Assembly: GCA_017453685.1 (NCBI GenBank)
Contig: JAFTEL010000125.1
Coordinates: forward strand, 5,025 to 69,024
From: Clostridia bacterium
Lineage (GTDB): Bacteria > Bacillota > Clostridia > Oscillospirales > Acutalibacteraceae
Direction: 5' to 3'
Length of the DNA stretch: 64,000 nt
Part shown: piece by piece, positions 1 to 64,000 of the stretch
Layout: every line of letters starts with the position of its first letter
Position numbering within the stretch: the first letter of the stretch is position 1
Notes under the pieces: model-generated
The model's input: the letters and a program-made list of their open reading frames with translations, nothing else
What the model was told of the DNA's origin: nothing
Databases searched by the model: none
Program-made: the position numbers and the translations under genes

Positions 1-1007
1 ACCCCAACGCCGATAATCGGGAACAGGGCGATAAACATCCTGCCCACGATCACAAAGCTCCAGTCGTGTTTGCTTTCAAGCGCGCCGTTCGGCGCCAGCT
101 CCTCGCCGGCATAATCCGAAGTATAGCGGCACAGCCACGAAACCACGCCGTCGGGGCTTGTGAGCTCGATCTCCCTGCCGGTCGCGTCGGTCGTGACGGC
201 GTTGGGATAGGCGCCGCCGTCATAGGTGAACAGATCGTTGGCGAGCGCGAACCAGACGTGATGGTTGCTGGAGGTGTTCTTCCCGTCCGGATATTTCACG
301 CGATCGAACAGCGTGAGCCTGCAATCCTCGGGCACGTTGGTCTTTTCACAGAGTTTGTTCCAGAAGCCTCTGGAATAGGTGTAATAACCCGCCAGAAGAT
401 CGAAACGGCTGACGATCAGCCACACCGGCAGATCGGCAAGCGCGTCGACCTGCTCGTCTGACGGCGCATACGCCGGACAGAGCGGGAAGGCAGCGGCAAA
501 AAACGAGGGATAGCTCGACGCCATTTTCAGCGTCATCTTTCCGCCCATCGAAAAGCCGCCGACGTAGATCCGTGTCAGGTCGATCTCCGACTCGTGCTCG
601 GCGATAAAGGCGTCGATCATCGCCTTGGCACATGCCACGTATTTGTCGCTCCAGCACTCGCCTTTTTCCTCGTGACTTCTGGGCATGAGCAGAAACGCAC
701 CGCCGCCGAAACGCTGCTGGATCTCATCGCTTGCCCAGAGTGCAAAGTTATTGTCCTCGATCTGCGAGCGGGGCTTGCGCCCCTGCCCTGCCCCGTGGAA
801 ATAGATCACGAGCGGCAGCTTTTCACCCGCCGTGTTCTCGGGAGCGAACCAGACATAATCGATCGTCAGCCCGTTGACCTCGGGACTCGAGCCGTCCAGA
901 AACTTTTCCTTCAGTTCCGGCAGCTCGTTCGGATCGGCGGCAAAGCCCGTCATGCAGACGCTCATCAGCATCAGCACACTGAGCAGAACGCATAAACCTT
1001 TTTTCAT
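1..1007 (-). CDS. Secreted alpha/beta-hydrolase (esterase); C-terminal end cut by window edge
   Basis: Absent from the ORF track because it runs off the window. My translation from the ATG at 1007-1005 gives MKKGLCVLLSVLMLMSVCMTGFAADPNE..., a signal peptide. It is followed by 'LVIYFHGAGQG' and the nucleophile elbow 'GGFSMGG'. The frame stays open to base 1. Confidence 0.7.
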   Translation of the reverse strand, partial: MKKGLCVLLSVLMLMSVCMTGFAADPNELPELKEKFLDGSSPEVNGLTIDYVWFAPENTAGEKLPLVIYFHGAGQGRKPRSQIEDNNFALWASDEIQQRFGGGAFLLMPRSHEEKGECWSDKYVACAKAMIDAFIAEHESEIDLTRIYVGGFSMGGKMTLKMASSYPSFFAAAFPLCPAYAPSDEQVDALADLPVWLIVSRFDLLAGYYTYSRGFWNKLCEKTNVPEDCRLTLFDRVKYPDGKNTSSNHHVWFALANDLFTYDGGAYPNAVTTDATGREIELTSPDGVVSWLCRYTSDYAGEELAPNGALESKHDWSFVIVGRMFIALFPIIGVG

Positions 1008-1032
1008 CTTCCTGTTCCTTTCGCCCACGATC

Positions 1033-2610
1033 TTATTCAGACAGCGCGTTTTCTTCTTCGAGCGCGACGTTTTCCGCGTGACGTTCCGCGCGCATCTGTT
1101 CGAGTTCCAGATACATCTGCGCTTTCGTTTCACCCTCAATGTTATACAGCGTTTTGAGGATAATGGCTTTGAACAGATTGGCAAACGCATAACCGAACAG
1201 CAGGAACGCAAGCAGCCACAGGCAGGTTCTCAGATAAGTGGGCTGCGCCTGCATCGTCTTGACCAGATCGCCTTCGGCGGAAGACTGATAGCCGACCCAG
1301 GCGATCAGGAACGGGATGGCAAGCTCTTTGAGGTAGTTGATGCCCGTATTGATCCAGCCGGGCACGATGCCCTGGATCGCTTCCATACGGTCGCCCGTCT
1401 GCCATTCCAGATAGTCGTAATACTCGACTTCAAAGTGAGACTTGGAAAGCTCCTGAATACCGATACCGACGCCGAACAGGAAATAGAACGCATAGAAGAA
1501 CACGCTGTTCCACCCTGAGAAGAACATCAGCCCCATTTTCGCCTCGACGAAGCAGATGAGGAACAGAACGCCGGCGGAGATCATGGAATACGGGCCGCAG
1601 AATTTGAGAAGCTTGGTCGGTTCGTGCTTTTTGGAAAGCTTCGCGGTCAGCACGTTGCCCACAACGGTGCCCGCGGCGGTGGGGATCGTCAGCAGCAGGT
1701 TCTTGGAGGAACCGACGGTAATGGCGGCAAGGAACGTGCTGAACTTGCCGAGTGCCGCCAGGTTGTTGACCCACACCATATACTGAAAAGCGCGGTAGTT
1801 TCTGTATTTGAAGAGTGAAAACAGCGCTTTGGAAACCTTGACTTTTTCTTTCTTGGGAAGTTCGATGCGCTCCTTGCAGAACAGGCCGCACATCAGATTG
1901 CCGAACGCCGTCACGGTCGCGGCAACGATCGCAAGAGTCATATACATCTTATTCTTGTCGTCGCTGAACAAACCGTAAACAAAGGTGCCGAGATAAGCGC
2001 CGCCGTAACCGATATAGTACGAAAGCTGCCAGATGGTCGCAACGGTCTTCTTTTCCTTCGGATTGGGCGAGATCACCTGAGCCACGTTCTGACCGACGTT
2101 ATTGAACGCGTTGAAGATCGTCTGGCTCAGCGCGATACCGTAACGGAAGAGGATCATCTTCCGCAAAGCTTCCGCCGCCTCGACCTCATTGCCGGAAACA
2201 ACGGCGGCCGACCAGCCCCTGGGCACGTAGAAAAACAGCACTGTCAGCGTAAAGATCGGGACAAGGCAAATGATGTACCATTGGCGGTATCTGCCCCAGC
2301 GGCTCTTCCATTTCTGAACAACGATGCCGACTAACAGACCGATGAGAATACCGGCGATCGTTGTGATGGTCGTCTGCACAGCCAGAATCTTCGCGATCTG
2401 TGCGGATTCCACGCCGACGGGACCGAAATAGAGCTCATGCAAAAAGGCGGCGGCGAGCGTACCCGTGAGCGTGGTGCCGAACATGCCGCCGATGCGCGCA
2501 AGGCTCAGGCAGACGTACTCAAACGTCGTCACGTTTTTTCCGACGTCGGACGGCAGCGCGTTGTCGGGTTTGCGCAGCGCGTTGGTTTTGCTCTTGTCTT
2601 TCATACTCAT
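1033..2610 (-). CDS. GPH/MFS-type glycoside:cation symporter-like transporter
   Basis: 525-aa polytopic ORF. Carries the GPH-like motifs 'KWKSRWGRYRQW' and central-loop 'DYLEWQTGDRMEA'. Overlapping ORFs are GC-rich shadows. Confidence 0.8.
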   Translation of the reverse strand: MSMKDKSKTNALRKPDNALPSDVGKNVTTFEYVCLSLARIGGMFGTTLTGTLAAAFLHELYFGPVGVESAQIAKILAVQTTITTIAGILIGLLVGIVVQKWKSRWGRYRQWYIICLVPIFTLTVLFFYVPRGWSAAVVSGNEVEAAEALRKMILFRYGIALSQTIFNAFNNVGQNVAQVISPNPKEKKTVATIWQLSYYIGYGGAYLGTFVYGLFSDDKNKMYMTLAIVAATVTAFGNLMCGLFCKERIELPKKEKVKVSKALFSLFKYRNYRAFQYMVWVNNLAALGKFSTFLAAITVGSSKNLLLTIPTAAGTVVGNVLTAKLSKKHEPTKLLKFCGPYSMISAGVLFLICFVEAKMGLMFFSGWNSVFFYAFYFLFGVGIGIQELSKSHFEVEYYDYLEWQTGDRMEAIQGIVPGWINTGINYLKELAIPFLIAWVGYQSSAEGDLVKTMQAQPTYLRTCLWLLAFLLFGYAFANLFKAIILKTLYNIEGETKAQMYLELEQMRAERHAENVALEEENALSE

Positions 2611-2771
2611 AACCCCTTATCGAACAGATTTGCCGAGGAAAAAACGAATCCGAAAACCGAAGCTTGTCAACTCACACATCTTTTTCATGCGAAAACAGCA
2701 TCAAGACAAATCGGTATTCAGCTTTGATAGTGCAATATTATCATATTTTTTTCTCGATTTCAACAATCTAT

Positions 2772-2792
2772 TGTAAACCTTTACAAGGTTTA
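2772..2792. promoter_or_regulatory. Candidate operator: two overlapping palindromes (LacI/CcpA cre-like)
   Basis: TGTAAACCTTTACA (2772-2785) is a perfect 6+6 palindrome resembling cre/LacI-type operators, with centre CC rather than CG. It overlaps TAAACCTT-tac-AAGGTTTA (2774-2792). It sits in the divergent intergenic region. Confidence 0.3.
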
Positions 2793-2810
2793 TTTATCGC
2801 GGTTCTTTTA

Positions 2811-2840
2811 TTGACAACGAAGAATAATCTGTGGTAAAAT
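2811..2840 (+). promoter_or_regulatory. Sigma-70-type promoter for the 2869 gene
   Basis: TTGACA (2811-2816), 18-nt spacer, extended -10 TGgTAAAAT (-10 at 2835-2840). GGAGG precedes the ATG at 2869. Confidence 0.45.
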
Positions 2841-2868
2841 GTTAACAAATCATTAACGGAGGAAGAAC

Positions 2869-3783
2869 ATGAAACCTGCCAGAACCACTTATTTCGGGAT
2901 TCAGCGAAAGATCGTCGCCAATATGACGAGTGAAAGCTGGTTTGCCGTTCCTCACGCCGGCCCGGTCGCCGAGTTTGACGTGACCGATCTGCTTGACGCT
3001 TTTGAAAAGCTCCGCTCTTCCGGAAAACTGCAATATAAGCTGAGCATCAACACGCTGATGCTCAAGATCATCGCTGAAGGGCTCAAGGCCGCTCCCTCAC
3101 TCAACGCTCATATCACCTATGACCGTCGCTTTGTAAAAGGCAAGGTCGAGCAGTTCGACGAGATCCATTTTTCCATTCCCATGGCGCTGCCGAACGGCGA
3201 AATGATGACCATCAATTTCCACAACTTTGAAAACAAGAGCCTGGACGAAATGTCGGCTTATATTGACGACGTGCGCAGAAGGCTTGAAAAGACCAACCTG
3301 ACCGAAGCCATGTTCGAGGTCTCGATGGATAACACGATCACCGCGCTCAAGCACCTGAAGTTCGGCACCGTGCTCGGCAGACTGGCCGGCGCGAAGCTGG
3401 GCAAGAACAAGATCAAGACCCTTTCCGGCAAGGAAAAGCGCGATTATCAGGCGATCCCGGAAACAGACCGCATCACCAAGCACGATATTGAACAGGGCAC
3501 CATCACCGTGAGCAATCTCGGCGCGGTAGACAGAGGCAGAGTCGGTCACTGCTCGCTGCTCGAGATCATTCCGCCGCAGGTCGCCGTGATCGCGCTGTAC
3601 GCGGTCACCGAACGTCCGTGGGTCATCACCAACGAAAACGGTGAAAAAGAGATCGCGATCCGCAAGATCCTGCCTGTCACCGTCATGTTTGACCACAGAG
3701 CCTGCGAGTATTCCGACACGCTGCCGCTGCTGAACAAAATCCAGGACGTCTGCTCCCATCCGGAACAGATCATGAATTGGTAA
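2869..3783 (+). CDS. Stand-alone 2-oxoacid dehydrogenase E2-type acyltransferase catalytic domain protein (no lipoyl or E1/E3-binding domains)
   Basis: 304 aa. Has 'ITVSNLG' and the catalytic-His motif 'FDHRACEY' (canonical DHRxxDG), and a CAT-like fold signature 'SINTLMLKIIAEGLK'. GGAGG RBS present. Confidence 0.75.
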   Translation: MKPARTTYFGIQRKIVANMTSESWFAVPHAGPVAEFDVTDLLDAFEKLRSSGKLQYKLSINTLMLKIIAEGLKAAPSLNAHITYDRRFVKGKVEQFDEIHFSIPMALPNGEMMTINFHNFENKSLDEMSAYIDDVRRRLEKTNLTEAMFEVSMDNTITALKHLKFGTVLGRLAGAKLGKNKIKTLSGKEKRDYQAIPETDRITKHDIEQGTITVSNLGAVDRGRVGHCSLLEIIPPQVAVIALYAVTERPWVITNENGEKEIAIRKILPVTVMFDHRACEYSDTLPLLNKIQDVCSHPEQIMNW

Positions 3784-3907
3784 AACAAAATGATTCAGGG
3801 GCAAAGCCGCCGCGCTTCGCCCCTGTGTTTTTTCTATCAGCATAATATCATCAAAAGCCGCCGGTACCATAAAGGGAACCGACGGCTTTTTTAGATTCTA
3901 TCGTATA

Positions 3908-4729
3908 TCAGCAAGCGCTGAACTCATGGGTGATCCGCGTGTCGACGTACAGAATCTCGGCGGCCTTTTCCAGCTCGTTCGGGCAGAACATAAACTGATC
4001 GATCCGCGCCAGCACGTCGGGTTCCAGCCGATCCGTCTGATCGACCAGATCGACCATGACGCCGAGTGAGAGGAAATCTCTGCCGTAGAGGAACAGGCAC
4101 TGCAGGTCGGAATTGCCCTGCTCAAAGATGTAGCCGTTCAAATCGGAGCCGTCGGTCGGGCCGAGCTCGGTGACTGCGGCACGGCGGTAAAGGGTTTTGA
4201 CCATTTTAAACAGCTTGGCAAACGGCTGCACCTTGCCCGCGATGAGTTCAATGGGCTTGGTCATTTGCATCACGGTGTTGCCCAGACGGGACATCCAGTA
4301 GTGCATCTGCAGTTCCCGCGCCGCGCCCTCCGGCGAACGGCCGACCATATCCCTGCCGTAAGCATTGCGGTAAAGATCAAGGCCAAACTGCGCGAGTACG
4401 TCCCAAAGCTCCTGCCGATAGACGTGATCTACGCCTAACTGCGTGTTGTCAAAGGAATAACAGAATTCGCTCAGGTGCGCCGTGATCGGGACGGGAACAG
4501 AGTCGAAGACAAACGTGATGTTGTATCGGTCGCCCTCTTCCTCTTCCACATCTTCCTCCCCTTTCGGGCTCAGCACAGCGGCAGCGGAGCAGATAAACTG
4601 CCTGCCGTTGAAGGAATACGCGATCTCTTCCTCAAACACGACGTCCGCCGCAGCGCCGATCAGAATAGCAGAAGCGGCGACGGAAAGCGCAAGCACGACG
4701 GCGATCAGCCGAACAGCGATTCGTTTCAT
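3908..4729 (-). CDS. Hypothetical secreted protein
   Basis: Start trimmed to the ATG at 4729, preceded by GGAGG with an 8-nt spacer. The signal peptide is MKRIAVRLIAVVLALSVAASAILIGAAA. An acidic stretch 'EEDVEEEEGD' follows. I recognise no family. Confidence 0.6.
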   Translation of the reverse strand: MKRIAVRLIAVVLALSVAASAILIGAAADVVFEEEIAYSFNGRQFICSAAAVLSPKGEEDVEEEEGDRYNITFVFDSVPVPITAHLSEFCYSFDNTQLGVDHVYRQELWDVLAQFGLDLYRNAYGRDMVGRSPEGAARELQMHYWMSRLGNTVMQMTKPIELIAGKVQPFAKLFKMVKTLYRRAAVTELGPTDGSDLNGYIFEQGNSDLQCLFLYGRDFLSLGVMVDLVDQTDRLEPDVLARIDQFMFCPNELEKAAEILYVDTRITHEFSAC

Positions 4730-4891
4730 GATAGGAACCTCCAAAACCTCACCTCACGCGATAACAGAGAAAATGGTAACAGGATTTTCCGCTTCTGTCA
4801 AGCGTTTTGAAAGATTTGATCGGCGCTTGACGATGGGGCGCTGTTTGTGTTACAGTGTTCGCAAAGAAACGATCAGCAAGGAGAAAAAACA

Positions 4892-6412
4892 ATGGACAAG
4901 ACCATGAAGATCGGCTTCAACACCTTTGACGGCGACGTTCTGGAGGCGCGCCCGTCGTTCACGCTGCCCGCCGAGAGCGGAAAGGGCGTGGACTTTGTGC
5001 TGTGTCACTTCGACCCGCAGCGGTTTCCGCTGGCACAAGCGACCAAAGCGGCCGAACAAGCAGCGGCGATCCTCAAAGAAAAAGGCATCGATTTCATCGC
5101 CAACTTTGAGTTTCAGAACTTTGACCGCGTCAGCAATTACGGCGATTACGACTGGGCGAACCGCCCCGACGGCACGCATCGGCTGAACCTGCCGAAGGAA
5201 TACGTGCAGGCGCTCGCGTCCGCCGGCAACCTGATCGGCGTGATGCACGATGAATTTGAACACGCGATCATCAATCGGAACCTGTCCATCATCCTCGCTA
5301 CCAAGGGCAAAACCAAGCTCTCGGTCTTCCCGCTGAGCGAAAGCAGCGACCCGAAGGCGCAGGCCGATCTGCTCGACCGACAGCTCAAGGAGTACGCCGA
5401 CGACGTCAAAGCCAAGGGCGCGAAGCTCTTCACAGGCGAACACGTTTTCCCCGTGTTTTATCACAAATTCGCCCGCAGCGGCATCATCCCCAACTTCAAA
5501 TCGCAAAAGGAATGTTGGTCGAACCTGCAATTCGCCACGGCCGCCGGCGCAGCGCTGCAATACGGCACGCCGCTGTTCAACTGCGTCGACCTGTGGTTCA
5601 TAAACACGAACCCCGGGCACAGCCCCAACGAAATGTATCACAACCTCGTTTTCGCCTATTATGCAGGCGTCGACCGCGTTTACGTCGAAAGCGCGCACTG
5701 CTTCACCGACGACGAGCCCGCAACGCTCAACGCCTACGGCGAAAAATTCGCGCAGTTTTCCGCAGAATACCGCGGTAAACAGCGCGATTATGATATCGCC
5801 GACTACCGCCCTGAGATCGGCATTATCCGCTTTGACGACAGTTTTTGGGGGCAGGGCGACCCGGTCATGTGGCGCTATATGCTCTTCGGCAATCCGGAGA
5901 TCAAACCGACGAAAGAATCCAAAGAATGGATCAGGGCGTTCCGCCTCATCACCCACGGCGAAAGCGGACGAAACACCTTCTGTTGGGACAAGGTCGCGCC
6001 CTCCATGCTGAAAAAGCACCGCTCCTTCGCCACGATGAATTCCGCGGCAGTCTTTGACGAAAACGCCGACAAATCAAGCCTTTCGTCGCTTAAGCTCTGC
6101 TTCCTGTGCGGCAGCTATATCAGCGAAGAAACGCTGAAAGCCGTCGCCGAACTGGTGCGCGAAAACGGGCTGACCGTTGTCGCGCCCGCGCGGTTTGCCC
6201 CCTCCCCCGCCGAAAAAAAGGCGTTTCGCGTCATCCCCGACGGCAAGGGCAAGTGGATCGTCTGCAACAATCTCGCGGACGGCAGGCTGCAAAAAGAAAT
6301 CGCCCCGTTCCTCGGGAACAAGGGCGAGATCAGACTCACCTTCGCAGGGGATAAAGAGATCAGACTGAAAATCAGCGAAGACGGTGAAGCGTTCACTGTC
6401 ATGCAGGGATAA
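4892..6412 (+). CDS. Uncharacterised cytoplasmic protein (possible TIM-barrel glycosidase-like enzyme)
   Basis: Start trimmed to the ATG at 4892, preceded by AAGGAG with an 8-nt spacer. 506 aa with no signal peptide. Acidic motifs 'MHDEFEH' and 'VYVESAH' are spaced as in beta4/beta7 catalytic Glu of clan GH-A enzymes. This is inference only. Confidence 0.6.
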   Translation: MDKTMKIGFNTFDGDVLEARPSFTLPAESGKGVDFVLCHFDPQRFPLAQATKAAEQAAAILKEKGIDFIANFEFQNFDRVSNYGDYDWANRPDGTHRLNLPKEYVQALASAGNLIGVMHDEFEHAIINRNLSIILATKGKTKLSVFPLSESSDPKAQADLLDRQLKEYADDVKAKGAKLFTGEHVFPVFYHKFARSGIIPNFKSQKECWSNLQFATAAGAALQYGTPLFNCVDLWFINTNPGHSPNEMYHNLVFAYYAGVDRVYVESAHCFTDDEPATLNAYGEKFAQFSAEYRGKQRDYDIADYRPEIGIIRFDDSFWGQGDPVMWRYMLFGNPEIKPTKESKEWIRAFRLITHGESGRNTFCWDKVAPSMLKKHRSFATMNSAAVFDENADKSSLSSLKLCFLCGSYISEETLKAVAELVRENGLTVVAPARFAPSPAEKKAFRVIPDGKGKWIVCNNLADGRLQKEIAPFLGNKGEIRLTFAGDKEIRLKISEDGEAFTVMQG

Positions 6413-6474
6413 AGATTCGCGTTTTCTCTGTCATTTCAGCGTACAAAGAAACTCTGTTCTAATTCAAAAAGCAA

Positions 6475-6521
6475 CGGCATCATTCGGTGATTTCTGCTTT
6501 GCAGGACCGTAAATGATGCCG
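6475..6521. terminator. Bidirectional hairpin terminator between convergent genes
   Basis: CGGCATCATT (6475-6484) pairs with AATGATGCCG (6512-6521), and an inner CGGT/ACCG extends the stem. T-rich runs lie on both sides. Confidence 0.5.
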
Positions 6522-6527
6522 ATTTTA

Positions 6528-7400
6528 TTATTTTCTTTTCTGTGTCTTATCTCTCAGCCAAAAAGCAGCTTTTCTGCCGAAAGCCTGAATCGGATATAAA
6601 ACGCTCAGCGCCGGTGAATCCTTTTTCACCGTCCAATCCGTCAGTTTTGCTTTTCCGGCAGTCACTCCGCCCTTCCACCGGATAGGAACCATCGCCGGCG
6701 TACAATAGGCGCAGAATCTATGAGTATGCGAAAAGCTATCGAGGATCTCGTCTGCAGTAATATCGGAATAAATGTCAAAGCAATCATCCTCGGGATAATC
6801 CGCACCGAACGCCGCGTTCAGCCTGTGCGCACAATAGGCATAGGAACACGGAGCAATTTTTCCGTGGCCGAGCATATGGCAATGGGAAAAGAGGCAGTTC
6901 TTGAAGGATTTCTCGCCCGTTTCCATCGGTCGATCGAGCATTGTTTTAAAGAAAAAGTTGATCGGCGGGCTGAAACGGTATCCGAGCCCGACTTTCTGAA
7001 GCTTCTTTACAATTTCCGCTTTGTGCTTTCTCGTCGGCGGATAGTTTGAAATATCAAGAAAAGCATTGCTGTTCTTCAGCGCAAGAAGCGTCTCATCGCT
7101 GATCTTCGGGATCAGCAGACCGTTGGTCACGATCCTCAGATCCGTTTCGGGAAAAAACTGTCTGGCAAATTCAGCATATGCAGCGATATCGGGATTCAGA
7201 AACGGTTCGCCGCCCATAAGCCGAAGCTTTTGGATATTGGAAAAAAGCTCAGACATTCTTGACAGATCGTTTTTGTATTCGTCAAGCGCGTAGAATTGCT
7301 TTACTCTCGTAAGGTTGCAGCCATCACTGCACGAGCGGCAATTCAGATTGCAGGATTCGCAGATCTCGATTTCCAGATAATCCAGTTCTTTTTTCATCAC
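6528..7400 (-). CDS. Radical SAM enzyme with C-terminal Cys-rich auxiliary-cluster-like region
   Basis: CX3CX2C motif 'CNLNCRSC' near the N-terminus and a SAM-binding-like 'LMGGEPF'. The C-terminal cysteines run 'CLFSHCHMLGHGKIAPCSYAYC...FCAYC'. The ATG at 7397 overlaps the upstream stop (TGATG); the GTG at 7400 is an alternative start. Confidence 0.8.
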   Translation of the reverse strand: MMKKELDYLEIEICESCNLNCRSCSDGCNLTRVKQFYALDEYKNDLSRMSELFSNIQKLRLMGGEPFLNPDIAAYAEFARQFFPETDLRIVTNGLLIPKISDETLLALKNSNAFLDISNYPPTRKHKAEIVKKLQKVGLGYRFSPPINFFFKTMLDRPMETGEKSFKNCLFSHCHMLGHGKIAPCSYAYCAHRLNAAFGADYPEDDCFDIYSDITADEILDSFSHTHRFCAYCTPAMVPIRWKGGVTAGKAKLTDWTVKKDSPALSVLYPIQAFGRKAAFWLRDKTQKRK

Positions 7401-9211
7401 GATTCAACCTTCAGAATGTATCCAGCTTTGCCCTGCGTAACCGAGCAGTTGAAGTGCGTTGTGAAATAGTCAAACGCGTCACTGACGTCCATTTCGGTTC
7501 CGGCAGGACCAATGAAAAAGCTTCGGTTGATGATATAAATATACGAAGGGTTTTCACCAACGTAGTCGTAGTACTGCATATAGGTGTCATTCATCCAGTT
7601 CAAGTACCAGAGTGTGAAGGTCAGAGGCGCTCTGTCCGATGAATAAAGATACCATGAATCATCGGACATAACGGTGTATTTTCCTGACGAGCTCGCTTCG
7701 ATCAAGGCGATATCGTCAAGGACAGCGCCATAGACAGCCTTCTGATCCTCTCTCACCCGGATTCCCTTTAAACCGCCGCGATCAAGCACGACCACTTCCG
7801 TCAATTCGCCCCGTCCCATCACGTAGGCGCCGGGATCGCCGACCGAAAGAATAAAAGCGCTCGCTGCCAGTGAGATTACAGCAACAACGCAGACCAGTGC
7901 CAATGAAACTCCTGCTGCAAGTCTTTTTCTGCGACCTGCTTTTTCACTGCTTTCCTCTTTGCTTTCGCTCGCGGCGGGTGCGATCTCCTTTATCAGATTC
8001 AGAATAATCGGTAAAAACACGACGTTGGAAAGAACGAACCCATAACTGCCGATGTACTCCAGCGCCTCGCTGTTCAGACCGATCAGAATAAGATACAGAA
8101 AACCGGTCAGCCAAACGGCAAGCAGCTTTTTGTCTTTATTATCTGTCAGCACATAGGCGCAGATGCCTAAAAAAGCAGCGGCGTAAGGGATGTGGAGCAA
8201 GGGCAGCATATCGCCTTTGAAAGCCGGAACCGTAAACATCACGGTCAGAAAAACGGCGATTGCAACAGAAAGCGAAAGCCAAAGCAGCTTGCGTCTAGAT
8301 CTGTTTCTGTCCACGAGGATGGCGGCAATGCAAACAAGCGAAGCGACAAAAACAACCGATCCGTAATGATACAGCGCAGCAACCAACGAGCCATATAAGA
8401 ACATCGTTTGGGACGAATACTCTCCGCTGCGGAAGATGTTTCCGATTGCCGCAAGCGTTTTCTGCAGCGAAGCGCGGGAAAGCAGCAAAACAAAAAACGG
8501 AACGGCCGCCGCCAGCACGCCCGCCGTGATCTGCAGAAAACGTTTGGGAAGAAGAAACGCGTTGGTTTTTTTCTTTGCGATAAGCGCAATGATAACGGCG
8601 GCAAAGTATGCGAAATACAGAAGCGATAGCAACGGCTCAGCCAAAACAGCGCAAGCAAACAGGAATCCGCAAAAGATATCTCGAACGGCAGACGGCTTTT
8701 CAGCAAAGAACAGCATCAGCACAATGACTGTCAGCGGGACAAGACTCATTGTATAATAATTCGGAAAAACCAGCGATTCCGGCGCATACAATTCAAACAT
8801 CAGCGCGGACAAGAGCGCAGGTAAGAAGCCGTATCGGCTGATTTTTTTGAATACAAAGCAGGAAACGACCGTATGGCAAAACACGTAAAGAAGCCGAAAA
8901 AAGAGGATGATCCCCTCGCCAGAGCCAAATACTTTCACAAAGAACAGTACCGGCAAACACTGCAAGGCGCCGGAAAGCTGAGCAACGTGCCATTCATTGA
9001 TGAAGAAAGCGTCGCCCTTCAAAAAACGGTAAGGGATCGTCAGGTAAAACGATTCATCCGGCGTGGCAATACCGAACAAAGCCCGGTGAATCAACAACCC
9101 CGCTGCGGCAATAATGATTGCCCAGCCGATGATCATCTGCTTTCCTCCGGGCTTGGATGTCAGCTTCTCAATGCAGTTTTTCTTTTCTTTTGTTTTTTCC
9201 ATTTTCTTCAA
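7397..9211 (-). CDS. GT-C fold membrane glycosyltransferase (ArnT/PMT-like) with C-terminal extracytoplasmic domain
   Basis: 604 aa, about 12 predicted TM helices. The first loop carries an acidic motif 'TPDESFYL', then comes a soluble tail of about 150 aa. The start is uncertain: TTG at 9211 overlapping the upstream stop, or ATG at 9202. Confidence 0.6.
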   Translation of the reverse strand: MKKMEKTKEKKNCIEKLTSKPGGKQMIIGWAIIIAAAGLLIHRALFGIATPDESFYLTIPYRFLKGDAFFINEWHVAQLSGALQCLPVLFFVKVFGSGEGIILFFRLLYVFCHTVVSCFVFKKISRYGFLPALLSALMFELYAPESLVFPNYYTMSLVPLTVIVLMLFFAEKPSAVRDIFCGFLFACAVLAEPLLSLLYFAYFAAVIIALIAKKKTNAFLLPKRFLQITAGVLAAAVPFFVLLLSRASLQKTLAAIGNIFRSGEYSSQTMFLYGSLVAALYHYGSVVFVASLVCIAAILVDRNRSRRKLLWLSLSVAIAVFLTVMFTVPAFKGDMLPLLHIPYAAAFLGICAYVLTDNKDKKLLAVWLTGFLYLILIGLNSEALEYIGSYGFVLSNVVFLPIILNLIKEIAPAASESKEESSEKAGRRKRLAAGVSLALVCVVAVISLAASAFILSVGDPGAYVMGRGELTEVVVLDRGGLKGIRVREDQKAVYGAVLDDIALIEASSSGKYTVMSDDSWYLYSSDRAPLTFTLWYLNWMNDTYMQYYDYVGENPSYIYIINRSFFIGPAGTEMDVSDAFDYFTTHFNCSVTQGKAGYILKVES

Positions 9212-10299
9212 AAACGATTGATCGCGTCGATCACGTAAGTTATCTCGTCGTCTGTCATTCCGATATACATCGGAAGTGATAAAATAGATTTATGAAGATT
9301 GGCGGAAAAATCGGATAGGGCCGCGTCCTGCCCATCCTGCGCATACAGGCTTGAAAGAAACGGCGGATTCTTATAATGGATCTGTGTCTGTATTCCGCTG
9401 GTTTCAAGGTAATCTTTCAGCTTATCCCGCTCTTCGCATCGTATCACAAACTGGTGAAATGTATGTTTGGAAAACGCCGCCGTTTTCGGCAAAAGGATCG
9501 TAGGATTATTGATTCCGGACAAATACCGGGACGCGATTCTGCGCCTTTCTGCCAGCATATCATCCAGATACTTGAATTTGGCGTTCAGGATCGCCGCCTG
9601 AAGCTCGTCTATTCTGGAATTGACGCCAACCGCTTCATATTCACCTTTTTCATTGATGCCGTAAAACCGCATTGCCCTGAGTCTTCGCGCCATTTCATCG
9701 TCATCAGTCAGGATCGCACCCCCGTCGCCGAAGGCGCCGAGGTTCTTGGTCGGGTAGAACGAAAAACAGGAAACGTCGCCGAAGCTGCCAACTGGCTTCC
9801 CCTTGTATTCCGCGCCGAAAGCCCGAGCACAGTCTTCCACGACGACCAGGTCGTGCCTTTCTGCAACGGCAAGGATCTCATCCATATCCGCCGCCTGCCC
9901 GTAAAGGTGCACAACGAGAATCGCTCTTGTTTTCGGCGTGATTTGCTTTTCAAGCTGCGCTGGATCAATGCTATAGTACTCGTTGACGTCAACGGCAATC
10001 GGCGCCGCACCGACGTTAGCGACAGCCGCGTAATCGGCAACAAACGTGTTGCACGGAACGAGGACTTCATCACCCCGACCGATTCCGAGATACCGAAGCG
10101 TCAAATACAGTGCGTCTGTGCAATTTTTGACGGAAACACAATTGTTTTTTCCGATCGAATCGGACAGTTTTTTTTCAAATTCTTTCGTTTCCGCCCCATA
10201 AAGACAAACGCCGCTCTTCAAAACGGCTGAAAGCTTAGACGAAGCTTCGGCTTCGTACCATTCAATTTCTCTGTCCAGACGACGACATTGTATTTCCAT
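9208..10299 (-). CDS. DegT/DnrJ/EryC1/StrS-family PLP-dependent nucleotide-sugar aminotransferase
   Basis: Motifs 'FEKKLSDSIG', 'CTDALYLTLRYLGIGRGDEVLVPCNTFVA' and 'SFYPTKNLGAFGDGGAILTDD' (lysine-bearing PLP motif). Confidence 0.85.
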   Translation of the reverse strand: MEIQCRRLDREIEWYEAEASSKLSAVLKSGVCLYGAETKEFEKKLSDSIGKNNCVSVKNCTDALYLTLRYLGIGRGDEVLVPCNTFVADYAAVANVGAAPIAVDVNEYYSIDPAQLEKQITPKTRAILVVHLYGQAADMDEILAVAERHDLVVVEDCARAFGAEYKGKPVGSFGDVSCFSFYPTKNLGAFGDGGAILTDDDEMARRLRAMRFYGINEKGEYEAVGVNSRIDELQAAILNAKFKYLDDMLAERRRIASRYLSGINNPTILLPKTAAFSKHTFHQFVIRCEERDKLKDYLETSGIQTQIHYKNPPFLSSLYAQDGQDAALSDFSANLHKSILSLPMYIGMTDDEITYVIDAINRF

Positions 10300-10300
10300 A

Positions 10301-10702
10301 TTATTGCTTCAAAAAAACCGTCTTGTCAAAAATGATCTCATCGGGGTCATAGTGCATGTCTGACACCGCTAAAATGATGCTACCCTTTTTGAAATTCGAC
10401 ATTTTCCTCCATATCATTTTCGGTATATACAGCCCTTCGTTTTTTTCAGTCAGGCAGTAGCGGGAAACTGAATTATTCCTGTCCGTCAGTTCAATATCAC
10501 ACGCGCCGGAGAGGCAAATCAACACCTCAGCCGAAAGGAAATTGGCGTGATTCGCCCGCACGGAGTCTTCATCAAGGCCATAAATATAGAACACCCGTTT
10601 GATCTCAAAAGGAACGTCCTTTGCTCCCTCAATCGGTGTGAGCACCCCTCGGTCGTCGATATTCTCTTTCAATCGAATAAGATACGGCTTATCGTTTTCC
10701 AT
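10301..10702 (-). CDS. FdtA/WxcM-like cupin (dTDP-4-keto-6-deoxyhexose 3,4-ketoisomerase family)
   Basis: 133 aa. 'DDRGVLTPIE...FEIKRVFYIYGL...VRANHANF...LICLSGACDIEL' aligns to the FdtA 'RGGHAHK' region. Confidence 0.75.
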   Translation of the reverse strand: MENDKPYLIRLKENIDDRGVLTPIEGAKDVPFEIKRVFYIYGLDEDSVRANHANFLSAEVLICLSGACDIELTDRNNSVSRYCLTEKNEGLYIPKMIWRKMSNFKKGSIILAVSDMHYDPDEIIFDKTVFLKQ

Positions 10703-11483
10703 GGCTTTTCCCTCGTATATACTGAACTGTGGTCAACAACACCGCCGCAGAAAGAGCTGCCGTCTCAAAAAACACGGTGTATTCTTTCATTGCGGTCATG
10801 GCAAGTTTCGTCAGGGAAAGATAATTATACCCCGAATGCCCAGCAATTCGCGCTTTACGCGCGTAATAGACCTTGTCGGACGTTAAACCGAGAAGCGGGA
10901 TCTCGGCCTGCAGGAAGGGGCTTTCTCCGCATCGTGCCTGAAGCAGCATAACCGCATTTCTTGTAACAAGCCGATACGACGAGGAATTAGAGACGATCTT
11001 TGATCCGAATGCCCTCATCAGGAAATAAAAGCTTCCTGCACAAATGCGGTAAAAAGAAGAGTCCTCGCTCCGATCCGATCGGCAGCCGTAAACGACCTCG
11101 GCGCCCTTGCTGTGTTTATCAAGCATTTCGTCGATCCGCGCCAGATCGTCCTGAAGATCACAGTCGATCGTAACGATGATATCCGCGTGTTCCGCCGCCG
11201 CTTTCATTCCGGCCATATAGGCATGCATTTCACCCGCGTTGGTTTTAAAGCAAAGAGCCTCGATTCTTTTTGGATACGTTTCCTGCAGCCGCAGGATCGT
11301 TTCCCACGTTTTGTCAGCCGACCCATCATCAACGAGCAAAAGCCTGCTGTCAGTGGAAACTTTTCCATCGCGAACAAGGCGGTCGAGCGTCTCAACCATT
11401 ACCGGAACGCTGTATTCAATCGTATCCGCATCATTGTAACACGGAGATACGATCCATAGAGTTTCAAGCGTTTTCGTTTTCAT
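10689..11483 (-). CDS. GT2 glycosyltransferase, polyprenyl-phosphate sugar synthase type (ArnC/GtrB/DPM1-like)
   Basis: Motifs 'IVSPCYND', 'LLLVDDGSADKT' and 'IVTIDCDLQDD', with a C-terminal hydrophobic helix. Overlaps the downstream gene by 14 nt. Confidence 0.85.
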   Translation of the reverse strand: MKTKTLETLWIVSPCYNDADTIEYSVPVMVETLDRLVRDGKVSTDSRLLLVDDGSADKTWETILRLQETYPKRIEALCFKTNAGEMHAYMAGMKAAAEHADIIVTIDCDLQDDLARIDEMLDKHSKGAEVVYGCRSDRSEDSSFYRICAGSFYFLMRAFGSKIVSNSSSYRLVTRNAVMLLQARCGESPFLQAEIPLLGLTSDKVYYARKARIAGHSGYNYLSLTKLAMTAMKEYTVFFETAALSAAVLLTTVQYIRGKSHGKR

Positions 11484-11573
11484 AATTCAAGACCGTTATT
11501 GTTATATCTGTTTCAAGCACTTGCGAATCTGCTGCTATCTGTTATTATTTAATGATCAATTGTATTATAGCAT

Positions 11574-11601
11574 ATTTTTCATTGAATGCAATAGTGAGTC
11601 T
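11574..11601 (-). promoter_or_regulatory. Sigma-70-type promoter of the five-gene glycan islet operon
   Basis: Minus strand reads TTGCAT (11601-11596), 16-nt spacer, extended -10 TGcTATAAT (-10 at 11579-11574). It lies about 90 nt upstream of the ATG at 11483. Confidence 0.5.
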
Positions 11602-11945
11602 TGCTGCTTGAAATTCGACCGCTGACAGAGGTTCTGCGCGCCATGGGACACGACATCCCGCCATCATGCAAAAGCACTACCCCATTTCGCCAAGACGATG
11701 CTGAAGAAATTAGAAGCTGTTCTCAATCTTGCGAATAAGGAGATAGAATTTTTATTAGTCACTTTGTTGTCACCAAGAAAATGATATCTACACATGACGC
11801 CTGAGGTATACCGTGCACATACGACAATATATATTGTGAAATATATAATCCACTCACCCGCCGTCGAGGCGGCGGATATCACCGCCCGCAGGGCAATTTC
11901 ACCTGCACAGCAGATTTCATCCACCCGCAAGGGTGGATTTCATTG

Positions 11946-11977
11946 AAAAAAGCACTTGCCGAAGCAAGTGCTTTTTT
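11946..11977. terminator. Bidirectional rho-independent terminator
   Basis: AAAAA-AGCACTTGC-cgaa-GCAAGTGCT-TTTTT. Perfect 9-bp stem flanked by an A-tract and a T-tract, immediately 3' of the tRNA. Confidence 0.75.
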
Positions 11978-11979
11978 CT

Positions 11980-12066
11980 TGGTGCCGGTGACCGGGGTCG
12001 AACCGGTACGCTGTTGCCAGCGAGGGATTTTAAGTCCCTTGCGTCTGCCTATTCCGCCACACCGGC
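11980..12066 (-). tRNA. tRNA-Leu (anticodon UAA), type II with long variable arm, CCA encoded
   Basis: Hand-folded. Acceptor GCCGGTG/CACCGGC, anticodon stem AGGGA/TCCCT with loop CTTAAAA, variable arm CGCTGGCAACAGCG, T arm ACCGG-TTCGACC-CCGGT, discriminator A plus CCA. 87 nt. Confidence 0.95.
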
Positions 12067-12090
12067 AAAGTCAGCGGAAACTGCTTCATC

Positions 12091-12119
12091 AATATAGCAC
12101 GGAATTCCGTCAAAGTCAA
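12091..12119 (-). promoter_or_regulatory. Promoter for tRNA-Leu
   Basis: Minus strand reads TTGACT (12119-12114), 17-nt spacer, extended -10 TGcTATATT (-10 at 12096-12091). The -35 overlaps the stop of the upstream lipoprotein gene. Confidence 0.5.
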
Positions 12120-13126
12120 ACATTAATATCGATATCCTTGCATTGAAAATCGCGCCAGGCCTTGTCGTTGGCGAGCTTGCCGTTATCCGCAAACACCTTT
12201 TTCGCGGCGGGATCGTTTTTGAGGAAAGCGTCAAACCAGGCCAGCGCATAGCCGGACACTTTTTTCGGCTGCGTCATGCACGTTGTGTGAACGGCGCCCC
12301 TGAGCGACGCATAAGCCGCCGCGCCGGCGACCGCTTTATAAGAAGGCTTGCACCACTGTGCCGCGACCACGATCAGATCGCAGGAACCGGCGATGAACAG
12401 GCTGGGCGTTTTCAGACCGCTCGCCTCTTCCACGCTGGACGCGCCCGCGATCGACACGACGCAGCGGATCCTTTCATTCGCCTGCGCGGCGTTGACGCAG
12501 CTGCGCCCACCCTGCGAGTGACCGCACACGCCGAGCGCGGCGGTATCCACCTTGCGATAAAACGGGCTCGCAGGATCGCCGTTTCGGCGGAGCATATCAT
12601 TGAGCGAGTCGATCTGCGTTTTCCCGTCGCCGGACATCACGTCGGCGTCCGCGATCACGATATATCCTCCGGCGGCAAGCTCCTTGAGCAGCGCGGTATA
12701 CGTAAAGGTCGGGCAGCCCGTTCCGTTCGCCCACGAGATCACCGGCCAGCGTTTGGACGACGTTCTCAGCGACGACGGGAAGACGATCGTCTTGTCGCCG
12801 TCCCTGATCGTTTCGATCTCGCCGATCTCGAGCGGCTCGGTGGTCGCTTCTTTCTTTGTCTGCGTCTGCGTGACGACCGCCTTGGTCGTTCTTACTGTTT
12901 GCGCTGTCGTTTGCTCCGTCGGAACCGTCGTCTGCTCCGGCAGCGCTGCGGTTTCTTCTGCCAGCGGCGCTGTCGTCGTTTCGGGCTCGGTGACATACGC
13001 GGTCGTCACCTCGGCCTGCGCCGCGACGGTCTCCTCATTTTTCGAGCCGCAGGAACAAAAGCCGAAGAGCGCTGCCGCGGCGAGCAGCAGCGCTAAAAGC
13101 TTCTTTCCGTTTTTGGATTTGTTCAT
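12116..13126 (-). CDS. Lipoprotein alpha/beta-hydrolase (cutinase/lipase/dienelactone-hydrolase-like esterase)
   Basis: Lipobox 'LFGFCSC', a T/E/P/Q-rich linker, then 'ISWANGTG' and the nucleophile elbow 'GHSQGG'. Confidence 0.8.
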   Translation of the reverse strand: MNKSKNGKKLLALLLAAAALFGFCSCGSKNEETVAAQAEVTTAYVTEPETTTAPLAEETAALPEQTTVPTEQTTAQTVRTTKAVVTQTQTKKEATTEPLEIGEIETIRDGDKTIVFPSSLRTSSKRWPVISWANGTGCPTFTYTALLKELAAGGYIVIADADVMSGDGKTQIDSLNDMLRRNGDPASPFYRKVDTAALGVCGHSQGGRSCVNAAQANERIRCVVSIAGASSVEEASGLKTPSLFIAGSCDLIVVAAQWCKPSYKAVAGAAAYASLRGAVHTTCMTQPKKVSGYALAWFDAFLKNDPAAKKVFADNGKLANDKAWRDFQCKDIDINV

Positions 13127-13151
13127 CTTTTCGTCCCCTGCCCTGCAGCGG

Positions 13152-14555
13152 TTATTTCAGCAAAAGCGTTGCATCGGCGTCGGGGATGCCGTCGTTATGC
13201 AGCAGCGGCAGCAGGATCGCACTGATGCTTTCAATCCCCTTCGCCTGCAGCTTTTCGGCAAACGGCTTGGACAGCCGGTCGAGCTTGGCAAACAGCGCCG
13301 AAGCCACGCGGTATTCCACGCTATCCTTGGGCAGGTCGGCGTCGCCGCGGTAGAGGTTCGCGGCCAGCGACACCGCGAACGGCACCACAAGCCGATCCCA
13401 CTGCGGTTTCATTTCCTCCTTCGGCACGCCGTTTTGGCGGCGCGTCCATTTCCAGACCTTGCCGAACGTCAGGCGGTTGAGCCAATGCGCGAGCGGGTGG
13501 ATCACGGGCTTGAGCTTGCGCGCCTTGGGTTCGCGCAGGCTGAAGCTGTTGGCGAGGCGGATGAATTCTTCATAATCTTGATCCGCCGCGTCGAGAATAT
13601 CCGTCACGACGCCGAGAAACTGCTTTTCGGTGAACTGCGGCAGCGTTAAACCGCCGAGATCAAGCCCCGGGACGGTTTCGACGCGGATCGTTTTGATATC
13701 GATCGAGCCGCCGTCGGGGTCGAAGCGCACGCGGCGGTAGTTCGGCGGGAAACCGACCGTCGCCGAGGTGGACACGTCATAGAACGGGTTGCCCGCTTCG
13801 GAGTCGATGCGCGTGATATTGTGGATGTGGCTGTGACCGGTGAACATGACGGGCACGCCCATATCGGCAAACGCCTTGGCGCGGTTTTCACCGTCCTCCA
13901 GCATATCGCCGGACGCGATGAGCTTGTAAAGCGGCGACGGAGACAGAATGGGATGGTGCGTCATGGCGATAATAAACTGCCCCTTTTCGCGCGCCTGTTT
14001 GGTCTGCGCCCGGATCCAGTCGAAGCACTCCTCCGTGAAGCCGGCGTGGTCGTAGCCCTTATCGTCGTTGAGCGCGAGCAGGAGATATTCCGGCGTCAGC
14101 TCCGCCGCGTAGCACATCGTCGGCTCGTGAACGCTGATCGCCTTGCCCATGCCGAATTCGCGGTAGAATTCGCGCAGATCGTCCCGCACGAAAGCGGGCA
14201 CGTCCACCCTGTTGTTATTCTTATCGAAGCCGTAGGACACGCCCTCGCCGCGGTAATCGTGCGTCGCCGTGGTCACGAACACGCGCTTGCCGCGCTTTTC
14301 CAGTTCGCGCAGCAATTCGCGCATCTCCTCGTGAGAGGTCACTTCGCCGTTGTTGGTCAGATCGCCGCTGATGAGCACGATCTCGGGCATATCGGGCGCG
14401 CAGAGGTCGTCAAACACCTTGCGCAGAATTTCCTCACTGCCCAGACGGTATAACTGCTCCCGCTCCGGCGGGAAGGCGTAAGGATCGCCGTCGACCCAGT
14501 TTCGTTTGGAATAGTAATGCGTATCGGTCAGGACAAACAGATCAAGTGGCTGCAT
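13152..14555 (-). CDS. Calcineurin-like metallophosphoesterase
   Basis: Motifs 'LTDTHY', 'ISGDLTNNG', 'TATHDY', 'MTHHP' and 'TGHSHIH'. 467 aa with a C-terminal helical extension. Confidence 0.85.
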   Translation of the reverse strand: MQPLDLFVLTDTHYYSKRNWVDGDPYAFPPEREQLYRLGSEEILRKVFDDLCAPDMPEIVLISGDLTNNGEVTSHEEMRELLRELEKRGKRVFVTTATHDYRGEGVSYGFDKNNNRVDVPAFVRDDLREFYREFGMGKAISVHEPTMCYAAELTPEYLLLALNDDKGYDHAGFTEECFDWIRAQTKQAREKGQFIIAMTHHPILSPSPLYKLIASGDMLEDGENRAKAFADMGVPVMFTGHSHIHNITRIDSEAGNPFYDVSTSATVGFPPNYRRVRFDPDGGSIDIKTIRVETVPGLDLGGLTLPQFTEKQFLGVVTDILDAADQDYEEFIRLANSFSLREPKARKLKPVIHPLAHWLNRLTFGKVWKWTRRQNGVPKEEMKPQWDRLVVPFAVSLAANLYRGDADLPKDSVEYRVASALFAKLDRLSKPFAEKLQAKGIESISAILLPLLHNDGIPDADATLLLK

Positions 14556-15657
14556 CCAAAGCCATCCTTTCCGCCGAGTAATTCATCGGAACCTTCTTTT
14601 TGAAGAGCATATAGTCATATTCGGGTTTCCACTGGTCGCCCGTCTCCACCTGATCCTTGAATTGATCGTGGTCAAGCGCGGTGTTGATCTCGGCAAGACC
14701 TTTGATCTCGCCGCTGTCTTTATACACCGAATCCCAGAACGCGTGGTGACCGATGGAGGTCACGGACGCGGGCAGGTAGATATACGTGAGCGACTGATCG
14801 TAGCTGAACGCGTCGGAGCCGATCGTCTCCAGCCCTTCGGGCAGCGAAGCATAAATCTCATCGCCGCGGAACGAATAGATATTGCGCAGCGCGGAGCAGC
14901 GGAAGAACGCCATGGTCTCGATCGACTTGACGCCTTCAGGCATCGTCACATCAGCCAGCGCGGCGTAGTTGAACGCCAGCATGCCGATCGTCTCGGTCTC
15001 GGCGGGCAGACGGTAGGTCATGATATCGGCGATATACTGCTCGGTGTAATCCTCGCCCCACCATTCCGGCTCTTCGGCGTAGCCCTTGACTTCGCGCAGA
15101 TAGGCGTCATGGTCGATCGGGTAGCAGATGACCGTTTTGAGGTCTTTGGTGAACAGCACGCCGTCAATGTCGCAATAGGCGGGATTCGCCGGATCGACGT
15201 GGATATTGCGCAGCGCCCAGCAGCTGTAAAACGATTTGCCGTCGATCTGCGTGATATCCTTGCCGAGGGTCACTTCCAACAGCTTTTCGTCGCAGTTGAG
15301 GAAATATTCGTGCAGCACGGTCACGGGCTTGGTCGGGTCGCCGTCCACATAGTCGACCGTCAGCTGCGTCACTTCGCCGGGGTTGCTGTATTTGACCAGT
15401 TCATAGGTGCCGTCGTCCAGCGCCTTGTATTCATAGGTGTCCTTATGCACGGCGCGCACGGAGAAATAGATCGACAGCCCGATAGCGACCAACAGGGTGA
15501 GAACGACGCCGAGCCTTTTGCCGAGAGAATGCTCGCGTCCCTTTTCGATATGCGGCTCCTGCAGCCCTTCGATCTGATAGGTCCAGATCTCGTTTTCGGG
15601 GATATCCAGCTTGACGGGCTCTTTGGCCGCCGTTTTCTCTATCTTACCCTTTTTCAT
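14542..15657 (-). CDS. Membrane-anchored BspA-type leucine-rich-repeat (LRR_5) protein
   Basis: N-terminal TM 'LGVVLTLLVAIGLSIYF'. Repeats of the form 'I..IG..AF..C..L..I.LP..V..I'. Overlaps both neighbouring genes, by 4 nt and 14 nt. Confidence 0.75.
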   Translation of the reverse strand: MKKGKIEKTAAKEPVKLDIPENEIWTYQIEGLQEPHIEKGREHSLGKRLGVVLTLLVAIGLSIYFSVRAVHKDTYEYKALDDGTYELVKYSNPGEVTQLTVDYVDGDPTKPVTVLHEYFLNCDEKLLEVTLGKDITQIDGKSFYSCWALRNIHVDPANPAYCDIDGVLFTKDLKTVICYPIDHDAYLREVKGYAEEPEWWGEDYTEQYIADIMTYRLPAETETIGMLAFNYAALADVTMPEGVKSIETMAFFRCSALRNIYSFRGDEIYASLPEGLETIGSDAFSYDQSLTYIYLPASVTSIGHHAFWDSVYKDSGEIKGLAEINTALDHDQFKDQVETGDQWKPEYDYMLFKKKVPMNYSAERMALDAAT

Positions 15658-17432
15658 TGCGGTACCGCCTCCTGTTCCATGTCGCTTTGAGCTTGTTCGG
15701 CGTCAGACTCCAATCCGAGCGTGCCGCCCGTCACTTCTTCACGCCGCTGCAGCACCTGCATGACCTTGCTCTGCTTGTCGTCGTCGTAATCCCAGAACAG
15801 GAAGGGAATGGTCATCAGAATATAGCCGACGATGTCGATAATAATGGGAATGACGATGATCTTGATGCGCGAGGCGTCGACAAACAGCACGTCCCAGTTG
15901 CTGTTGAAGCCGTATTTCAGCAGCATCAGCGGAATGATGAGACCGACGAAGGAAACGATGGGACCCGTGAACCAGCCGAACACGCCGGAAAAGTTTTCCA
16001 GCCGCTCGCCGGACAGATACATCTGATAGTCGTTGATACGAACCTCCATATCGTAGGAGGCGGTGGCGGGCACGGTTTTGCACATTTCCAGGAAGAACAG
16101 CGTGACGACGCAGATCGTGCCGCACAAAACCAGCTTGTCGCCGAGGAAGAGCAGCGCCAGAACAATGATCGTATTGCCGATCGCGCGCGAGAGCTGATAG
16201 AAGATTTGCAGCTGTCTGTAGGTAAAGCGCTTGAGGAAATAAGGCGCGAGCAGGTCGGGCGGCGTGCCGGCGAACGACACGAGCGCGACGATCAGGCTGT
16301 AAAGCAGACCGCTCAGGCGGAAGGTATAGAGATACAGGATCGTGGCAAACGGAAGCATACCGTTGCCCAAAGCGTCGAGCAGGTCGACGATCGTTTTGAT
16401 CCACTTGTATTTGTTTCGCATGACGCCGAACATGCCGTCCCAGAAATTGATCTGCACCTTTTTCTCAAGCGGCGGCTGCGGGATGCGTTCGCGCACGCGG
16501 CTGGCAAACACCATGGTCAGACCCGCCGCCACCACAAACGTAACAGGGATGACGAAACGGAACACGTTGATATCCGCCCACTCATAGCGCAGCGCGCCGA
16601 TGATGACCGGCAGAATGATCGCGAGGATCGAATAGAAGATGTGGGAAAGCTTGATCGGATAGGAGCGCACGAAAATGCGTTCGCGGACGTTGGGGCTGAT
16701 GTTGCGGGTGCAGATCTCCAGCCGGTTGTCAAAGCCGTAGAGATTGAAGACGGCAAACATCAGGTTGGCGACCCAGACGCGGGTGACAACGTCGGGAATA
16801 TTGTAGAACGGGAGCCAGCCGATGAGTATGGTCATGATGCACTTGGGGATGCAGTCGCTGTAAAGCATGTACTTATAGCGCCCGTACTTCGGGATGAGCT
16901 TTTTGCGCCAGAAAATACCGCGCGCGCCCGCCCAGCCGTTCCAGAGCAGATGGGTGCCGAGGATTTTGATCGCCGAGGCGAAGCTGATCCCTTCCAGCGA
17001 ATTCATATAGGTCACAAAGCGGTTCGCCGGATCGAAAAACGCCGCCACGTTGCCGAAAATGAGAAAGAGTCCGACGGCAATGAGCGCGAAATACAGCCCG
17101 TAGAGCTTCCGCTCGGTCTTTTTGACGAGCATGCCCAGATTGTCCGCGACCAGCCAGCCGATCAGCGTCCAGATATAATTGAGGGGCATGTTGATGATGT
17201 TGATGACGGAAAACGTCAGATACGGCAGCTTGTAGTGGTACATCATCAAGTAACACGCCGCGCCGAAGTAGATGTATTCCAGCACCTTCGAGCCGGTGTA
17301 GTTGCTGCCGACGGCGATGAAAATATCCTTGTATTCCTTGTAAGGAACGTATTTCCCCTCCGCCGGTGTTTTCCAATGGGTCTTGATCTCGGTGAATAAG
17401 GCTTTCACCTTGCTGCCCGATTCTTTTGCCAC
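15654..17432 (-). CDS. Divergent GPH-like polytopic membrane transporter
   Basis: 592 aa with at least 12 hydrophobic helices. Degenerate GPH motifs 'KLIPKYGRYKYM' and 'NDYQMYLSGERLENFSG'. Acidic C-terminal tail. Confidence 0.6.
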   Translation of the reverse strand: MAKESGSKVKALFTEIKTHWKTPAEGKYVPYKEYKDIFIAVGSNYTGSKVLEYIYFGAACYLMMYHYKLPYLTFSVINIINMPLNYIWTLIGWLVADNLGMLVKKTERKLYGLYFALIAVGLFLIFGNVAAFFDPANRFVTYMNSLEGISFASAIKILGTHLLWNGWAGARGIFWRKKLIPKYGRYKYMLYSDCIPKCIMTILIGWLPFYNIPDVVTRVWVANLMFAVFNLYGFDNRLEICTRNISPNVRERIFVRSYPIKLSHIFYSILAIILPVIIGALRYEWADINVFRFVIPVTFVVAAGLTMVFASRVRERIPQPPLEKKVQINFWDGMFGVMRNKYKWIKTIVDLLDALGNGMLPFATILYLYTFRLSGLLYSLIVALVSFAGTPPDLLAPYFLKRFTYRQLQIFYQLSRAIGNTIIVLALLFLGDKLVLCGTICVVTLFFLEMCKTVPATASYDMEVRINDYQMYLSGERLENFSGVFGWFTGPIVSFVGLIIPLMLLKYGFNSNWDVLFVDASRIKIIVIPIIIDIVGYILMTIPFLFWDYDDDKQSKVMQVLQRREEVTGGTLGLESDAEQAQSDMEQEAVPQ

Positions 17433-17489
17433 ACGGATCCTCCTATCTTCAGACAGCCCCGCTCGGTTCGCGGCGCGTGCCTTGCTTAT

Positions 17490-17741
17490 TTACCAAAGTT
17501 TGATGGGACATTTCTGTGTGCGGAACGCCGCACGGAATTCGGGATAACAGCCGCATTTCAGGCAGGTGCCGCCCGCGAGATGCTCGCACGCTTTGCAGAC
17601 GGTCAGCCTCTGTTGGTAAACCTCCTGTGCGGCGCGGTCGCGCTCGGGCAGCCGCGCGATATGTTCACGGATACTCGCCAGCACGTCCTCCCGCCCGCTC
17701 TCAAAGAGCAGGCAGCGGCGGCACACTCTGTCCTCCGTCAT
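17490..17741 (-). CDS. Small Cys-rich (putative Zn-binding) protein
   Basis: 83 aa with 'CRRC', 'CKAC' and 'CLKCGC'. ATGA overlap with the abfA stop. May belong to a DUF family of about 80-aa clostridial proteins, but I am not certain. Confidence 0.55.
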
Positions 17742-19246
17742 TTGATCTCAAAGCGGGTCACGCTGCACGGCGGCAGCGCGGCGGTGAAGCCGTCTGCCGT
17801 GGTCGTGAAATCGGTGAAATCAACGGTTTTCACGGCAGTCGGAGCGTCGAAGGTGTTGTAGTCATGGGGCGCTCCGGTCAGAATCTGAGCACGCACTTCC
17901 TTCACGGCGGTATCCGCCACCTGGCAGGCAATCTGCGCGCCCTCGTCGGCGGAGGTGTTGACCACCGTCGCCCAGATCGTGCCGTTCTCATCGACGGAAG
18001 CCGATTCGATCAGCTGCGGCAGCGGGCAGGTGCCGCGCCCCGAAGCGTCCTTGCCGTCGGGGATATCGCGCACCGAAGTAGTGATATAAGAACCGAGAAG
18101 CGTGTTGTTCTGATGCTCACGGAACATTTTGAACACGTGATAGGTCGGCGTGAGGAGCATCTTTTCGCCCTCGGTGAGCACGACCGCCTGCAGGACGTTG
18201 ACCGTCTGGGCGATGTTCGCCATGCGGATACGGTCGCTGTGCTTGTTGAAGATATTGAGCGTCAGCGCGGCGACCATCGCGTCGCGCATGGTGTTCTGCT
18301 GATAGAGGAAGCCCGGGTTCGTGCCCGGCTCCACGTCGTACCACGTGCCCCACTCGTCCACGATCAGGTCGACGCGGTGCTGGCGGTCATGGCGGTTCAT
18401 CACTTCGATATGGCGTGTGACGATGCCGTCGATGCGGTAGGCCTGCGCGAGCGTCTGGTCATACTGCAGGGGCGTGAACTCCGTGGACGATTTTTTGGAC
18501 TGGGTCTCCCAATCCCAGATGTCGGTATAGTAATGCAGCGACAAGCCGTTTGCCTTGTGCTTGACCTTGTCCATCACCTGATCCGTCCAATGATAATCCT
18601 CGTTGTTCGGACCGCAGGCGATGCGGTAAATGCGGTGATCGGGGTCATAGTTGCGGATATAGGTCTCATACTGCTTGAACAGGCAGCCGTAGTATTCGGG
18701 GTCCATATTGCCGCCGCAGCCCCAGTTCTCGTTGCCGACGCCGAAATAGGTCACGACCCAAGGTTCTTCCCTGCCGTTCTCGCGGCGCAGCTGCGCCATG
18801 GGCGACGTGCCGTCAAAGGTCATGTATTCGACCCATTCGTTCATCTCGCGCACCGTGCCGGAGCCGACGTTGCCGTTGATGTAAGCGTCGCAGCCGAGCT
18901 GGCGGCAGAGTTCAAAAAACTCGTGCGTGCCGAAGCTGTTGTCTTCCACGACCCTGCCCCAGTGGGTGTTCAGAATCTTTTTGCGCAGTTCTTTCGGACC
19001 GACGCCGTCCTTCCAGTGGTATTCATCGGCAAAGCAGCCGCCCGGCCAGCGCAGCACGGGAATGCCCATCTCGCGCAGCGCCTGCACCACGTCGACGCGC
19101 ATGCCGTTGACGTTCGGGATGTCGGAATCCTCGCCGACAAACAGCCCCTCATAGATGCATCTGCCCAGATGCTCGCTGAAATGACCGTAAATATCCTTGG
19201 AAATGCGGCTGATTTTCTGATTGGGATTGATCAAATATTTTTCCAT
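17738..19246 (-). CDS. abfA: Alpha-L-arabinofuranosidase, GH51
   Basis: '[16 protein letters not shown]', '[14 protein letters not shown]' and '[12 protein letters not shown]' (acid/base Glu in NEN). 502 aa. Confidence 0.9.
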
Positions 19247-19370
19247 ATTCCACCCGTTCCTTTGCTTATTTTAACAATATAAAAATATAATAGCAAACTG
19301 CACAAAATAATGCAACTGCTTCGCGATATTTTTATTCTCTTTTTAATAAGATTTTTTATTATAACCGCGC

Positions 19371-19406
19371 AAAAACGGACGTGCCGCAAAAGGACGGCAC
19401 GTCCGT
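19371..19406 (-). terminator. Rho-independent terminator after the GH5 gene
   Basis: 12-bp perfect stem ACGGACGTGCCG / CGGCACGTCCGT, followed on the minus strand by TTTTT. Confidence 0.65.
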
Positions 19407-19431
19407 TGAATCCGCGTTATTCCAACGACGA

Positions 19432-20814
19432 TCAGAGGAGATCGCCGGTTCTGAGTTTTCTGATCCAGTCGAGGATCGTTGTTTTGATCGCCAGCAGTTT
19501 TTCGCTGCGCATGGCCGAGCGCTGCGCGCGGGTGCCCGCCGTATTGATCAGGCCGAAGGTCTTCAGGCACGGTTCATCGATGAACCCGCCCGCAAAAACG
19601 GCGCAGTAATCGGCAAAGTTGTTCTTTTGGAACTTGCCGCCGTCGGTGCGGAGCACCTCGCCGAATTTCTGCATAAGGGTCTCGTAGCTGTCGTTTTCAT
19701 AATCAATCTTTTCGATATCCGAGGAGCCGTAGAGGAACCACGGAGAAGCGTCCGCGTCGGGACCTGCGCCCTTATACGTCCACGTCGTCCAGCTCAGATC
19801 ATTCTGATTGAAAATCGAAAGCAGATAACCGAAGGTGGTCAAGCCTCTCGGATAGAACTCACCGATATAAAACGGCGCGTTATAGTTGGCGTTTTTGATC
19901 TCGTTGACCTTGCGCAGGATGGTGGGGTTGGTCACGTCGTAAAGATGCTCCTGATACACGATATTTTCCCAGCCGTAGACGTCGGGCGACGCAATGGCGG
20001 ACGGGTCCCAGATTGCCTCCATGCAGATGATGTGATCGGGATCGACCGCTCTGACAGCCTCATAGATATCGTTGCTCAGATCCCAGAAGGTCTGCTGGAA
20101 GCTGCCGTCTCTGGTGATATTGGTGCCCAGCGGCTCGTTCATCAGATCATACATCGCGATGGTGCTCTCGCCCGCGTAATGCTTGGCGAGCTCGACCCAG
20201 AAATCAATGACGACTTCCCTGTAGCGCGCACCCTGCTCGGTGTCGTCAAACAGCGACATGGATTTGGACTGACCGCAGTGGTCGTAATCATTCTGATAGC
20301 CGGGCAGACCGTGCAGGTCGATGATGAGGTAAAGCCCGTATTTCTTGCACAGAGAAACGGCGGTATCGAGTTCGCTGAAATCAATGCTGCCATCCGCCTT
20401 GCGGTACCATGTGCCGTTGTCGTCCGATTGGAAATTGCGGTACCAGATCGGCAGACGGATGACGTTCATGCCCAAATCGGCAACGTTTTGATAATCGATC
20501 TCCGTGATCCAGTTGCTGCGGTAGGTCTTGAACAGCTCGCGGGTCGCTTCGCTGCCGAACCTGCTTTCCAGCGTTTTATAAACAGGATCGAGCCCGGCGG
20601 GATTGGTGTAAGGGCAGAACCAGTCTTCCATGATGCCCCAGCCGCCGAAATTGGTGCCGCGCAGCAAAATCTCTTCCCCGTTGGCGTCCATGATCCTTTT
20701 GCCCTCGGTGTGGAGCATCGGCAGCGCCGCGCCGTCGACCGCGAACGCGGGCAAGACGGAACACACGGCAAAAACGAGCACGAAGAGAAGCGAAACAAAT
20801 CTTTTCCTATTCAT
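19432..20814 (-). CDS. Secreted GH5-family glycoside hydrolase (cellulase-superfamily beta-glycanase)
   Basis: Signal peptide 'FVLVFAVCSVLPAFA'. Motifs 'GTNFGGW', 'NVIRLPI', 'IIDLHG' and 'YDLMNEP' (NEP acid/base). Confidence 0.85.
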   Translation of the reverse strand: MNRKRFVSLLFVLVFAVCSVLPAFAVDGAALPMLHTEGKRIMDANGEEILLRGTNFGGWGIMEDWFCPYTNPAGLDPVYKTLESRFGSEATRELFKTYRSNWITEIDYQNVADLGMNVIRLPIWYRNFQSDDNGTWYRKADGSIDFSELDTAVSLCKKYGLYLIIDLHGLPGYQNDYDHCGQSKSMSLFDDTEQGARYREVVIDFWVELAKHYAGESTIAMYDLMNEPLGTNITRDGSFQQTFWDLSNDIYEAVRAVDPDHIICMEAIWDPSAIASPDVYGWENIVYQEHLYDVTNPTILRKVNEIKNANYNAPFYIGEFYPRGLTTFGYLLSIFNQNDLSWTTWTYKGAGPDADASPWFLYGSSDIEKIDYENDSYETLMQKFGEVLRTDGGKFQKNNFADYCAVFAGGFIDEPCLKTFGLINTAGTRAQRSAMRSEKLLAIKTTILDWIRKLRTGDLL

Positions 20815-20983
20815 ATTCCCGATTCCTTTCTGAAATCAATAACTAACAATAAAACTGTATCAAAGATTCCCGTTCCTGTCAATTCCCGTTTTTCGCTTTT
20901 GACCAATTATCATTGAAAACACCGCGCGTGTGTGCTATATATGGAACGAGATCATCAAATAAACCCGAAAGGTGTGACAGTAT

Positions 20984-22963
20984 ATGATCCGAAAACCGTT
21001 TCTCGGCTGCGCGTACTATCCCGAGGATTGGGCGGACGAGCAGCTTGACTATGATATCAGCATGATGCAAAAGGCCGGGATCACCTGCGCCCGCATCGGT
21101 GAATTTGCCTGGCGGAAAATGGAACCGAAGCGCGGGCAGTATGAATTCGGGTGGCTCCATCGGGTCGTTGACCGGCTGGCGCAGGCCGGCATCGCGGTCA
21201 TCTTAGGCACCCCGACCGCCACGCCTCCCATCTGGCTGGGTGAGGAACACCCCGACGTGTTTATGCAGAACACCAACGGCACGCGCGCGCAGCACGGCGG
21301 GCGGCGGCATTGCTGCGCCAATAATCCGCATTATCTCGAAGCCTGCGACCGAATCGTTGACGCGATGGGGCGGGAATTCGGCAGCGACCCCAACGTCATC
21401 GGCTGGCAGCTCGACAACGAGATTTTGTCCTGGCAGACGGGCTGTACCTGCCGCTACTGCATGGAAAACTACCACGCCCATCTGCAAAAGCAATACGGAA
21501 CGATCGAAGCCCTCAACGCCCGCTGGAATCTGAACCTGTTCAGTCAGGCGTATGACCGCTTCGACCAGGTGCCGGGCGACTGGAACGCCTGGCACAATCC
21601 GCACCTGAAATATGAATGGGCCGACGCGCACCATCAGGCGGATATCGCGTTTCTGCACCGGCAGGCGAAAATTCTAAGAAAGTATACCGACGCTCCCATC
21701 GGCACGGATATGATGCCCACCAATTTCATGGACTATGAGGAAATGTGCGGCAAGCTGGACGTGGTCATGTATAACCACTACAACACGCGGGAAAACCTGG
21801 CCGACGCAATCTTCTGGTTCGACTATCTGCGCACGCTGAAAGACCGTCCCTTCTGGAACACGGAAACCAACGCCACATGGAACGGTTCCACCGAGATCGG
21901 CATGGTGCTGCAGCCGGAGGGTTACTGCCGCGTCAATTCCTGGCTGCCCGTCGCGTTGGGCGGCGAGAGCAACCTGTATTGGCTGTGGCGCCAGCACTGG
22001 GCGGGACACGAACTGATGCACGGGTCACTGCTGTCACCCGAGGGCCGACCGACCCACACCTTCGGCGAAGTTCAGCAAACCGCGGCGGATTTCAAACGGT
22101 CGTCGGATTTTATCGCGGGCACCAGGGTGCAAACGCCTGTCGCGCTCCATTATACAAGCAGAGCATATCAACTGTTCGAGCAGCAGAAAATCGTCAAGGG
22201 CAACCGCTATGAGGAGAACGTGCGAACCGTTCACAAGGCGCTGGTGCGCGGCGGCGTGCGGCCGGACGTGATCGGCGTCAATCGCGTGCTTGACGAATAC
22301 AAGCTGTTGTTCTCCCCCTGTGTGATGACGCTGGAGGACGGCGATCTGGCGGAAAAGATCCGCGCGTTCGTGGAAAACGGCGGCGTCTGGGTCGCGGGTC
22401 CGATGACGGACGTCCGCAACGCAATCGGCGCGCATTACACCGACCGCGCCATGGGCATGATCGAGGATTGGCTCGGCGTGCGGCTCGATTACGGCATCCC
22501 TACCGACGGAGCCGTGCTGAAAACGGCGTGGGAAAGCGGCGAAGAACTGCACGCGCGCAGTTGGGCAGAGCTGTATACGCTCAGCGGCGGCGAACCGCTG
22601 GCGAGCGTGACCGGCGGTCATTCCGCGCTGGTCGGGAAAGCGGTGATCTCGCGTCACAAGGTCGGCAAGGGCGAAGTGATCCTCTGCGGCACGCTGCTGA
22701 CGGAAAACGACCTCGACCATCTGATCCGCCTTGCGCTGGCGGACGCGGGCGTGGAAGCCTACCGCGTGGAAGGCACGCTGCAGGTCTCGACCCGCTGCGG
22801 TCAGGCGGGCAAAGGGCTTGTGCTCTGCGAAACCGGCTGCGAACCGGCGTCGGTCGAGATCGACGCGCCCATGACCGACCTTTTGACGGGCGAAACCTTC
22901 CGAACGGTCGTTCCCGTGGAGCCCTACGGCGTTCGGGTGCTGACGGAAGCCCCGACCGAATAA
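20984..22963 (+). CDS. Beta-galactosidase, GH42
   Basis: 'GCAYYPEDW', 'ARIGEFAWRKMEP' and 'IGWQLDNE'. Cys cluster 'CC...CTCRYC'. 659 aa. Confidence 0.9.
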   Translation: MIRKPFLGCAYYPEDWADEQLDYDISMMQKAGITCARIGEFAWRKMEPKRGQYEFGWLHRVVDRLAQAGIAVILGTPTATPPIWLGEEHPDVFMQNTNGTRAQHGGRRHCCANNPHYLEACDRIVDAMGREFGSDPNVIGWQLDNEILSWQTGCTCRYCMENYHAHLQKQYGTIEALNARWNLNLFSQAYDRFDQVPGDWNAWHNPHLKYEWADAHHQADIAFLHRQAKILRKYTDAPIGTDMMPTNFMDYEEMCGKLDVVMYNHYNTRENLADAIFWFDYLRTLKDRPFWNTETNATWNGSTEIGMVLQPEGYCRVNSWLPVALGGESNLYWLWRQHWAGHELMHGSLLSPEGRPTHTFGEVQQTAADFKRSSDFIAGTRVQTPVALHYTSRAYQLFEQQKIVKGNRYEENVRTVHKALVRGGVRPDVIGVNRVLDEYKLLFSPCVMTLEDGDLAEKIRAFVENGGVWVAGPMTDVRNAIGAHYTDRAMGMIEDWLGVRLDYGIPTDGAVLKTAWESGEELHARSWAELYTLSGGEPLASVTGGHSALVGKAVISRHKVGKGEVILCGTLLTENDLDHLIRLALADAGVEAYRVEGTLQVSTRCGQAGKGLVLCETGCEPASVEIDAPMTDLLTGETFRTVVPVEPYGVRVLTEAPTE

Positions 22964-22991
22964 CGCCATCGAAATCAAAAAAGATAAAAAA

Positions 22992-23030
22992 CGTGCCTGA
23001 ACTGTGGAAAGCTTCCATCGTTCGGGCACG
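22992..23030. terminator. Hairpin terminator between convergent genes
   Basis: CGTGCCTGAAC / GTTCGGGCACG stem of 11 bp including one G-U, with inner hairpin TGGAA-agc-TTCCA. An A-rich run upstream gives a T-run on the minus strand. Confidence 0.5.
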
Positions 23031-23053
23031 ATTCTGTTATGTTGCAAAAAGGA

Positions 23054-23752
23054 TCATCTGGCGGATTTGGCCATGCTTTCCCGCTCGGCGATCAGCGTCA
23101 GCAGTTGGTCGCCGACCGATTCGGTCATGGCGTCGTCGCCGCGGGAAACCGCGTCCGACAGGACGGTGAAATTGGCGTAGATCTTCGCTTCCACCTCGTC
23201 CAGCGCGGGCGTGCTGGTTTTGTCGGCATAACGGAACGCTTCATACACCTTGTTTGCCATCGCTTTGGTCTCGTCGGTTTTCGCCTTGGCGATGAGCCCT
23301 TCGGCCGCCGTCGTCATCTGGCGGATAAACGCGGTGTTGACGGCAACCTTCTGCCCGATATCCGTGACCGCGGTCGCGGCGGTATCGGCTTTGACGACAG
23401 CGATGGCAAAGAAGCCAAGGATGAGCACCGCCGCCAGGATCGCCACGAAGAACGGCACGCCGGGGATGAAGGCAAGCGCGGTGCACACGAGCGCCGTCAC
23501 GATCACGCAAGATTTGCCCAACGACAGCAGCGGCAGATTCAAGAAGACTTTTTCTTTGTTCTCTTCGTTCAGGCATTTGTAACCCAATCCGAGCTGGATC
23601 AAAAAGGCAGCCAGCACGGCGACGTAGCAAATGATAAAGGTCGCGTCGATTTTTTTGCCGGGGATGAACATGGCGGCAACGAAAGCGAACACACTGAACA
23701 TGACCACGGCGATCGCCCAGATGATCGCAAAATTCTTAAAATACTTTTTCAT
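23054..23752 (-). CDS. Membrane protein (4 TM) with C-terminal soluble alpha-helical domain
   Basis: Start trimmed to the ATG at 23752, with GGAGG 5 nt upstream. The protein begins MKKYFKNFAIIWAIAVVMF.... The C-terminal half is Ala/Lys/Glu/Thr-rich. I recognise no family. Confidence 0.7.
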   Translation of the reverse strand: MKKYFKNFAIIWAIAVVMFSVFAFVAAMFIPGKKIDATFIICYVAVLAAFLIQLGLGYKCLNEENKEKVFLNLPLLSLGKSCVIVTALVCTALAFIPGVPFFVAILAAVLILGFFAIAVVKADTAATAVTDIGQKVAVNTAFIRQMTTAAEGLIAKAKTDETKAMANKVYEAFRYADKTSTPALDEVEAKIYANFTVLSDAVSRGDDAMTESVGDQLLTLIAERESMAKSAR

Positions 23753-23770
23753 AATTACCTCCAACTAACT

Positions 23771-23802
23771 TAATGCGGAATGCGGAGTGCGAAAGGCGGA
23801 AT
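23771..23802. repeat. Left arm of 32-nt inverted repeat flanking the four-helix-bundle gene
   Basis: TAATGCGGAATGCGGAGTGCGAAAGGCGGAAT, made of four AAKGCGG-like heptamers. Confidence 0.9.
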
Positions 23803-23837
23803 TATGGGTCGCTTCGCTCCGATTTCATTACGCACAT

Positions 23838-24227
23838 TCAGTTTGAAATGCTCTTTTGCGTTTTTGTGATAGCTTTTAACAATTTCATCAATTCATTACA
23901 GTCGGCATAAATGCTTTCAAAGGATGATTTGTCGATATAATTACTCTCATACAGAAGTTCAAGCCAATAACCCGTTTCGGCTGCTTCTTTGAGAGCGATA
24001 TTCATTTTGGCATAAAAGTCGGCTTTGGTCTGCCCACATTCTGCTTCGCAAATGTTGGCTCCGATGCTTGTGCCGGAACGGAGAATTTGTTTGGACATAA
24101 CATACTCATTCTTCTCCGCAGTGAGAAACTGATAAAGACGAATTGTTCTCAAGGCAAATTGTTTTGCCTTGTTAAGAACAATGTTTTCGTTTTCTTCATT
24201 CCGCACTCCGCATTCCGCCTTCCGCAT
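23838..24227 (-). CDS. Four-helix-bundle protein (23S rRNA intervening-sequence protein / bAvd family)
   Basis: '...ILRSGTSIGANICEAECGQTKADFYAKMNIALKEAAETGYWLELL' is the family signature. Start set at the ATG at 24227-24225, which overlaps the upstream TAA (TAATG). The longer track ORF runs into the upstream gene. Confidence 0.85.
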   Translation of the reverse strand: MRKAECGVRNEENENIVLNKAKQFALRTIRLYQFLTAEKNEYVMSKQILRSGTSIGANICEAECGQTKADFYAKMNIALKEAAETGYWLELLYESNYIDKSSFESIYADCNELMKLLKAITKTQKSISN

Positions 24228-24229
24228 TA
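24198..24229. repeat. Right arm of 32-nt inverted repeat
   Basis: Reverse complement reads TAATGCGGAAGGCGGAATGCGGAGTGCGGAAT. It matches the left arm at 27 WC + 2 GU of 32 positions when folded as RNA. It contains the SPFH stop codon and the 4HB start codon. Confidence 0.9.
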
Positions 24230-25633
24230 GATTTTCTCGCCGCATTCCAGGCAGAACTTGCCGCCCGCGGGCACGTCGGCGCCGCACTTCGGGCATTTAT
24301 TGCTCAGCGGCGCGCCGCAGGCGATGCAGAATTTGCCCTTGGGCGTGGCCGCGCCGCACTTGGGACAAACGACTGTATCCGCGGAAGCCGCGGCGACTTT
24401 TTCACCGCAGATCAGGCAGAATTTCGCGTTGACGGGCAGATCCGCGCCGCATTTGGCGCATTTCACACCCGGCGCAGCGGTATTGTTCGGCTGATTGCCG
24501 GTCATGCCGCCGAAGATGCCGCCGATCTGGCCGCTCATCGCCTGCGCGGCCTGCAGGCCGACGCCCAAACCGAGGATGTCGCTCATGGTCGAGCCGCCCG
24601 CGCTGCCACCGCCGCCGGAGCCCATGTTGCCGATGCCTTCGGCGTAAGCCTTCTGCACTTCCGCCTGAACGTAGTCTTTCTTGGTGATGCCCTGCGCCTG
24701 CATGACCTGCGCTTCGGCAAAGCCCGCCTGACGGGTCGCTTCCGCTTCGGCCTGCGCGGCGATGATCTGCCGTTCGGCGGCGCGTTTGGCGACTTCGGTC
24801 TGCGTGGTCTGTTTTTCCAGCTCGGCCACGCGCTGCGCGGCGGCGATCTGCGCCTGTGCCTGCGCCTGCGCCGTGCGCACCTGCGCTTCGGCAGCCGCCA
24901 TTTTGGTCTGCAGCGCAATGGTATGTAACTCGCGGATGCGCTTGAAATTCGGATCTTCCTCGGGCAGAACAACGGTCGTCAGATAAAAGTTCGGTACCGT
25001 CAGCCCGTATTCCGCAAAGCCGGGCTCGATCTTCGCTTTCAGCGTGGCGGAAAGCTCGTCAAGGTGTTCGTCGACCTCAAGAATATTGATGCCGTTCTCT
25101 TTGATCGCGGCGGTGAGATTGGATTTGACGGCGGTCGAGATCATGGGGCGGAACGAGTTTTGCAGCGACTTGGTGAAGTTCGCGCCGCTCTCGCCCCAGG
25201 CGATGCCGTTCATGGTGCCGACCAGCTTGATGAGCAATTTGAGCCCGTCGCTCACCTTGAGGTTGAGCGAGCCGCTCGCGCCGATGTCGAGCGGGATGCC
25301 GTATTCCGCTTCGAGGTAGCGCACCTTGCTGTCCGTGCCCCATTTCAGGTCCATCTGCACGGTCTGATTGATGAAATAGACCTCGCAGTGGAACGGCGTT
25401 TCGTCGCCGGTGGCGCGGTTGAGGTATTTGCCGATCTTGGGGATGTTCTGCGTTTCCAGCGTGTAACGCCCCGCGCGGAACACGTCAAGCGCCTCGCCGT
25501 TCATGAAGAAAACAGCCTCCTGGCTCTCGTGAACGATCAGCTGCGTGAGGGCGTTGAAATCCTCACAGGGGTGCTTCCAGATAAAGGTGCTGTTGTCGCC
25601 TTCATATTTGATGATATCCGCAATTTTTGCCAT
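24227..25633 (-). CDS. SPFH/band-7 domain protein with coiled-coil, Gly-rich linker and three C-terminal zinc ribbons (YdjI/COG4260-like)
   Basis: N-terminus 'MAKIADIIKYEGDNSTFIWKHP...LIVHESQEAVFF', then an A/Q/E-rich coil. Three CxxC-x9-10-CxxC units: KCAKCG...CLICG, VCPKCG...CIACG, KCPKCG...CLECG. Confidence 0.85.
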   Translation of the reverse strand: MAKIADIIKYEGDNSTFIWKHPCEDFNALTQLIVHESQEAVFFMNGEALDVFRAGRYTLETQNIPKIGKYLNRATGDETPFHCEVYFINQTVQMDLKWGTDSKVRYLEAEYGIPLDIGASGSLNLKVSDGLKLLIKLVGTMNGIAWGESGANFTKSLQNSFRPMISTAVKSNLTAAIKENGINILEVDEHLDELSATLKAKIEPGFAEYGLTVPNFYLTTVVLPEEDPNFKRIRELHTIALQTKMAAAEAQVRTAQAQAQAQIAAAQRVAELEKQTTQTEVAKRAAERQIIAAQAEAEATRQAGFAEAQVMQAQGITKKDYVQAEVQKAYAEGIGNMGSGGGGSAGGSTMSDILGLGVGLQAAQAMSGQIGGIFGGMTGNQPNNTAAPGVKCAKCGADLPVNAKFCLICGEKVAAASADTVVCPKCGAATPKGKFCIACGAPLSNKCPKCGADVPAGGKFCLECGEKI

Positions 25634-25651
25634 GGTTGCCCCTCCTTATCT

Positions 25652-25837
25652 TCAGTTGATTTCAATGTTCTGAACTGCGTATTCCAGGCATTTGAGAACA
25701 ATGTCGTTTCGGGTGCGCTTGGTGTCTTCCGCGATCTCGTCCAGCCGCGAAACAAGGTCGTTCGGCAGGCGCAGAGAAAGCACACTGCTGTCGCCGCTGA
25801 ACTTTTTCTGGCTGATCACAAGTTTTTTGTCGTCCAT
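25652..25837 (-). CDS. Ribbon-helix-helix (CopG-family) DNA-binding protein
   Basis: 61 aa. 'VLSLRLPNDLVSRLDEIAEDTKRTRNDIVLKCLEYAV' has the strand-helix-helix pattern. Confidence 0.75.
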   Translation of the reverse strand: MDDKKLVISQKKFSGDSSVLSLRLPNDLVSRLDEIAEDTKRTRNDIVLKCLEYAVQNIEIN

Positions 25838-25869
25838 CGTGCTGTTCTCCTTCTTTCAGATTTGATACA

Positions 25870-25899
25870 ATGATACTACAACTGTAATGCATTTGTCAA
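25870..25899 (-). promoter_or_regulatory. Promoter of the RHH-SPFH operon with candidate RHH operator repeats
   Basis: Minus strand reads TTGACA (25899-25894), 18-nt spacer, TATCAT (25875-25870). Direct repeats TGATAC at 25863-25868 and 25871-25876 overlap the -10. Confidence 0.45.
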
Positions 25900-25916
25900 T
25901 AATTTTTCGATTTTTG

Positions 25917-25945
25917 TTGAAAACGCGCTTTTGGTGTGGTAAGAT
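25917..25945 (+). promoter_or_regulatory. Promoter of the divergent Zn-ribbon membrane protein gene
   Basis: TTGAAA (25917-25922), 17-nt spacer, extended -10 TGgTAAGAT (-10 at 25940-25945). Confidence 0.5.
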
Positions 25946-25984
25946 GTTGGCAGAATCATCGGCGGTAAAAAAGGAGAAGAACAT

Positions 25985-26491
25985 ATGGAAGACTTCAAAT
26001 GTCCGGTCTGCGGCGGCACACTGGAGATCAGCCTGTTTTCCGCCTCGGCGGTCTGCGAATCGTGCGGCAACCGCTCGCAGGTCGACTTCAACCAAACCAA
26101 AGAATACCGGCAGGTTTACCACGAAGCGGAAAAGCTCGCCTGCCTGAACACCGTCGACGGCTATACGAAAGCGATCGAACTGCTGGACTCCATCCCGTTC
26201 GTGAAAGAGGCAAAAGAGAAATCGGCGGCTTATCACAAGCGCATCCAGGAAATCCGCGAGAAGAAGGAAGCGCAGCAGGAAGCCGAAAAGACGAGCGGCA
26301 AACATGAAACCGTGTTCGGCATAGCGCTCATCGTGCTGGTCATCCTCATCGTGCTGGCGGCCGTTGCGGCGGGCGCGGTGATCTTCGTGCGGCTGGTGCG
26401 GGGCGAGCTTTCGACCCAGACGACCATCATCCTCGTGATCGTCATCGCGGTGCTGGTCGTCGGCGCGATCGTCGGCAAAATCAAAGGATAA
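25985..26491 (+). CDS. Zinc-ribbon protein with two C-terminal TM helices
   Basis: 'CPVCGG...CESCG' ribbon, a helical linker, then '[25 protein letters not shown]' and '[18 protein letters not shown]'. AAGGAG RBS present. Confidence 0.65.
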
Positions 26492-26522
26492 CAAAGCAAT
26501 CATCACAGCAGGAGGAAAAGTC

Positions 26523-27212
26523 ATGCTGGAACAACTGAAAAAAGAGGTCTGCGAAGCGAATCTGCAGCTGCCGAAGCACGAGCTGGTGACGTTCACCTGG
26601 GGCAACGTCAGCGGCATTGACCGCGCGAGCGGGCTGGTCGTGATCAAGCCCTCGGGCGTGGCGTATGACGGTATGACGGCGGAAGATATGGTGGTCGTGG
26701 ACTTGAACGGAACGGTCGTTGATGGCAAATGGAAGCCCTCCAGCGACACCGCCACGCACCTGGCGCTCTACAAGGCGTTCCCCAACATCGGCGGCATTGT
26801 GCACACCCATTCCCGCTGGGCGACCTCCTTCGCGCAGGCAGGGCTGCCGATCCCCGCCATGGGCACCACCCACGGCGATTATTTCTACGGCGATATCCCC
26901 TGCACGCGCCCCATGACCGAGGCGGAGATCAAGGGCGAATACGAAGCGGAAACGGGCAAGGTCATCGTGGAGACCTTCCAAGGCGTCGACCCCGACGATA
27001 TCCCGGGCGTGCTCGTCTATTCCCACGGTCCCTTCGCGTGGGGCGGCGACCCGATGAACGCGGTGCACAACGCGGTGGTGATGGAGGAAGTGGCGTTCAT
27101 GGACTACCACGCGCTGACGCTCAACCCCGAGCATCGTGATATGCAACAGGCGCTGCTGGACAAGCACTACCTGCGAAAGCACGGAAAAAACGCCTATTAC
27201 GGGCAAGGATAA
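26523..27212 (+). CDS. araD: L-ribulose-5-phosphate 4-epimerase
   Basis: '[12 protein letters not shown]', 'IKPSGV', 'GIVHTHS', 'TTHGDYF' and '[17 protein letters not shown]'. 229 aa. Confidence 0.9.
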
Positions 27213-27217
27213 AACCA

Positions 27218-27247
27218 AAGCGGTCGGTTTTCACCGACCGCTTTTTT
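27218..27247. terminator. Bidirectional terminator between araD and GH89
   Basis: AAGCGGTCGG-ttttca-CCGACCGCTT followed by TTTT. An A-run lies upstream. Confidence 0.7.
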
Positions 27248-29306
27248 ATGCGTTGTATTTTTCCATCAGTTCTTTTGCCACCGTCAGGGTGTCCTCTTTG
27301 GCGACCATGTCATATTCGGGCGCGTATTCCGAGACCCAGTTGCGCTCCAACTGCGCCAACTGGCGGTTGAAATCGCTGCCGAGGAAAGCGTCCCTGCCCA
27401 GCGATTGCTCCTTTGTCCGCTCAGGCAGACGCTTTTTGAACGAGACCGCCAGATACTCAAACAGCGCGCGCCACCGCATAAGGTAGAAGGTTTTGAGCAG
27501 ACCGCCCCACTCCTTCCAGCAGCAGTCGTACAGATCGTTGTCGCGTACGGGACCGAAGAGGGTGATCTGCGCCAACTGGTTGATCTCAAAGTTCTGTTTT
27601 TCATCGTCGGTCGAGCCGAAGTTCCGCGCCTGCTCCAGATAGTACGGCAGCGCGAATTCCTTTTTGGTCAGCAGCAGCCGATCCAGATCTTCAATGAGCT
27701 GCAAAAAAGCGTTGGTGTTGGTTTCAAACTGCTCCACGTTTTTGTTTTTGAAGCCGCTCAGCGCCGCTTGGCACAATTCCCCTGCCCGGTTGCTCAGCGC
27801 CTGCCGCAAACAGTCGCACACGTCAAGCTCATATTCGTAGCCCTGAGCCCGAACGGTCAGCATTTGCTTCACCGCGTCAAACAGCGTTTGGTTGTCGTAG
27901 CCGACGTCACAGCCGGCGTCGCCCACCGCGGTGTGGTTCGGCGCAAGGGAAGGACGGGCGCAGATGACGCTGCCGCTCTCGCGTCTCGGCTGATCCGCTC
28001 GGTAGCAGGTGGCAAGCAGACCGCTGACGATCGCGGTCAGATCATCCGCCGTATTCCAACGGTTTTTTAAGTGTTGCTTCATCCAGACGGCGGGCTCCTG
28101 CGGTTCGCTCAGCGTGGAATAGGCGAAGCGGCTGAAACATTCGTTGCTGCCGCTCCCGTCCGTGCAGGCGCCGACGCCGCGGCACAAGCCGCCATTTTGC
28201 GCCGCTTCCCGAGCGCTGAGGGCGGTCATATCGCCGTGCAGCGCGGTCACGCCGCAGCCGTTGTAGCGCGTGGTGAGAATATAAGGCACGCCGTCCGGCA
28301 CGTCCTGCGGATCATCGCACAGAACGAGCAGCCTTTCGGCGTCCAGACTCTTCAGCATGGCGGGTTTCGCGGAGGACGCGTGCATGACCCAAACCGCGTT
28401 TTCGTTGTGCGCCGTCATGGCGTGAAGGATCGCCGTGCCGAGCCCCGCCAGATACGCGTCGCCCTTCTTGGCGGGCGCGTGGGCGTAAAACGGATCGGCC
28501 ATATAGAAATCGGAATCGCCGATGAGCAGCGACTGATTTTTGAGATAAGCGCTGGCGATGCGCATGAACGACGGATCGCGGGTCCAGACCTGATACTGTT
28601 CGCCGAACTTGCACCAGGCGTCCGTCTTGATCAGGCGGGCGCGGAGCTTGGCCTTGATATAAAGGCGCGTCACGTAGCCGGAAAAGGCGTGGAGGATCGG
28701 CGTCATACCGAGTTCTTTTTCCCGCTCGAAAATGCGGCGTCCCAAAACGATGCGCGCCTCCACCGTCTCCTTGCGGATCTGCGGCACGCAGCCGTCAAAA
28801 CAGTTGGAAAGCTGCCAGCCCCAGTAGGACGGGCCCGAAATCTCCGTGAGCGCAAGCGCTTCGCTCATGCCGGCGTCGACCATGGTGCGGAACCAGACGG
28901 CCTCCGACCCGACCGCGCACAGCGGCAGATTGACGCCGTTCATCGCCATGTAGTCGATCTCTTTTTCCCAGCGTTCCCAATCCCACCAGCAAGCGCCGCA
29001 GGAAAAGAACGTATCTTCCATGCAGGTGCGGTATTTCGCGGCGATGACAACACTTTTGGGCTTTTTCGGCAAAGCGAAGCCGCGGGTGAACAGCGCGTGA
29101 TCCGCCGTGAACTCGCCGCCGCACCAGTCGCGCAAAAACGCGAAATAGCCGACCGCCATGCTTACGGCGCAATCGGCCTGCAGGCAGACCTTCCCGTCTT
29201 TGGCTTCATAACGGTAAAAGTTCTGTCCGTTCTCGCTTTCGGCGGTTTCGAGGATGAATTTGTCCAGATATTCGGGCGTGTTCCGCTCGATCAGCTTCGT
29301 AATCAT
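27246..29306 (-). CDS. Alpha-N-acetylglucosaminidase, GH89 (NAGLU family), no signal peptide
   Basis: 'WWDWERWEKEIDYMAMNGVNLPL' and 'GPSYWGWQ' are NAGLU TIM-barrel signatures, with N- and C-terminal NAGLU-like regions. 686 aa. Confidence 0.85.
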   Translation of the reverse strand: MITKLIERNTPEYLDKFILETAESENGQNFYRYEAKDGKVCLQADCAVSMAVGYFAFLRDWCGGEFTADHALFTRGFALPKKPKSVVIAAKYRTCMEDTFFSCGACWWDWERWEKEIDYMAMNGVNLPLCAVGSEAVWFRTMVDAGMSEALALTEISGPSYWGWQLSNCFDGCVPQIRKETVEARIVLGRRIFEREKELGMTPILHAFSGYVTRLYIKAKLRARLIKTDAWCKFGEQYQVWTRDPSFMRIASAYLKNQSLLIGDSDFYMADPFYAHAPAKKGDAYLAGLGTAILHAMTAHNENAVWVMHASSAKPAMLKSLDAERLLVLCDDPQDVPDGVPYILTTRYNGCGVTALHGDMTALSAREAAQNGGLCRGVGACTDGSGSNECFSRFAYSTLSEPQEPAVWMKQHLKNRWNTADDLTAIVSGLLATCYRADQPRRESGSVICARPSLAPNHTAVGDAGCDVGYDNQTLFDAVKQMLTVRAQGYEYELDVCDCLRQALSNRAGELCQAALSGFKNKNVEQFETNTNAFLQLIEDLDRLLLTKKEFALPYYLEQARNFGSTDDEKQNFEINQLAQITLFGPVRDNDLYDCCWKEWGGLLKTFYLMRWRALFEYLAVSFKKRLPERTKEQSLGRDAFLGSDFNRQLAQLERNWVSEYAPEYDMVAKEDTLTVAKELMEKYNA

Positions 29307-29307
29307 A

Positions 29308-30162
29308 TCATTTTCCTTTTGTCATCTGCATTTTCGCCGCCGTGACCGTGTTTTTCATCAGCATGGCAACCGTCATCAGCCCGACGCCGCCCGGCACCGG
29401 GGTCAGATAACCCGCCTTTTCCTGCACGGCGGTAAAGTCAACATCCCCGCATAGTTTGCCGTTTTCGTCGCGGTTCATTCCCACGTCGATCACGACCGCG
29501 CCCGGCTTGACCATATCCGCCGTGACGAATTTCGCCTTGCCGACGGAGCTGACCAGAATATCCGCCTGGGACGTGATGCTCACCAGATCAACGGTTTTGG
29601 AATGGCAGACGGTGACCGTTCCGTCAGCAGCCATGAGAAGCATCGCCATCGGTTTGCCCACGATGTTGCTGCGCCCGATCACGACACAGTTTTTGCCGCT
29701 CGGATCGATGCCCTCATACCGCAGCATTTCCATCACGCCCGCGGGCGTGCAGGGCAGTAAAACGGGGTCGCCGATCATGATGTGACCGACGTTCACGGGG
29801 TGGAACGCATCCACGTCTTTTTTCGGATCGATCGCGTTGAGAACGACCTTTTCCTCAATGGTCTTCGGCAGCGGCAGCTGGCAGAGGATGCCGGTCACGC
29901 TGTCGTCGGCGTTGAGCTTTCGGATGAGCGAGAGCAAGTCCTCCTGCGCCGTCGCCGCCGGCAAGGCGAATTCCAGCGAACGGATACCGACCTGCTCACA
30001 GACCTTCTTTTTATTATTGACGTAAGTTCTGGACGCCGGATCGTCGCCGACGATGATCACGGCAAGGCACGGAAAGACGCCGCCTGCCTTCAGCGTTTCC
30101 ACTTCGGCGCGCACCTGCGTTTTGATGTATTCGGAGATTTCTCTGCCGTCAATTCGTTTCAT
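29308..30162 (-). CDS. folD: Bifunctional 5,10-methylene-THF dehydrogenase / methenyl-THF cyclohydrolase
   Basis: 'VGDDPASRTYVNNKKK', 'GILCQLPLP', 'DAFHPVN', 'VVIGRSNIVGKP' and 'PVPGGVG'. Start trimmed to the ATG at 30162. Confidence 0.9.
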   Translation of the reverse strand: MKRIDGREISEYIKTQVRAEVETLKAGGVFPCLAVIIVGDDPASRTYVNNKKKVCEQVGIRSLEFALPAATAQEDLLSLIRKLNADDSVTGILCQLPLPKTIEEKVVLNAIDPKKDVDAFHPVNVGHIMIGDPVLLPCTPAGVMEMLRYEGIDPSGKNCVVIGRSNIVGKPMAMLLMAADGTVTVCHSKTVDLVSITSQADILVSSVGKAKFVTADMVKPGAVVIDVGMNRDENGKLCGDVDFTAVQEKAGYLTPVPGGVGLMTVAMLMKNTVTAAKMQMTKGK

Positions 30163-30190
30163 TCGGATCACTCTTTCTCAAGGAACAGAT

Positions 30191-30218
30191 GAAAAGGGCG
30201 CACAAAAGTGCGCCCTTT
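30191..30218 (-). terminator. Terminator after ftsZ
   Basis: AAGGGCGCAC-aaaa-GTGCGCCCTT, a 10-bp stem followed by a T-run on the minus strand. Confidence 0.65.
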
Positions 30219-30236
30219 AAGGCTTGAAATTCGGAA

Positions 30237-31439
<1,203 letters not shown>

Positions 31440-31607
31440 AAATATCGCCTCCGGAAAAATTTCAATGAATTAAGTAAAGAGAAGAAATGATGACAAAATC
31501 AGTTATTGAAATAATATCATACCGCGTCAAAAAAAACAAGGGAAAATGCAAAAAAAGCGAAATATCAGCAAGATTTTTTCTTTCGTTCTCACCGACAAGA
31601 CAGATAA

Positions 31608-32198
31608 TCAACACTTTTTTGCAATCTGCTCTGCTCCGAGGGCAAGCGCGCGCAGATTCTGCTCACAGAATTGCGGCTTCATGGCGGTGCGGATGACGGA
31701 TTCCAGTTCGTCAAGCGAACAGGGAACCGCGCCCAGCGCGCTCGCCGCGCCGAGCAGAGCGACGTTCAGCGACTTGGCGCTGCCCAGTTCGGCGATGATC
31801 GCCGCACCGTCGACGGCACAGTAATCTGTGCCCTGCGCGTCGAGAAAAGCGAACATCTCCTTCGCGTCATAGGAAGCTTTCGCCAGCGTGTCGGTCGTGG
31901 GCTTAACGGGGAGCGTATTGACGATCATCCTGCCGCCACTCTTCAAATAAGGAAACACGCGGACGCCTTCCGCCGGTTCAAAGGCGATCACCGTGTCGGC
32001 GCAGCCCTGGGGGATGAGCGGAGAAAACGCGTCCGCCCCGATGCGCACGTGGCTGACGACGCTGCCGCCGCGCTGCGCCATGCCGATGGTCTCGGCGGTG
32101 TGCGCCGTTTCGCCGCGGGCGATCGCGCAGTTGGCGAGCATCTTGGAGGCGAGGACGGTGCCCTGACCGCCGACGCCGCACAGAAGAATGTTAAACAT
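31608..32198 (-). CDS. iorB: Indolepyruvate:ferredoxin oxidoreductase, beta subunit
   Basis: 'LLCGVGGQGTVLASKML' and 'ETIGMAQRGGSVVSHVRIG'. Start overlaps the iorA stop. Confidence 0.85.
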   Translation of the reverse strand: MFNILLCGVGGQGTVLASKMLANCAIARGETAHTAETIGMAQRGGSVVSHVRIGADAFSPLIPQGCADTVIAFEPAEGVRVFPYLKSGGRMIVNTLPVKPTTDTLAKASYDAKEMFAFLDAQGTDYCAVDGAAIIAELGSAKSLNVALLGAASALGAVPCSLDELESVIRTAMKPQFCEQNLRALALGAEQIAKKC

Positions 32199-34012
32199 CA
32201 GCCCTCTCCCCTTTCAAACGCGCCGAAGCGGCACAGATCAAGGCAAAGCCCGCAGCCGTAGCAGAGCGAAGCGTCGATGGCGACCTTGCCGTTTTCGCCC
32301 TTGACGATGGCGGGGCAGCCCATCTCCCGCACGCAGCGCTTGCAGCCCGTACATTTTTCCGTGTTGACCCGCAGCTTCGGCTTCGGTTTGGAGACCGCGA
32401 TGCACGGCGCGCGGAAGATAATGCACGACACGCCGTCATAGTCGGCAGCCGCTTTCACCGCCTGTTCGGACTTTTCAAAATCAAACGGGTCGACCACGGC
32501 GATGTGCTGCACGCCGAGGGCTTCCACGACCTTTTCAATGCTGATCTTCGTCGCCGGTTCGCCGGTGGCGGCAAAGCCCGTGCTCGGGTTCGGCTGCTGA
32601 CCGGTCATGGCGGTGGTGGAGTTGTCGAGAATGACGGAAACGATCCTCGCGCCGTTATAAACGGCGTTGGCGACGCCCGCCAGACCTGTGTGGAAAAAGG
32701 TGGAATCACCCGTAAACGAGAAACAGACCGTGTCGGGCTCCACGTGTTTGATTCCCTGTGCGACGGTGATGCCCGCGCCCATGCACAGGCAGGTGTCCGT
32801 CATATCCAAGGGCATGGCGTTGCCCAGCGTGTAGCAGCCGATGTCGCCCGCGAAAACGGCCTTTCTGCCCTTCATGGCGCGTTTGACCGCGTAGAACGAA
32901 GCGCGGTGCGGGCAGCCGGCGCAGAGCGTCGGCGGGCGGACGGGCAGCGGCGGAAGCGCGGGTGCTTCCGGCTCGGCGGCGGGCAGATCAAAGAACCGAC
33001 GCAGCACGGACAGCGCGTTTTCGGTGCTGTTTTCGCCCGCGGTCGGGGTAAACCCGTTATTTTTGCCCAGAATCGTCACGGGGAGCCGATGCACGCCGCA
33101 AAGGCGCTGAAGCTCCTGCTCGATGACGGGGTCAAGCTCCTCATAGACCAGCACCTCGTCCAACCTGTCCAGAAACGCAAGCGCTTTCTGTTCGGGGAAC
33201 GGATGCGGGATCGCCACGTTGAGCAGCTTATACTCCTGCTGAATATCCAGCATTTGCAGCGCTTCGCGCATATACTGACCGCTCACGCCCGACACGGCAA
33301 TGCCCTTTTTGCCGCTGCCGCACAGGGTGTTGAAGCGGTAGTCGGATAATTCCTTGCTTAAGTTTTTATTTCTTTCTTCGATTCTCAAGTGAGACTGATA
33401 AGACAGTTTCGGGAAAATGACCCAGCGGGCGTCTTTGACGAAGCCCTCGGGCTCGCCGACGGGCAGCGGGTCGAGCAGCTCGATCGACGCCGTCGCGTGG
33501 CAGACGCGCGTGGTCGGGCGGAACAGCACGGGCGTTTGGTATTTTTCCGAAAGCGCGTAGGCGTCCGCCATCATCAGATAGGCTTCCTCGGGGCTGGCCG
33601 GATCGAACACGGGCAGCTTGGAAAACGCCGCGAAGGTGCGGGTATCCTGCTCGGTCTGGGACGAGATCGGACCGGGATCGTCCGCGACGAGCACGACCAT
33701 GCCGCCCTTGACGCCGACGTAGGCCAGCGACATGAGCGGGTCGCTCGCGACGTTGAGCCCTACCTGCTTCATCGTCACCAGCGTGCGCGCGCCCGCGTAG
33801 GAAGCGCCCGCGGCGACCTCCAGCGCGGATTTTTCGTTGACCGACCATTCCACGTAGGCGGCGGTATGGCCGCGGCTTTTTTCTTTGGCTATCGTTTCGA
33901 GCACCTCGGTCGACGGCGTGCCCGGGTAGCCGGCCGCTACCCGAACCCCGGCGCGCAAAGCGCCCAGCGCCATCGCCTCGTTGCCCATGAGCAGTTTTTT
34001 CAAATCGAGCAT
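32198..34012 (-). CDS. iorA: Indolepyruvate:ferredoxin oxidoreductase, alpha subunit (TPP- and 2x[4Fe-4S]-binding)
   Basis: 'LLMGNEAMALGALRAG', the TPP motif 'GDSTFFHTG' and C-terminal ferredoxin motifs 'CTGCKRC...CPA' and 'CYGCGLC'. The track start at 34069 lies in the upstream terminator T-tract. I prefer the ATG at 34012; 34045 is also possible. Confidence 0.85.
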   Translation of the reverse strand: MLDLKKLLMGNEAMALGALRAGVRVAAGYPGTPSTEVLETIAKEKSRGHTAAYVEWSVNEKSALEVAAGASYAGARTLVTMKQVGLNVASDPLMSLAYVGVKGGMVVLVADDPGPISSQTEQDTRTFAAFSKLPVFDPASPEEAYLMMADAYALSEKYQTPVLFRPTTRVCHATASIELLDPLPVGEPEGFVKDARWVIFPKLSYQSHLRIEERNKNLSKELSDYRFNTLCGSGKKGIAVSGVSGQYMREALQMLDIQQEYKLLNVAIPHPFPEQKALAFLDRLDEVLVYEELDPVIEQELQRLCGVHRLPVTILGKNNGFTPTAGENSTENALSVLRRFFDLPAAEPEAPALPPLPVRPPTLCAGCPHRASFYAVKRAMKGRKAVFAGDIGCYTLGNAMPLDMTDTCLCMGAGITVAQGIKHVEPDTVCFSFTGDSTFFHTGLAGVANAVYNGARIVSVILDNSTTAMTGQQPNPSTGFAATGEPATKISIEKVVEALGVQHIAVVDPFDFEKSEQAVKAAADYDGVSCIIFRAPCIAVSKPKPKLRVNTEKCTGCKRCVREMGCPAIVKGENGKVAIDASLCYGCGLCLDLCRFGAFERGEG

Positions 34013-34057
34013 CTCCTGTCCTGCGTCATAAAACTGATTTATCATATCATCTTTCCG

Positions 34058-34089
34058 AAAAAAAAGCAAGGACGCCGCGGCGTCCTTGC
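34058..34089 (-). terminator. Terminator after the GPH transporter gene
   Basis: GCAAGGACGC-cgcg-GCGTCCTTGC followed on the minus strand by T8. Confidence 0.75.
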
Positions 34090-34104
34090 TTCGATTAACG
34101 AAAA

Positions 34105-35691
34105 TTATTCATCCAGACTCTTTTTCTCATTGCCGATGGCTTTCTGCTGCTTTTTCAGGCTTTCCATGGCGTCGCTGTCGCCGTCGGTCACGGTGGCGGA
34201 CATCGCGGCACGGCGCGCCATAAGCTCTTCATACATCTTGTCGCGCTTCTTGCCGGCCAGGTCGTAGAAGAACAGCGGGATGACGCCGAACGAGGTCGTG
34301 ATCATGGGCAGCACCGTTGCCAGAGCGAACAGCCAGAACTGGGTGTCGTCGGTCTGCTTGGCGCCCTGCACGTATTTGTTGATGTCGTACCCGATAAAGT
34401 GCTTGAACATGGTGGAAACGTAGCCGCTGACCGTGCCGGCGAGCTTTTGCGCCAGCCCCTTGGCGGCGGAGGTCATCGCCTCGGTGCGGTAGCCGTTTTT
34501 CCATTCGCAGTAGTCCATGGCTTCGTTATACATTTCGTTCGGGATAACCGTGCGCACGCCCCAGAAGAACATATACGCCGTTTCCTGCAGGGTGTACGCA
34601 ATGCCCATGGGGATCAGGCGCTTATACATACCGTTTTTCTTGCCGCCGATACACCCGAAGAGGAACACGGGAATGGTGGCGATATCGATGCTGTAAGAGC
34701 CCATGATCGCCAAAAACCGCGTGGAAAACCGTTTGCGGAACCACGGCACCAACGCATAGGAGATCGGGTTGATGATCGCGCCGGGGATGCCGGTGATCAT
34801 GCCGAGAGAACCGAAGTTGAGCACGTCGATGAAATAATCCTGCTTGGAGCCGCTGAACAGCGAGAAGCCGCCCAGCGTGTCGTGCAGCGTCAGGAGCAGG
34901 ATGGGTTTGTTGTTGAGGATGGATTTGATACCCTCTTTGATGCTCGGGGTCTCGACCGACTGGATAACGCGCTCCTTGGCGATGGTGGCGAACCACAGCG
35001 CGGCGAGACCGCTGACGATCGAGCAGAACACGCCCATGCTCATAAACGCCGTGCGATAAGTGTGCTCCAGATTATCCGCGCCGATCAGACCGTTGCCGAT
35101 GAAATCCAGCAAAACGGTGAAGATCTGCTGCGGCAGCTTTTCGCCGAACATGCCGGAAAAGAACTGCGCCTGTGTGATGAGCCGCGTTCTTTCGATGGGA
35201 TTGGGCGTGATGGTCGCCAGCATACCGGTTCTGGCAAAGCCGCGGAAGGTGCCGCCCGTTTCACGCAGAAGCGCCAGCCCCAGATAGAGGGCGAACTTGG
35301 CGGTGGAAGCCGCCGACGCGTGCGGGAAGAACAGGGGCAGCAGCCAGAACATACAGGTCAGAATGGTCGCGGGGATGCCGAGCACGACAAGATAGGGCTT
35401 GAATTTGCCCCAGCGGGTGCGCGTCTTGTCAACGATCGCGCCGGAAAACGTGTCGTTCACGATATCCCAGATGCTGTTGATGGCGTCTGCCGTCGCCTTT
35501 TTACGCAGGTCGATCTTGAAAATATTGGTGATAAAGCGTGTCGCAAAAATGTCGATATTGAAGCTCTGCGCCATGTCGAAAATGACGTAGCCGACGGTTT
35601 CCTTCGTGCCGACGTAACGGCGGTTTTGTTTGGCGTAAAAGCCTTCGTCATGCTGCTGCACAGCTTCCTCTTTTATGTCTGTTTTAGCCAA
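34105..35691 (-). CDS. GPH/MFS-type glycoside:cation symporter-like transporter
   Basis: 'DKTRTRWGKFKPYL' and 'DYCEWKNGYRTEA'. Start re-set to the TTG at 35691, with AGGAG 8 nt upstream. The track start at 35946 would read through this gene's own promoter and the REP-like repeats. Confidence 0.75.
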   Translation of the reverse strand: MAKTDIKEEAVQQHDEGFYAKQNRRYVGTKETVGYVIFDMAQSFNIDIFATRFITNIFKIDLRKKATADAINSIWDIVNDTFSGAIVDKTRTRWGKFKPYLVVLGIPATILTCMFWLLPLFFPHASAASTAKFALYLGLALLRETGGTFRGFARTGMLATITPNPIERTRLITQAQFFSGMFGEKLPQQIFTVLLDFIGNGLIGADNLEHTYRTAFMSMGVFCSIVSGLAALWFATIAKERVIQSVETPSIKEGIKSILNNKPILLLTLHDTLGGFSLFSGSKQDYFIDVLNFGSLGMITGIPGAIINPISYALVPWFRKRFSTRFLAIMGSYSIDIATIPVFLFGCIGGKKNGMYKRLIPMGIAYTLQETAYMFFWGVRTVIPNEMYNEAMDYCEWKNGYRTEAMTSAAKGLAQKLAGTVSGYVSTMFKHFIGYDINKYVQGAKQTDDTQFWLFALATVLPMITTSFGVIPLFFYDLAGKKRDKMYEELMARRAAMSATVTDGDSDAMESLKKQQKAIGNEKKSLDE

Positions 35692-35722
35692 AAGATCAAC
35701 TCCTGACTTCGTGTTTTTGTTG

Positions 35723-35751
35723 ATTATAGCACACATTGTTTGGAATTGCAA
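35723..35751 (-). promoter_or_regulatory. Near-consensus promoter of the GPH transporter gene
   Basis: Minus strand reads TTGCAA (35751-35746), 17-nt spacer, extended -10 TGcTATAAT (-10 at 35728-35723). Confidence 0.6.
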
Positions 35752-35759
35752 GGGTTTGA

Positions 35760-35787
35760 GCCGATAGCGGATAGCCGATAGCGGATG
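35760..35787. repeat. Tandem 14-nt direct repeat
   Basis: GCCGATAGCGGATA followed by GCCGATAGCGGATG. Confidence 0.85.
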
Positions 35788-35810
35788 AATGTGGCATGTT
35801 TGAAAACCGG

Positions 35811-35965
35811 CTTCCCCTTTGAGGGGAAGCTGTCGAGGAGCAAAGCGACGAGACTGATGAGGTGGCGGCATTGTTTTTTTCATCTCATCAACGGCTGTCA
35901 TCTTGCAGCTTCGTTTCCACCTCATCCGCCTCACTACGTTCGGCACCTTCCCCTCAAGGGGAAGG
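35811..35965. repeat. Inverted pair of REP-like units (GC hairpin plus GATGAGGTGG box)
   Basis: Unit L: CTTCCCC-tttga-GGGGAAG (35811-35829) through GATGAGGTGG (35856-35865). Unit R, inverted: CCACCTCATC (35917-35926) through CCTTCCCC-tcaa-GGGGAAGG (35946-35965). Confidence 0.8.
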
Positions 35966-36143
35966 CGAATTAACCCAACGCTTTGCGCATAGAAAAAAGC
36001 ACGAACAAAAAAGAGGTCGAAATCAGGAGATTGAACATCTTAACTCTGACCTCTATATCTCTGCCTTCTGTAAACGATTTTTGAATGACGGCATGATTTG
36101 CTCAGGCGGCGCATACAATCCTGCTGTGAAAGGGTGTGACAAC

Positions 36144-36824
36144 ATGGATCAACTGGAAGATACCATTGAACAGTATAAGCAGGAACTGATGCGCTACGCC
36201 AAGGAAAACGGCAGAAACTACGCCGCGGAAAACGAGCCGCAGGCGAAAAAGAAAGAGGAACGGGAGCCGAAGCAGCCACAGGTTGAAGAAAAGGCGGAAG
36301 AGGATATCCCCGTTTGGAAAAAATATAAGAAAAACCGCCCGATGCCCGTCGAATATGAGGGCGAGAAAGCGGCGGAAGAAAGCAAAGCCGTCCTGCCGGG
36401 CAAGCCGGAAAACGACGAGCTGACGCAGGGCAGCGAACGCGAATACGGCAGCTTTGAGGAGTTTGAGCGGGAAAACCCCGCCAGGGGGATGCTGCGCATC
36501 CAGGCGTTCGCCGCGCAGCAGGCGTTTCCGGTCGTCAACGCCAAGATCGAGGTGGAAAAGGAATTTGAGGACGGCACGCACACGTTCTCCGAAGCCTACA
36601 CCGACATCAACGGCGTGGTGGAAAACATCACGCTGCCCACCAAGGACAAGAGCCTGTCGCAGGCGCCCGGCGGCGTGATCCCCTACACCACCTACACGGT
36701 CAAGGTCTCGCACCCGCACTTTGCGCCGATCGTGTTCTGCGAGGTGCCAATCTTTGACGGCATCGAATCGCTCCAGCCGGTCGCCATGGTGCAGGCGGGC
36801 AAAAAAGACGTCACGAACGAATAA
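36144..36824 (+). CDS. Carboxypeptidase-regulatory-like beta-sandwich domain protein (sporulation-associated, putative)
   Basis: Start trimmed to the ATG at 36144. N-terminal K/E-rich region, then 'LRIQAFAAQQAFPVVNAKIEV...YTVKVSHPHFAPIV'. A 12-nt gap separates it from the downstream cortex-lytic-like gene. Confidence 0.6.
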   Translation: MDQLEDTIEQYKQELMRYAKENGRNYAAENEPQAKKKEEREPKQPQVEEKAEEDIPVWKKYKKNRPMPVEYEGEKAAEESKAVLPGKPENDELTQGSEREYGSFEEFERENPARGMLRIQAFAAQQAFPVVNAKIEVEKEFEDGTHTFSEAYTDINGVVENITLPTKDKSLSQAPGGVIPYTTYTVKVSHPHFAPIVFCEVPIFDGIESLQPVAMVQAGKKDVTNE

Positions 36825-36836
36825 GGGGGAACGCGT

Positions 36837-38186
36837 ATGCTCACACCGAAGGTTCCCGAAACCATCGTCGTTCATTTGGGCGCGCCCAATCAGCCCGCGG
36901 AAAACGTGACCGTGCCGTTCAGCGATTACATCAAAAACGTCGCCTCCAGCGAATTGTATCCGACCTGGCCTGAAAACGCGCTGCGCGCCAACATTTACGC
37001 CATCGTGTCCTTCACGCTCAACCGTGTTTACACCGAATTCTACCGCAGTCAAGGCTATGATTTCGACATCACCTCCACCACGCAGTACGATCAGAAATTC
37101 ATCAAAGGGCGCGATATTTTCGGCAGCGTCAACACGCTGGTGGATGAGCTGTTCAACGACTACGTGACCAAGGGCGACCAGATCCAGCCCTATTTCACCA
37201 CCTACTGCAGCGGCACGACCGTGACCTGCGACGGGCTGTCGCAATGGGGCACGGTAACGCTGGCCAGGCAGGGGCTGACGCCGCTGCAAATTTTGCAATA
37301 CTACTACGGCGACGATATCCAAATCGTGGAAAACGCGCCGATCACCGCCAATGTGAAATCCTATCCCGGCGTTCTGTTCCGGCTGGGCAGCTTCGGCGAC
37401 GAGGTGCTGGATATCCAGCGCGAGCTCAACCGCATCGCCGCCAATTACCCCTCCATCCCGCGCATTCCCGAAACCAACGGCATTTTCGACCAACCGACTC
37501 ACCGCGCCGTGGAACAGTTTCAGCGCATTTTCAATCTGCCGGTCGACGGCGTCGTGGGCAAGGGCACGTGGTATAAGCTCAAGCAGATTTATAACGGCGT
37601 CAAGCGGCTGTCGGAGCTGTATTCCGAGGGCATCACGCTCACGGAGACCCAGCAGGTCTACCGCTCCGCCCTGCGCTACGGCGACCGCGGCACGGACGTG
37701 GGCATCGTGCAGTATTATCTCTCGTTCATCGGGCGGTTTTACGACACCATCCCCGTCATCGCCATCGACAGCATTTTCGGCAGTGAAACACGCGATGCGG
37801 TGTACGCGTTTCAAAACCAGTTCGGGCTGACGGTGGACGGCGTCGTCGGGCGGCAGACGTGGTACGCGCTGCAGGACGAATACGACCGCATCCTGCGTTC
37901 CCTGCCCGAAGAATACATGACCTACTCCTCCCTGCTCTACCCGGGTTATTTCATCACCACGGGCGCGAGCGGCAAGGTAGTGGAGCAAGTGCAGACCATG
38001 CTGCAGGTGATCGCCGAGGGCGACGGCGACGTGCCGATGATCACCGTGGACGGCGTCTACGGCGCGCAGACCATGGCGGCGGTCAAGACGGTGCAGCGGC
38101 TCAACGGGCTGCCCGAAACCGGCTACGTCGGTCCGCTGACGTGGAACGCCATCGTGAACCTGTTCAATCAATATCGCAGTTTTTAG
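36837..38186 (+). CDS. SleC/SpoIID-like peptidoglycan hydrolase with three PG_binding_1 repeats (spore cortex-lytic enzyme-like)
   Basis: N-terminal domain 'YIKNVASSELYPTWPENALRANIYAIVSFTLNRVY'. Three 'G..V..(I/V)Q..L......DG(V/I)(F/Y)G..T..AV..FQ' repeats. Confidence 0.7.
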   Translation: MLTPKVPETIVVHLGAPNQPAENVTVPFSDYIKNVASSELYPTWPENALRANIYAIVSFTLNRVYTEFYRSQGYDFDITSTTQYDQKFIKGRDIFGSVNTLVDELFNDYVTKGDQIQPYFTTYCSGTTVTCDGLSQWGTVTLARQGLTPLQILQYYYGDDIQIVENAPITANVKSYPGVLFRLGSFGDEVLDIQRELNRIAANYPSIPRIPETNGIFDQPTHRAVEQFQRIFNLPVDGVVGKGTWYKLKQIYNGVKRLSELYSEGITLTETQQVYRSALRYGDRGTDVGIVQYYLSFIGRFYDTIPVIAIDSIFGSETRDAVYAFQNQFGLTVDGVVGRQTWYALQDEYDRILRSLPEEYMTYSSLLYPGYFITTGASGKVVEQVQTMLQVIAEGDGDVPMITVDGVYGAQTMAAVKTVQRLNGLPETGYVGPLTWNAIVNLFNQYRSF

Positions 38187-38257
38187 CAGAAAAAAGTATA
38201 ACGCCCCGTAAAAGTCTCAAACTATATTATGTTTGAGATTTACGGGGAGTTGATGAT

Positions 38258-39682
38258 TTGGCGAAAACGACTTTTACCTCTTCTTTTGCGCAAAACTGCG
38301 CCCTGCTGGATGAGGCGCTGCGCGTGGACAAAAGCTTCGATCTGGTGACGAGAAACCTGATCGTCGCCGAAAGACGGGCGCGGCTGTATTTCATCGACGG
38401 CATGACAAAGGACGAAAACATGACCAAGCTCATGCAGTTCTGGCTCGGGCTGACGGCGGACAAGCTCAAAGGCGTTCAAACGACGAGAGACTTTGCCGAC
38501 CGCTTTGTCGCCTTCACCGAGACCGACGTGACCGCCGAATTGGAAACGGCGCAGACCTTCATCCTTTCGGGCATGATGGGCGCGCTGGTCGAGGGGTTTT
38601 CGGAATTGATCCTGATCGACGTGCGAGCATATCCGAACCGCGGCGTGGGCGAGCCGGAAAACGACAAGGTGCTGCGCGGCGCGCATGACGGTTTCACCGA
38701 AACGCTGATCTTCAACACCGCGCTCATCCGCCGCCGCACGCGCAACCCGATGCTGACCATGGAATACGTCAGCGTGGGCAGGCTTTCGCGCAACGACGCG
38801 TGCCTGTGCTACATCGCCGACCGCGTGGAACCCAAAACGCTGGAACAGCTGCGGGAACGCCTGAAAAAGATAAAGCTTTCCAACCTCGTGATGGGGCAGG
38901 AAAGCGTGGCGGAGGCATTGCTGCGAAAGCAGCATTTCAACCCGTTCCCGAAGGTGCGCTACACCGAGCGCCCCGACACGGCGGCAGCGAGCATCAACGA
39001 GGGCGGCATCGTGCTGCTGGTGGACAACTCCCCTTCCGCCATTTTAGCCTCGACCGGGGTATTCGACTATTTGCAGGACACGAACGATTATTACTTTCCG
39101 CCCATCGTCGGCACTTATCTGCGCGTGGTGCGCATGCTCATTTTCGCGCTGACGCTGCTGCTCACACCCATCTGGCTGCTGCTCATCCAGAACGAAAGCG
39201 TCATCCCGCACTGGCTGTCGTTCATCAAGATCGCCGACCCGTATATCCTGCCTCCGTTCGCCCAACTGCTCGTGGGTGAAATCGTCATCGATGCGCTGAA
39301 ATTGGCGTCGCTCAACACGCCCAGCGCCCTGAGCAACTCGCTGAGCATCGTGGGCGCGCTGGTGCTGGGCGAATTTGCCGTGCGGGCGGGCTGGATGAGC
39401 GCGGAGGTGGTACTGTATATGTCGTTCGTCGCCATTTCCAACTTCACGCAGCCGAGCTATGAACTGGCCTATGCCTTCAAGCTGTGCCGCATGGCGCTGG
39501 TGGTGCTGGTGGCGCTGTTCGATCTGTGGGGCTTTATCGCCGGCATCGTCGGCGTCATTCTGCTCATTGCCCTCAATCCGACGCTGACGGGCCAATGCTA
39601 CCTCTACCCCCTCATCCCGTTTGACGGCAAAAAGCTCTCGCGCCTGCTGGTCAGGCGCAAGCTCGACCGCTATAACAATTGA
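38258..39682 (+). CDS. GerA-family spore germination protein (A-subunit / SpoVAF-like)
   Basis: TTG start with GGGGAG 8 nt upstream. Motifs 'EPENDKVLRGAHDGFTETLIFNTALIRRR', 'TERPDTAAASINEGGIVLLVDNSPSAI' and 'DYYF', plus C-terminal TM helices. Confidence 0.8.
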   Translation: MAKTTFTSSFAQNCALLDEALRVDKSFDLVTRNLIVAERRARLYFIDGMTKDENMTKLMQFWLGLTADKLKGVQTTRDFADRFVAFTETDVTAELETAQTFILSGMMGALVEGFSELILIDVRAYPNRGVGEPENDKVLRGAHDGFTETLIFNTALIRRRTRNPMLTMEYVSVGRLSRNDACLCYIADRVEPKTLEQLRERLKKIKLSNLVMGQESVAEALLRKQHFNPFPKVRYTERPDTAAASINEGGIVLLVDNSPSAILASTGVFDYLQDTNDYYFPPIVGTYLRVVRMLIFALTLLLTPIWLLLIQNESVIPHWLSFIKIADPYILPPFAQLLVGEIVIDALKLASLNTPSALSNSLSIVGALVLGEFAVRAGWMSAEVVLYMSFVAISNFTQPSYELAYAFKLCRMALVVLVALFDLWGFIAGIVGVILLIALNPTLTGQCYLYPLIPFDGKKLSRLLVRRKLDRYNN

Positions 39683-39687
39683 AAAAA

Positions 39688-39713
39688 CCGCCATGCAGTT
39701 TTCTGCACGGCGG
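39688..39713. terminator. Bidirectional terminator between convergent germination gene and sigA
   Basis: CCGCCATGCA / TGCACGGCGG stem with one mismatch, flanked by an A-run and a T-rich run. Confidence 0.55.
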
Positions 39714-39728
39714 CTTGCTATTTTATAT

Positions 39729-40829
39729 TTAGTGGCGCTCCAAAAAGTCCTTGAGGTGCTTGCTGCGGCTGGGGTGGCGGAGCTTGCGCAGCGCCTTCGC
39801 CTCGATCTGACGGATGCGTTCACGCGTGACGTTGAACTCCTTGCCCACTTCCTCGAGGGTTCTCTGATGCCCGTCTTCCAAACCGAAACGCAGCGAGATC
39901 ACTTTTTTTTCGCGCGGGGTCAGCGTGCTGAGCACTTCGTCGATGGATTCCTTGAGCAGGCTGTTGGAAGCGGCGTCCACGGGAGAAAGCGCGTCCTCAT
40001 CGGGAATGAAGTCGCCGAGATGGCTGTCTTCCTCCTCGCCGATGGGCGTTTCGAGGGAGACCGGCTCCTGCGCCACGCGCAGGATCTCGCGCACCTTATC
40101 CACCGACATATCCAATTCGGCGGCGATCTCCTCGGCGCTCGGGTCGCGCCCGATCTTATGAAGCAGCTGGCTGTTGGTCTTTTTGACCTTGTTGATCGTT
40201 TCGACCATATGCACGGGGATACGGATGGTCCTCGCCTGATCGGCGATGGCTCTGGTGATCGCCTGACGGATCCACCACGTGGCATGAGTGGAGAATTTGA
40301 AGCCCTTGGTATAGTCGAACTTATCGACCGCCTTGATCAAACCGAGGTTGCCCTCCTGAATGAGATCAAGGAACTGCATCCCGCGGCCGACATAACGCTT
40401 GGCGATGCTGACAACCAGACGAAGGTTTGCTTCGGCAAGGCGCGCCTTCGCCGCCTCGTCGTTATTGTTGATGCGAATGGCAAGGTTGATCTCCTCTTCC
40501 GGCGTCAGCAGCGGCACATGACCGATCTCTTTTAAGTATACCTTGACCGGATCATCCATGGCGAGGCTTTTGGATTCGCCCGCGCCGGAAGAATCCGATC
40601 CGTTCTTGCCCTCGGTCTCAAAGGCGATGGCTTCCAAAGCGATATCGCTCAGGTCGTCGATGATCTTGATATTCTGATTCTCGATCGTTTCATACAGGCT
40701 GTCCAGCTCGTCCAGATCCAGATCCATTTCTTCCATGGCCGCGTCGATCTCATGGGTGGTCAGCTTGCCGCTGAGCTTGCCCTTTTCGATCAGCTGCCGC
40801 AACGCGTTCTTTCTCTCTGCTGCTTCCAT
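39729..40829 (-). CDS. sigA: Primary RNA polymerase sigma factor (sigma-70/SigA)
   Basis: Regions 1.2 to 4. '[17 protein letters not shown]', 'IRIPVHM' and '[29 protein letters not shown]'. Start trimmed to the ATG at 40829, with AAGGAG 7 nt upstream. Confidence 0.93.
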
Positions 40830-40850
40830 ATTCCTTCTCCTTGTCAATTC

Positions 40851-42599
40851 TTATTTGAAGAGCTTGGAAAACTCTTCGTCGCTGAAAGAAGAAACATCGC
40901 CCACATCCGCTTTATTCTTCTCCTCTTTCAAGCGATTTATGCACTCGACGCACTCGGCGCCGCTGTTGCCCGAAGGGACGCCGGCGTTGATCACGCCGGT
41001 CAGACGACCGATCTCCTCGGTCGAAAAGTATTGCGCCAAAATCGTGATATCCGGCTGTTCCGCGTTTTGCAGATAGGGCAGGATCACCTGAAAGACCCGC
41101 CTGTAAAACTCGGATAAGAACAGCTCTTCACTCAGTTGATCGCCCAACTGACGGTAAAGCGCCGGATCACGCACGAGGTTCGCGATCAGCCGTTCCTCGG
41201 CGCGCACCGCGCCGAGATTGGCGGTGACGGCAACGCTTTTATCCGAGGAAAACGACTGCGTCTGGATCTTGCGGAACGCTTCCCGCTCCTGCCCCACCTT
41301 GCGGCGGCGGCGCGCGGCGCGCACCTGATTGGAAATGGATTCCTTGGAAATGCCCAAATCGTTCGACAACCGGGCCTCGTAAACGTCGCGCTCGATGTCG
41401 GAATCGATCGACGCCAGAATCCCGACCGCTTCCCGCATGAAGTTGATCTTGCCGTCGTCCGTGCTCACGTCAAACGGCTGCCGCGTTTTGTTCAGGCGGA
41501 ACTCAATATCGTTCGCCGCGCCGTCCACAATGGCGCGGAACCGCTCGGGACCGTACTTTTTTATGATCTCGTCGGGGTCTTTGCCGCCGCTGAGCGCCAG
41601 CACGCGCACCTTGACGCCGACCTTGGAAAACGCCGCGATCGCCCGCTGGACTGCCTTCTGCCCCGCCTCGTCGGAGTCGTAAGAGAGCAGCACCTCATCG
41701 GCATAACGGCTCACCAGATTCACCTGTTCGTCCGGCAGCGCCGTGCCCAGACAGGCGATGCTGTTGGTGAAGCCCGCCTGATGCAGCGCAATGGTGTCCA
41801 TATACCCTTCCGTGAGGATCAATCGGCGCTCGCCGCTGCTTTTGGCAAAGTTCAGCCCGAAAACGCCGGCGCCTTTTTTATAGACCAGCGTATCGGACGT
41901 GTTGATGTATTTCGGCTTGGAATCATCCAGCACCCTGCCGCCGAACGCGACCACATTGCCGTTGACGTCGATGATCGGCACGATGGCTCGGTTGCGGAAA
42001 TTGTCGTAATAGTTGACCTTTCCGTTCTTTTCGCTTTTGCGCGCCAGATTGGCGTCGACCAATTCGGGCATGGAAAAACCTTTTTGGTGAAGATGATCGC
42101 ACAGCGCGTGCCACTCGTTCGGCGCGTAGCCCAGCCCGAAATGGCGAATGGTGCTCATGGTGTAGCCGCGGTCAAGCAGATAATCGAGGCACCCGCGTCC
42201 CTGCGGACTCATCAGACAATCGTGGAAAAAGCGCGCCGCCTCGCGGTTCGCCGCCAGCATCCGGCGGCGGCGATTGCTCACGCCGTCGTCAAACCCGTCC
42301 TCCGGCAGAGGCATGTTCACCCGCTGCGCCAGGGTCTTGACGGCGTCGAGATAGCCGAGATTGTCGATGCGGCGGATAAATGTGATCACGTCGCCGCCCG
42401 CGCCGCAGCCGAAGCAGTAAAACGACTGCGTGTCCAAATAAACCGTAAAAGACGGCGTTTTTTCGTTGTGAAACGGGCAGAGCCCCTTCATGGTGCTGCC
42501 GTGGCGGCGGAGATTGACATAAGAAGACACGACCTCGGAAATTTCGTTCTTATCCCGAAGCTCGCGTAAATAATCTTCATTGATTCTTCGTTCCGCCAT
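40851..42599 (-). CDS. dnaG: DNA primase
   Basis: Zinc ribbon 'CPFHNEKTPSF...CFGCGAGGD' and Toprim 'LTEGYMD...DSDEAGQKA'. Confidence 0.93.
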   Translation of the reverse strand: MAERRINEDYLRELRDKNEISEVVSSYVNLRRHGSTMKGLCPFHNEKTPSFTVYLDTQSFYCFGCGAGGDVITFIRRIDNLGYLDAVKTLAQRVNMPLPEDGFDDGVSNRRRRMLAANREAARFFHDCLMSPQGRGCLDYLLDRGYTMSTIRHFGLGYAPNEWHALCDHLHQKGFSMPELVDANLARKSEKNGKVNYYDNFRNRAIVPIIDVNGNVVAFGGRVLDDSKPKYINTSDTLVYKKGAGVFGLNFAKSSGERRLILTEGYMDTIALHQAGFTNSIACLGTALPDEQVNLVSRYADEVLLSYDSDEAGQKAVQRAIAAFSKVGVKVRVLALSGGKDPDEIIKKYGPERFRAIVDGAANDIEFRLNKTRQPFDVSTDDGKINFMREAVGILASIDSDIERDVYEARLSNDLGISKESISNQVRAARRRRKVGQEREAFRKIQTQSFSSDKSVAVTANLGAVRAEERLIANLVRDPALYRQLGDQLSEELFLSEFYRRVFQVILPYLQNAEQPDITILAQYFSTEEIGRLTGVINAGVPSGNSGAECVECINRLKEEKNKADVGDVSSFSDEEFSKLFK

Positions 42600-42613
42600 A
42601 GAAAAACGACTCC

Positions 42614-43612
42614 TCAGATGGGCCAGGAATCCGGTACGAACAGGGTCTGGAAGGTGTGGACGGCATAGCGGTCGCTCATGCCGGCAATATAATCACAGAT
42701 GGCTCGGTCGGAGCCTTCGCGCAGACAGATTTCTTCAAACGGGTTAGGAAGCTTGTCCGGATGCTCGCTGTAATACTCATAGAGCATCTCGATCATGTGC
42801 GCCGCCTTGCCCTCTTCACTTTTGCAGTAGGGGTTGGTGTAGACCTTCAGGAACATGAAGGAATGCAGCTCATCAAAGGCCTCCTGCACGTCCTGCGCCA
42901 GACAAATATCGAACTCGCTGTTTTCGATCGTGGAGCGGACGAGCGTGTTGATCCGCTTGGATTTTGAATGGCCGAGCGCCTTGCGGAGCGCGGCTGGGAT
43001 ATCGGTCTCGCTCATCACGCCGGCATGGATGGAATCCTCGATATCGTGGTTGACATAAGCGATGCGATCCGCCAGACGAACGATGCGCCCCTCTAACGTC
43101 ATCGCCGGTTCGCCGCCCGTGTGGCGTTCGATGCCGTTGAGCACTTCTTTGGTGAGGTTCAGCCCCCTGCCGTCTTTTTCCAGGCAGCGGCAGACGCGAA
43201 CGCTCTGCTCATAATGCGTGAAGCCGCCGGGATAGAGCTCGTTGAGCGCGCGCTCCCCCGCGTGACCGAACGGCGTATGCCCCAGATCGTGCCCCAAAGC
43301 GATGGCTTCGGTCAGGTTTTCGTTGAGCCGAAGCGCCACGGCGATGGTGCGGGCGATCTGCGTCACTTCCAGCGTATGTGTCAGACGGGTGCGGTAATGG
43401 TCGCCCTCGGGCGACAAAAACACCTGCGTTTTATGCTTCAAGCGGCGGAAGGCGTTGGAATGGATGATGCGGTCACGGTCGCGCTGCCAGCAGGTGCGGA
43501 TATCGTCCGCCGGTTCCTCCTTCTCTCTGCCGAGGGAATGATCGGCAAAGGAAGCGAGAGAGGACAGCGTTTTATGTTCGTTTTGTTCCGTGATTTCCCT
43601 GATTTTCGGCAC
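42614..43612 (-). CDS. dGTPase-like HD-domain triphosphohydrolase
   Basis: 'RDRDRIIHS.AFRRLK.KTQVF', 'HYRTRLTHTLEV' and 'LGHDLGHTPFGH'. Confidence 0.85.
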   Translation of the reverse strand: MPKIREITEQNEHKTLSSLASFADHSLGREKEEPADDIRTCWQRDRDRIIHSNAFRRLKHKTQVFLSPEGDHYRTRLTHTLEVTQIARTIAVALRLNENLTEAIALGHDLGHTPFGHAGERALNELYPGGFTHYEQSVRVCRCLEKDGRGLNLTKEVLNGIERHTGGEPAMTLEGRIVRLADRIAYVNHDIEDSIHAGVMSETDIPAALRKALGHSKSKRINTLVRSTIENSEFDICLAQDVQEAFDELHSFMFLKVYTNPYCKSEEGKAAHMIEMLYEYYSEHPDKLPNPFEEICLREGSDRAICDYIAGMSDRYAVHTFQTLFVPDSWPI

Positions 43613-43688
43613 GTTTCCGCCTCCTTTCCGGCTATATGCTGTATATTACACCGCAAAAGCGGTAAACCCTTTATTTTTGTCGAAAAAA

Positions 43689-44318
43689 TTATTTAGCGGG
43701 AGCATAAAGTTTTTCCTGCTCCGTCGGGGTCACTTTGCCGAGGCTCGCGTCAAAGACGGCGGCGCAGAAGCTCTCATACAGCCCCTGCGGGATGGTGAAG
43801 CCGACCGTCACCCTGTCGGTGAAATCCGTGTTTTCGATCGTGCCGCCCGCCTCGGGGATCATGGCGGACAATTTGCCGTAAAAGCCGTAGTCACAGGAAC
43901 ACGAGGCGCGCACGCAAAGCGCCATTTTGATCTTCTGCGCCGCGTCGACGCCGAGCTTGGCGGAATGGGAATAGGCGCGCACCAGCCCGCCGCCGCCCAG
44001 CAGGATGCCGCCGAAATAGCGCGTGACCACCACGCAGCAGTCGGACAGCTCCTCTTTGAGCAGCACGTCGAGCACAGGCATACCGGCCGTACCCTGCGGC
44101 TCGCCGTCGTCGGAATAGCGCTTGATCTGACCGTCGCGCAGCACGTAGGCGTAGACGTTGTGCGTAGCGTCCCAGTGTTTGGCGCGGATCCTGTTGATGA
44201 AAGCGACCGCTTCCTCCTGCGTCTGAACCGGCAGCGCGTAGCTGATGAACCGCGAATGCTTCACGACGTATTCATCGTCTGCTTCCTGTTTTAACGTGTA
44301 GTATTCGTCCATACTCAT
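43689..44318 (-). CDS. yigZ: YigZ/IMPACT-family protein
   Basis: 'KHSRFISYA', 'KHWDATHNVYAYV' and 'SDDGEPQGTAGMP'. Start trimmed to the ATG at 44318, with GAGGTG 7 nt upstream. Confidence 0.8.
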   Translation of the reverse strand: MSMDEYYTLKQEADDEYVVKHSRFISYALPVQTQEEAVAFINRIRAKHWDATHNVYAYVLRDGQIKRYSDDGEPQGTAGMPVLDVLLKEELSDCCVVVTRYFGGILLGGGGLVRAYSHSAKLGVDAAQKIKMALCVRASCSCDYGFYGKLSAMIPEAGGTIENTDFTDRVTVGFTIPQGLYESFCAAVFDASLGKVTPTEQEKLYAPAK

Positions 44319-44519
44319 GCTTTGCACCTCAAATGAATCCGGAACCAAGTAAGCGTCGATTTGATTGGAAGTGTGCGGATTGGCGAGAGAGTTTTTCGCC
44401 AGATACAGCAAAAAACGCAGGCAATACTTGGTGTATTAACGAGTATTTTTGTGAAATATGGCGGAAAACAATCCGCCAGGATGCGCGCTTCCGATTGAAT
44501 CGGCGTTTACAAAATGAAA

Positions 44520-44545
44520 TGAAAAGGCGGTGCTCAAGCACCGCC
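44520..44545 (-). terminator. Terminator after rpmE
   Basis: GGCGGTGC-tcaa-GCACCGCC with a T-run on the minus strand. Confidence 0.7.
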
Positions 44546-44556
44546 TGATAAGCGCA

Positions 44557-44763
44557 TTATTTGCTTTCGAGGTTGTAACGCTTTTTGAATCTGTCAACAC
44601 GGCCGCCGGTATCGACAAGCTTCTGCTTGCCGGTGAAGAACGGATGGCACTTGGAGCAAATATCAACGCGAAGGTTCGGCTTAGTCGAAGAAGTCTCGAA
44701 CTCAGCCCCGCACGCGCAACGGATCACGGTTTTCTCGTATTTCGGATGAAGTCCCTGTTTCAT
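44557..44763 (-). CDS. rpmE: 50S ribosomal protein L31 (Zn-binding type)
   Basis: 'MKQGLHPKY...CACG...[13 protein letters not shown]'. Start at the ATG at 44763, with GAGGTG upstream. Confidence 0.93.
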
Positions 44764-44807
44764 TTCTTTTTTCACCTCTCACTCGGGAATCTACAATAGC
44801 ACGGGAT

Positions 44808-44836
44808 ATCATAACACAATCATTTCGGAATTGCAA
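44808..44836 (-). promoter_or_regulatory. Promoter of rpmE
   Basis: Minus strand reads TTGCAA (44836-44831), 17-nt spacer, extended -10 TGtTATGAT (-10 at 44813-44808). Confidence 0.55.
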
Positions 44837-44853
44837 GCATTATTTCAAAAAAT

Positions 44854-45663
44854 TTAACCGTTTTTTTCTCGTTCTGCCTCAATGCCGCTCAAAAGCGCGT
44901 CGAACTGCCGCGCGGCGCGGGCGATCTCGTCCTCATGACCGTAGCAATCGCGATAAAGCTCGATGATATAGTTGCCGTCGTAGCCGACCTGCCGCAGGGC
45001 TTTTACGAACGGCTCAAATGCGAAATGACCTGTGAACGGCACGGCGCAGTCCTGCCCGTCGTGATAATCGCTGACGTGAACGTTGACGATGTGCCTGCCC
45101 AGCAGGCGGATGAATTCGTAGGGGTCCTCCCCCGCGCGGCGGCACTGCTTGATATCCAACGTCATGGCGAAATCGGAGCCGACGTAGTCAGCAAGGGCTT
45201 TCATGAACCGCGGCGACTGGCAGCGTTTGCGCACCACGTTCTCGTGCGTGACCTTCACGCCGTAGGGCTCCGCCGCCCGATGAAGCTGCGCGTAGCGGTC
45301 GAAATAGACCTCGTTGTCGGCAAACGCGTCGGTATTGCCGCCGTGAAAGACCAGCATCTTTGCGCCGATGACGTTGCAGAACTCAAAGTAGCGGCGATAA
45401 AACTCGATCAGCTCGCCGACGCGGCGCTCGTAGGGGCCGAACAGCATGTAGGATTCGAGGAACGAGGTGTACGGATGCAGCGACCTGATCTGCAGATTGT
45501 ACTTTTGGATGACCGAAAAGACGCGGTCAAAGTGTTCCCCGTGCATCTCGCTGCCGCAGTTGATGAACAGTTCCACGTTGCGAAAGCCCAGCTTTCCGCA
45601 GTGTTCCAGCGCCTGTTCGGTTTCCAGCGGGTAATAGCACGCGCTGGAGACGCCCGTTCTCAT
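44854..45663 (-). CDS. Sugar phosphate isomerase/epimerase (xylose-isomerase-like TIM barrel)
   Basis: 'GFRNVELF', 'MLVFHGG', 'THENV' and 'HVSD' metal and active-site pattern. 269 aa. Confidence 0.8.
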   Translation of the reverse strand: MRTGVSSACYYPLETEQALEHCGKLGFRNVELFINCGSEMHGEHFDRVFSVIQKYNLQIRSLHPYTSFLESYMLFGPYERRVGELIEFYRRYFEFCNVIGAKMLVFHGGNTDAFADNEVYFDRYAQLHRAAEPYGVKVTHENVVRKRCQSPRFMKALADYVGSDFAMTLDIKQCRRAGEDPYEFIRLLGRHIVNVHVSDYHDGQDCAVPFTGHFAFEPFVKALRQVGYDGNYIIELYRDCYGHEDEIARAARQFDALLSGIEAEREKNG

Positions 45664-45737
45664 TCGCTCCCCTCCTTTGCCAACATTTTGCCTTTGCGTT
45701 TTGACTGTGCCTATATTACCATAGGTGCGGTGATAAA

Positions 45738-45992
45738 ATGAAGGCTTTTTCGGAATTTTTCAAAAAATTAACAAACCACACCAAGCTCTTTCTCCTCTTT
45801 TCGCTGCTTTTGCTGGCGGTCGTTTTCTTTGTTTCCGCCTGCTTGTTCCTTCTTTCTCAGCGGTGCGAAACTTATTATGTTTTGGAGGAATACGCCGACG
45901 CGCTGCTGCTCTGCCTGCGCCCGTGCTGCGCCGTGCTGGGCGTGGGCGCGATCGCGCTGCAATGGCTGGAAACGCGGGAGCAACCGTCGTGA
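45738..45992 (+). CDS. Small hypothetical membrane protein
   Basis: 84 aa with two hydrophobic helices. No family recognised. Supported only by ORF context and hydrophobicity. Confidence 0.4.
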   Translation: MKAFSEFFKKLTNHTKLFLLFSLLLLAVVFFVSACLFLLSQRCETYYVLEEYADALLLCLRPCCAVLGVGAIALQWLETREQPS

Positions 45993-46061
45993 AGCCTTGA
46001 CTTCGCGCTCAAAAAGGAATAAAATATCATTGTAAAAAGCACGCGAAAAGAGGAACAGCTC

Positions 46062-46790
46062 ATGGTCGAAAGCACAAAGGATTACGGAAAGCTCGTCAAA
46101 GCCCTGCAAATCATCACGGGCGTATTCATGCTGATCATGGTCGGCGTCGGCATCTATCTCATTCAGAAATACAACATCAAAATGTCGAACATCAAAAACC
46201 TCAGCGCCATGCTCACCGGCGGCACGCTCGCCGTGGCGGGCATCATCATCGGCGTTTCCGTTGTGAAATCCTTTGCGCTCGTCTTCCCGCCCGCCGGTAT
46301 CTTCTCGGTCTGCGCCTACGTCATGCCGAATTATTTCACGGCGCTGGTCGTCAACCTCATCTCCGTCGCGCTGAGTCTGGTGATCCCCTATTTTCTCGGG
46401 CGCTTCACCGGCGCGGGCATGGTGGAAACGCTGACAAAGCGCTTCAAGGCGGTCAAAAAGGTGGAAGATTTCGCGGGGACGAACGAGATCGCGCTCACGG
46501 CGGTGTTCAAATTTGCCGGATTGCTGCCGGGCGACCTGTCCAGCCTGCTGTTTGGCGCCATGAACATTTCCTTCAAAAACTATATGATCGGCGCTTTTCT
46601 GGGCAACCTGCCGCTGGTGGTCGTCTACACCCTGTTCGGCACCGTGCTCAAAAACGTCGGCGAACAGCCCTGGGTCGTCGCGATCCCGATCGTGATCATC
46701 GTGCTGTTTCTGCTCATTGCCGCCGCGATCACCAAAAAGATGGTGGACAAAAACAAAAAAGAAGCGGTCGAAACCGCCGAACAAAACTAA
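46062..46790 (+). CDS. TVP38/TMEM64 (DedA-related) family membrane protein
   Basis: 'LVIPYFLGRF.G' and 'FKFAGLLPGDLSSLLFGA..I.F..Y..G.FLG.LP'. Confidence 0.8.
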   Translation: MVESTKDYGKLVKALQIITGVFMLIMVGVGIYLIQKYNIKMSNIKNLSAMLTGGTLAVAGIIIGVSVVKSFALVFPPAGIFSVCAYVMPNYFTALVVNLISVALSLVIPYFLGRFTGAGMVETLTKRFKAVKKVEDFAGTNEIALTAVFKFAGLLPGDLSSLLFGAMNISFKNYMIGAFLGNLPLVVVYTLFGTVLKNVGEQPWVVAIPIVIIVLFLLIAAAITKKMVDKNKKEAVETAEQN

Positions 46791-46870
46791 ATCTTGCATT
46801 TATCCCCGATTCGCTATATAATATTTAAAGAACACAATCTGTTTTTTAACCTCGGAAAGGAGGGGCTTTC

Positions 46871-48562
46871 GTGATGAGTAAAAAACTGCTTGCTGTTTTT
46901 CTGGTGATCGTCCTTGCTGTTTTCAGCGTTCCCGTCACCGCTTTGCGCGCGCAGGCGGCCGCCGCTCCTGTTTCGCAGAGCTCCGACCGACCGGTCGCCG
47001 ATTTTGACGCGGTTCTGAACGACTGCGCCGCTTTGCTGCAAACCATCGCCGCGAAGATCGGCAGCGACAAAACCCTTGTCCGCTCGTTCACCGATTTCTT
47101 CAAGGGCTGCTGGGATTCCTTCTTATCCCTGTTCAAAAAGCAACGGGATCCCTCGAACGGAACAAAAGTGTCCGATCCGCTGGACTGCATCGGCACGCTG
47201 CTCTACGCCTGCGATGAAAACGCCGAGGGCGTTATCACGATCCCCGTCGGGATCATCACCATCGGCGAAGCGTCCTTTTTGAATTGCAGCAGGATCACGG
47301 GCGTTATTATCCCGAACACCGTGAAAACCATTGAGAAAAACGCCTTTTTCGGCTGTTCCAGCCTGACCGCGGTCAACATGCCCGACAGCGTGACTTTCGT
47401 GGGCGCGGGCGCGTTCACCGCCTGCTCCTCCCTGACCGACGTCACCATTTCCAACAACGTCAGAAGCCTGCCGGACGACGCGTTCACGAGCTGCCCGCTC
47501 AAGCACGTGAACACGGGCAACGGGTTGAGAACGATCCCCAAAACCTTAGTGAATCCCGCCACGCTGGAAACCATCACGATCGGCAGCGGTGTGACGAGCA
47601 TCGACGATCACACGTTTGCCTCCTGCGGCAATCTGACCGACGTTGTGATTGCGGGCAATATCACCTCGATCGGCGACAGCGCGTTTTACAACTGCAAGAG
47701 TCTGGAAAACGTGAACATCCCGGGTTCAGTCAAGCATATCGGCAACGGCGCGTTTTACGGCTGCACCGATCTGATGAGCATCACCATCCCCGACAGCGTG
47801 GAATCCGTCGGCGAACAGGCGTTTTTCAACACGGGCTTTTATAACAACGAATCTAACTGGGAAAACGGCGTGCTCTACATGGCGAAACGTCTGATCAAGG
47901 CGAAAAAAGACGTTGTAGAAAACACCTACACGGTCAAATCGGGCACCGTTTTCATTGACGGCGGCGCGTTTGCCAACTGCGATAAGCTCACCGCTGTTGA
48001 GATCCCCTACGGGGTCAAAAGCATCGGCAACCACGCCTTTTTCGGCTGCAGCGGTCTGACAAGTCTTGAAATTCCGTCCAGCGTCACCAACGTGGAAAAC
48101 AGCGCCTTTGCCAACTGCAAGAGCCTGACGGGCGTCGTTCTGCCGCAGAGTATGACCGTCATCGATTATCACCTGTTCTACGGCTGCACGGCTTTGGAGC
48201 AGATCGACATTCCCAGCGGCGTGACGGCGATCGGCGACTGCGCGTTCTATCGGTGCTCTTCGCTGAAAAGCATCGTGATCCCGGGCAGCGTAAAAGCCAT
48301 CGGACACGACGCGTTCCTGAACTGCTCCGCGCTGGAGAGCGTGACCCTGCCCGACGGGCTTTTGTCGATCGGTGACTTCGCCTTCTACGGCTGCAAAAAG
48401 ATCAGAAGCCTCACCGTGCCGAGCACGGTCACTGCCATGGGGCACGGCGTGTTCAACGGCTGGTCGAGCGCGCAGACCGTGATCCTCAGCGCCAACGTCA
48501 ACACGGCGAACTGGGACCCCGCCTGGCGTCAGGATTGTTCCGCCAAAATCGAAACAAGATAA
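46871..48562 (+). CDS. Secreted BspA-type leucine-rich-repeat (LRR_5) surface protein
   Basis: Signal peptide 'LAVFLVIVLAVFSVPVTALRAQAAA'. At least 12 repeats of 'IP.SV..IG..AF..C..L..V'. ATG at 46874 is an alternative start. Confidence 0.8.
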   Translation: MMSKKLLAVFLVIVLAVFSVPVTALRAQAAAAPVSQSSDRPVADFDAVLNDCAALLQTIAAKIGSDKTLVRSFTDFFKGCWDSFLSLFKKQRDPSNGTKVSDPLDCIGTLLYACDENAEGVITIPVGIITIGEASFLNCSRITGVIIPNTVKTIEKNAFFGCSSLTAVNMPDSVTFVGAGAFTACSSLTDVTISNNVRSLPDDAFTSCPLKHVNTGNGLRTIPKTLVNPATLETITIGSGVTSIDDHTFASCGNLTDVVIAGNITSIGDSAFYNCKSLENVNIPGSVKHIGNGAFYGCTDLMSITIPDSVESVGEQAFFNTGFYNNESNWENGVLYMAKRLIKAKKDVVENTYTVKSGTVFIDGGAFANCDKLTAVEIPYGVKSIGNHAFFGCSGLTSLEIPSSVTNVENSAFANCKSLTGVVLPQSMTVIDYHLFYGCTALEQIDIPSGVTAIGDCAFYRCSSLKSIVIPGSVKAIGHDAFLNCSALESVTLPDGLLSIGDFAFYGCKKIRSLTVPSTVTAMGHGVFNGWSSAQTVILSANVNTANWDPAWRQDCSAKIETR

Positions 48563-48581
48563 AATCACTTTCATTCCTTTC

Positions 48582-48613
48582 AAAAGCCCGAGACCTCGGG
48601 CTTTTGTTTTTTT
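48582..48613 (+). terminator. Terminator after the LRR gene
   Basis: AAAAGCCCGA-gacc-TCGGGCTTTT followed by a T-run. Confidence 0.75.
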
Positions 48614-48685
48614 GGCACAATACGGTTGTTTTTTACAGAATTAGTGTTATAATATGATGAAATAACCTTTTAAGGAGGAAAGATC

Positions 48686-50611
48686 ATGTCCCAAAAACCC
48701 TATTACATCACGACTGCCATCGCTTACACGTCGCGCAAGCCCCACGTCGGCAACTCTTACGAGATCGTTCTCACCGACGCCATCGCGCGGTTTAAGCGAA
48801 TGCAGGGCTATGACGTGTTTTTCCTCACCGGCACCGACGAACACGGTCAGAAGATCGAAAACTACGCCAAAGAAGCCGGCGTGACCCCCAAGGAATACGT
48901 TGACAAGGTCGCGGGTGAGATCCGCGCGATCTGCGACGCGCTGAACACCACCTATGACAAATTCATCCGCACCACCGACGATTATCACGAAAAGTGTGTG
49001 CAGAAGATTTTCAAGAAGCTCTACGATCAGGGCGACATCTACAAAGGCGCCTACGAAGGGCTGTACTGCGTGCCGTGCGAGAGCTTTTTCACCGAGTCGC
49101 AATTGGTCGACGGCAAGTGCCCCGACTGCGGGCGCGAGGTCGTTCCCGCCAAGGAGGAGGCGTATTTCCTGCGCCTTTCCAAGTATCAGAAGCAGCTGGA
49201 AGACTACATTGAAGCCAACCCCGACTTCATCTACCCCGAAAGCCGCAAGAAGGAAATGCTCAACAACTTCATCAAGCCCGGTCTGCAGGATCTCTGCGTG
49301 TCCCGCACCTCGTTCAAATGGGGCATTCCCGTAACCTTTGACAATAACCACGTGATCTACGTCTGGATCGACGCGCTGTCCAACTACATCACCGCGCTGG
49401 GCTACGATCCCGACGGCAGCGGCGAAAACTACAAAAAATACTGGCCTGCCGACGTACACATCATCGGCAAGGATATCGTGCGCTTCCACACCATCTACTG
49501 GCCGATCATGCTCATGGCGCTGGGCGAGCCCCTGCCCAAGCAGGTCTACGGTCACCCGTGGCTGCTCATCGGCTCGGACAAAATGTCCAAATCCCGCGGC
49601 AACGTAATCTATGCCGACGATCTGATCGCCAAATTCGGCGTGGACGCCGTGCGCTACTATCTGCTTTCCGAAATCCCGCACGCCGCCGACGGCTCGCTGA
49701 CGTATGAGACCATGATCGAGCGGTACAATTCCGATCTGGCGAACACGCTGGGCAATCTGGTCAACCGCACGGTCGCCATGGTGAAGAAATACTTTGACGG
49801 CGTTCTGCCCGCCCCGACCGTTTCGGAAGAGGTGGACGAAAAGCTGAAAGCCGTTGCGCTCGAATCCGTCGGCAAATGCGCCGCGAAGATGGACAGCTTC
49901 TGCATCAGCGACGCGGTGAACGAAGTGATGCAGCTGGCCAAGGCTTCCAACAAATACATCGACGAGACGATGCCCTGGGCGCTGGCAAAGGACGAAGCGA
50001 AGAAAGACCGCCTCGGCACGGTCATGTATAACCTGGTTGAAGCCATCCGCTTCCTCGCCGTTCAGCTCAAGCCCTATACGCCCGACACCGCCGCGAAGAT
50101 TTTTGAGCAGATCAACTGCCCGATCGACAGCTACGAGAGCCTGTCCGCCTTCGGCGCCATCCCCGCCGGCACGGTTCTGGGCGAAGCGACGCCCCTGTTC
50201 AACCGCATCGACGCAGCCGCCATGCTCGCCGAGATCGAAGCGGAGATCGCCGCCAAGGCCGAGCCGGAAGAACCCGAGATCGAATTCGCGCCGGAGATCA
50301 CGTTCGACGACTTCATGAAAGCCGATCTGCGCGTGGCGAAGGTCGTGGACTGCAAGCCCATCAAGCGCGCGAAAAAGCTGCTGGAGCTGACGCTGGACGA
50401 TGGCTCCAAAACCCCGCGCACCGTGGCCAGCGGCATTGCCCAATGGTATAAGCCCGAAGACCTGATCGGTCACAACGTGATCGTGGTCGCCAACCTCAAG
50501 CCCGCCGTGCTCTGCGGCGTGGAGAGCCGCGGCATGATCCTTGCCGGCGGCGAGGACGACGTGAAAGTGGTTTTCGTCGACGATCAGGAACCCGGCACAA
50601 GGGTAAGATAA
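48686..50611 (+). CDS. metG: Methionine--tRNA ligase with C-terminal tRNA-binding (EMAP/Trbp111-like) domain
   Basis: 'PHVGNSYE' (HIGH), 'KMSKSRGN' (KMSKS), the zinc knuckle 'CVPCE...CPDCG', and C-terminal 'DLRVAKV...KLLELTLD'. Confidence 0.95.
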   Translation: MSQKPYYITTAIAYTSRKPHVGNSYEIVLTDAIARFKRMQGYDVFFLTGTDEHGQKIENYAKEAGVTPKEYVDKVAGEIRAICDALNTTYDKFIRTTDDYHEKCVQKIFKKLYDQGDIYKGAYEGLYCVPCESFFTESQLVDGKCPDCGREVVPAKEEAYFLRLSKYQKQLEDYIEANPDFIYPESRKKEMLNNFIKPGLQDLCVSRTSFKWGIPVTFDNNHVIYVWIDALSNYITALGYDPDGSGENYKKYWPADVHIIGKDIVRFHTIYWPIMLMALGEPLPKQVYGHPWLLIGSDKMSKSRGNVIYADDLIAKFGVDAVRYYLLSEIPHAADGSLTYETMIERYNSDLANTLGNLVNRTVAMVKKYFDGVLPAPTVSEEVDEKLKAVALESVGKCAAKMDSFCISDAVNEVMQLAKASNKYIDETMPWALAKDEAKKDRLGTVMYNLVEAIRFLAVQLKPYTPDTAAKIFEQINCPIDSYESLSAFGAIPAGTVLGEATPLFNRIDAAAMLAEIEAEIAAKAEPEEPEIEFAPEITFDDFMKADLRVAKVVDCKPIKRAKKLLELTLDDGSKTPRTVASGIAQWYKPEDLIGHNVIVVANLKPAVLCGVESRGMILAGGEDDVKVVFVDDQEPGTRVR

Positions 50612-51376
50612 ATGCTGACGAATATTTTTGACACACACGCGCACTACGACGACGAGGATTTTGACGCCGACCGCTTTGAAACGCTCGACGAAGTGTTCCG
50701 AAACGGCGTGTGCGGCGTCATCAACTGCGGCTGCACCGTGGCGAGCAGCAAGGCGTCTCTGGCGCTGGCACATCGGATCGACGGCGTTTATGCCGCCGTG
50801 GGCATCCACCCGCAAAACGCAAGTGAAGAAACCCAAGCGTCGTTTGACGTCATCCGTCAGCTGAGCCAAGACGAAAAGGCGGTCGCCATCGGAGAGATCG
50901 GGCTGGATTATCATTATGACTACACCCCGAAGGAGATGCAGCTCGACTTTTTTGAAAAGCAGCTCATCCTCGCCAACGAGCTTGATCTGCCGGTGATCGT
51001 GCATGACCGCGAGGCACACGAGGACTGCGTGAACCTGATCATGAAGCATAAGCCGCGCGGCGTGATGCACTGCTTTTCCGGCAGTTTGGAAACCGCGAAG
51101 CAGCTGATCGGCATCGGGTTTTATATCGGCTTAGGCGGCAGCGTGACCTTCAAAAACGCCCGCAAGCCCGCCGAAGTCGCGGCAGGCATTGATCTTGACC
51201 GTATTCTGCTGGAGACCGACTGCCCGTATATGGCGCCCGTTCCCCTGCGCGGCAGGCGCAACCGTTCCGACTACATCGCCTACGTAGCGGAAAGAATCGC
51301 CGCGCTGCGCGGGATCGACCCGCAGGCGGTCGTGGACGCTGCCCGGGACAACACCAAACGCCTGTTCGGCGTATAA
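50612..51376 (+). CDS. TatD-family metal-dependent hydrolase (DNase)
   Basis: 'FDTHAHY', 'GEIGLDYHY', 'PVIVHDREAH', 'GVMHCFSG' and 'ETDCPYM'. Its start abuts the metG stop. Confidence 0.9.
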   Translation: MLTNIFDTHAHYDDEDFDADRFETLDEVFRNGVCGVINCGCTVASSKASLALAHRIDGVYAAVGIHPQNASEETQASFDVIRQLSQDEKAVAIGEIGLDYHYDYTPKEMQLDFFEKQLILANELDLPVIVHDREAHEDCVNLIMKHKPRGVMHCFSGSLETAKQLIGIGFYIGLGGSVTFKNARKPAEVAAGIDLDRILLETDCPYMAPVPLRGRRNRSDYIAYVAERIAALRGIDPQAVVDAARDNTKRLFGV

Positions 51377-51391
51377 CACAAAAAACAAAAG

Positions 51392-51426
51392 AAGCTGTGA
51401 TCTTTCTGAGAGATCACAGCTTTTTG
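51392..51426. terminator. Bidirectional terminator
   Basis: AAGCTGTGATCT-ttctgag-AGATCACAGCTT followed by TTT. Confidence 0.7.
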
Positions 51427-51645
51427 TTATTCGTCAAACAATTCGTTTTGCCTCTTCAACAGCTCGCTTCGCCGTTTTTCTTCCGCTTCGGCGTTCAAAA
51501 GGAAGCTGCCGGCTTCGTCCCGTTCCAGCACGCTGCCCTCGCGCACGCCGTCGGGCAAAATATCAAGCGGGATCGTTAAAAATTCGCCGTCCTGCGTCTC
51601 GCAAACGGCAAGGCCGCCCTCGATGCGGTCAACGTAAAGCGTCAT
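51427..51645 (-). CDS. DUF3006-like small protein
   Basis: 'VDRIEGGLAVCETQDGEFLTIPLDILPDGVREGSVL' is typical of DUF3006. 4-nt overlap with the upstream MBL gene. Confidence 0.7.
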   Translation of the reverse strand: MTLYVDRIEGGLAVCETQDGEFLTIPLDILPDGVREGSVLERDEAGSFLLNAEAEEKRRSELLKRQNELFDE

Positions 51646-52583
51646 CCTTGTTTCTCCTTCCGCAGGGTCAAGGCACCGTCCTCCGCGACGAAAAAGACGA
51701 TGCTTCCGTTTTTGTCGGTGCGCAGCAATTCAACGCCTAAACTTCTGCACAGCGCGACGGTCTCGCGGTGCGGGTGACCGTATTTGTTGTTCTCCCCGCA
51801 TTCGGCGACGGCGTACTGCGGCGCGGCGGCCGACACGAACGCCGCGGAATTGGAGGATGAACTACCGTGGTGACCGAGCTTAAGCACGTCGCACGAAACG
51901 TCAAATTGCTTTTCGAGTATCTGCTCCTCGACCGCCGTTTCGGCGTCGCCCATGAACAGAAAGCTCCTGTTTTGGTAGGTCAGCCGCAGCACGACCGACA
52001 TGTTGTTCAGTTCTTCGTCCTGTGTCATCGGCGCTAAAACGGTGAATTTGCTTTCGCCGAGCGTGTATTCCGCCAATGGCTTGGCGGCGATGACCTTTGC
52101 GCCCGATTCCTTCACCGCCGTGAGCAGCCGCTCATAAGTCGGCGCTGTCGGCGTGTTGATTTCGGACAGCTGCGGCAGAATGACGTTTTTGATTTCAAAA
52201 CTCTCCATCACCCTCGGCAGACCGCCGACGTGATCGCTGTGCGGATGGGTCGCCACCACATAGTCGATCGTTTCGATTTTCCGTCTGCGCAGATAGTCGA
52301 TCACCGTATAGGCTTCGTCGGCTTCCCCTGCGTCAATGAGCATGACCTTGCCGTGGTCGAGGATCAGCTCGCAGTCGCCCTGCCCGACGTCGATAAAATG
52401 CACCGAAAAGTCGGCTTCCTCCGCGGGTGCAAGGCCATGCAGTTCTTCCAGCACCTTGTTGACGGGAGGCAAATCGATGACGCAGAGCTCGCCGCCGAGC
52501 AAGACCAGCCCGCACAGCAGCACGATGGCAGCTGCCGCAAGGGCGAACCAACGGGCTTTACTTCTTCTTTTGGTTTCTTCCAC
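51642..52583 (-). CDS. Membrane-anchored MBL-fold metallo-hydrolase (ComEC C-terminal-domain-like)
   Basis: N-terminal TM, then 'HFIDVGQGDC', 'ATHPHSDHVGG' and 'LGHHGS'. The GTG start at 52583 is uncertain. Confidence 0.8.
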   Translation of the reverse strand: MEETKRRSKARWFALAAAAIVLLCGLVLLGGELCVIDLPPVNKVLEELHGLAPAEEADFSVHFIDVGQGDCELILDHGKVMLIDAGEADEAYTVIDYLRRRKIETIDYVVATHPHSDHVGGLPRVMESFEIKNVILPQLSEINTPTAPTYERLLTAVKESGAKVIAAKPLAEYTLGESKFTVLAPMTQDEELNNMSVVLRLTYQNRSFLFMGDAETAVEEQILEKQFDVSCDVLKLGHHGSSSSNSAAFVSAAAPQYAVAECGENNKYGHPHRETVALCRSLGVELLRTDKNGSIVFFVAEDGALTLRKEKQG

Positions 52584-54462
52584 TGCGTTTGTTTCCTGCG
52601 GATCGCGCAGCGTTTGCCTGCGTTCCGCTCTTTCTTCCGTTGTATTTTTTTCTGTCCGATAGATTGACGTTTGTCGGATCGGGTTTGATAAGGCAGTTGG
52701 CGCCGTTCCCGATCAGGTCGGTGCGCCCCGCCTTGCGCAGCGCTTCCACGACGAGCTTGCGGTTGTTGGGGTTGAAATACTGCAGCAGGGCGCGCTGCAG
52801 CGCCTTATCGTGCTCGGTTTTGGCAACGTACACCTCTTTGAGCGTATACGGGTCAAGACCGGTGTAGAACATGCAGGTGGAAACCGTGCCCGGCGTCGGG
52901 TAAAAATCCTGCACCTGCTCGGGGCGCAGCTTTTGCTTTTTTAAAAACAGTGCGAGCTCCACGGCGTCTTTGAGCGTGCTGCCCGGATGAGACGACATCA
53001 GGTAAGGCACAAGATACTGTTCCTTGCCGATGCGCTTTGTATAATCAAAATAGCGGCGGGCAAATTCCAGATAGGTCTCGATATGGGGTTTGCCCATGGC
53101 GTCGAGCACCGCCGCGGAACAGTGTTCGGGCGCGACCTTGAGCTGACCGCTGACGTGATGCTCGACCAGTTCCCGAAAGAACGCGTCGTCCCTGTCGGCA
53201 AGCAGATAATCGAAACGGATGCCCGAGCGGATGAACACCTTTTTCACTTTCGGAAGGCTCCGCACGCTGCGCAGCAGGTCGAGATACTCCTCATGCGTCG
53301 CAACCAGATTGGGGCAGGGCTTGGGCGCAAGGCATTTTTTGCCCTTGCACAAGCCCGCTTCGATCTGCTTGTCGCAGGCAGGGCGGCGGAAATTCGCGGT
53401 GGGACCGCCGACGTCGTGGATGTAGCCCTTGAAGTTCGGCAGCGTGGTGAGCAGCCGCGCTTCCTGTATGACCGATTCTTTGCTGCGCGACGTGATATAA
53501 CGCCCCTGATGGAACGCGAGCGAACAGAAATTGCAGGCGCCGAAACAGCCGCGGTTGTGGGTGATGGAGAATTCCACTTCCTGAATGGCGGGCACGCCGC
53601 CGAGCGATTCATAGCTCGGATGGACGGCGCGCATGAACGGCAGCGCGTAGACTTCATCCAATTCTTCCGTGGTCAGCGGCGGCATGGGCGGGTTCTGCAC
53701 CAGCATCTTGCTGCCGTGGCGCTGCTTGACGAGCTTGCCGCGGATGGGATCCTGCTCGTCCATCTGGATGCGGCAGGACACGGCGTATTCGCGTTTATTG
53801 TTCACCACGTTTTCAAACGACGGGCACTCCGCGCCCCGCAGCGGCGTATCTTTCACGTCCACCGCGTAGCAGGTGCCCAAAATATCGTGCATCTCTGAAA
53901 TGGCTTCACCGCTGTTCAAACGGTCGGCGATGATCGCCGTCTGCTTTTCGCCCATACCGTAGGAGATCAGGTCGGCCTGGGAATCGAATAAAATGGAACG
54001 GCGCACGGCGTCGTCCCAGTAATCATAATGCGCGAAGCGGCGCAGCGAGGCTTCCAGCCCGCCGATGACGATCGGCACGCTGCCGTAAAGCTCCCTGATC
54101 TTGTTGCAGTAGACGATCACGGCGCGGTCGGGGCGTTTGCCCATGACGCCGCCGGGCGAATACAAATCTTCTTTTCTGCGTTTTTTCGCGGCGGTATAAT
54201 GCGCCACCATGGAATCAATGTTGCCGGAGCTGACAAAAAAGCCGAGCCGCGGGCGGCCGAAGCGCAGAAAATCGTCGTTCGTTTTCCAATCCGGCTGCGC
54301 TAAAAACGCAACGCGGTATCCCCTGCTTTCCAGCACGCGGCAGATGATCGCCGCGCCGAAGCTCGGGTGGTCAACGTAAGCGTCGCCGCAGACGTAGACA
54401 AAATCGACCGCATCCCAGCCGCGCTGCTTTACTTCCTGCGCGGTGGTCGGAAAAAACGGCAT
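52558..54462 (-). CDS. ygiQ: YgiQ-family radical SAM protein (UPF0313)
   Basis: 'DFVYVCGDAYVDHPSFG' and the radical SAM motif 'CFGACNFC'. Basic C-terminal tail. 634 aa. Confidence 0.88.
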   Translation of the reverse strand: MPFFPTTAQEVKQRGWDAVDFVYVCGDAYVDHPSFGAAIICRVLESRGYRVAFLAQPDWKTNDDFLRFGRPRLGFFVSSGNIDSMVAHYTAAKKRRKEDLYSPGGVMGKRPDRAVIVYCNKIRELYGSVPIVIGGLEASLRRFAHYDYWDDAVRRSILFDSQADLISYGMGEKQTAIIADRLNSGEAISEMHDILGTCYAVDVKDTPLRGAECPSFENVVNNKREYAVSCRIQMDEQDPIRGKLVKQRHGSKMLVQNPPMPPLTTEELDEVYALPFMRAVHPSYESLGGVPAIQEVEFSITHNRGCFGACNFCSLAFHQGRYITSRSKESVIQEARLLTTLPNFKGYIHDVGGPTANFRRPACDKQIEAGLCKGKKCLAPKPCPNLVATHEEYLDLLRSVRSLPKVKKVFIRSGIRFDYLLADRDDAFFRELVEHHVSGQLKVAPEHCSAAVLDAMGKPHIETYLEFARRYFDYTKRIGKEQYLVPYLMSSHPGSTLKDAVELALFLKKQKLRPEQVQDFYPTPGTVSTCMFYTGLDPYTLKEVYVAKTEHDKALQRALLQYFNPNNRKLVVEALRKAGRTDLIGNGANCLIKPDPTNVNLSDRKKYNGRKSGTQANAARSAGNKRSGRNQKKK

Positions 54463-54468
54463 GGGCTT

Positions 54469-57204
54469 TTACTCCTCACTGTCACTCGGCGTCAACGAAT
54501 TGATCGCCGCCGTATCGTCGTTAAGCGCGCGCATTTCGTTGAACTGCTGTTTGGTCATCAGAACCTTGCGGGGCTTGCTGCCCTCAAAGGGACCGATCAC
54601 CCCTTTTTCCTCAAGCTCGTCCATAATTCTTGCGGCTTTGGCGTATCCAATTTTAAGTTTCCGCTGAAGGAGGGTTGTTGAAGCTGATTGGCTATCGACA
54701 ACAACTGCAATCGCGTCCATAGTTTCCTTGTCAGCGCCACTGTCAGGGCTGCTGTCAGCATCAGGATATGAAGCTCCTTTTTTCTTTTCAAGGACTGCCA
54801 GGCGTTCGATTTCCTCACTGACTTCGCTATCATATTCATTTTCCTCCTGCGTTTTGATGAAGTTCACCACGTTTTCGACCTCTTCGTCGGAAACGTAGCA
54901 GCCCTGCAGCCGGACCGGCTTGGACGCGCCGACGGGGTTGAACAGCATATCGCCGTTGCCCAGCAGCTTTTCCGCGCCTGCCGCGTCGAGAATGGTGCGG
55001 GAGTCGACCTGCGAGGAAACCGACAGCGCGATGCGGCTGGGGATATTCGCCTTGATGATGCCGGTGATCACGTCGACCGACGGGCGCTGCGTAGCGATGA
55101 CGAGGTGCATGCCCGCGGCGCGCGCCATCTGCGACAAGCGGCAGATGGAATCCTCGACTTCGTTGGCGGCGACCATCATCAAATCGGACAATTCGTCGAT
55201 GAAAATGCAGATCTGATACAGCGGCTTCATGTCTTCGGTGTGCTCGGCGAGCTTGTTGTAGCCCTTGATGTCGCGCACGCCTTTTTCGCTGAACAGCTTG
55301 TACCGTTTGAGCATTTCGGAAACCGCCCACGCCAGTGCGCCCGCCGCCTTGCGCGCGTCGGACACGACGGGCACCATCAGGTGCGGAATGCCGTTGTAGA
55401 CGGTGAATTCGACCTGCTTCGGGTCGATCATGATGAGCTTGACTTCATCCGGCGTGGAGTTGAACAGGATGCTGATGATCATGGAATTCAGGCAGACCGA
55501 CTTGCCGGAGCCGGTCGTGCCCGCGATGAGCAAATGCGGCATTTTGGCGAGATCGGTGCAGGTGACGTTGCCGGAAATATCCTTGCCCAGCGCCACGTTG
55601 AGCTTGCTCTTGGCGGATTTGAACTGCGGGGAATCGATGATCTGCCGCAGGGTGACGGTCGTGCGGGTCTTGTTCGGGATCTCGATGCCGACCGCCGCCT
55701 TGTTCGGGATCGGCGCTTCGATGCGCACGCCCGACGCCGCCAGGTTCATGGCGATATCATCCGCCAGACCGGCGATGCGGCTGATCTTAATGCCCGGGGC
55801 GGGCTGGATCTCATAACGGGTCACGGAGGGACCGCGGGCAATATCGACGATCTTGGTCTCGATGTTGAAGTTGCGCAGCGTTTCGACCAGTTTCGCGGCG
55901 TTCGCCGTCAGCTCCTCTTTCACGTCGGCGTCGCCGCCGCTGATGCTTTCGGCCAGACAGTTCACGCCGGGCAGGACGTATTGCTTTTTCGGCTCCTCCT
56001 CTTCTTCCAGCGTTTCCTGAACCGCCTGTTCGTCCGCCTTCGCGTGGGCGGCCTTGTCGATCAGATCGACAACTTCCTGCGAAGAAATTTCCTGCTCCAC
56101 TTCGTCCGCGGCCGCTTCCCCGCCCTGTTCGTTCGCCGCGTCGTCCCGATGGGCGTCGCGCGCGTCGGGCATGGGCATAAAGCTGGGAATATCGGGGGTC
56201 TCGTCGCCCTCTGTCGGCTCATAAGCGGCGTCATCCTCGCCGGAAGCCAGATTGAAATCATCGCTGAAAAAGTTGTTGCTGCGGCGCTTTTGGAACACCG
56301 TCCTGCTGTCCGGCAGCTGATAATCCGGATTTGTCTGGTTGATCTGAGCCGGATCGGGCGGCACAAAGCCGTCCTCGTCATCGAAAACGTCGATCGGCTG
56401 CACCGCGGGCTTTTTCTTTTTCCGTTTCGGGGTCTCTAAAACAGGCTCCTCGTATTCTTCTTCCTCGTCCTCTTCTTCGTATTGTCTGGTTTCCAGCCGC
56501 CGCTGCGTGTAATCCGCCGCCTTGCTGAACGGCTTGCGCAGCAGCGCGAAAAGCTGCGGCAGCGACGTGCCGGTGGAAAGCATCAGCACGGCGAAGAGCA
56601 GGATCAAAAACGTGATGATCGAGCCGGCACGACCGAAGAGTTTAGCGAGACCGCCGCCGAGCGCGGAACCGAACAGGCCGCCGTTGGAAACGGCGAGACC
56701 CGCTGTCCATGCGTCGGTGATCTGCTGCTTGAGCGGCGTGTCGTGCAGATAAGCGCCGCCGTTCGCGCCGATATGGATGAGGGAAGAAAGGCAAACGGCG
56801 ATCAGCCCGATGCCCGTCAGCCGCAGGGCGATGTTGCCGCCGGTGTTTTCCTTTGACAGCGAAACGGCGCTGTAAAACATCATGATCGGCAGCACGATGG
56901 AGCAAATGCCGAACAGACCGAACAGCACGTTCTTCATCCACTGCCACGGGTTCGTTTCGCCCGCGGCGGCGCCGCTGGGCACCACGATGATGCAAAGCAG
57001 CAGCAGTGCGGCGGCGAACAGCAAAACGGAGATGACCTGCCGTTTGGCAGCGTCGCGCTGCGCCTGCTGCGCCAACCGTTCCTGCTCGATCTTCGCCGAC
57101 TTCTTTTTGACGCTTGACTGCGAAGCCGGCTTTTTGGGCGCAGCTTTTTTCGGCTTGTTCTGCGGAGAACCGGTTTTCGGTTTTGTCTTTTTCTGTTCTG
57201 CCAT
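54469..57204 (-). CDS. ftsK: DNA translocase FtsK/SpoIIIE
   Basis: N-terminal TM helices and an acidic linker. Walker A 'GTTGSGKS', 'IFIDELSDLMM' and 'ATQRPSVDVITG'. C-terminal gamma wHTH 'LLQRKLKIGYAKAARIMDELE'. Confidence 0.93.
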   Translation of the reverse strand: MAEQKKTKPKTGSPQNKPKKAAPKKPASQSSVKKKSAKIEQERLAQQAQRDAAKRQVISVLLFAAALLLLCIIVVPSGAAAGETNPWQWMKNVLFGLFGICSIVLPIMMFYSAVSLSKENTGGNIALRLTGIGLIAVCLSSLIHIGANGGAYLHDTPLKQQITDAWTAGLAVSNGGLFGSALGGGLAKLFGRAGSIITFLILLFAVLMLSTGTSLPQLFALLRKPFSKAADYTQRRLETRQYEEEDEEEEYEEPVLETPKRKKKKPAVQPIDVFDDEDGFVPPDPAQINQTNPDYQLPDSRTVFQKRRSNNFFSDDFNLASGEDDAAYEPTEGDETPDIPSFMPMPDARDAHRDDAANEQGGEAAADEVEQEISSQEVVDLIDKAAHAKADEQAVQETLEEEEEPKKQYVLPGVNCLAESISGGDADVKEELTANAAKLVETLRNFNIETKIVDIARGPSVTRYEIQPAPGIKISRIAGLADDIAMNLAASGVRIEAPIPNKAAVGIEIPNKTRTTVTLRQIIDSPQFKSAKSKLNVALGKDISGNVTCTDLAKMPHLLIAGTTGSGKSVCLNSMIISILFNSTPDEVKLIMIDPKQVEFTVYNGIPHLMVPVVSDARKAAGALAWAVSEMLKRYKLFSEKGVRDIKGYNKLAEHTEDMKPLYQICIFIDELSDLMMVAANEVEDSICRLSQMARAAGMHLVIATQRPSVDVITGIIKANIPSRIALSVSSQVDSRTILDAAGAEKLLGNGDMLFNPVGASKPVRLQGCYVSDEEVENVVNFIKTQEENEYDSEVSEEIERLAVLEKKKGASYPDADSSPDSGADKETMDAIAVVVDSQSASTTLLQRKLKIGYAKAARIMDELEEKGVIGPFEGSKPRKVLMTKQQFNEMRALNDDTAAINSLTPSDSEE

Positions 57205-57235
57205 TTTTTCGTCCTTCCTGAGATTTTGATTTATA

Positions 57236-58093
57236 TTAACGATGCATTTTTTCGATCAAAGAAACCGTCACAACGGCGGCGCCGACGGCAAGGCAATACC
57301 AGCCGAAGCGGTGAAAGCGGTTCTTTTGCACCAGCCTTTCGATCAGCCGGATGGAAAACACGCCCACGACGGCCGCCGTGATACCGCCGCAAACGAAGGG
57401 CAGCCAATCGACCGCAGCGCCCTGCCGAATATAATCGGCAATTTCAAGCGCACTTGCCGCCAAAACGGCGGGAATGCCGAGCAGAAACGAAAACGCGACC
57501 GCCTTCTGGCGCTGAACGCCGCAGAACATGGCGGTGGATATGGTGGAGCCGGAACGCGAAATGCCGGGAAACAGCGCCGCCAGCAGCTGCGCCGCCCCGA
57601 CCGCCAGCGCGGAATGGCAGGAAAGCGGCTTTTCCTCTTTTCTCTGTCTCGCGCCAAACAGCAGCAGGAACCCCGTAAAAAGGAAACAGCAGCCCTCCAG
57701 CAAAATATCCTGATCCTGCGCGACCGCCGCGCCGAGATCGAGCAGCCGTCGACCGTGACCGACAGGCAGGAGCATCAACAGCATCGGCACGCAGGCAAGC
57801 GCCAGCAAACCCAGCAGCCGCCGCATTTCGTTGCTCTTTTCGCGCCTGAGCCGACCTCTGACGAGATCGACCGCGAGCTGCACGCTTTCGCCCAGCAATT
57901 CCGCCAGCGTTTTGCGGTAGACGATGAGCACGGCAAGCAGCGTGCCGAGATGCAGGATCACATCAAACAGCAGCGCGTTTTCGCGCACTTGAAAAAAGTG
58001 CTGCAAAACCGACAAATGACCGCTGCTGGAAACGGGCAAAAACTCTGTCAGCCCCTGCGCGGCGCCGAGAAGGATCGCTTGAAGAATCGACAC
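57236..58093 (-). CDS. uppP: Undecaprenyl-diphosphate phosphatase
   Basis: 'GLTEFLPVSSSGHL' and 'PGISRSGSTI'. Start re-set to the GTG at 58093 (MSILQAILLG...), with GGAGG 8 nt upstream. Confidence 0.88.
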   Translation of the reverse strand: MSILQAILLGAAQGLTEFLPVSSSGHLSVLQHFFQVRENALLFDVILHLGTLLAVLIVYRKTLAELLGESVQLAVDLVRGRLRREKSNEMRRLLGLLALACVPMLLMLLPVGHGRRLLDLGAAVAQDQDILLEGCCFLFTGFLLLFGARQRKEEKPLSCHSALAVGAAQLLAALFPGISRSGSTISTAMFCGVQRQKAVAFSFLLGIPAVLAASALEIADYIRQGAAVDWLPFVCGGITAAVVGVFSIRLIERLVQKNRFHRFGWYCLAVGAAVVTVSLIEKMHR

Positions 58094-58174
58094 AATACCA
58101 GCCTCCATTATAGCAGTTTTTTTTACTCTCTTCAACTAAAACCGTAAAAATTATAAAAATTACAAGTCTTATAA

Positions 58175-58203
58175 TTGACAAAAAGTCGTGTTCGTTTTAT
58201 GAT
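58175..58203 (+). promoter_or_regulatory. Promoter of the aconitase-IDH operon
   Basis: TTGACA (58175-58180), 17-nt spacer, TATGAT (58198-58203). Confidence 0.55.
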
Positions 58204-58233
58204 GAATGTGTATGTATATTGGGAGGAACGAAA

Positions 58234-60171
58234 ATGGGTTACAACATTGCGCAAAAACTGATTCAAACGCACCTTGTCAGCGGTGAAATGACGCCCGGCA
58301 CCGAGATCGGTCTGCGGATCGACCAGACCTTAACGCAGGACGCCACCGGAACGATGGCTTATCTGGAATTTGAAGCCATGGGCGTGCCGCGCGTCAAGAC
58401 CGAGCTCTCCGTCGCCTATATCGATCACAACACCCTGCAAAACGGGTTTGAAAACGCCGACGATCACCGTTTTATCCAGAGCGTTGCCAAAAAGCGCGGG
58501 CTGCGCTATTCCCGCCCCGGCAACGGCATCTGCCACCAGGTGCATCTGGAACGCTTCGGTAAGCCCGGCAAGACCCTGATCGGCTCCGACAGCCACACGC
58601 CCACCGGCGGCGGCATCGGGATGCTCGCCATGGGCGCGGGCGGCATGGACGTGGCAGTCGCCATGGGCGGCGGCACGTACTACATCAATATGCCGAAGGT
58701 GCTCAAAGTAAACCTCACCGGCCGTCTCAGCCCGTGGGTCGCCGCGAAGGACGTCATTCTGGAAGTGCTGCGCATCCTCAGCGTCAAGGGCGGCGTCGGC
58801 CGCATCATCGAATACGGCGGCGAAGGCGTGAAAACGCTCAGCGTGCCGGAACGCGCGACCATCACCAACATGGGCGCGGAGCTCGGCGCCACTACCTCGG
58901 TGTTCCCGTCGGATGAAAACACGCTCGCCTTCCTCACCGCGCAGGGCCGCGCCGAAGACTGGTGCGAACTGAAAGCGGACGACGACGCGGAATATGAAAA
59001 GATCATCGACGTCGACTTGTCCGCGCTGGAACCGATGGCAGCGATGCCCCACATGCCCGACAAGGTCAAGACTGTGAACGAGATCGGTCCGATCAAGATC
59101 GATCAGGTCTGCATCGGCTCCTGCACCAACTCCTCCCTCATGGATATGCTCAAGGTCGCCGCGATCCTCAAGGGCAAGACCGTCCACCCCGACGTGAGCC
59201 TCTCCATCGCGCCCGGCTCCAAGCAGGTGCTCAACATGCTTTCCCTCAACGGCGCGCTGGCCGACATGATCGGCGCGGGCGCCCGCATCCTCGAATCCGC
59301 CTGCGGCCCGTGCATCGGCATGGGACAGTCGCCCAACAGCAAGGGCGTTTCGCTGCGCACCTTCAACCGCAACTTTGAGGGCCGCTCCGGCACGGCGGAC
59401 GCCGGCATCTATCTGGTCAGCCCCGAAGTCGCCGCCGCCAGCGCGATCACCGGCGTACTGACCGACCCGCGCACGCTCGGCGCAGCGCCGCAGATCGAAA
59501 TGCCGCAGCAATTCCTGATTAATGACAACATGATCGCCCTGCCCGCGAATGAAGCGGAAGCAGACAGCGTAGAGATCAAATACGGACCGAATATCAAGCC
59601 GTTCCCCGTCAGCGAAGCGCTGCCCGAAAGCATTGCGAAAAAGGCGATCTTAAAGGTGGGCGACAACATCACGACCGACCACATCATGCCCGCCGGCGCG
59701 AAGATTCTCCCCTACCGCTCCAACATCCCGTTCCTGTCCAACTTCTGCTTCAAGCAGTGCGACGAGAACTTTGCCGAAAACTGCAAGCGTGAAAACGGCG
59801 GCATCATCATCGGCGGCGCGAACTACGGTCAGGGCTCCTCGCGTGAACACGCGGCGCTCGTTCCGCTGTATCTCGGCATCAAGGCCGTCGTGACCAAATC
59901 CTTCGCCCGCATCCACGCGGCGAACCTTGTCAACGCCGGCATCATCCCCTTCAACTTCGTCAACGAAGCCGATTATGATAAGATCGACGCCTATGACGAA
60001 TTGGAGCTGCCGAACGTCCGCGCGGCGATCGCAAGCGGCGAAAACGCCGCGATGGTCAACAAAACCAAAAACGAGACCTACGAACTGACCTACGATCTCT
60101 CGGCGCGCCAGCGCGATATGATCCTCGCCGGCGGTCTGCTGAATTACACCAGAGAAAACGGAAAGGGCTGA
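58234..60171 (+). CDS. Aconitate hydratase (about 640-aa aconitase-family enzyme)
   Basis: 'DQTLTQDATG', 'GSDSHT', Fe-S Cys ligands 'GSCTNS' and 'CGPCIGMG', and the swivel domain 'GGANYGQGSSREHAA'. Start at the ATG at 58234; the GGGAGG RBS lies inside the track's longer ORF. Confidence 0.9.
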   Translation: MGYNIAQKLIQTHLVSGEMTPGTEIGLRIDQTLTQDATGTMAYLEFEAMGVPRVKTELSVAYIDHNTLQNGFENADDHRFIQSVAKKRGLRYSRPGNGICHQVHLERFGKPGKTLIGSDSHTPTGGGIGMLAMGAGGMDVAVAMGGGTYYINMPKVLKVNLTGRLSPWVAAKDVILEVLRILSVKGGVGRIIEYGGEGVKTLSVPERATITNMGAELGATTSVFPSDENTLAFLTAQGRAEDWCELKADDDAEYEKIIDVDLSALEPMAAMPHMPDKVKTVNEIGPIKIDQVCIGSCTNSSLMDMLKVAAILKGKTVHPDVSLSIAPGSKQVLNMLSLNGALADMIGAGARILESACGPCIGMGQSPNSKGVSLRTFNRNFEGRSGTADAGIYLVSPEVAAASAITGVLTDPRTLGAAPQIEMPQQFLINDNMIALPANEAEADSVEIKYGPNIKPFPVSEALPESIAKKAILKVGDNITTDHIMPAGAKILPYRSNIPFLSNFCFKQCDENFAENCKRENGGIIIGGANYGQGSSREHAALVPLYLGIKAVVTKSFARIHAANLVNAGIIPFNFVNEADYDKIDAYDELELPNVRAAIASGENAAMVNKTKNETYELTYDLSARQRDMILAGGLLNYTRENGKG

Positions 60172-60177
60172 AACGAT

Positions 60178-61344
60178 ATGTTTGAAGAACAAATCAAAGC
60201 GGCAAGCGCGAAATACGAACAACTCCTGCGCGAACAGCTGGAACGCAACGAACGCATCAAGGCGGTCGGCGACTTTGTCGATTACAAATCGCTTGACACC
60301 ATCATCATCGGCATTTGCGGCGGCGACGGCATCGGCCCGATCATCTGCAAAGAGTCCGAACGCGTGCTGCGGTTCCTGCTCAAAGACGAAGTGGCGAGCG
60401 GCAAGGTCACGTTCAAAGAGATCGACGGACTGACCATTGAAAACCGCGTGGCAGCCAACAAGGCGATCCCCGACGACGTGATGGCGCAGCTCAAAGAATG
60501 CCACGTCATCCTCAAAGGGCCGACCACGACCCCGCAGGCGGGCGACCCGTGGCCGAATATCGAAAGCGCCAACGTCGCCATGCGCAAGGCGCTCGACCTG
60601 TTCTGCAATCTGCGCCCCGTGAAAATCCCCGAGCAGGGCATCGACTGGGCGTTCTTCCGCGAAAACACCGAGGGCGCCTACGCCGTCGGCTCCAAGGGCG
60701 TGAACGTCACGGACGAACTCGCCACCGACTTCGTCGTGACCACGACCGAAGGCACGGAACGCATCGCGCGTCTGGCCTACAACTACGCCAGAGATAACGG
60801 CAAGGGGCGCGTTTCCATTATCACCAAGGCCAATATCATCAAAACGACCGACGGCAAGTTCCTCAACATCTGCAAACGCATCGGCGAGGAATACCCCGAG
60901 ATCGTCACGGATGAATGGTATATCGACATCACCACCGCCAAGCTCATCGACGAAAAGCGCCGCAGGGATTTCAAGGTGTTCGTTCTGCCGAACCTGTACG
61001 GCGACATCATCACGGACGAAGCTGCCGAATTCCAGGGCGGCGTCGGCACCGCCGGCAGCGCGAACATCGGCAAGAAATACGCTATGTTCGAGGCGATCCA
61101 CGGTTCCGCGCCCCGCATGATCAAAGAAGGACGCGGCGCTTACGCCGACCCCTGCTCCATGCTGCGCGCCACCGTCATGCTGCTCAACCACATCGGCTAT
61201 CAGGACAAAGCCGCCGCGCTGGAAAAGGCGCTTGACGCCTGCACGGCAGCGGACGCGAAAATGACCATCACCGGCCGTGAGGACGGCTGCACCTGCGAAG
61301 AATTCGGGAACTATCTGATGGAGACCATCACCAATCAGAATTAA
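60178..61344 (+). CDS. icd: Isocitrate/isopropylmalate dehydrogenase-family enzyme, probably NAD(P)-isocitrate dehydrogenase
   Basis: 'GGDGIGPI', 'LRPV', 'FRENTEG' and 'NLYGDIITDEAA...GG.G'. A 6-nt gap follows aconitase. Confidence 0.75.
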   Translation: MFEEQIKAASAKYEQLLREQLERNERIKAVGDFVDYKSLDTIIIGICGGDGIGPIICKESERVLRFLLKDEVASGKVTFKEIDGLTIENRVAANKAIPDDVMAQLKECHVILKGPTTTPQAGDPWPNIESANVAMRKALDLFCNLRPVKIPEQGIDWAFFRENTEGAYAVGSKGVNVTDELATDFVVTTTEGTERIARLAYNYARDNGKGRVSIITKANIIKTTDGKFLNICKRIGEEYPEIVTDEWYIDITTAKLIDEKRRRDFKVFVLPNLYGDIITDEAAEFQGGVGTAGSANIGKKYAMFEAIHGSAPRMIKEGRGAYADPCSMLRATVMLLNHIGYQDKAAALEKALDACTAADAKMTITGREDGCTCEEFGNYLMETITNQN

Positions 61345-61362
61345 CGAGCGAGGTGAAGAACG

Positions 61363-61683
61363 ATGAAGAATAAAGAGAAAGAAAAGGGCAAGAGCAAGAA
61401 GGGTTTGAAAATCGGCTGGAAGCACCTTGCCACAGCGGAAACGCTCAACGCCCAGATCTGGACGACGAACTGCCTGCTTCAGGCGGAGATCCCGTTTCGC
61501 TTCAAGAAGAAAAGCCTCAGCGTGTGGACGAATTTCTTCCACATTGAAAACGCGCATCACAGCACCTTTGAAGTAAAAGCCAAGGATTATGACCGCGCGG
61601 TGGAAACGCTGAAAAGCCTGCCGGAACGCAACCGCAGCATCCTGCTCAAAACAGACCCCGATTACGAAGTCGTATTGAACTGA
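61363..61683 (+). CDS. Small hypothetical protein (lysine-rich N-terminus)
   Basis: 106 aa, 18 nt after the IDH stop. Possibly a DUF2007-like beta-alpha-beta fold; this is a weak impression only. Confidence 0.4.
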   Translation: MKNKEKEKGKSKKGLKIGWKHLATAETLNAQIWTTNCLLQAEIPFRFKKKSLSVWTNFFHIENAHHSTFEVKAKDYDRAVETLKSLPERNRSILLKTDPDYEVVLN

Positions 61684-61747
61684 CAAACATAGAGAAGAGG
61701 GCGAAACCTGAACCAAACTCAGGCTTCGCCCTCTTTGTTGTTTTGCT

Positions 61748-64000
61748 TTATCGCTGGTCGATCTTCGGGAGCATCCCGAACAGCCCCTTGAAGAACCCGA
61801 CGAATTTCGCGAAGAAATTGGTCTTGACGTTGACCGTTTCCACTTCGCTTTCTTTCAGAACAGTCTTGCCGTCGGACGCGATGAGCTTGATCTGCACCGT
61901 GTATTTCGCCTTGGCTTTATCCACGCGGCAGCTTTCCTCCGTGCCCTTATCCTGGCCGTTGATATACCAGTGAACCTTGCTGCCCTCATAGATATTCTTC
62001 GCTTCATAATGGAAGGTGACCGTCGCTTTGTAATCCACGGTTCGGCTTGCGGTGAAACCGAGAATCTTGATTTCGGTGTTTTCCGCCGTTTCAACCGTCA
62101 CATCATAGGTCGCGGTTTTGGTAACGCCGTTTTCGGTGTAGCGAACGGTCACGGTCTTGCGCCCGAGCGAGCGCAGGTCGGCAGAAGCGGTGAATCCCGA
62201 TCGGACGGTTTTCTTCGTTCCGTCAGAATAGGTCACCTCAAGCGCCAAGCCCGTTGTGTCCACACTCTCGCCCGCCGCATAGATCCGTTTCTGCGGCAGG
62301 GTCGTGATGCGGATGGACGTTAACGCAACGGCTTTCACCGTCACCGTGAAGGACGCGGACACGCCCTGATAGGTCACGGTCAGGGTCTGCTCGCCCGTTT
62401 GAGCGGGATCAAACGCGCTGACGCTGTAGTCCGATGGCTGCAAAACAACCGTTTCGCCGTCGTCATATTGAACCGCTGCCGCCAGCCCCGAAAGATCAAG
62501 CGCTTCTCCGACGAAATACGCCGTTTTGGTCGGCGGCGTGACGAGCAGCGCTTCGATCGCTTTCACATGCACCGTAAACGTGGTGGTATAGCCCGCAAAG
62601 CGGATCGTGACCGTTTTATCGCCGGGCGTGGAAAGATCGGGCACGCTGACGGTGTAATTAATGCTGTCCAGAACCTCCGACGAGCCATCTTCATACACGG
62701 CGCGAACGGAAAAGCCTGTCAGATCGAGCGGCTGACCCGGAAGAACCGACGTCTGAGCCGGTGGCGTGACGATCAACTGCTCCACCGCCTTCACCGTAAC
62801 CGTAAAGGACGCGGTGAAATCCTGATAGCTGACGGTGATCTCTTTTTCACCCGCCGTGGAAGAATCCAGCGGACTAACGCGGTATTGGGAACTGTAAAGA
62901 GCGGAGGTCGAGCCGTCCGTATACCTGGCGCGCACGGACATGCCGGACAGGTTGAGCGATTCGCCGACCACATAGGTCAGCTTGCGCGGCTCGGTGAGTT
63001 CAATGGCGCAAAGGCTCTTCACCACAGTCACTTTTAAGGTGACAGTCTTGCCGTAATATTTGATAATGACGGATTTTTCGCCCGCCACGGTCGAGTTCCA
63101 GTTGGTCACGGAACAGTCGTCGAGCGAAACGGCTTTGCCGGAACAGTTGGAATAGAACGCCGAAATGCCGACGCCACTCAGATCGAGCTCATCGCCGATC
63201 TCATAAACCGTTTTCACGTTTTCCGACAGCGTCAGCTCAATACGATCGACTCCGACGTTGGCGGTTTTGATCCGCAGCGCGGGCGCCACGCCGATGTTGT
63301 TGAGCTGAACGGAATAATCGGAATCACACCGTCCGTCGGCGCTGACGATGCCGACGCGCGTTTCCTGTTTCGGCGCGTTCAGCCACCAGTTCGCGCTGTT
63401 GCTGCTTTCCCCTGCGGCAGGCATGGAAAGCCCCTGACATTTCGCGTAATCGGTCGCGGGCAAAACGCGGGCGGCGTCAGCGCTCTGCGATTCGGACGAG
63501 AAACCGTACGCGGTGTTGACGATATCGCTGCCGCTGAGCAGGGAAACGGGCTCGCCCTCACTCCCCTGCTGCGCGCCGGGATCGACGACGTTCGCCTGCT
63601 CGTCTTTGGAAAACGCCGTGTGGAAAAAGCCCTTGCTTTCCGTGTTCAGCCAGCTGCGCAGGGAGCTCGCTGACCAATCGGAGGGATTCGTCGACCCGGC
63701 GGAAGCATCGCTGAAATTGCGGTAGGCCTGACTGTCGATCACCTTGGTGCAGACCATATAGCCGGTCGACGGGTCAAGCACGCGCCAGACCAGCGGTTCA
63801 TACTTGAAGTAATAAACGGCATTTGTCTCATAGCCGTTTTGATATTGATAGGATCGTTCGGCGGCAGGCGCTTCCCCGCCGGCGGAATTCGGGCGATAAG
63901 CCGTGAAGGTGACGGCGCGGTATGTTTCGCCGTTCAGCGCGACGTCTTTATAGAACATATAGTCCGTGCCCTGCTCCGGAGCGCCCCCCGCGGCGCCGTA
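61748..64000 (-). CDS. Large surface protein with tandem bacterial Ig-like (Big_3-type) repeats; N-terminus beyond window
   Basis: At least 6 repeats of about 80 aa, of the form 'VTV(K/V)A(V/I)..L.VT.PP.KT.Y..GE.LDL.GL.V...Y.DG....V'. The frame stays open upstream of the listed Met to base 64000. Confidence 0.75.
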   Translation of the reverse strand, partial: YGAAGGAPEQGTDYMFYKDVALNGETYRAVTFTAYRPNSAGGEAPAAERSYQYQNGYETNAVYYFKYEPLVWRVLDPSTGYMVCTKVIDSQAYRNFSDASAGSTNPSDWSASSLRSWLNTESKGFFHTAFSKDEQANVVDPGAQQGSEGEPVSLLSGSDIVNTAYGFSSESQSADAARVLPATDYAKCQGLSMPAAGESSNSANWWLNAPKQETRVGIVSADGRCDSDYSVQLNNIGVAPALRIKTANVGVDRIELTLSENVKTVYEIGDELDLSGVGISAFYSNCSGKAVSLDDCSVTNWNSTVAGEKSVIIKYYGKTVTLKVTVVKSLCAIELTEPRKLTYVVGESLNLSGMSVRARYTDGSTSALYSSQYRVSPLDSSTAGEKEITVSYQDFTASFTVTVKAVEQLIVTPPAQTSVLPGQPLDLTGFSVRAVYEDGSSEVLDSINYTVSVPDLSTPGDKTVTIRFAGYTTTFTVHVKAIEALLVTPPTKTAYFVGEALDLSGLAAAVQYDDGETVVLQPSDYSVSAFDPAQTGEQTLTVTYQGVSASFTVTVKAVALTSIRITTLPQKRIYAAGESVDTTGLALEVTYSDGTKKTVRSGFTASADLRSLGRKTVTVRYTENGVTKTATYDVTVETAENTEIKILGFTASRTVDYKATVTFHYEAKNIYEGSKVHWYINGQDKGTEESCRVDKAKAKYTVQIKLIASDGKTVLKESEVETVNVKTNFFAKFVGFFKGLFGMLPKIDQR

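Follow-up and report, generated by a model that had tools for sequence, protein, structure and literature searches.

A low-GC operon of five genes in an uncultured rumen Clostridia bacterium raises the question of what its products do together and where they act. Most likely, the operon makes a rare amino-deoxysugar, puts this sugar on a membrane lipid and then on a cell-surface molecule. The islet is probably a single transcription unit, a Gtr/Arn-type "lipid-linked monosaccharide" cassette for donor tailoring and transfer in extracytoplasmic glycosylation. Positions below refer to the window, i.e., the whole stretch of 64 kb that was analysed.

Organization and origin of the operon

Five intact ORFs were confirmed on the minus strand at 6528-11483, in the order GT2 glycosyltransferase, cupin, DegT aminotransferase, membrane protein and radical SAM enzyme. 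The GT2 gene (10689-11483, 264 aa) overlaps the cupin gene (10301-10702, 133 aa) by 14 nt, and a gap of 1 nt leads to the aminotransferase gene (9208-10299, 363 aa), which overlaps the gene for the GT-C membrane protein (7397-9211; 604 aa with a TTG start, 601 aa according to gene callers) by 4 nt. The last junction, with the radical SAM gene (6528-7400), is a 1- or 4-nt overlap, the product having 290 aa with a GTG start or 289 aa with an ATG at 7397. This packing is the one given in the preliminary description, and all five protein assignments made there stood up to comparison with Pfam and NCBIfam models, solved-structure relatives and Foldseek.

The promoter of the operon (11564-11591, minus strand) consists of a -35 element TTGCAT at 11591-11586, a 16-nt spacer and an extended -10 element TGcTATAAT at 11572-11564; from the -10 element to the GT2 start codon the distance is 81 nt. 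The perfect extended -10 TGNTATAAT is rare, with four copies in the 64-kb window against 0.43 expected. The -35 element is weak, sharing just three of its six bases with TTGACA, so that the earlier term "near-consensus promoter" fits the -10 element alone. Downstream of the operon, a strong intrinsic terminator that had previously been missed lies at 6466-6521 on the minus strand (read 6521-6466), where an interrupted 14-bp stem is followed by the U-run UUGCUUUUU; the hairpin has a dG of -21.2 kcal/mol and a z of -3.3, and one of 200 shuffles folds equally well.

The islet had been described as AT-rich, which was borne out by windowed GC and tetranucleotide deviation, both taken relative to the 64 kb rather than the whole genome. 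The GC content of 6413-11980 is 0.478 vs 0.572 in the remainder of the window; it is the minimum of all 5-kb windows (mean 0.564, sd 0.025), while the tetranucleotide distance is the maximum (0.35 vs a mean of 0.15, sd 0.05). A tRNA-Leu(UAA) gene at 11980-12066 on the minus strand (ARAGORN; Rfam tRNA, 55.5 bits) borders the islet on its upstream side, outside the operon, and could mark a site of integration. Neither an integrase nor an att-like direct repeat was found at the islet, which counts against the proposed acquisition. When relatives were checked for the islet, three of them (flank gene 76-84% identical) lacked it at that junction, and the related genome L034 (flank orthologs at 68-82% identity) carried a different cassette of radical SAM, GT2 and DegT genes at the same site. 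The islet was probably acquired horizontally.

Genes for the predicted donor sugar

The cupin matches PF05523 at 8e-35, and its nearest solved structure is the TDP-fucose 3,4-ketoisomerase WlaRA (1.6e-25), so that its description as an FdtA-like dTDP-4-keto-6-deoxyhexose 3,4-ketoisomerase is retained and extended to WlaRA. The cupin carries HAN where QdtA and WlaRB show H-x-H. The lack of HAH counts against the cassette reading, yet HAN is also found in WlaRA, whose annotation is that of a functional isomerase.

The aminotransferase belongs to the DegT family, as had been claimed (PF01041, 9e-110), and contains the Lys-bearing segment YPTKNLG, which we take to be the PLP-lysine motif. Among solved structures it is closest to QdtB (7e-98) and WbpE (5e-70), with ArnB at just 1e-47, and it scores 208 bits on the NCBIfam ArnB model, which requires 631. 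An ArnB identity was thus ruled out, and the enzyme is of the C3 type represented by QdtB, FdtB, DesV and WlaRG.

Predicted loading and transfer of the sugar

The GT2 carries the motif IDCDLQDD and matches PF00535 at 5e-15, while its top NCBIfam models, PgfS and ArnC, both score well under their cut-offs. Its nearest solved structures are GtrB (1e-18), ArnC (2e-12) and DPMS (1e-6), in agreement with the polyprenyl-phosphate sugar synthase type proposed before; it groups with these synthases rather than among processive or soluble GT2 enzymes. With its 264 aa it has just one hydrophobic helix at the C-terminus, a form kept by the ortholog in L001; in relatives of about 314 aa this end of the protein is longer and includes a second hydrophobic stretch. 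GtrB and ArnC have two TM helices, and the single helix is a point against the cassette reading.

The 604-aa protein has no significant match in Pfam or NCBIfam. Its AF2 model (pLDDT 85, pTM 0.89) reached a Foldseek probability of about 1 solely with GT-C enzymes (ArnT, STT3, AftA, PglB, Pmt4, AftB, ALG3 and EmbC), with ArnT as the top match at moderate similarity (TM 0.46-0.50). Judged by this model, the protein is a GT-C-fold glycosyltransferase of an unnamed family, consistent with the membrane transferase with an extracytoplasmic tail suggested earlier. An O-antigen polymerase, a ligase or a transporter was ruled out by the GT-C fold in Foldseek, and a relationship to YfhO or DUF6056 was rejected by hhalign, the probability against YfhO/Gtr enzymes being below 5%. 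The N-terminus is cytoplasmic, and the motif PDESFY...R...GD...EW, which is invariant in the family alignment, follows directly after TM1. A cytoplasmic GRRKR loop stands before the last TM helix, and the C-terminal alpha/beta domain of about 140 aa is therefore outside the cell.

A profile search recovered 3570 representative clusters of this family. In 59 of 80 metagenome loci the GT-C gene is accompanied by a GtrB-like GT2 gene, always on the same strand, as in L092, where the GT2 gene is directly upstream; in all six of the closest homolog loci, short GT2 and/or radical SAM genes adjoin it. In addition, the GT-C protein is recurrently fused to Acyl_transf_3, a surface-glycan O-acyltransferase domain. 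A large unnamed GT-C family, typically encoded after a GtrB-like GT2 and sometimes fused to Acyl_transf_3, is thus a new finding.

The radical SAM enzyme as a recurrent partner

The radical SAM identity of the fifth gene holds (PF04055). In the 289-aa numbering, its CX3CX2C motif is formed by C16, C20 and C23, and an auxiliary-cluster motif runs C168-x10-G179-x4-C184...C229-x2-C232; the cysteines are invariant in the family alignment. The AF2 model (pLDDT 95) matches SpeY (7wzv) best and over its full length (TM 0.77/0.75, E 8e-18, 20% sequence identity only), with the next matches at 0.49 or below and BtrN also among them, so that the modelled enzyme is a SpeY-like twitch radical SAM protein. 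SpeY, HygY and BtrN are twitch radical SAM sugar/cyclitol dehydrogenases and epimerases of aminoglycoside pathways. A C-terminal amphipathic helix (muH 0.50) is present in all aligned members of at least 42% identity, the clade in which linkage to GT2 and GT-C genes is seen, and is cut to 3-5 residues in most of the more distant ones.

This gene had been regarded as an extra enzyme, which was not borne out; in rumen Clostridia it occurs repeatedly beside GT2, DegT and GT-C/YfhO genes. Within 10 kb, 19 of 24 loci of the close clade have a GT2 and/or a GT-C or YfhO gene (GT2 in 15, the new GT-C in 9, YfhO in 3, DegT in 10). In sister loci it adjoins a genuine YfhO (Pfam 2e-133), and it shares loci with genes for DUF6056 membrane proteins, being their immediate neighbour in L030. 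Moreover, GT-C paralogs stand in arrays at some of its loci in rumen Clostridia, with as many as eight in one array.

Proposed pathway

The data establish the gene order, the limits of the unit, the family or fold of every protein and the repeated co-location of these families in other genomes, while the sugar (judged from the nearest characterised enzymes), the radical SAM reaction and the acceptor are inferred. RmlA and RmlB encoded outside the window would supply dTDP-4-keto-6-deoxy-D-glucose, which the WlaRA/FdtA-like cupin would convert to the 3-keto sugar, and QdtB/FdtB-like C3 transamination would then give a dTDP-3-amino-3,6-dideoxyhexose of the Fuc3N or Qui3N type. In the least certain step, the SpeY-like enzyme may take a hydrogen from a carbinol carbon of the sugar and so epimerise or oxidise one position, its substrate being the nucleotide sugar or, at the membrane, the lipid-linked one. 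The GtrB-like GT2 would load the sugar onto undecaprenyl phosphate, a flippase encoded elsewhere would bring it across the membrane, and the GT-C enzyme, by way of its acidic first outer loop (D52/E53), might pass it on to an acceptor in the envelope, possibly a glycopolymer of the wall or lipoteichoic type or a surface protein rich in Thr. The window contains GerA and SpoIID genes, marking the host as a Gram-positive spore former, and lipid A is therefore presumably not the acceptor.

As stated in the preliminary description, the islet has no RmlA/B, flippase or N-acyltransferase gene, and no RmlA/B or flippase candidates were found in the whole 64-kb window; the pathway therefore relies on unseen genes, which counts against the cassette reading. 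Furthermore, in the Arn system, the Francisella/Bordetella GalN/GlcN systems and mycobacterial PpgS the sugar is N-acylated when it is loaded and loses the acyl group afterwards, and the islet encodes none of such acylation or deacylation enzymes, which is also a point against it. An acyltransferase encoded elsewhere, or the radical SAM modification, may alter the predicted unacetylated cationic sugar.

Alternative readings

Other functions of the radical SAM enzyme would change the product. It might be an anaerobic hydroxyl dehydrogenase that, by BtrN/BtrS logic, turns a hydroxyl of a nucleotide- or lipid-linked sugar into a ketone to be aminated by the same DegT enzyme; the islet, with its FdtA, would then give a diamino-dideoxy sugar, and in cassettes with neither FdtA nor 4,6-dehydratase this would be the sole route to an aminosugar. 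SpeY, which heads the structural matches, is a dehydrogenase, BtrN was matched as well, and radical SAM genes adjoin DegT and GT2 genes with no FdtA within 10 kb in seven loci (L019, L022, L024, L027, L028, L029 and L034). The DegT protein also resembles WbpE, which aminates a 3-keto sugar produced by a dehydrogenase in the WbpB/WbpE pairing. This alternative is nevertheless unlikely, though worth keeping in mind: FdtA already provides a keto substrate in the islet, so that a second oxidation is not needed, six radical SAM loci (L012, L015, L017, L018, L021 and L023) have no DegT gene within 10 kb, and we know of no DegT-family enzyme acting on lipid-linked sugars.

An ordinary end product has also to be weighed. 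FdtC or QdtC normally completes the FdtA/FdtB pathway, and known polyprenyl-phosphate aminosugar synthases take N-acylated donors, so the final sugar could be Fuc3NAc or Qui3NAc, known from S-layer and O-antigen glycans, with an acyltransferase encoded elsewhere and the radical SAM enzyme peripheral. The cassette would then be a Gtr system for side branches, comparable to Xanthomonas wxc region 3, where wxcK and the small membrane protein WxcN attach a FucNAc side branch that is lost in wxcK and wxcN mutants (PMC4878081). The preliminary description knew of no such chemistry in three-component Gram-positive glycosylation systems; the same region is an N-acetylated genetic precedent for a lipid-routed 3-amino-3,6-dideoxyhexose. 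However, the islet encodes no acyltransferase, nor did one stand out in the nearest ortholog cassettes (L001, L005, L011 and L016), where the neighbour families that recur could be assigned otherwise, and translational coupling links the radical SAM gene to the GT-C gene, at whose side it is conserved, which makes an ordinary sugar rather improbable. Very improbable is a RiPP-like system with a peptide or protein as the substrate of the radical SAM enzyme and as the target of glycosylation by GT2 and GT-C. Many twitch/SPASM enzymes are peptide maturases, in agreement with weak NCBIfam matches, and many B12-type radical SAM genes occur in the related loci L001 and L031; but the operon has no precursor-peptide gene, protease or exporter, peptide maturases reach a TM of at most 0.42 vs 0.77 for the sugar-modifying SpeY, and even the distant radical SAM members are in sugar loci (55 loci: GT2 in 21, 4,6-dehydratase in 13, DegT in 10).

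Comparison with known systems

The donor-tailoring and transfer cassette resembles the GtrA/GtrB/GtrV and CsbB/YfhO/GtcA systems of O-antigen, LTA/WTA and streptococcal Pgf protein glycosylation in that a GtrB-like GT2 for a polyprenyl-phosphate monosaccharide is combined with a GT-C enzyme outside the membrane in a compact, variable and horizontally exchanged cassette, and YfhO itself is found beside the radical SAM gene in sister loci. Unlike these systems, the islet has a GT-C from an unrelated sequence family and no GtrA/GtcA flippase gene, probably makes its donor sugar in situ via FdtA/FdtB-type enzymes and keeps the radical SAM enzyme as a conserved partner. The label "ArnBCT-like" is apt as pathway logic, since ArnB/ArnC/ArnT likewise proceed from an aminotransferase to a GT2 on undecaprenyl phosphate and a GT-C that transfers L-Ara4N to an envelope acceptor, lipid A, and ArnT heads the structural matches. 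It fails as orthology, given the C3-type aminotransferase, the separate GT-C family and the low scores on the NCBIfam ArnB and ArnC models; nor is there an ArnA/ArnD cycle of formyl protection, and the host is Gram-positive.

The FdtA/FdtB/FdtC, QdtA/QdtB/QdtC and C. jejuni WlaRA/WlaRB/WlaRG pathways to dTDP-Fuc3NAc/Qui3NAc hold the closest characterised relatives of the isomerase and the C3 aminotransferase. The islet differs from them and from the wxc region in having a radical SAM enzyme and no N-acetyltransferase, and its product would go to a GtrB-like GT2 and a GT-C instead of a Leloir GT. The mycobacterial system for decaprenyl-phosphate arabinose (DprE1/E2 with the Emb/Aft GT-C enzymes) and the three-component GT136 pentofuranose systems (PMC11127046) similarly tailor a lipid-linked monosaccharide donor after or around loading and use several GT-C paralogs per donor, and the sister loci here contain up to eight such paralogs; the tailoring enzyme in the islet would be a radical SAM protein and not an FAD/NADH pair, its lipid-linked stage is putative, and the sugar would be a hexose derivative rather than a pentofuranose. 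Finally, the radical SAM enzyme shares with SpeY the full-length fold, the CX3CX2C motif and the twitch auxiliary-cluster cysteine pattern, but differs from it in sequence and in the added amphipathic helix, and, unlike those of SpeY, HygY and BtrN, the genes for enzymes of this type lie in loci for envelope glycosylation in anaerobic gut Firmicutes rather than in antibiotic clusters.

Anatomy of the Cassette

The cassette comprises five minus-strand genes, which lie exactly where the preliminary description placed them: a GT2 (10689-11483, 264 aa), a cupin (10301-10702, 133 aa), a DegT-family aminotransferase (9208-10299, 363 aa), a membrane protein with a predicted GT-C fold (7397-9211; 604 aa from a TTG start, 601 aa in public gene calls), and a radical SAM protein (6528-7400; 290 aa from GTG, or 289 aa from an ATG at 7397). 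In this order, the first two genes overlap by 14 nt, a single nucleotide separates the cupin gene from the DegT gene, and the last two junctions are overlaps of 4 nt and of 1 or 4 nt. A promoter can be read from the minus-strand sequence as TTGCAT (11591-11586), a 16-nt spacer and TGcTATAAT (11572-11564); the extended -10 element (TGnTATAAT) occurs four times in the window against 0.43 expected, and the -35 hexamer matches the consensus at only three of six positions. The other three perfect extended -10 elements, at 35723-35731 (-), 48645-48653 (+) and 58107-58115 (-), probably serve other units as strong promoters. Past the stop codon of the radical SAM gene, a hairpin followed by UUGCUUUUU (6521-6466, minus strand; dG -21.2 kcal/mol, z -3.3) reads as an intrinsic terminator.

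The deviant composition that had been noticed by eye was borne out relative to the 64-kb window: the GC content of 6413-11980 is 0.478 versus 0.572 for the remainder, which makes the islet the lowest among all 5-kb windows within that sequence (mean 0.564, sd 0.025), and its tetranucleotide distance is the window maximum (0.35 versus a mean of 0.15). On its upstream side, the low-GC stretch is abutted by a tRNA-Leu(UAA) gene (11980-12066, minus strand), which comes with a promoter-like site of its own (12119-12091) and with a terminator-like hairpin; tRNA genes are classic landmarks of genomic islands. Between this tRNA gene and the islet promoter lies a Gut-1 RNA motif (Rfam RF01706; 11871-11945, minus strand), scoring 71.8 bits (gathering score 50). 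The preliminary description was silent on both features. We know of no function for Gut-1; a second copy was found in another radical SAM locus, L022 (16861-16946, minus strand), where it lies some 6 kb away from the gene for the radical SAM protein.

Radical SAM Protein

The radical SAM protein carries a CX3CX2C motif (C16, C20, C23) together with C168-x10-G179-x4-C184...C229-x2-C232, a pattern that is invariant across 37 family members and, judged from sequence, is the auxiliary-cluster signature of twitch-type enzymes. Its predicted model (pLDDT 95) superimposes over the full length on SpeY (7wzv; TM 0.77/0.75, rmsd 3.4 over 292 columns, E 8e-18), while the next-best Foldseek matches are MoaA (0.49) and BtrN (0.40), so that in the model the fold is equivalent to that of a characterized twitch enzyme. 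The identity of SpeY as "a Twitch Radical SAM Dehydrogenase" is that of the PDB entry title, and the chemistry quoted here for SpeY and for WlaRA comes from such titles and general knowledge. In view of the sugar and glycosylation loci in which its family occurs, the enzyme may abstract a hydrogen at a sugar carbinol carbon, leading to oxidation or epimerization. Moreover, all aligned members with at least 42% identity have an amphipathic C-terminal tail of 32-39 residues (muH 0.50), which is just 3-5 residues long in most of the more distant members.

The 604-aa Membrane Protein and Its Family

For the 604-aa protein, searches against Pfam, NCBIfam and PDB sequences gave no significant match, and nothing meaningful came from the PDB. 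An AF2 model built from a 19-sequence alignment (pLDDT 85, pTM 0.89) matched only GT-C enzymes with a Foldseek probability near 1, namely ArnT, STT3, AftA, PglB, Pmt4, AftB, ALG3 and EmbC, while transporters reached at most 0.2; as high probability was confined to GT-C structures, a reading as O-antigen polymerase, ligase or transporter was rejected. In the family alignment, G47, D52, F55, Y56, R62, G66, D67, E73 and W74 are invariant directly after TM1, and E53 is nearly so; GT-C enzymes have their catalytic acidic loop at this position. The protein is thus assigned a GT-C fold whose first extracytoplasmic loop carries an acidic motif. The C-terminal alpha/beta domain (~140 aa) is placed outside the cell, given the lysine-rich N-terminus and a "GRRKR" loop ahead of the last TM helix.

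The likeness to ArnT is purely structural (TM ~0.5), with no PMT or PMT_2 hit. Likewise, the protein falls outside YfhO, as it has no Pfam hit and the family profile reached a probability of 4.8% against a genuine YfhO in hhalign, which also ruled out a divergent YfhO, a DUF6056 protein and "u450", a co-occurring 450-aa membrane protein. A word-seeded search recovered 19 relatives, and the idea that the family is rare was overturned by an exhaustive profile search, which returned 3570 representative clusters (50% identity) at E<=1e-3 and 1379 at E<=1e-30. The scanned members have no Pfam domain apart from a recurrent N-terminal Acyl_transf_3 fusion. With at least 3570 clusters at 50% identity and no Pfam, NCBIfam or functional annotation, this would be, if confirmed, a candidate new glycosyltransferase family.

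GT2 and Putative Sugar-Nucleotide Enzymes

The GT2 (PF00535, motif DCDLQDD) has polyprenyl-phosphate sugar synthases as its nearest solved structures, namely GtrB (1e-18), ArnC (2e-12) and DPMS (1e-6), and the alignment to them extends through the juxtamembrane helices, which places it with its DxD motif in the GtrB/CsbB/ArnC/DPMS clade. PgfS and ArnC are its best NCBIfam models, both far under their equivalog cut-offs. Its C-terminus has a single hydrophobic helix, whereas the longer relatives of ~314 aa have a second hydrophobic stretch; since a 264-aa ortholog in another genome (L001, 53% identity) likewise ends after a single hydrophobic helix, the one-helix form is a real variant and not a truncation.

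The cupin (PF05523, 8e-35) is nearest, among solved structures, to WlaRA (1.6e-25), which was deposited as a TDP-fucose 3,4-ketoisomerase; in the catalytic His motif, both keep the first His and have Asn at the second position ("HAN"), where QdtA and WlaRB have H-x-H. The aminotransferase is, by its sequence relationships, of the C3-specific PLP type: its best solved relative is the C3 aminotransferase QdtB (7e-98), WbpE scores 5e-70, and matches to C4 enzymes are much weaker (ArnB 1e-47, WecE-type 5e-37). Further top matches are 2oga and 5u1z, which we take to be the C3 enzymes DesV and WlaRG.

Homologs of RmlA-type NTP-transferases and 4,6-dehydratases were found nowhere across the 64-kb window, nor were further GT-C, YfhO or radical SAM paralogs. 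GtrA-like, MATE and Wzx-like flippases were also sought across the 64 kb and none was found; all five islet ORFs are assigned to other functions, and no window ORF of at least 90 aa and below 470 aa is predicted to have as many as three TM helices. Among the window's polytopic proteins, MFS_2 transporters, GerA and FtsK have a Pfam match, and one more (48647-51070) has none. The products of the window also include sporulation proteins of the GerA and SpoIID types and several plant-polysaccharide hydrolases, which fits a Gram-positive rumen fiber degrader as the host.

Gene Neighborhoods in Other Genomes

In the six loci with the closest GT-C homologs, the GT-C gene has a short GT2 gene, a radical SAM gene or both as neighbors, the radical SAM gene being of the 290-aa twitch type or the ~640-aa B12-binding type. 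These loci differ in their sugar-nucleotide modules: FdtA alone or together with DegT, an NTP-transferase plus 4,6-dehydratase, or an FKP-like kinase/pyrophosphorylase. A scan from the radical SAM side covered 79 genome loci, mostly from Clostridia MAGs of goat, sheep and cattle gut, annotated with our own profiles. Of the 24 loci in the close clade (identity of 40% or more), 19 have a GT2 and/or GT-C gene within 10 kb, and the individual counts are GT2 15, new GT-C 9, YfhO 3, DegT 10, FdtA 3 and B12-type radical SAM 9. The radical SAM gene adjoins genuine YfhO (Pfam 2e-133) in loci L012, L015 and L017, and it shares L029 and L030 with DUF6056 membrane proteins, directly adjoining in L030. In the distant clade (55 loci), a GT-C or YfhO gene was never found nearby; these are often sugar loci (GT2 21, 4,6-dehydratase 13, DegT 10).

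The GT-C genes also form tandem arrays of paralogs, with eight members in L021, five in L018, and four each in L020 and L004; the eight of L021 are interleaved with two SpeY-like radical SAM genes. Similarly, B12-binding radical SAM paralogs (490-650 aa; PF02310 + PF04055) form clusters of about 11 ORFs in L031 and seven in L001, and occur also in L027 and L029; they are interspersed with short GT2 genes and stand beside a SpeY-like radical SAM gene.

From the GT-C side, homologs of 27% identity from human-gut metagenomes made up the bulk of the metagenome scan, and 59 of its 80 loci have a GtrB-like GT2 on the GT-C strand and no radical SAM gene. Taking the two scans together, GT2 plus GT-C forms the core throughout the family, and the SpeY-like radical SAM gene recurs as an extra component that is specific to rumen Clostridia. 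One human-gut locus, L092, has the GT2 directly upstream of the GT-C, which is here the C-terminal half of a 949-aa Acyl_transf_3 fusion (8921-11770, plus strand) lying between the GtrB-like GT2 and a phosphoglucomutase gene. The 90%-identity cluster of this fusion holds 13,043 sequences, seen mostly in human-gut metagenomes, and its sole annotation is "surface polysaccharide O-acyltransferase-like enzyme", the GT-C half being unannotated in public sources. Dozens of near-identical human-gut loci occur among L091-L161.

Several of the loci, in addition, encode very large, Thr-rich (12-15% Thr) secreted proteins with no Pfam match (L014 3858-9029, L012 17190-20858, L020 14303-19171, L019 7198-8388), and such proteins lie directly downstream of the GT2 in L019, L024 and L028; they are candidate glycosylation substrates. 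Beside the cassette itself lies a minus-strand lipoprotein gene (12116-13126). Its product has a lipobox (...LFGFCSC) and a PETase-like hydrolase domain (PF12740, 3e-19), as well as a linker of ~90 aa rich in Thr, Glu and Ala; this Thr-rich linker is a plausible O-glycosylation acceptor.

Proposed Pathway and Alternative Readings

Starting from the gene anatomy, the family and fold assignments and the recurrent gene linkage, a six-step pathway can be proposed, with a predicted substrate, sugar stereochemistry, radical SAM reaction and stage, and acceptor. A dTDP-4-keto-6-deoxyglucose made elsewhere would be isomerized by the cupin and aminated at C3 by the DegT enzyme; the sugar would then be tailored by the twitch radical SAM protein through epimerization or oxidation at a carbinol carbon, loaded on undecaprenyl phosphate by the GT2, flipped across the membrane, and finally transferred by the GT-C protein to an envelope acceptor. 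We regard this whole reading as probable on balance.

The order of the chemistry might differ, in that the radical SAM protein would oxidize the sugar and DegT would then transaminate it, following the logic of BtrN and BtrS, and the product here would be a diamino sugar. The tight adjacency of radical SAM, DegT and GT2 genes in loci that have no FdtA within 10 kb speaks for such an order, whereas radical SAM loci without DegT speak against it, and we consider it unlikely. The fate of the amine is another point of divergence: the islet has no N-acetyltransferase of the FdtC/QdtC type and no space for further genes, and an enzyme encoded elsewhere might acylate the amine, making the cassette an ordinary Fuc3NAc/Qui3NAc side-branch system. 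Region 3 of the Xanthomonas wxc genes is such a system, in which the FucNAc branch is lost when wxcK or wxcN is mutated (PMC4878081); for the present cassette, we think this improbable. A RiPP-like reading seems very improbable indeed.

A more far-reaching form of the six-step pathway is possible, if decidedly tentative, in each of its parts. The SpeY-like radical SAM protein might act at the membrane on the polyprenyl-phosphate-linked sugar and so supply an epimerized or oxidized donor to the new GT-C family; it might correspond to DprE1/DprE2 or ArnD, but work independently of oxygen; and the GT-C arrays of up to eight paralogs in rumen Clostridia might build or decorate an extracytoplasmic glycopolymer or Thr-rich surface proteins. 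If true, radical SAM chemistry, including that of the co-located B12-type enzymes, would be a so-far undescribed integral layer of three-component glycosylation in anaerobes.

Origin of the Cassette

Four other assemblies with an identical islet share 99.6-99.9% DNA identity with the window and belong to the same strain, and were therefore not counted as independent evidence. One same-strain assembly with indels (L009 2-2824, 99.6% DNA identity) has the DegT and GT-C region called as one 940-aa ORF, which is probably an assembly frameshift and not a real fusion. In L034, a related Ruminococcaceae MAG, the flanking genes 13152-14555 (72%), 15654-17432 (82%) and 19432-20814 (68%) have orthologs, and the syntenic site (9596-14712) carries a different cassette of a 427-aa radical SAM protein, a 313-aa GT2, a 276-aa ORF, DegT and GDPD; these proteins are at most 47% identical to those of the window, and no GT-C gene was found within 10 kb. 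Three relatives with a 76-84% identical copy of the other flanking gene, 4892-6412, each have other genes at the junction, and the islet is absent there.

Low GC was dismissed as a general property of these cassettes, as those in other genomes differ from their own flanks by just 0-4 points. From the 3' end of tRNA-Leu to the far islet border, a search for att-like direct repeats yielded only short, low-identity chance repeats, and no integrase is present. A phage origin was set aside, since no relative of the GT-C protein was found in IMG/VR, and so was a plasmid origin, the only matches being short ones to DegT (~67% identity) on unrelated plasmids. The islet fits a cassette replacement at a variable surface-glycan site, recently acquired from a lower-GC donor.

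Comparison with Known Systems

Three-component glycosylation shapes serotype, phage susceptibility and antimicrobial-peptide resistance, and to our knowledge its enzymology includes no radical chemistry. In the present locus and in dozens of related rumen Clostridia loci, a twitch radical SAM enzyme of the sugar type is linked to GtrB-like synthases and GT-C proteins, often together with B12-type radical SAM enzymes. Neither reviews nor primary papers on such systems name a radical SAM partner; in one paper on three-component glycosylation (PMC11127046), the word "radical" does not occur, and a full-text literature search returned no paper joining "radical SAM" with GT-C, GtrB or polyprenyl glycosylation, an absence that is not proof. 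If confirmed, the linkage would represent a new class of donor-tailoring step and offer a way into the unexplored surface glycans that fiber-degrading gut anaerobes make.

In its overall scheme, the cassette would work like the Gtr, CsbB-YfhO and ArnC-ArnT systems. The ArnBCT-like label of the preliminary description does not hold as orthology: the aminotransferase scores 208 bits with the ArnB NCBIfam model against a cut-off of 631, the GT2 scores 58.6 bits with the ArnC model against 529, and the GT-C protein lacks the PMT/PMT_2 hit, just as it fails membership in YfhO. The cassette differs from other three-component systems in that it carries no gene for the flippase that usually completes them; a flippase may be encoded elsewhere in the genome. 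The GT-C arrays of rumen Clostridia recall the multiple Emb and Aft GT-C enzymes of mycobacteria.

Follow-up and report, generated by a model that had tools for sequence, protein, structure and literature searches.

Analysis of a 64,000-nucleotide stretch of Clostridia DNA (the window) identified a four-gene module that we regard, with a probability of roughly 55%, as a self-contained and autoregulated SPFH membrane-scaffold system that works without PspA and carries a four-helix-bundle (4HB) gene as a passenger. The conserved unit consists of an RHH regulator, a COG4260 SPFH protein, an unnamed protein with four transmembrane (TM) helices (4-TM protein) and a 168-aa zinc-ribbon/2-TM protein, and the same set was found again in seven related loci. 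Identity to the window proteins across the six complete relatives was 75-100% for the RHH protein, 80-99% for the SPFH protein, 51-97% for the 4-TM protein and 31-98% for the zinc-ribbon/2-TM protein. The close relatives place the module in at least three differing genomic surroundings, and the gene neighborhood is kept well beyond the window strain. In a paralogous operon of another family (genome G034) these four protein types recur with their genes rearranged: an RHH homologue comes first, then a polytopic membrane protein of 240 aa, then SPFH, and last a TM protein whose ribbon is C-terminal. The module is a member of a widespread Clostridia system that is apparently undescribed. The five open reading frames described in an earlier note on this DNA, together with their positions and domains, were all recovered.

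The SPFH protein (24227-25633, minus strand; 468 aa, soluble) matched the Band_7_1 family PF13421 (E 2.6e-37) and was 23% identical to Bacillus stercoris YdjI by BLASTP (E 9e-16), with which it has its Pfam family in common, in agreement with its previous assignment to the COG4260/YdjI type. Its layout, an SPFH domain followed by a long coiled-coil helix, a Gly-rich linker and three zinc ribbons, had been read from the letters alone and is now borne out by residue counts, motifs and a structural model. A, Q and E account for 56 of the 104 residues from 232 to 335, most of which are covered by a single long helix modelled over residues 228-313; the Gly-rich stretch (residues 333-389) has a pLDDT below 50, the linker being disordered in the model; and CxxC motifs at residues 392/406, 423/436 and 447/461 make up three CxxC-x9-10-CxxC ribbons. 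A 19-residue Kyte-Doolittle scan of the protein found no TM-like segment (maximum 1.35). The model, with a mean pLDDT of only 64.8, aligned with the cage-forming proteins HflK/C, stomatin, prohibitin, flotillin and QmcA (E 3e-8 to 2e-6). At a cutoff of E <= 1e-30, the window-type SPFH family has at least 7999 members.

The 4-TM protein (23054-23752, minus strand; 232 aa) comprises four TM helices and a confidently predicted cytoplasmic helical bundle (AF2 mean pLDDT 82.8), the helical tail that had been noted before, and this bundle carries conserved E-A-x-R-Y-S-D-P-x-S and E-R-N-x-x-C-K motifs. It belongs to a family of 4356 clusters at 50% identity, matched no Pfam or NCBIfam family at the curated cutoff (only weak unrelated matches were obtained) and had no fold match in the PDB. 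All order-level counts of SPFH, 4-TM, PspA and zinc-ribbon head genes given here come from a sample of 201 genomes. Of the 27 places with a 4-TM gene in this sample, 22 have it directly downstream of a same-strand SPFH gene, indicating a nearly obligate pairing. The two window genes are likewise on the same strand, with only a 459-bp cassette between them. Beyond the 4-TM gene, a terminator-like hairpin followed by a U-run (22977-23030, minus strand; MFE -22.7 kcal/mol, z -2.5), which a simple scan missed, likely marks the end of the operon and is shared with the convergent GH42 gene.

On the other side of the operon, the divergent gene (25985-26491, plus strand) encodes the 168-aa protein, in which an N-terminal CxxC-x14-CxxC zinc ribbon (CxxC at residues 6 and 24) is followed by a helical segment and two C-terminal TM helices (residues 110-128 and 148-166). 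It is conserved in seven loci and belongs to the module, as had been proposed. No TIR or NfeD match was found in this protein, nor any Pfam or NCBIfam family at the curated cutoff beyond weak unrelated matches. The N-terminal 51 columns of the alignment of this short form matched the head of a group of large ZnR-TPR-TIR membrane proteins (hhalign 97%, E 8e-11) that stand beside SPFH-4TM pairs in 9 of 12 distant loci. Of the 35 places in the order sample with this zinc-ribbon head, 17 are no more than 5 kb from an SPFH or 4-TM gene; of the 19 genomes with the head, 17 also have an SPFH gene. Head-bearing proteins span the range from 168-aa stubs to receptor-like ZnR-TPR-TIR-TM-RCC1/DUF6273 proteins, and one locus (L054) has both the short and the TIR form behind its SPFH-4TM pair. 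This TIR link, absent from the earlier note, is the real basis for any idea of a role in defense or signaling.

The first gene of the operon (25652-25837, minus strand) encodes a 61-aa CopG-type RHH protein whose PF01402 score was barely over the cutoff (22.0 versus 20.5 bits), and for which a PDB search with a profile built from six orthologues matched the antitoxin EndoAI, itself an RHH protein, and an RHH protein of the CopG family. The protein has the sequence signature of ribbon-helix-helix (CopG/Arc/MetJ) transcription factors, in which an N-terminal beta-strand precedes two helices and dimers bind DNA at repeats. In all six relatives the RHH gene, 75-100% identical, immediately precedes the SPFH gene, and it is confirmed as a dedicated, conserved partner. 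In two other genomes, too, RHH relatives are found upstream of SPFH genes that are paralogous; in G034, the only one of these operons that was read, the RHH gene again comes first. The control region shared with the zinc-ribbon gene is exactly 147 bp long, as reported, and contains a promoter-like site for each direction: TTGAAA-17-TAAGAT with a TG (25917-25945, plus strand) for the zinc-ribbon/2-TM gene, with both hexamer regions conserved in the intergenic alignment, and TTGACA-18-TATCAT (11/12; 25870-25899, minus strand) for the RHH-SPFH-4TM operon, in which TTGACAA is invariant in seven loci. Conservation points to a candidate RHH operator at 25863-25886, made up of the palindrome TACAGTTGTA (25886-25877) and a TTGTAT/GTATCA repeat over and past the -10 box. 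There are two copies of GTATCA, at 25876-25871 and at 25868-25863, the former overlapping the -10 of the TTGACA-18-TATCAT site, so the TGATAC repeats described previously are real in the window, but only part of the repeat is conserved in the relatives, where the core reads TACAnnTGTA plus TTGTAT. TACAnnTGTA and TTGT are kept as far as the locus with 80% SPFH identity.

Between the SPFH and 4-TM genes lies the 4HB gene (23838-24227), identified as such by PF05635 (E 4.9e-29) and TIGR02436 (E 7e-32), which had been viewed as attached to the module. Its reading frame is intact here and in one relative (L060), its ATG overlaps the SPFH stop codon (TAATG) and it occupies one position in three lineages, all of which would suit a functional fifth subunit. 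Against this, L056 is syntenic, with module proteins 97-100% identical to those of the window, and yet has no 4HB gene and only a single repeat arm; L052, a close relative of L060, retains the same stump; L057 has a 71-aa fragment and L053 a stump; and neither L055 nor any of the 12 distant loci has any of it. The gene sits in an inserted cassette (23771-24229, minus strand) in which two 32-nt inverted arms, 84% complementary and with four GCGRARK heptamers each, surround the PF05635 frame, the stem being present in both MFE and centroid folds (z -3.6). The window genome has 51 such heptamer arrays and four further 4HB copies at unrelated places, and the GC content of the cassette is below that of its flanks. 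PF05635/TIGR02436 (23S IVS protein/bAvd) cassettes likewise have a 4HB frame within a long inverted repeat that can fold into an RNA stem, and since no reverse transcriptase was found in the window genome, the cassette is not a DGR. The 4HB gene is therefore a hitchhiking passenger and not a module component; we rejected it as a subunit on the strength of L056 and its decay or absence elsewhere, and consider such a role very improbable. Of the gene neighborhood whose conservation the earlier note proposed to examine, the RHH and COG4260 part is conserved, whereas the PF05635 gene is absent or decayed in relatives.

The earlier description of the module as PspA-less also stood. PspA (PF04012) was not found in the 2.5-Mb, 80.6%-complete assembly of the window genome, and the 32 other genomes of the order sample that carry SPFH likewise gave no match; apart from G015, G029 and G086, every one of these 32 has a listed completeness of at least 94%. 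No sampled genome combines SPFH (33 genomes) with PspA (24 genomes), where about 3.9 shared genomes would be expected under independence, an exclusion that is descriptive only because the sampled genomes are related. The lack of PspA in those 32 genomes speaks against the idea that the module is a true orthologue of Bacillus subtilis YdjGHI (SamGHI), serving a PspA/IM30 protein whose gene lies in the 20% of the genome that was not assembled. The incomplete assembly leaves room for such a gene, the SPFH protein has the Pfam family and layout of YdjI (SPFH domain, low-complexity linker, C-terminal ribbon) and, as with YdjG, a membrane protein bears a cytoplasmic ribbon. However, the module has no TPM-domain protein: a YdjH control matched the TPM domain PF04536 at E 1.1e-23 and the 4-TM protein did not, and with a BLASTP E value of 1.5 and an all-helical predicted fold its proposed relation to YdjH fails. 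The relation to YdjG holds for the first ribbon (hhalign 94%, E 1.4e-7) but not for the rest of the protein, the second ribbon and the NTF2-like domain (PMC11237479) being missing. Orthology is accordingly hard to credit. An unlikely, though less remote, explanation is that the module is a conflict or anti-phage system of the abortive-infection type, or a stripped remnant of one, in which SPFH-4TM senses phage membrane damage and the ZnR-headed partner executes the response, by TIR NAD cleavage in the relatives and by membrane disruption through the 2-TM protein here. The ZnR-TPR-TIR neighbors of distant SPFH-4TM pairs favor it, as do a weak SIR2-like neighbor at one TIR-less locus (PADLOC E 4.8e-6), the patchy distribution of the SPFH gene (present in 33 of 201 genomes, and in none of the 10 from the window's own family), the differing contexts of the module in close relatives and the selfish insertions (a TA pair and the 4HB cassette) in the SPFH-4TM spacer. 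Nevertheless, none of the five window proteins matched a PADLOC-DB 2.0 family at E <= 0.01, TIR_2 (PF13676) was not found in the whole 80.6%-complete assembly, the neighbors of the module are housekeeping or sugar-use genes (AraD, GH42, GH89, FolD), only seven matches were obtained in 2.9 million viral contigs, and a literature search found no paper linking SPFH, TIR and anti-phage function.

In the scaffold reading that we favor, the SPFH protein would use its SPFH domain and the helix of ~85 residues to assemble into a ring or cage at the cytoplasmic side of the membrane, as suggested by its fold similarity to HflK/C, stomatin, flotillin and QmcA. The 4-TM partner would tether this TM-less protein at the membrane through its conserved cytoplasmic bundle, a step for which the obligate gene pairing and the precedent of YdjI argue. 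The divergent zinc-ribbon/2-TM protein may be a client or adaptor whose ribbon head docks it there, possibly by contacting the three ribbons at the SPFH C terminus, with the same head placed on TIR-carrying receptor-like proteins in other lineages. The RHH protein presumably represses its own operon by binding TACAnnTGTA/TTGTAT over the -10 box. Judging from sequence and models, a membrane-tethered SPFH cage probably organizes zinc-ribbon-headed membrane clients, and the likeliest role of the module is to organize or gate membrane proteins or to sense membrane perturbation. More tentatively, the cage and its 4-TM tether could form a general docking platform for which the zinc-ribbon head is an addressing tag, perhaps ribbon to ribbon with the SPFH C terminus; if so, the system would be a PspA-independent bacterial transmembrane receptor or signaling hub, and the window would hold its minimal RHH-regulated form.

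Among described systems, the PspA-YdjGHI (SamGHI) system of B. subtilis, in which the soluble SPFH protein YdjI is recruited by membrane partners (PMC8581546, PMC13713150), resembles the module to a limited extent, namely in the SPFH protein and one zinc ribbon, which is what remains of the label YdjGHI-like. Both have a TM-less Band_7_1 protein with a low-complexity linker and C-terminal zinc ribbon, encoded with two integral membrane proteins of which one bears a cytoplasmic N-terminal ribbon, and recruitment by the membrane partners is likely common to both. However, PspA is missing here, the window SPFH protein is distinguished by three ribbons and an additional ~100-aa coiled coil, and the second membrane protein is an all-helical 4-TM protein rather than the TPM-domain YdjH. 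In YdjG (341 aa), two zinc ribbons are combined with an NTF2-like (YpeB-related) domain and a TM helix at the C terminus (PMC11237479), whereas the 168-aa window protein has one ribbon, two TM helices and no globular domain; and the B. subtilis operon is sigma-W controlled, whereas this one has its own RHH regulator. In the SPFH/NfeD operons (such as E. coli QmcA-YbbJ, PDB 8z5g) and HflK/C, two genes likewise pair an SPFH protein with its dedicated membrane partner, and the window model aligns with these cage-forming proteins, but here the partner is not NfeD (no Pfam match) and the SPFH protein lacks its own TM anchor and ends in zinc ribbons. The SPFH-4TM-(ZnR-TPR-TIR) module of gut and rumen Clostridia, which we did not find in the literature searched, has the same SPFH subfamily (40-68% identity), a 4-TM family gene downstream on the same strand and the zinc-ribbon head on its third component. 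It differs in that the third component of the window is a divergently encoded stub with no TPR, TIR or extracellular domain, an RHH gene is added upstream and the 4HB cassette splits the SPFH-4TM pair. Given the same SPFH-4TM pair and the shared head without TIR, the window locus is a TIR-less, RHH-regulated form of this module.

All five open reading frames that the earlier note had described are present as described. The minus-strand operon begins with a 61-aa ribbon-helix-helix (RHH) protein (25652-25837), which narrowly passes the Pfam RHH_1 threshold (22.0 bits versus a cut-off of 20.5) and whose six-orthologue profile matched the antitoxin EndoAI (E 4e-4) and a CopG-family protein (E 0.03) in the PDB. 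It is followed by a 468-aa SPFH protein (24227-25633) of the Band_7_1/COG4260 type (E 2.6e-37), which lacks a TM segment in its sequence, carries three CxxC-x9-10-CxxC ribbons, and has an A/Q/E-rich stretch modelled mostly as one helix (residues 228-313) and then a disordered Gly-rich linker. A fold search aligned the SPFH model with cage-forming HflK/C, stomatin, erlin, prohibitin, flotillin and QmcA (E 3e-8 to 2e-6); an exact-sequence look-up of this protein returned no match, and relatives were gathered through homologues. The operon ends with a 232-aa protein (23054-23752) whose confident model (pLDDT 82.8) has four TM helices and a cytoplasmic helical bundle; its best match in the fold search (E 0.15, TM-score at most 0.29) reveals no known fold relative, and none in the PDB, and the family is without a Pfam or NCBIfam model. 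A 168-aa protein with a single N-terminal zinc ribbon and two C-terminal TM helices is encoded divergently (25985-26491, plus strand). The remaining minus-strand frame (23838-24227), between the SPFH and 4-TM genes, encodes a four-helix-bundle (4HB) protein of PF05635/TIGR02436.

Comparison of related loci showed that RHH, SPFH, 4-TM and the 168-aa ribbon protein are kept together in six complete relative loci. Since the surroundings of this four-gene set differ among relatives (AraD and GH42; TspO, a tRNA-editing protein and an FAD oxidoreductase; or a WYL protein), the unit moves as a module. RHH and SPFH are its slow-evolving parts, as the identities in the relative L055 show (RHH 75%, SPFH 80%, 4-TM 51%, ribbon protein 31%). 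In addition, two other genomes, G034 and G130, have RHH relatives ahead of paralogous SPFH genes. The locus read for gene order, that of G034, starts with RHH and continues with a polytopic membrane protein of 240 aa that has a helical tail, an SPFH protein bearing several ribbons and, last, a TM protein whose ribbon is C-terminal. Here the RHH protein is homologous, and the other three genes repeat the module's protein types in another arrangement; homology of the 240-aa protein to the 4-TM protein was not established (hhalign probability 12.5%), the likeness being one of architecture only. The window's own genome has one more COG4260 SPFH paralogue, a ribbon-bearing protein of 429 aa (contig C19, 8533-9822, equivalent to L007:1036-2325), which stands by itself between esterase and lipase genes without an RHH, 4-TM or ribbon partner.

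The 4HB protein, listed in the earlier note as a component of the module, is not a subunit, its gene being missing or decayed in several relatives and absent from all 12 distant loci (L040-L051). The gene is flanked by 32-nt inverted arms (23771-23802 and 24198-24229) of four GCGRARK heptamers each, which pair on the transcript in both the MFE and centroid folds (z -3.6). In the syntenic locus L056, which has the same AraD and GH42 flanks and is nearly identical in RHH (100%), SPFH (99%) and 4-TM (97%), the spacer lacks the 4HB gene and retains the whole right arm and a few bases of the left (L056:3622-3682). The cassette is intact in L060 (4-TM 83% identical), and in its close relative L052 the spacer holds one left-arm unit and the right arm (6404-6460). 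An internal deletion leaves a 71-aa fragment in L057 (4-TM 78% identical), L053 (SPFH 88% identical) retains a small stump, and L055 has no trace of the cassette. Finally, L054 (SPFH 83% identical) carries a YafQ/ParE-type toxin and RelB antitoxin pair on the opposite strand of the same spacer (6061-6598). Because the state of the spacer varies among relatives from cassette to remnants to a toxin-antitoxin pair, we conclude that the SPFH-4TM spacer is a landing site for selfish DNA and that the cassette is mobile in nature. L056 and L052 are two independent "empty" sites with a whole right arm and at most one left-arm unit, reflecting either the same type of deletion recurring or a solo array as an intermediate state.

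The cassette arms belong to a dispersed heptamer repeat family that looks MITE- or REP-like. The assembly contains 51 GCGRARK arrays of 2-4 heptamers. Eleven pairs are convergent, with 129-395 nt between the two arrays, and the array-associated box GGAGCGAAGCGACC has 33 matches when up to one mismatch is allowed. Many copies directly follow a T-run or a stop codon with TAATGCG, and the inner parts of array pairs hold further nested arrays of the ATTCATT type. One array (C19:7595-7615) lies about 900 nt downstream of the C19 SPFH stop codon, beyond the adjoining lipase gene. Four further PF05635 genes occur outside the window locus: two (C5:13258-13575 and C37:21938-22252) have inverted AATTCCG-type heptamer arrays around them and lie between genes of unrelated operons, and the remaining two (on C171 and C82) have other hairpin repeats upstream. 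We also considered 4HB as the Avd protein of a DGR retroelement mutating a DUF6273 target, and rejected this as the assembly contains no reverse transcriptase. No description of PF05635 cassettes with heptamer arms was found in the literature, and the case cautions against taking a gene's position within an operon as proof of membership, since such a gene can be a mobile passenger.

The 147-bp spacer between the RHH and ribbon-protein genes contains two back-to-back promoter-like sites, TTGACA-18-TATCAT directed at the RHH operon and TTGAAA-17-TAAGAT directed at the ribbon-protein gene. The promoter core is kept across related loci, with TTGACAA invariant. Between the -35 and -10 boxes of the RHH promoter lies a TACAnnTGTA palindrome followed by a further TTGTAT, both conserved among relatives. 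The TGATAC repeats proposed earlier are present in both copies (as GTATCA), but the first copy is itself the variable -10 box; the conserved elements, spanning 25863-25886 and including TACAGTTGTA and TTGTAT, are the better candidate for the RHH operator. Past the 4-TM stop codon, at a distance of 24-77 nt, a U-run hairpin looks like the operon terminator.

The SPFH family comprises at least 7999 proteins at E ≤1e-30, and the 4-TM family 4356 clusters at 50% identity at E ≤1e-3 (1166 at E ≤1e-30). Among 201 sampled genomes of the order Oscillospirales, the SPFH gene occurs in 33 (0 of 10 in the window's own family) and the 4-TM gene in 23. With the window's genome excluded, in 22 of 27 4-TM places in this sample the gene immediately follows a same-strand SPFH gene, and the 4-TM family thus turns out to be a near-obligate partner of Clostridia COG4260 SPFH proteins. 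SPFH proteins are universal membrane organisers for which, to our knowledge, bacterial partners have been identified only in HflK/C-FtsH, SPFH-NfeD and YdjGHI; this large family without annotation adds another. COG4260/Band_7_1/PF13421 is hardly mentioned in the literature, in which we found no description of the SPFH-4TM module. At L050 (4194-5870) a Band_7_1 SPFH domain without ribbons or a 4-TM neighbour is joined via a TM segment to RCC1 repeats, and scaffold and receptor tail appear merged in one chain.

In 9 of the 12 distant loci the third gene encodes a large protein (547-1013 aa) with a zinc ribbon, TPR, TIR_2, TPR and mostly one TM helix, to which RCC1 repeats or DUF6273 are added in the longer ones. 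This is a receptor layout in which the TIR domain is cytoplasmic. Proteins of this kind, ending in RCC1 or DUF6273, lie beside SPFH-4TM at L042:7136-9634, L043:1690-4263, L044:6484-9525, L051:6890-9547 and L054:8017-10482. The one TIR segment aligned, from the shorter protein of L045 (547 aa), matches TIR domains of animal TLRs, with the W-x-x-E motif preserved. The 168-aa window protein shares with the 150-aa head module of these proteins its first 51 columns (hhalign 97%, E 8e-11). Of the 19 genomes in the order sample that carry this head, 17 encode the SPFH protein as well, and 17 of the head's 35 places are within 5 kb of SPFH/4-TM. The ribbon head is also found on a ZnR-DUF6273 protein adjoining the short form in L052 and L060, and L054 encodes both the short and the TIR form. 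These associations make the head a candidate docking tag that connects small membrane proteins, as well as TIR receptor-like proteins, with the scaffold. The window's assembly has no TIR_2 domain anywhere. Of the six DUF6273 matches in the genome, one falls at 63266-63745, within a 1506-aa open frame near the window end; DUF6273 is the extracellular-type domain that the TIR receptors of relatives carry. L040, a locus without a TIR protein, has after its 4-TM gene a 394-aa protein (83-1267) with no Pfam match; PADLOC matches it weakly to SIR2 (E 4.8e-6), possibly the sign of an exchanged effector.

We infer that the SPFH proteins would form a cage tethered by the 4-TM tail, at which ribbon-headed clients would dock, with RHH repressing its own operon. 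Because the module is linked to TIR proteins in relatives, a role in defence or conflict is possible, although no window protein has a PADLOC match, the neighbouring genes are housekeeping genes, and the SPFH gene is rare in viral contigs. PADLOC gave only weak matches among neighbours in relatives (PDC-S66, LmuB and SIR2, each about E 5e-6), and we found no paper combining SPFH, a TIR domain and anti-phage activity. The viral count, just 7 loci in 2.9 million contigs, rules out SPFH as a phage gene. The window variant, TIR-less and RHH-regulated, is the simplest form of the module and thus a good system in which to test soluble SPFH tethering and the role of the ribbon head without a possibly toxic TIR effector.

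The likeness to YdjGHI (SamGHI) proposed earlier stands in part when compared with the pspA-ydjGHI locus of Bacillus stercoris. The window SPFH protein is a homologue of YdjI with the same layout, whereas the YdjG match to the ribbon protein is confined to the first YdjG ribbon, and YdjH is a TPM protein to which the 4-TM protein is unrelated. The module is indeed PspA-less, as no PspA was found in the assembly. Across the 201 genomes, those with PspA (PF04012; n=24) and those with SPFH (n=33) show no overlap, versus about 3.9 expected if independent, a purely descriptive count among related genomes that carries no correction for relatedness. Given the YdjI homology, the unrelated YdjH, the single shared YdjG ribbon and the absence of PspA, the module is not a member of SamGHI, and works like it in a single way, by pairing a soluble SPFH protein with membrane partners of its own.

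Follow-up and report, generated by a model that had tools for sequence, protein, structure and literature searches.

Introduction

Intervening sequences (IVSs) that carry an open reading frame (ORF) in 23S rRNA were reportedly described by Ralph and McClelland in 1993, and the cyanobacterial STRR are said to go back to Mazel in 1990. Correia/CREE and ERIC are MITE-like repeats of intergenic DNA, transcribed together with their neighbours and processed at hairpins. RAYT is an HUH tyrosine transposase, and the REPs that accompany it are palindromes. The Pfam family PF05635 includes bAvd, a four-helix-bundle protein that serves as a nucleic-acid-binding cofactor of the reverse transcriptase of diversity-generating retroelements (DGRs).

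The IVS in the 23S rRNA of Coxiella is 428 nt long, and its 28-bp terminal stem is cleaved by RNase III (Warrier et al. 2016, PMC4990558). Tandem GACAGAT heptamers lie just upstream of the ATG of its S23p ORF, which is decaying (PMC4990558). The homologue Xcc0516 is a homopentameric toroid according to Lin 2006, as cited in PMC4990558. Orphan heptamer repeats were reported by Rehm 2015 (PMC4692102), namely GGGAATC for Xanthomonas and GGGGA(T/C)T for Nostoc, and by MacGregor 2015 (PMC4679880), namely TAACTGA for Beggiatoaceae, cyanobacteria and Bacteroidetes. Both papers interpret them as motifs for G-quadruplexes or regulation, assign them no protein partner and mention neither S23p nor a four-helix bundle. 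Correia elements are cited in PMC4692102. PF05635 is also discussed in a DGR review (PMC10053308).

In this study, we analyzed a PF05635 gene in a window of DNA, by which we mean the whole 64-kb stretch. A preliminary description had called the locus IVS-like. This architecture was borne out, since the PF05635 gene lies between heptamer-built terminal inverted repeats, as in the Coxiella IVS (PMC4990558).

Results

The cassette and its host operon

The cassette is a 459-bp unit between an SPFH gene and a membrane-protein gene. The features are given in the order in which they are read on the minus strand.

25870..25899, minus strand: promoter-like site TTGACA-18-TATCAT, 11/12 consensus matches, assigned by consensus match alone
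25837..25652, minus strand: RHH gene with an RHH_1 match, just downstream of the promoter-like site
24230..25633, minus strand: SPFH/Band_7_1 gene, the upstream host; 468 aa, C-terminal zinc ribbons; homologues P0001-P0120
24198..24229, minus strand: 5' (upstream) arm, TAATGCGG AAGGCGG AATGCGG AGTGCGG AAT
23838..24227, minus strand: four-helix-bundle (S23p / 23S_rRNA_IVP / Avd-family) ORF with matches to PF05635, TIGR02436 and PDB 2RLD
23803..23837, minus strand: 3' spacer from the ORF stop to the downstream arm, with GCGAAGC (23817-23811)
23771..23802, minus strand: 3' (downstream) arm, ATTCCGCC TTTCGCA CTCCGCA TTCCGCA TTA, an inverted copy of the 5' arm
23054..23762, minus strand: membrane-protein gene, the downstream host; 232 aa, no Pfam match; GGAGG at 23762-23758, ATG at 23752

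The SPFH stop TAA (24229-24227) is the first triplet of the 5' arm and overlaps the ATG of the four-helix-bundle ORF (24227-24225), and the GGAGG of the membrane-protein gene lies 8 nt past the 3' arm. Both the TAATG overlap and this spacing had been given in the preliminary description, and direct reading of the sequence agrees. A second in-frame start, the GTG at codon 8 (24206-24204), is also inside the 5' arm. The ORF has 129 aa from the ATG or 122 aa from the GTG, and its stop TGA is at 23840-23838. The unit had further been placed inside an mRNA operon. The promoter-like site before the RHH gene fits this placement, as does the coding (minus) strand of the cassette, where no terminator-like site was found. 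A transcript of RHH gene, SPFH gene, cassette and membrane-protein gene likely starts at the promoter-like site (25870..25899). The neighbours in identical-species contigs were aldolase, RHH, SPFH, membrane protein, GH42 and cellulase. Rfam at gathering thresholds gave no known RNA family at the cassette and no rRNA in the 64-kb window.

PF05635 was the sole Pfam match of the cassette gene (3e-29, 101.8 bits, cut-off 33.8). Together with TIGR02436 (4.3e-32, 110.6 bits, cut-off 24), it lies above the curated family threshold, and PDB 2RLD, an entry with 5 chains, matched at 3.9e-37. These matches uphold the claim that the stem encloses one four-helix-bundle gene of 129 aa. The dN/dS between the window gene and its L001 orthologue was 0.069, and it ranged from 0.069 to 0.099 in four same-site groups of cassette genes. 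The protein is under purifying selection (dN/dS ~0.09).

The repeat search showed that the two arms are 32 nt each, 84% complementary (27/32 Watson-Crick) and 395 nt apart. Duplexfold of ViennaRNA gave an arm-arm RNA duplex of 29 pairs with 3 unpaired positions, which matches an earlier hand count of 27 Watson-Crick pairs, 2 G-U pairs and 3 mismatches. The duplex energy was -44.7 kcal/mol, compared with -19.8 +/- 3.6 (minimum -30.8) in 500 shuffles of the 3' arm. A second inverted repeat of 30 nt (83%) was found, as had been predicted for pairing in a register shifted by 7 nt. When the locus was folded on the minus strand, as had been suggested, the arms were paired in the 501-nt whole transcript, with an MFE of -143.2 kcal/mol (z = -3.99, 0/100 shuffles as good). 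Single window arms were unstructured when folded alone. The 5' arm is parsed as AATGCGG AAGGCGG AATGCGG AGTGCGG AATGAA and the 3' arm as AATGCGG AATGCGG AGTGCGA AAGGCGG AATTAT. Each arm thus contains the four heptamers that had been described, plus a partial unit. In the window alone, the heptamer motif search gave 4 matches with 1.21 expected, and 4/100 shuffles reached 4, which is weakly above chance. No further cassette copies and no further period-7 arrays were found in the 64-kb window.

The 3' spacer is an optional part of the family, and minimal members have none. Its GCGAAGC is conserved in L001 and L085, and the window spacer alone gave no stable RNA fold. A sub-terminal hairpin with a GAA triloop was considered as a core part and rejected: it is present in some members, in gene-less elements and, as GCGAAGC, in the window spacer, and it is absent from minimal elements.

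Recurrence of the flanking arrays

The same flanking-repeat search was run on related gene loci and on control intervals at a threshold of 14. Flanking inverted heptamer arrays scored at least 14 at 71/76 related gene loci and at 0/76 control intervals from the same loci. A chance inverted repeat is ruled out by these control intervals and by the duplex shuffles, and the recurrence of the arrays at related gene loci is the decisive evidence for rejecting a chance origin.

The canonical arm consists of 4 full heptamers and a partial unit (modal length 33 nt, ~4.5 units). Each canonical arm has five AAT motifs at 7-nt spacing, and in the gut clade, AAT is 97-99% conserved. Homologues 50-77% identical occur in gut and rumen genomes of Bacillota, Bacteroidota, Spirochaetota and Chloroflexota. 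Arrays were also present at 13/13 distant plasmid homologues from Cyanobacteriota, Bacteroidota, Spirochaetota, Chloroflexota and Bacillota, where the heptamers show no sequence relationship. In Xanthomonas, homologues of XCC0516 (PDB 2GSC) lie between accB and accC, inside inverted GGGAATC arrays, and AATCCCC, which is complementary to GGGGATT, was found in a Planktothrix cassette. Lineages differ in their heptamer sequence; what persists is the period of 7, the modal ~4.5 units and the inverted layout. Arrays differ in length, with 13-49 units in Euhalothece, Bernardetia and Treponema. Two homologues on GenBank 'phage' scaffolds, which look bacterial, had no arrays.

The cassettes occupy at least 36 distinct genomic contexts. 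The upstream gene was co-oriented with the cassette in 63/66 loci (33/35 dereplicated contexts) and the downstream gene in 45/56 loci. In 53/63 loci, the end of the upstream ORF fell between -40 and +10 nt relative to the arm start. Cassettes lie at the junctions of tightly linked gene pairs such as parE/parC-like, asd/dapA, argC/argJ, relA/dtd and brxC/pglX, and they also split araD/araA, accB/accC, hsdS/hsdR and an RND adaptor from its pump. One cyanobacterial cassette between cas2 and cas1 was anti-oriented.

The preliminary description had allowed for arms that belong to a generic intergenic repeat. One part of this stood, because related genomes do contain gene-less arrays. The other part did not: the PF05635 genes examined in related lineages sit inside array pairs, and therefore the arrays and the gene form one system. 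We also considered whether the heptamers supply both stops and starts in all three frames. This occurred in 13/36 contexts, compared with 6.6 +/- 2.1 in shuffles, a modest excess, and the idea is inapplicable to the AATGCGG units of the window, to GGGAATC and to GGTCGGA; it was rejected.

In the literature covered, which was mostly open, PF05635 with heptamer arrays was described for the Coxiella IVS alone, and an earlier description is possible. The PF05635 gene with its inverted heptamer arrays is a widespread cassette family, apparently undescribed so far.

Insertion at the SPFH site

A presence/absence comparison of orthologous SPFH loci had been proposed, and filled, empty and solo-array sites were all found. 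The site is filled in the window, in L001 and in L081-85. All same-species contigs (4/4) are filled, and a metagenome scan added one more filled locus. It is empty beside SPFH homologues of 80, 73 and 66% identity (L086, L088 and L089), where the homologue of the membrane-protein gene comes directly next. In cassette-free relatives, this gene starts 6-37 nt past the SPFH stop. At L087 (SPFH 77% identity), a solo heptamer array occupies the SPFH/membrane-gene junction. Such polymorphism at orthologous sites, like the terminal inverted repeats, is a feature of MITEs and other small non-autonomous transposons. The GC content of the cassette was 42% and that of the flanks 60% at the window locus, and cassette GC was below flank GC in 68/68 loci. 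S23p identity tracked host-protein identity (84% vs 86%, r = 0.72). These comparisons show that an ancestor of the lineage gained the cassette exactly between the SPFH stop and the ribosome-binding site of the membrane-protein gene, and that the cassette at this site has been vertically inherited since.

Mobility and gene-less derivatives

Hairpin elements without the gene and solo arrays of like heptamers were found at further intergenic sites: L072 (2455-2594), L054 (2988-3105) and additional sites in L013, L027 and L080. At one site, the interior of a gene-less element is inverted between two Ruminococcus species (L072 vs L020), and therefore the arms recombine. In related genomes, additional arrays without the gene lie a few kb or less from the cassette, and a 69-kb plasmid of Dolichospermum has up to 38 array matches. 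From this distribution, we infer that the cassette may be mobile. The view of the unit as a possible mobile cassette gained weight from the empty sites in relatives, the at least 36 contexts, the lower GC in 68/68 loci and the gene-less hairpin and solo-array derivatives.

The unit had also been said to be flanked by TA. This was not borne out: the arms themselves begin with TA and end with TA, and there is no consistent target-site duplication across loci. A TA/TAA duplication was rejected, because the window fits TAA on both sides and other loci do not. At nearly all loci, the outer base on the left comes from the upstream TAA, as its T; on the right, the outer bases vary. Divergence at the empty sites is too great for a target duplication to be delimited there. 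No transposase or recombinase was seen beside the gut and rumen cassettes examined. Among the loci compared, no near-identical cassette copies were found in differing contexts; the top identity between such loci was ~78-84%, and the highest value involves the truncated ORF of L049. Recent transposition in Nostoc flagelliforme was rejected, as the 99.8-100% identical copies share flanks and represent segmental duplication. Phage carriage was also rejected: IMG/VR contained no relatives of the cassette, and the two GenBank 'phage' matches look bacterial and are without arrays.

Discussion

We believe, with a probability of roughly 60%, that they are promoterless PF05635-array units, here inserted in the SPFH operon, transcribed with it and looped out by the arm stem. 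The cassette would be transcribed solely within the host operon, and this may be the reason why nearly all cassettes are oriented like the upstream gene. Pairing of the two arms in the transcript would give a stem of ~32 bp. This stem would loop the cassette out and bring the upstream stop and the downstream ribosome-binding site together. A double-stranded arm stem would be of the kind that is cut by RNase III in the rRNA IVS, and by this analogy, RNase III processing of the cassette stem is plausible. The start of the four-helix-bundle ORF lies within the 5' arm or at its inner border, and translation of the ORF may depend on ribosomes that finish the upstream gene and melt the stem, or on cleavage.

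The arms may instead act on DNA, as terminal inverted repeats of reiterated protein-binding sites, and the RNA stem would then be a by-product. Insertion or removal would be carried out by a recombinase or transposase encoded elsewhere or by DNA hairpin or cruciform chemistry. The mismatches between the arms bear on this. Transversions make up 184/252 (73%) of them, mostly G/T at heptamer position 4, and mismatches compatible with G-U pairing are as frequent on one strand as on the other (35 vs 33). Paired heptamers agree at variable positions in 63% of cases vs 60% when register-shuffled (p ~0.09, all loci); after dereplication, the values are 72% vs 63% (p ~0.005). These statistics indicate that the complementarity comes mostly from both arms being arrays of one unit. 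RNA-specific covariation was rejected, given no G-U strand asymmetry and a weak register test, and we do not claim pair-by-pair compensatory evolution. All this would suit arms that work as DNA, as would the gene-less hairpins and solo arrays at other intergenic sites, the inverted interior in L072 vs L020 and the solo arm left at the SPFH site of L087, which is expected after hairpin-mediated excision. However, the absence of a consistent target-site duplication across loci, of a transposase or recombinase beside the gut and rumen cassettes examined and of near-identical copies in differing contexts speaks against it. The 95% upstream co-orientation, with the stop in the first triplet of the arm, would also be unexpected without strong selection. 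We regard DNA-level action as possible but doubtful.

It is somewhat less probable, and at best a tentative idea, that the pentameric four-helix-bundle protein binds its own heptamer arrays in the transcript or DNA in a TRAP-like manner, each protomer taking up ~7 nt and each ring five motifs. The arrays would then be operator sites, and the protein would control stem formation or the translation of its own gene or of the neighbours. The five AAT motifs at 7-nt spacing per canonical arm fit such a ring, and lineages with different heptamer sequences still keep the period of 7 and the ~4.5 units. The protein is under strong purifying selection, and its family member bAvd is known to bind nucleic acid. 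Arrays abut start codons without a Shine-Dalgarno sequence at Xanthomonas accC and at position 6005 of L080. Both solved homologues (2RLD and 2GSC) were deposited with five chains, and a homopentameric toroid was reported for Xcc0516 (Lin 2006, cited in PMC4990558). However, array length varies, with 13-49 units in Euhalothece, Bernardetia and Treponema, the heptamer type can differ at one orthologous site while the protein shows no obvious large change, and shared ancestry confounds the link between protein clade and heptamer type.

That the gene is an ordinary resident of the host with regulatory hairpins, lost from the cassette-free relatives, would suit its long vertical residence, the purifying selection and its presence in all same-species contigs. 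This is improbable in view of the at least 36 unrelated contexts, always gene-pair junctions, the lower GC in 68/68 loci, homologues 50-77% identical across four phyla of gut and rumen genomes, the adjacency of the ancestral gene pairs in other organisms and the published rRNA IVSs of like architecture. An accessory Avd gene of a DGR, suggested by the place of bAvd in PF05635, is least probable of all, with no reverse transcriptase within ~3 kb on either side in the gene tables of identical-species contigs and no TR/VR repeat pair in the repeat search of 23500-24500.

Taking the operon-transcribed cassette with its looping arm stem as the preferred reading, we further speculate, as an unlikely but far-reaching proposal, that PF05635 pentamers and heptamer arrays are one self-perpetuating system across bacteria, with the IVSs and orphan heptamer repeats as derivatives. 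If this is true, each protomer would take 7 nt, the protein would be needed to spread, maintain or tame the arrays, and the gene-bearing cassette would be the master copy. ORF-bearing 23S IVSs, Xanthomonas GGGAATC, Nostoc GGGGATT and cyanobacterial STRR-type repeats would be footprints or derivatives, and so would the long-noted excess of intergenic heptanucleotide repeats in prokaryotes. Looping out of the mRNA by the arm stem would let cassettes persist at the junctions of translationally coupled gene pairs.

One element family could then cover the origin and mobility of ORF-bearing rRNA IVSs, a puzzle since 1993, the role of the very abundant 'four helix bundle protein' outside DGRs and the over-representation of intergenic heptamers in Xanthomonas, Nostoc, Beggiatoaceae and other groups. 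PF05635 genes inside cas, restriction-modification, BREX, acc, par, arg and dap operons are probably lodgers, not functional partners, and gene neighbourhoods that contain them would have to be read differently. An earlier study took PF05635 genes as Cas-associated (PMC3936711). The Xanthomonas accB-S23p-accC locus, with its crystallized protein, offers an experimentally tractable system.

Comparison with known systems

Among DGR components, bAvd shares the Pfam family and the pentameric four-helix-bundle fold class with the cassette protein. In contrast, the cassette has neither a reverse transcriptase nor a TR/VR pair, and no such flanking heptamer arrays have been described for DGRs. REP/REPIN elements with RAYT resemble it in having one protein gene between inverted short repeats and in a repeat that is also dispersed without the gene, as singlets and inverted doublets, over the intergenic DNA of that genome. 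However, PF05635 is a small four-helix bundle without a known catalytic motif, not an HUH tyrosine transposase, and the cassette repeats are tandem heptamers, not palindromes. Correia/CREE and ERIC are likewise small, intergenic and co-transcribed, with terminal inverted repeats, gene-less derivatives and long RNA hairpins as potential RNase III substrates. The cassette differs in its conserved, selected non-transposase ORF, in arms that are tandem heptamer arrays, in having no TA duplication and in a gene-bearing form that is about single copy in the 64-kb window.

The orphan heptamer repeats, too, are tandem 7-nt units in few to many copies, intergenic and often abutting stop or start codons, and they often form convergent inverted pairs (70 pairs in X. 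campestris). The Xanthomonas S23p gene itself lies inside such a GGGAATC inverted pair.

The ORF-bearing 23S IVSs (Leptospira, Coxiella burnetii, Xanthomonas/Brucella type) share the protein family (S23p, PF05635) with the cassette. The size class is similar, with minimal cassette relatives of 427-428 nt and a Coxiella IVS of 428 nt, and both have terminal inverted repeats with a stem of ~28-32 bp. In Coxiella as in the window arms, the termini consist of tandem heptamers beside the ORF start, and the ORF is oriented as the host transcript. The host here is the junction of a protein-coding operon, whereas the IVSs interrupt helix 25 or 45 of the 23S rRNA. The ORF of the window family is under strong purifying selection (dN/dS ~0.07-0.1), whereas that of Coxiella is decaying. 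Excision by RNase III was demonstrated for the Coxiella IVS (PMC4990558), and by analogy, the cassette may be excised in the same way.

Arms, Fold, and Gene of the Cassette

The cassette lies on the minus strand between an SPFH gene and the gene of a 232-aa membrane protein. The preliminary description had claimed two 32-nt inverted arms built of heptamers, a second register shifted by 7 nt, and a single enclosed gene, and all of this was confirmed. A repeat search recovered the arms with 84% complementarity and also returned the shifted register. Each arm contains four heptamers and a partial fifth, and the RNA duplex has 29 pairs (27 Watson-Crick and 2 G-U) and 3 mismatches, as counted before.

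Features in the window
24229-24198, minus strand, 5' arm and flank, reading ...GAGAAAATC-TAATGCGGAAGGCGGAATGCGGAGTGCGGAAT-GAAGAAAAC...
23802-23771, minus strand, 3' arm and flank, reading ...ATTCCGCCTTTCGCACTCCGCATTCCGCATTA-AGTTAGTT-GGAGG-TAATT-ATG
11871-11945, minus strand, Gut-1 RNA (RF01706), Rfam gathering threshold, 71.8 bits
11983-12066, minus strand, tRNA adjoining the Gut-1 RNA, Rfam gathering threshold

The fold proposed earlier was run, and the arms were paired within the full 501-nt transcript (z = -3.99). The arm-arm RNA duplex reached -44.7 kcal/mol, compared with -19.8 +/- 3.6 for shuffles, and single arms folded alone were unstructured. The enclosed 129-aa ORF matched PF05635 (3e-29), TIGR02436 (4.3e-32), and PDB 2RLD (3.9e-37), a Bacteroides protein with five chains in the deposition. 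Because the ORF runs into the heptamer arm, which lacks a stop codon, its candidate starts are the TAATG overlap and a GTG at codon 8. The GC content is 38-43% within the cassette and ~60-65% outside. A promoter-like site was found upstream of the RHH gene in the window, and no coding-strand terminator-like site was found within the cassette. The direct repeats D1-D3 (window 24230-24463) are reiterated zinc-ribbon (CxxC) coding modules of the SPFH 3' region and lie outside the cassette.

Insertion at the SPFH Site

A comparison of SPFH loci, also proposed earlier, revealed both filled and empty sites in relatives, which identifies the cassette as an insertion. It is present in every same-species contig and at the same site in L001 (SPFH 89% identical) and L085, where both arms have switched from the AATGCGG of the window to AAKGCGA. 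At the empty sites L086, L088, and L089 (SPFH identity 80, 73, and 66%, respectively), a homologue of the membrane protein follows 6-14 nt after SPFH, and no PF05635 sequence was found in these loci. L087 (SPFH 77% identical) carries a lone 4.5-unit array, GAATTAAGAATGTAGAATTAAGAATT, at the exact cassette junction, with no gene. This array (3914-3950: GAATTAA GAATGTA GAATTAA GAATT) is built of a heptamer unlike that of the window and is either a loss footprint or an independent visit to the site.

The last zinc-ribbon codons of SPFH (CTG GAA TGC GGC; window 24243-24251, minus strand) read GGAATGCGG, the cassette heptamer motif. The motif lies 13 nt upstream of the arm and pairs with the outer 3' arm in the MFE fold. 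It is also found in the cassette-less L086 and L088 and therefore predates the insertion; the match may be coincidence or microhomology. In L081 (1167-2523), a same-species contig, SPFH is called as 394 aa, and the tblastn match is split (residues 1-367 and 386-468), a sign of a possible frameshift or indel within the linker ahead of the zinc ribbons.

Related Cassettes and Their Genomic Contexts

Scanning a single genome for each species gave 80 loci with proteins 46-77% identical to that of the window, mostly from rumen and gut Clostridia and also from Bacteroidales, a Spirochaetia MAG, Dialister, and Anaerolineae. A scripted search placed the PF05635 gene between inverted tandem-heptamer arrays at nearly all of them. 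Testable loci numbered 76, and the best flanking inverted-repeat score reached 14 or more in 71 of them (median 24.75), compared with none of the 76 control intervals from the same loci (median 8, maximum 11). The arms follow the canonical form T + (AATKCGN)x4 + AATTA and are most often 33 nt long. Within the heptamer, the AAT of positions 1-3 is 97-99% conserved, position 4 switches between G and T, and the base at position 7 (T, G, C, or A) depends on lineage. Bacteroidales use AATTGAY or AATTAGG, and Anaerolineae use AATGAAG or AAATAAG. In the minimal elements (427-428 nt), the start codon of the ORF lies 0-20 nt inside the inner edge of the left arm, an edge that often provides the Shine-Dalgarno sequence (AATTAAAGGA...ATG), and the stop TAA falls within the corresponding edge of the right arm. 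Heptamers free of stop codons let the ORF extend into the arm (window, L001, L063, L066, and L070). In all 68 loci compared, the cassette was poorer in GC than its flanks (median 33% vs. 47%).

After dereplication, at least 36 distinct contexts were counted. The upstream gene was co-oriented with the cassette at 63 of 66 loci, or in 33 of 35 contexts once dereplicated. Its end fell -40 to +10 nt from the start of the arm at 53 of 63 loci; most commonly, the first triplet of the arm is its TAA. The downstream gene was co-oriented in 45 of 56 loci, with a median gap of 14 nt from the arm end to its start. The flanks are classic linked gene pairs.

Gene pairs flanking the cassettes
parE/gyrB-like and parC/gyrA-like (13 Acutalibacteraceae species)
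asd and dapA
argC and argJ
relA/spoT and dtd
brxC and pglX
araD and araA
ispD and glycosyltransferase
accB and accC
hsdS and hsdR
RND adaptor and its pump
DUF1156 and Swt1-HEPN (two phyla)

Eighteen such genes have been reported within cas operons, for example at the cmr3/cmr2 junction, and were interpreted as Cas-associated (PMC3936711).

Distant Homologues

A tblastn search of plasmids returned 31 records, from which 13 independent loci were inspected. Inverted heptamer arrays surrounded the gene in all 13, with unrelated heptamer sequences.

Heptamers at distant homologues
Monoglobus: AATTAGG, plasmid locus
Euhalothece: ACCAGTG, plasmid locus
Treponema saccharophilum: GAAAGNG, 345-nt array
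Nostoc HK-01 and N. punctiforme: GGTCGGA, plasmid loci
Bernardetia: ATTAGTG, plasmid locus
Dolichospermum and N. flagelliforme: AATTCGT, perfect inverted repeat of 33-35 nt
Anabaena cylindrica: AAAAGTA, plasmid locus
Chlorohelix and Gloeocapsa: GATTTTA, plasmid loci
Chondrinema: CAGTGAA, plasmid locus
Planktothrix: GATTTAC and AATCCCC, plasmid

The aligned PDB 2GSC fragment (XCC0516) led to the Xanthomonas loci. There, the PF05635 gene sits between accB and accC, with a left array of GGGAATC GGGAGTG GAGAATC GGGAATC and a right inverted array adjoining the accC ATG. Across lineages, the period of 7, the mode of ~4.5 units, and the inverted arrangement flanking the PF05635 gene are retained. As exceptions, heptamer arrays were absent at the homologues of two scaffolds, L100 and L101 (GenBank MT835815 and MT835590), deposited as 'UNVERIFIED Bacteriophage sp.'. 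With genes for an M18 aminopeptidase, a sugar kinase of the FGGY type, and a CHAP/dockerin protein, these look bacterial, not viral.

In the A. cylindrica plasmid pANACY.01 (L104, 1171-1518), the gene and its AAAAGTA arrays lie on the opposite strand between cas2 and cas1, one of few anti-oriented copies. In Monoglobus pectinilyticus (L090, NZ_OY725736.1, 2001-2336), the heptamer-armed gene separates hsdS from hsdR in a type I restriction-modification system; it is missing from the plasmid gene table for that stretch, a table known to be incomplete.

Gene-Less Derivatives

It had been considered earlier that the arms might be a generic intergenic repeat. This holds in part: gene-less copies of the arrays exist in related genomes. 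Neither a second cassette nor a further period-7 array was found elsewhere in the 64-kb window.

Short gene-less hairpin elements
L072, 2455-2594
L054, 2988-3105
L020, 2313-2594

Solo 32-nt arrays fill operon spacers or overlap stop codons in L013, L027, L080, and L005. The L072 and L020 elements, from two Ruminococcus species, share a site, with the interior inverted in one relative to the other; therefore, the arms recombine. Both bear GTCCAC-GAA-GTGGAC triloop hairpins, and in L020 the module of left arm plus hairpin is tandemly triplicated. Megablast with the N. flagelliforme cassette matched arrays 25 times on an 805-kb plasmid, at least 38 times on a Dolichospermum plasmid of 69 kb (L102, pAfl69), and 10 times on a plasmid of Tolypothrix PCC 7601; plasmids of Tolypothrix PCC 7712 and of Microchaete likewise carry ~10. 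The AATTCGT unit of these cyanobacterial arrays is identical to that of rumen Clostridia cassettes, which reflects either convergence or horizontal spread across very different habitats.

Selection on the Gene and the Arms

The dN/dS values in four groups with common flanking genes were 0.099, 0.088, 0.087, and 0.069, the last being window versus L001. S23p identity followed that of the upstream host protein (84% vs. 86%, r = 0.72). By these comparisons, the S23p protein is functional and the copies are old residents. Many pairs are close to saturation at synonymous sites, yet the arms are still clean heptamer arrays; thus, the arms are constrained or continually homogenised.

The left arm and the reverse-complemented right arm were 89% identical over 2298 positions. 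Among the 252 mismatches, 133 were G/T at heptamer position 4 and 184 were transversions; G-U-compatible mismatches numbered 35 in sense and 33 in antisense RNA. Agreement at position 4 was 63% in paired heptamers versus 60% after order shuffling (p ~0.09), and 72% versus 63% after dereplication (p ~0.005). At position 7, it did not differ significantly from within-arm order shuffles. Since register agreement is little above shuffled, complementarity comes mainly from both arms arraying one unit. Such arrays guarantee pairing in several registers, which by itself does not prove pairing to be a target of selection. Heptamer type shifts together in both arms at one orthologous site (window versus L001; argC-site loci), a pattern suggesting that the arms are homogenised or that the site was re-invaded.

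Proposed Mechanism and Alternatives

We believe that the cassette is an IVS-type element resident in mRNA operons. The cassettes are inserted at operon junctions, carry a selected protein gene, are co-oriented with host transcription, and have stem-capable arms of ~32 bp. The element would rely on host transcription. Once formed in the mRNA, the stem would loop the cassette out, setting the SPFH stop ~10 nt from the GGAGG of the membrane-protein gene, as at the empty sites, and could offer a duplex resembling the RNase III substrate of rRNA IVSs. Ribosomes stopping at the TAA in the stem base would have to open the outer stem, and S23p translation would thereby be coupled to upstream translation.

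The arms may also work on DNA, as reiterated binding sites or a hairpin substrate, or the pentameric protein may bind five 7-nt units; neither is mutually exclusive with an mRNA-resident element. The preliminary description had also raised a MITE-like reading with target-site duplication. No target-site duplication, transposase, or young copies were found for cassettes in the loci examined, and a RAYT/REP system or a classical MITE is ruled out by the first two. A diversity-generating retroelement is ruled out, there being no RT and no TR/VR pair.

Comparison with Known Systems

The 23S IVS of Coxiella is 428 nt long; RNase III cuts its 28-bp terminal stem, and two to three GACAGAT heptamers plus a degenerate one directly precede the S23p ATG (PMC4990558). 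The cassette shares every structural feature of 23S IVSs that could be tested but is not located within 23S rRNA, the location that defines them. In the literature searched, mostly non-subscription journals, PF05635 cassettes with heptamer arms were undescribed outside the Coxiella IVS. Orphan heptamer repeats have been reported in Xanthomonas and Nostoc (PMC4692102) and in Beggiatoaceae (PMC4679880), and neither paper mentions a PF05635 protein. The family-level tie between PF05635 cassettes and these orphan repeats is the most interesting lead.
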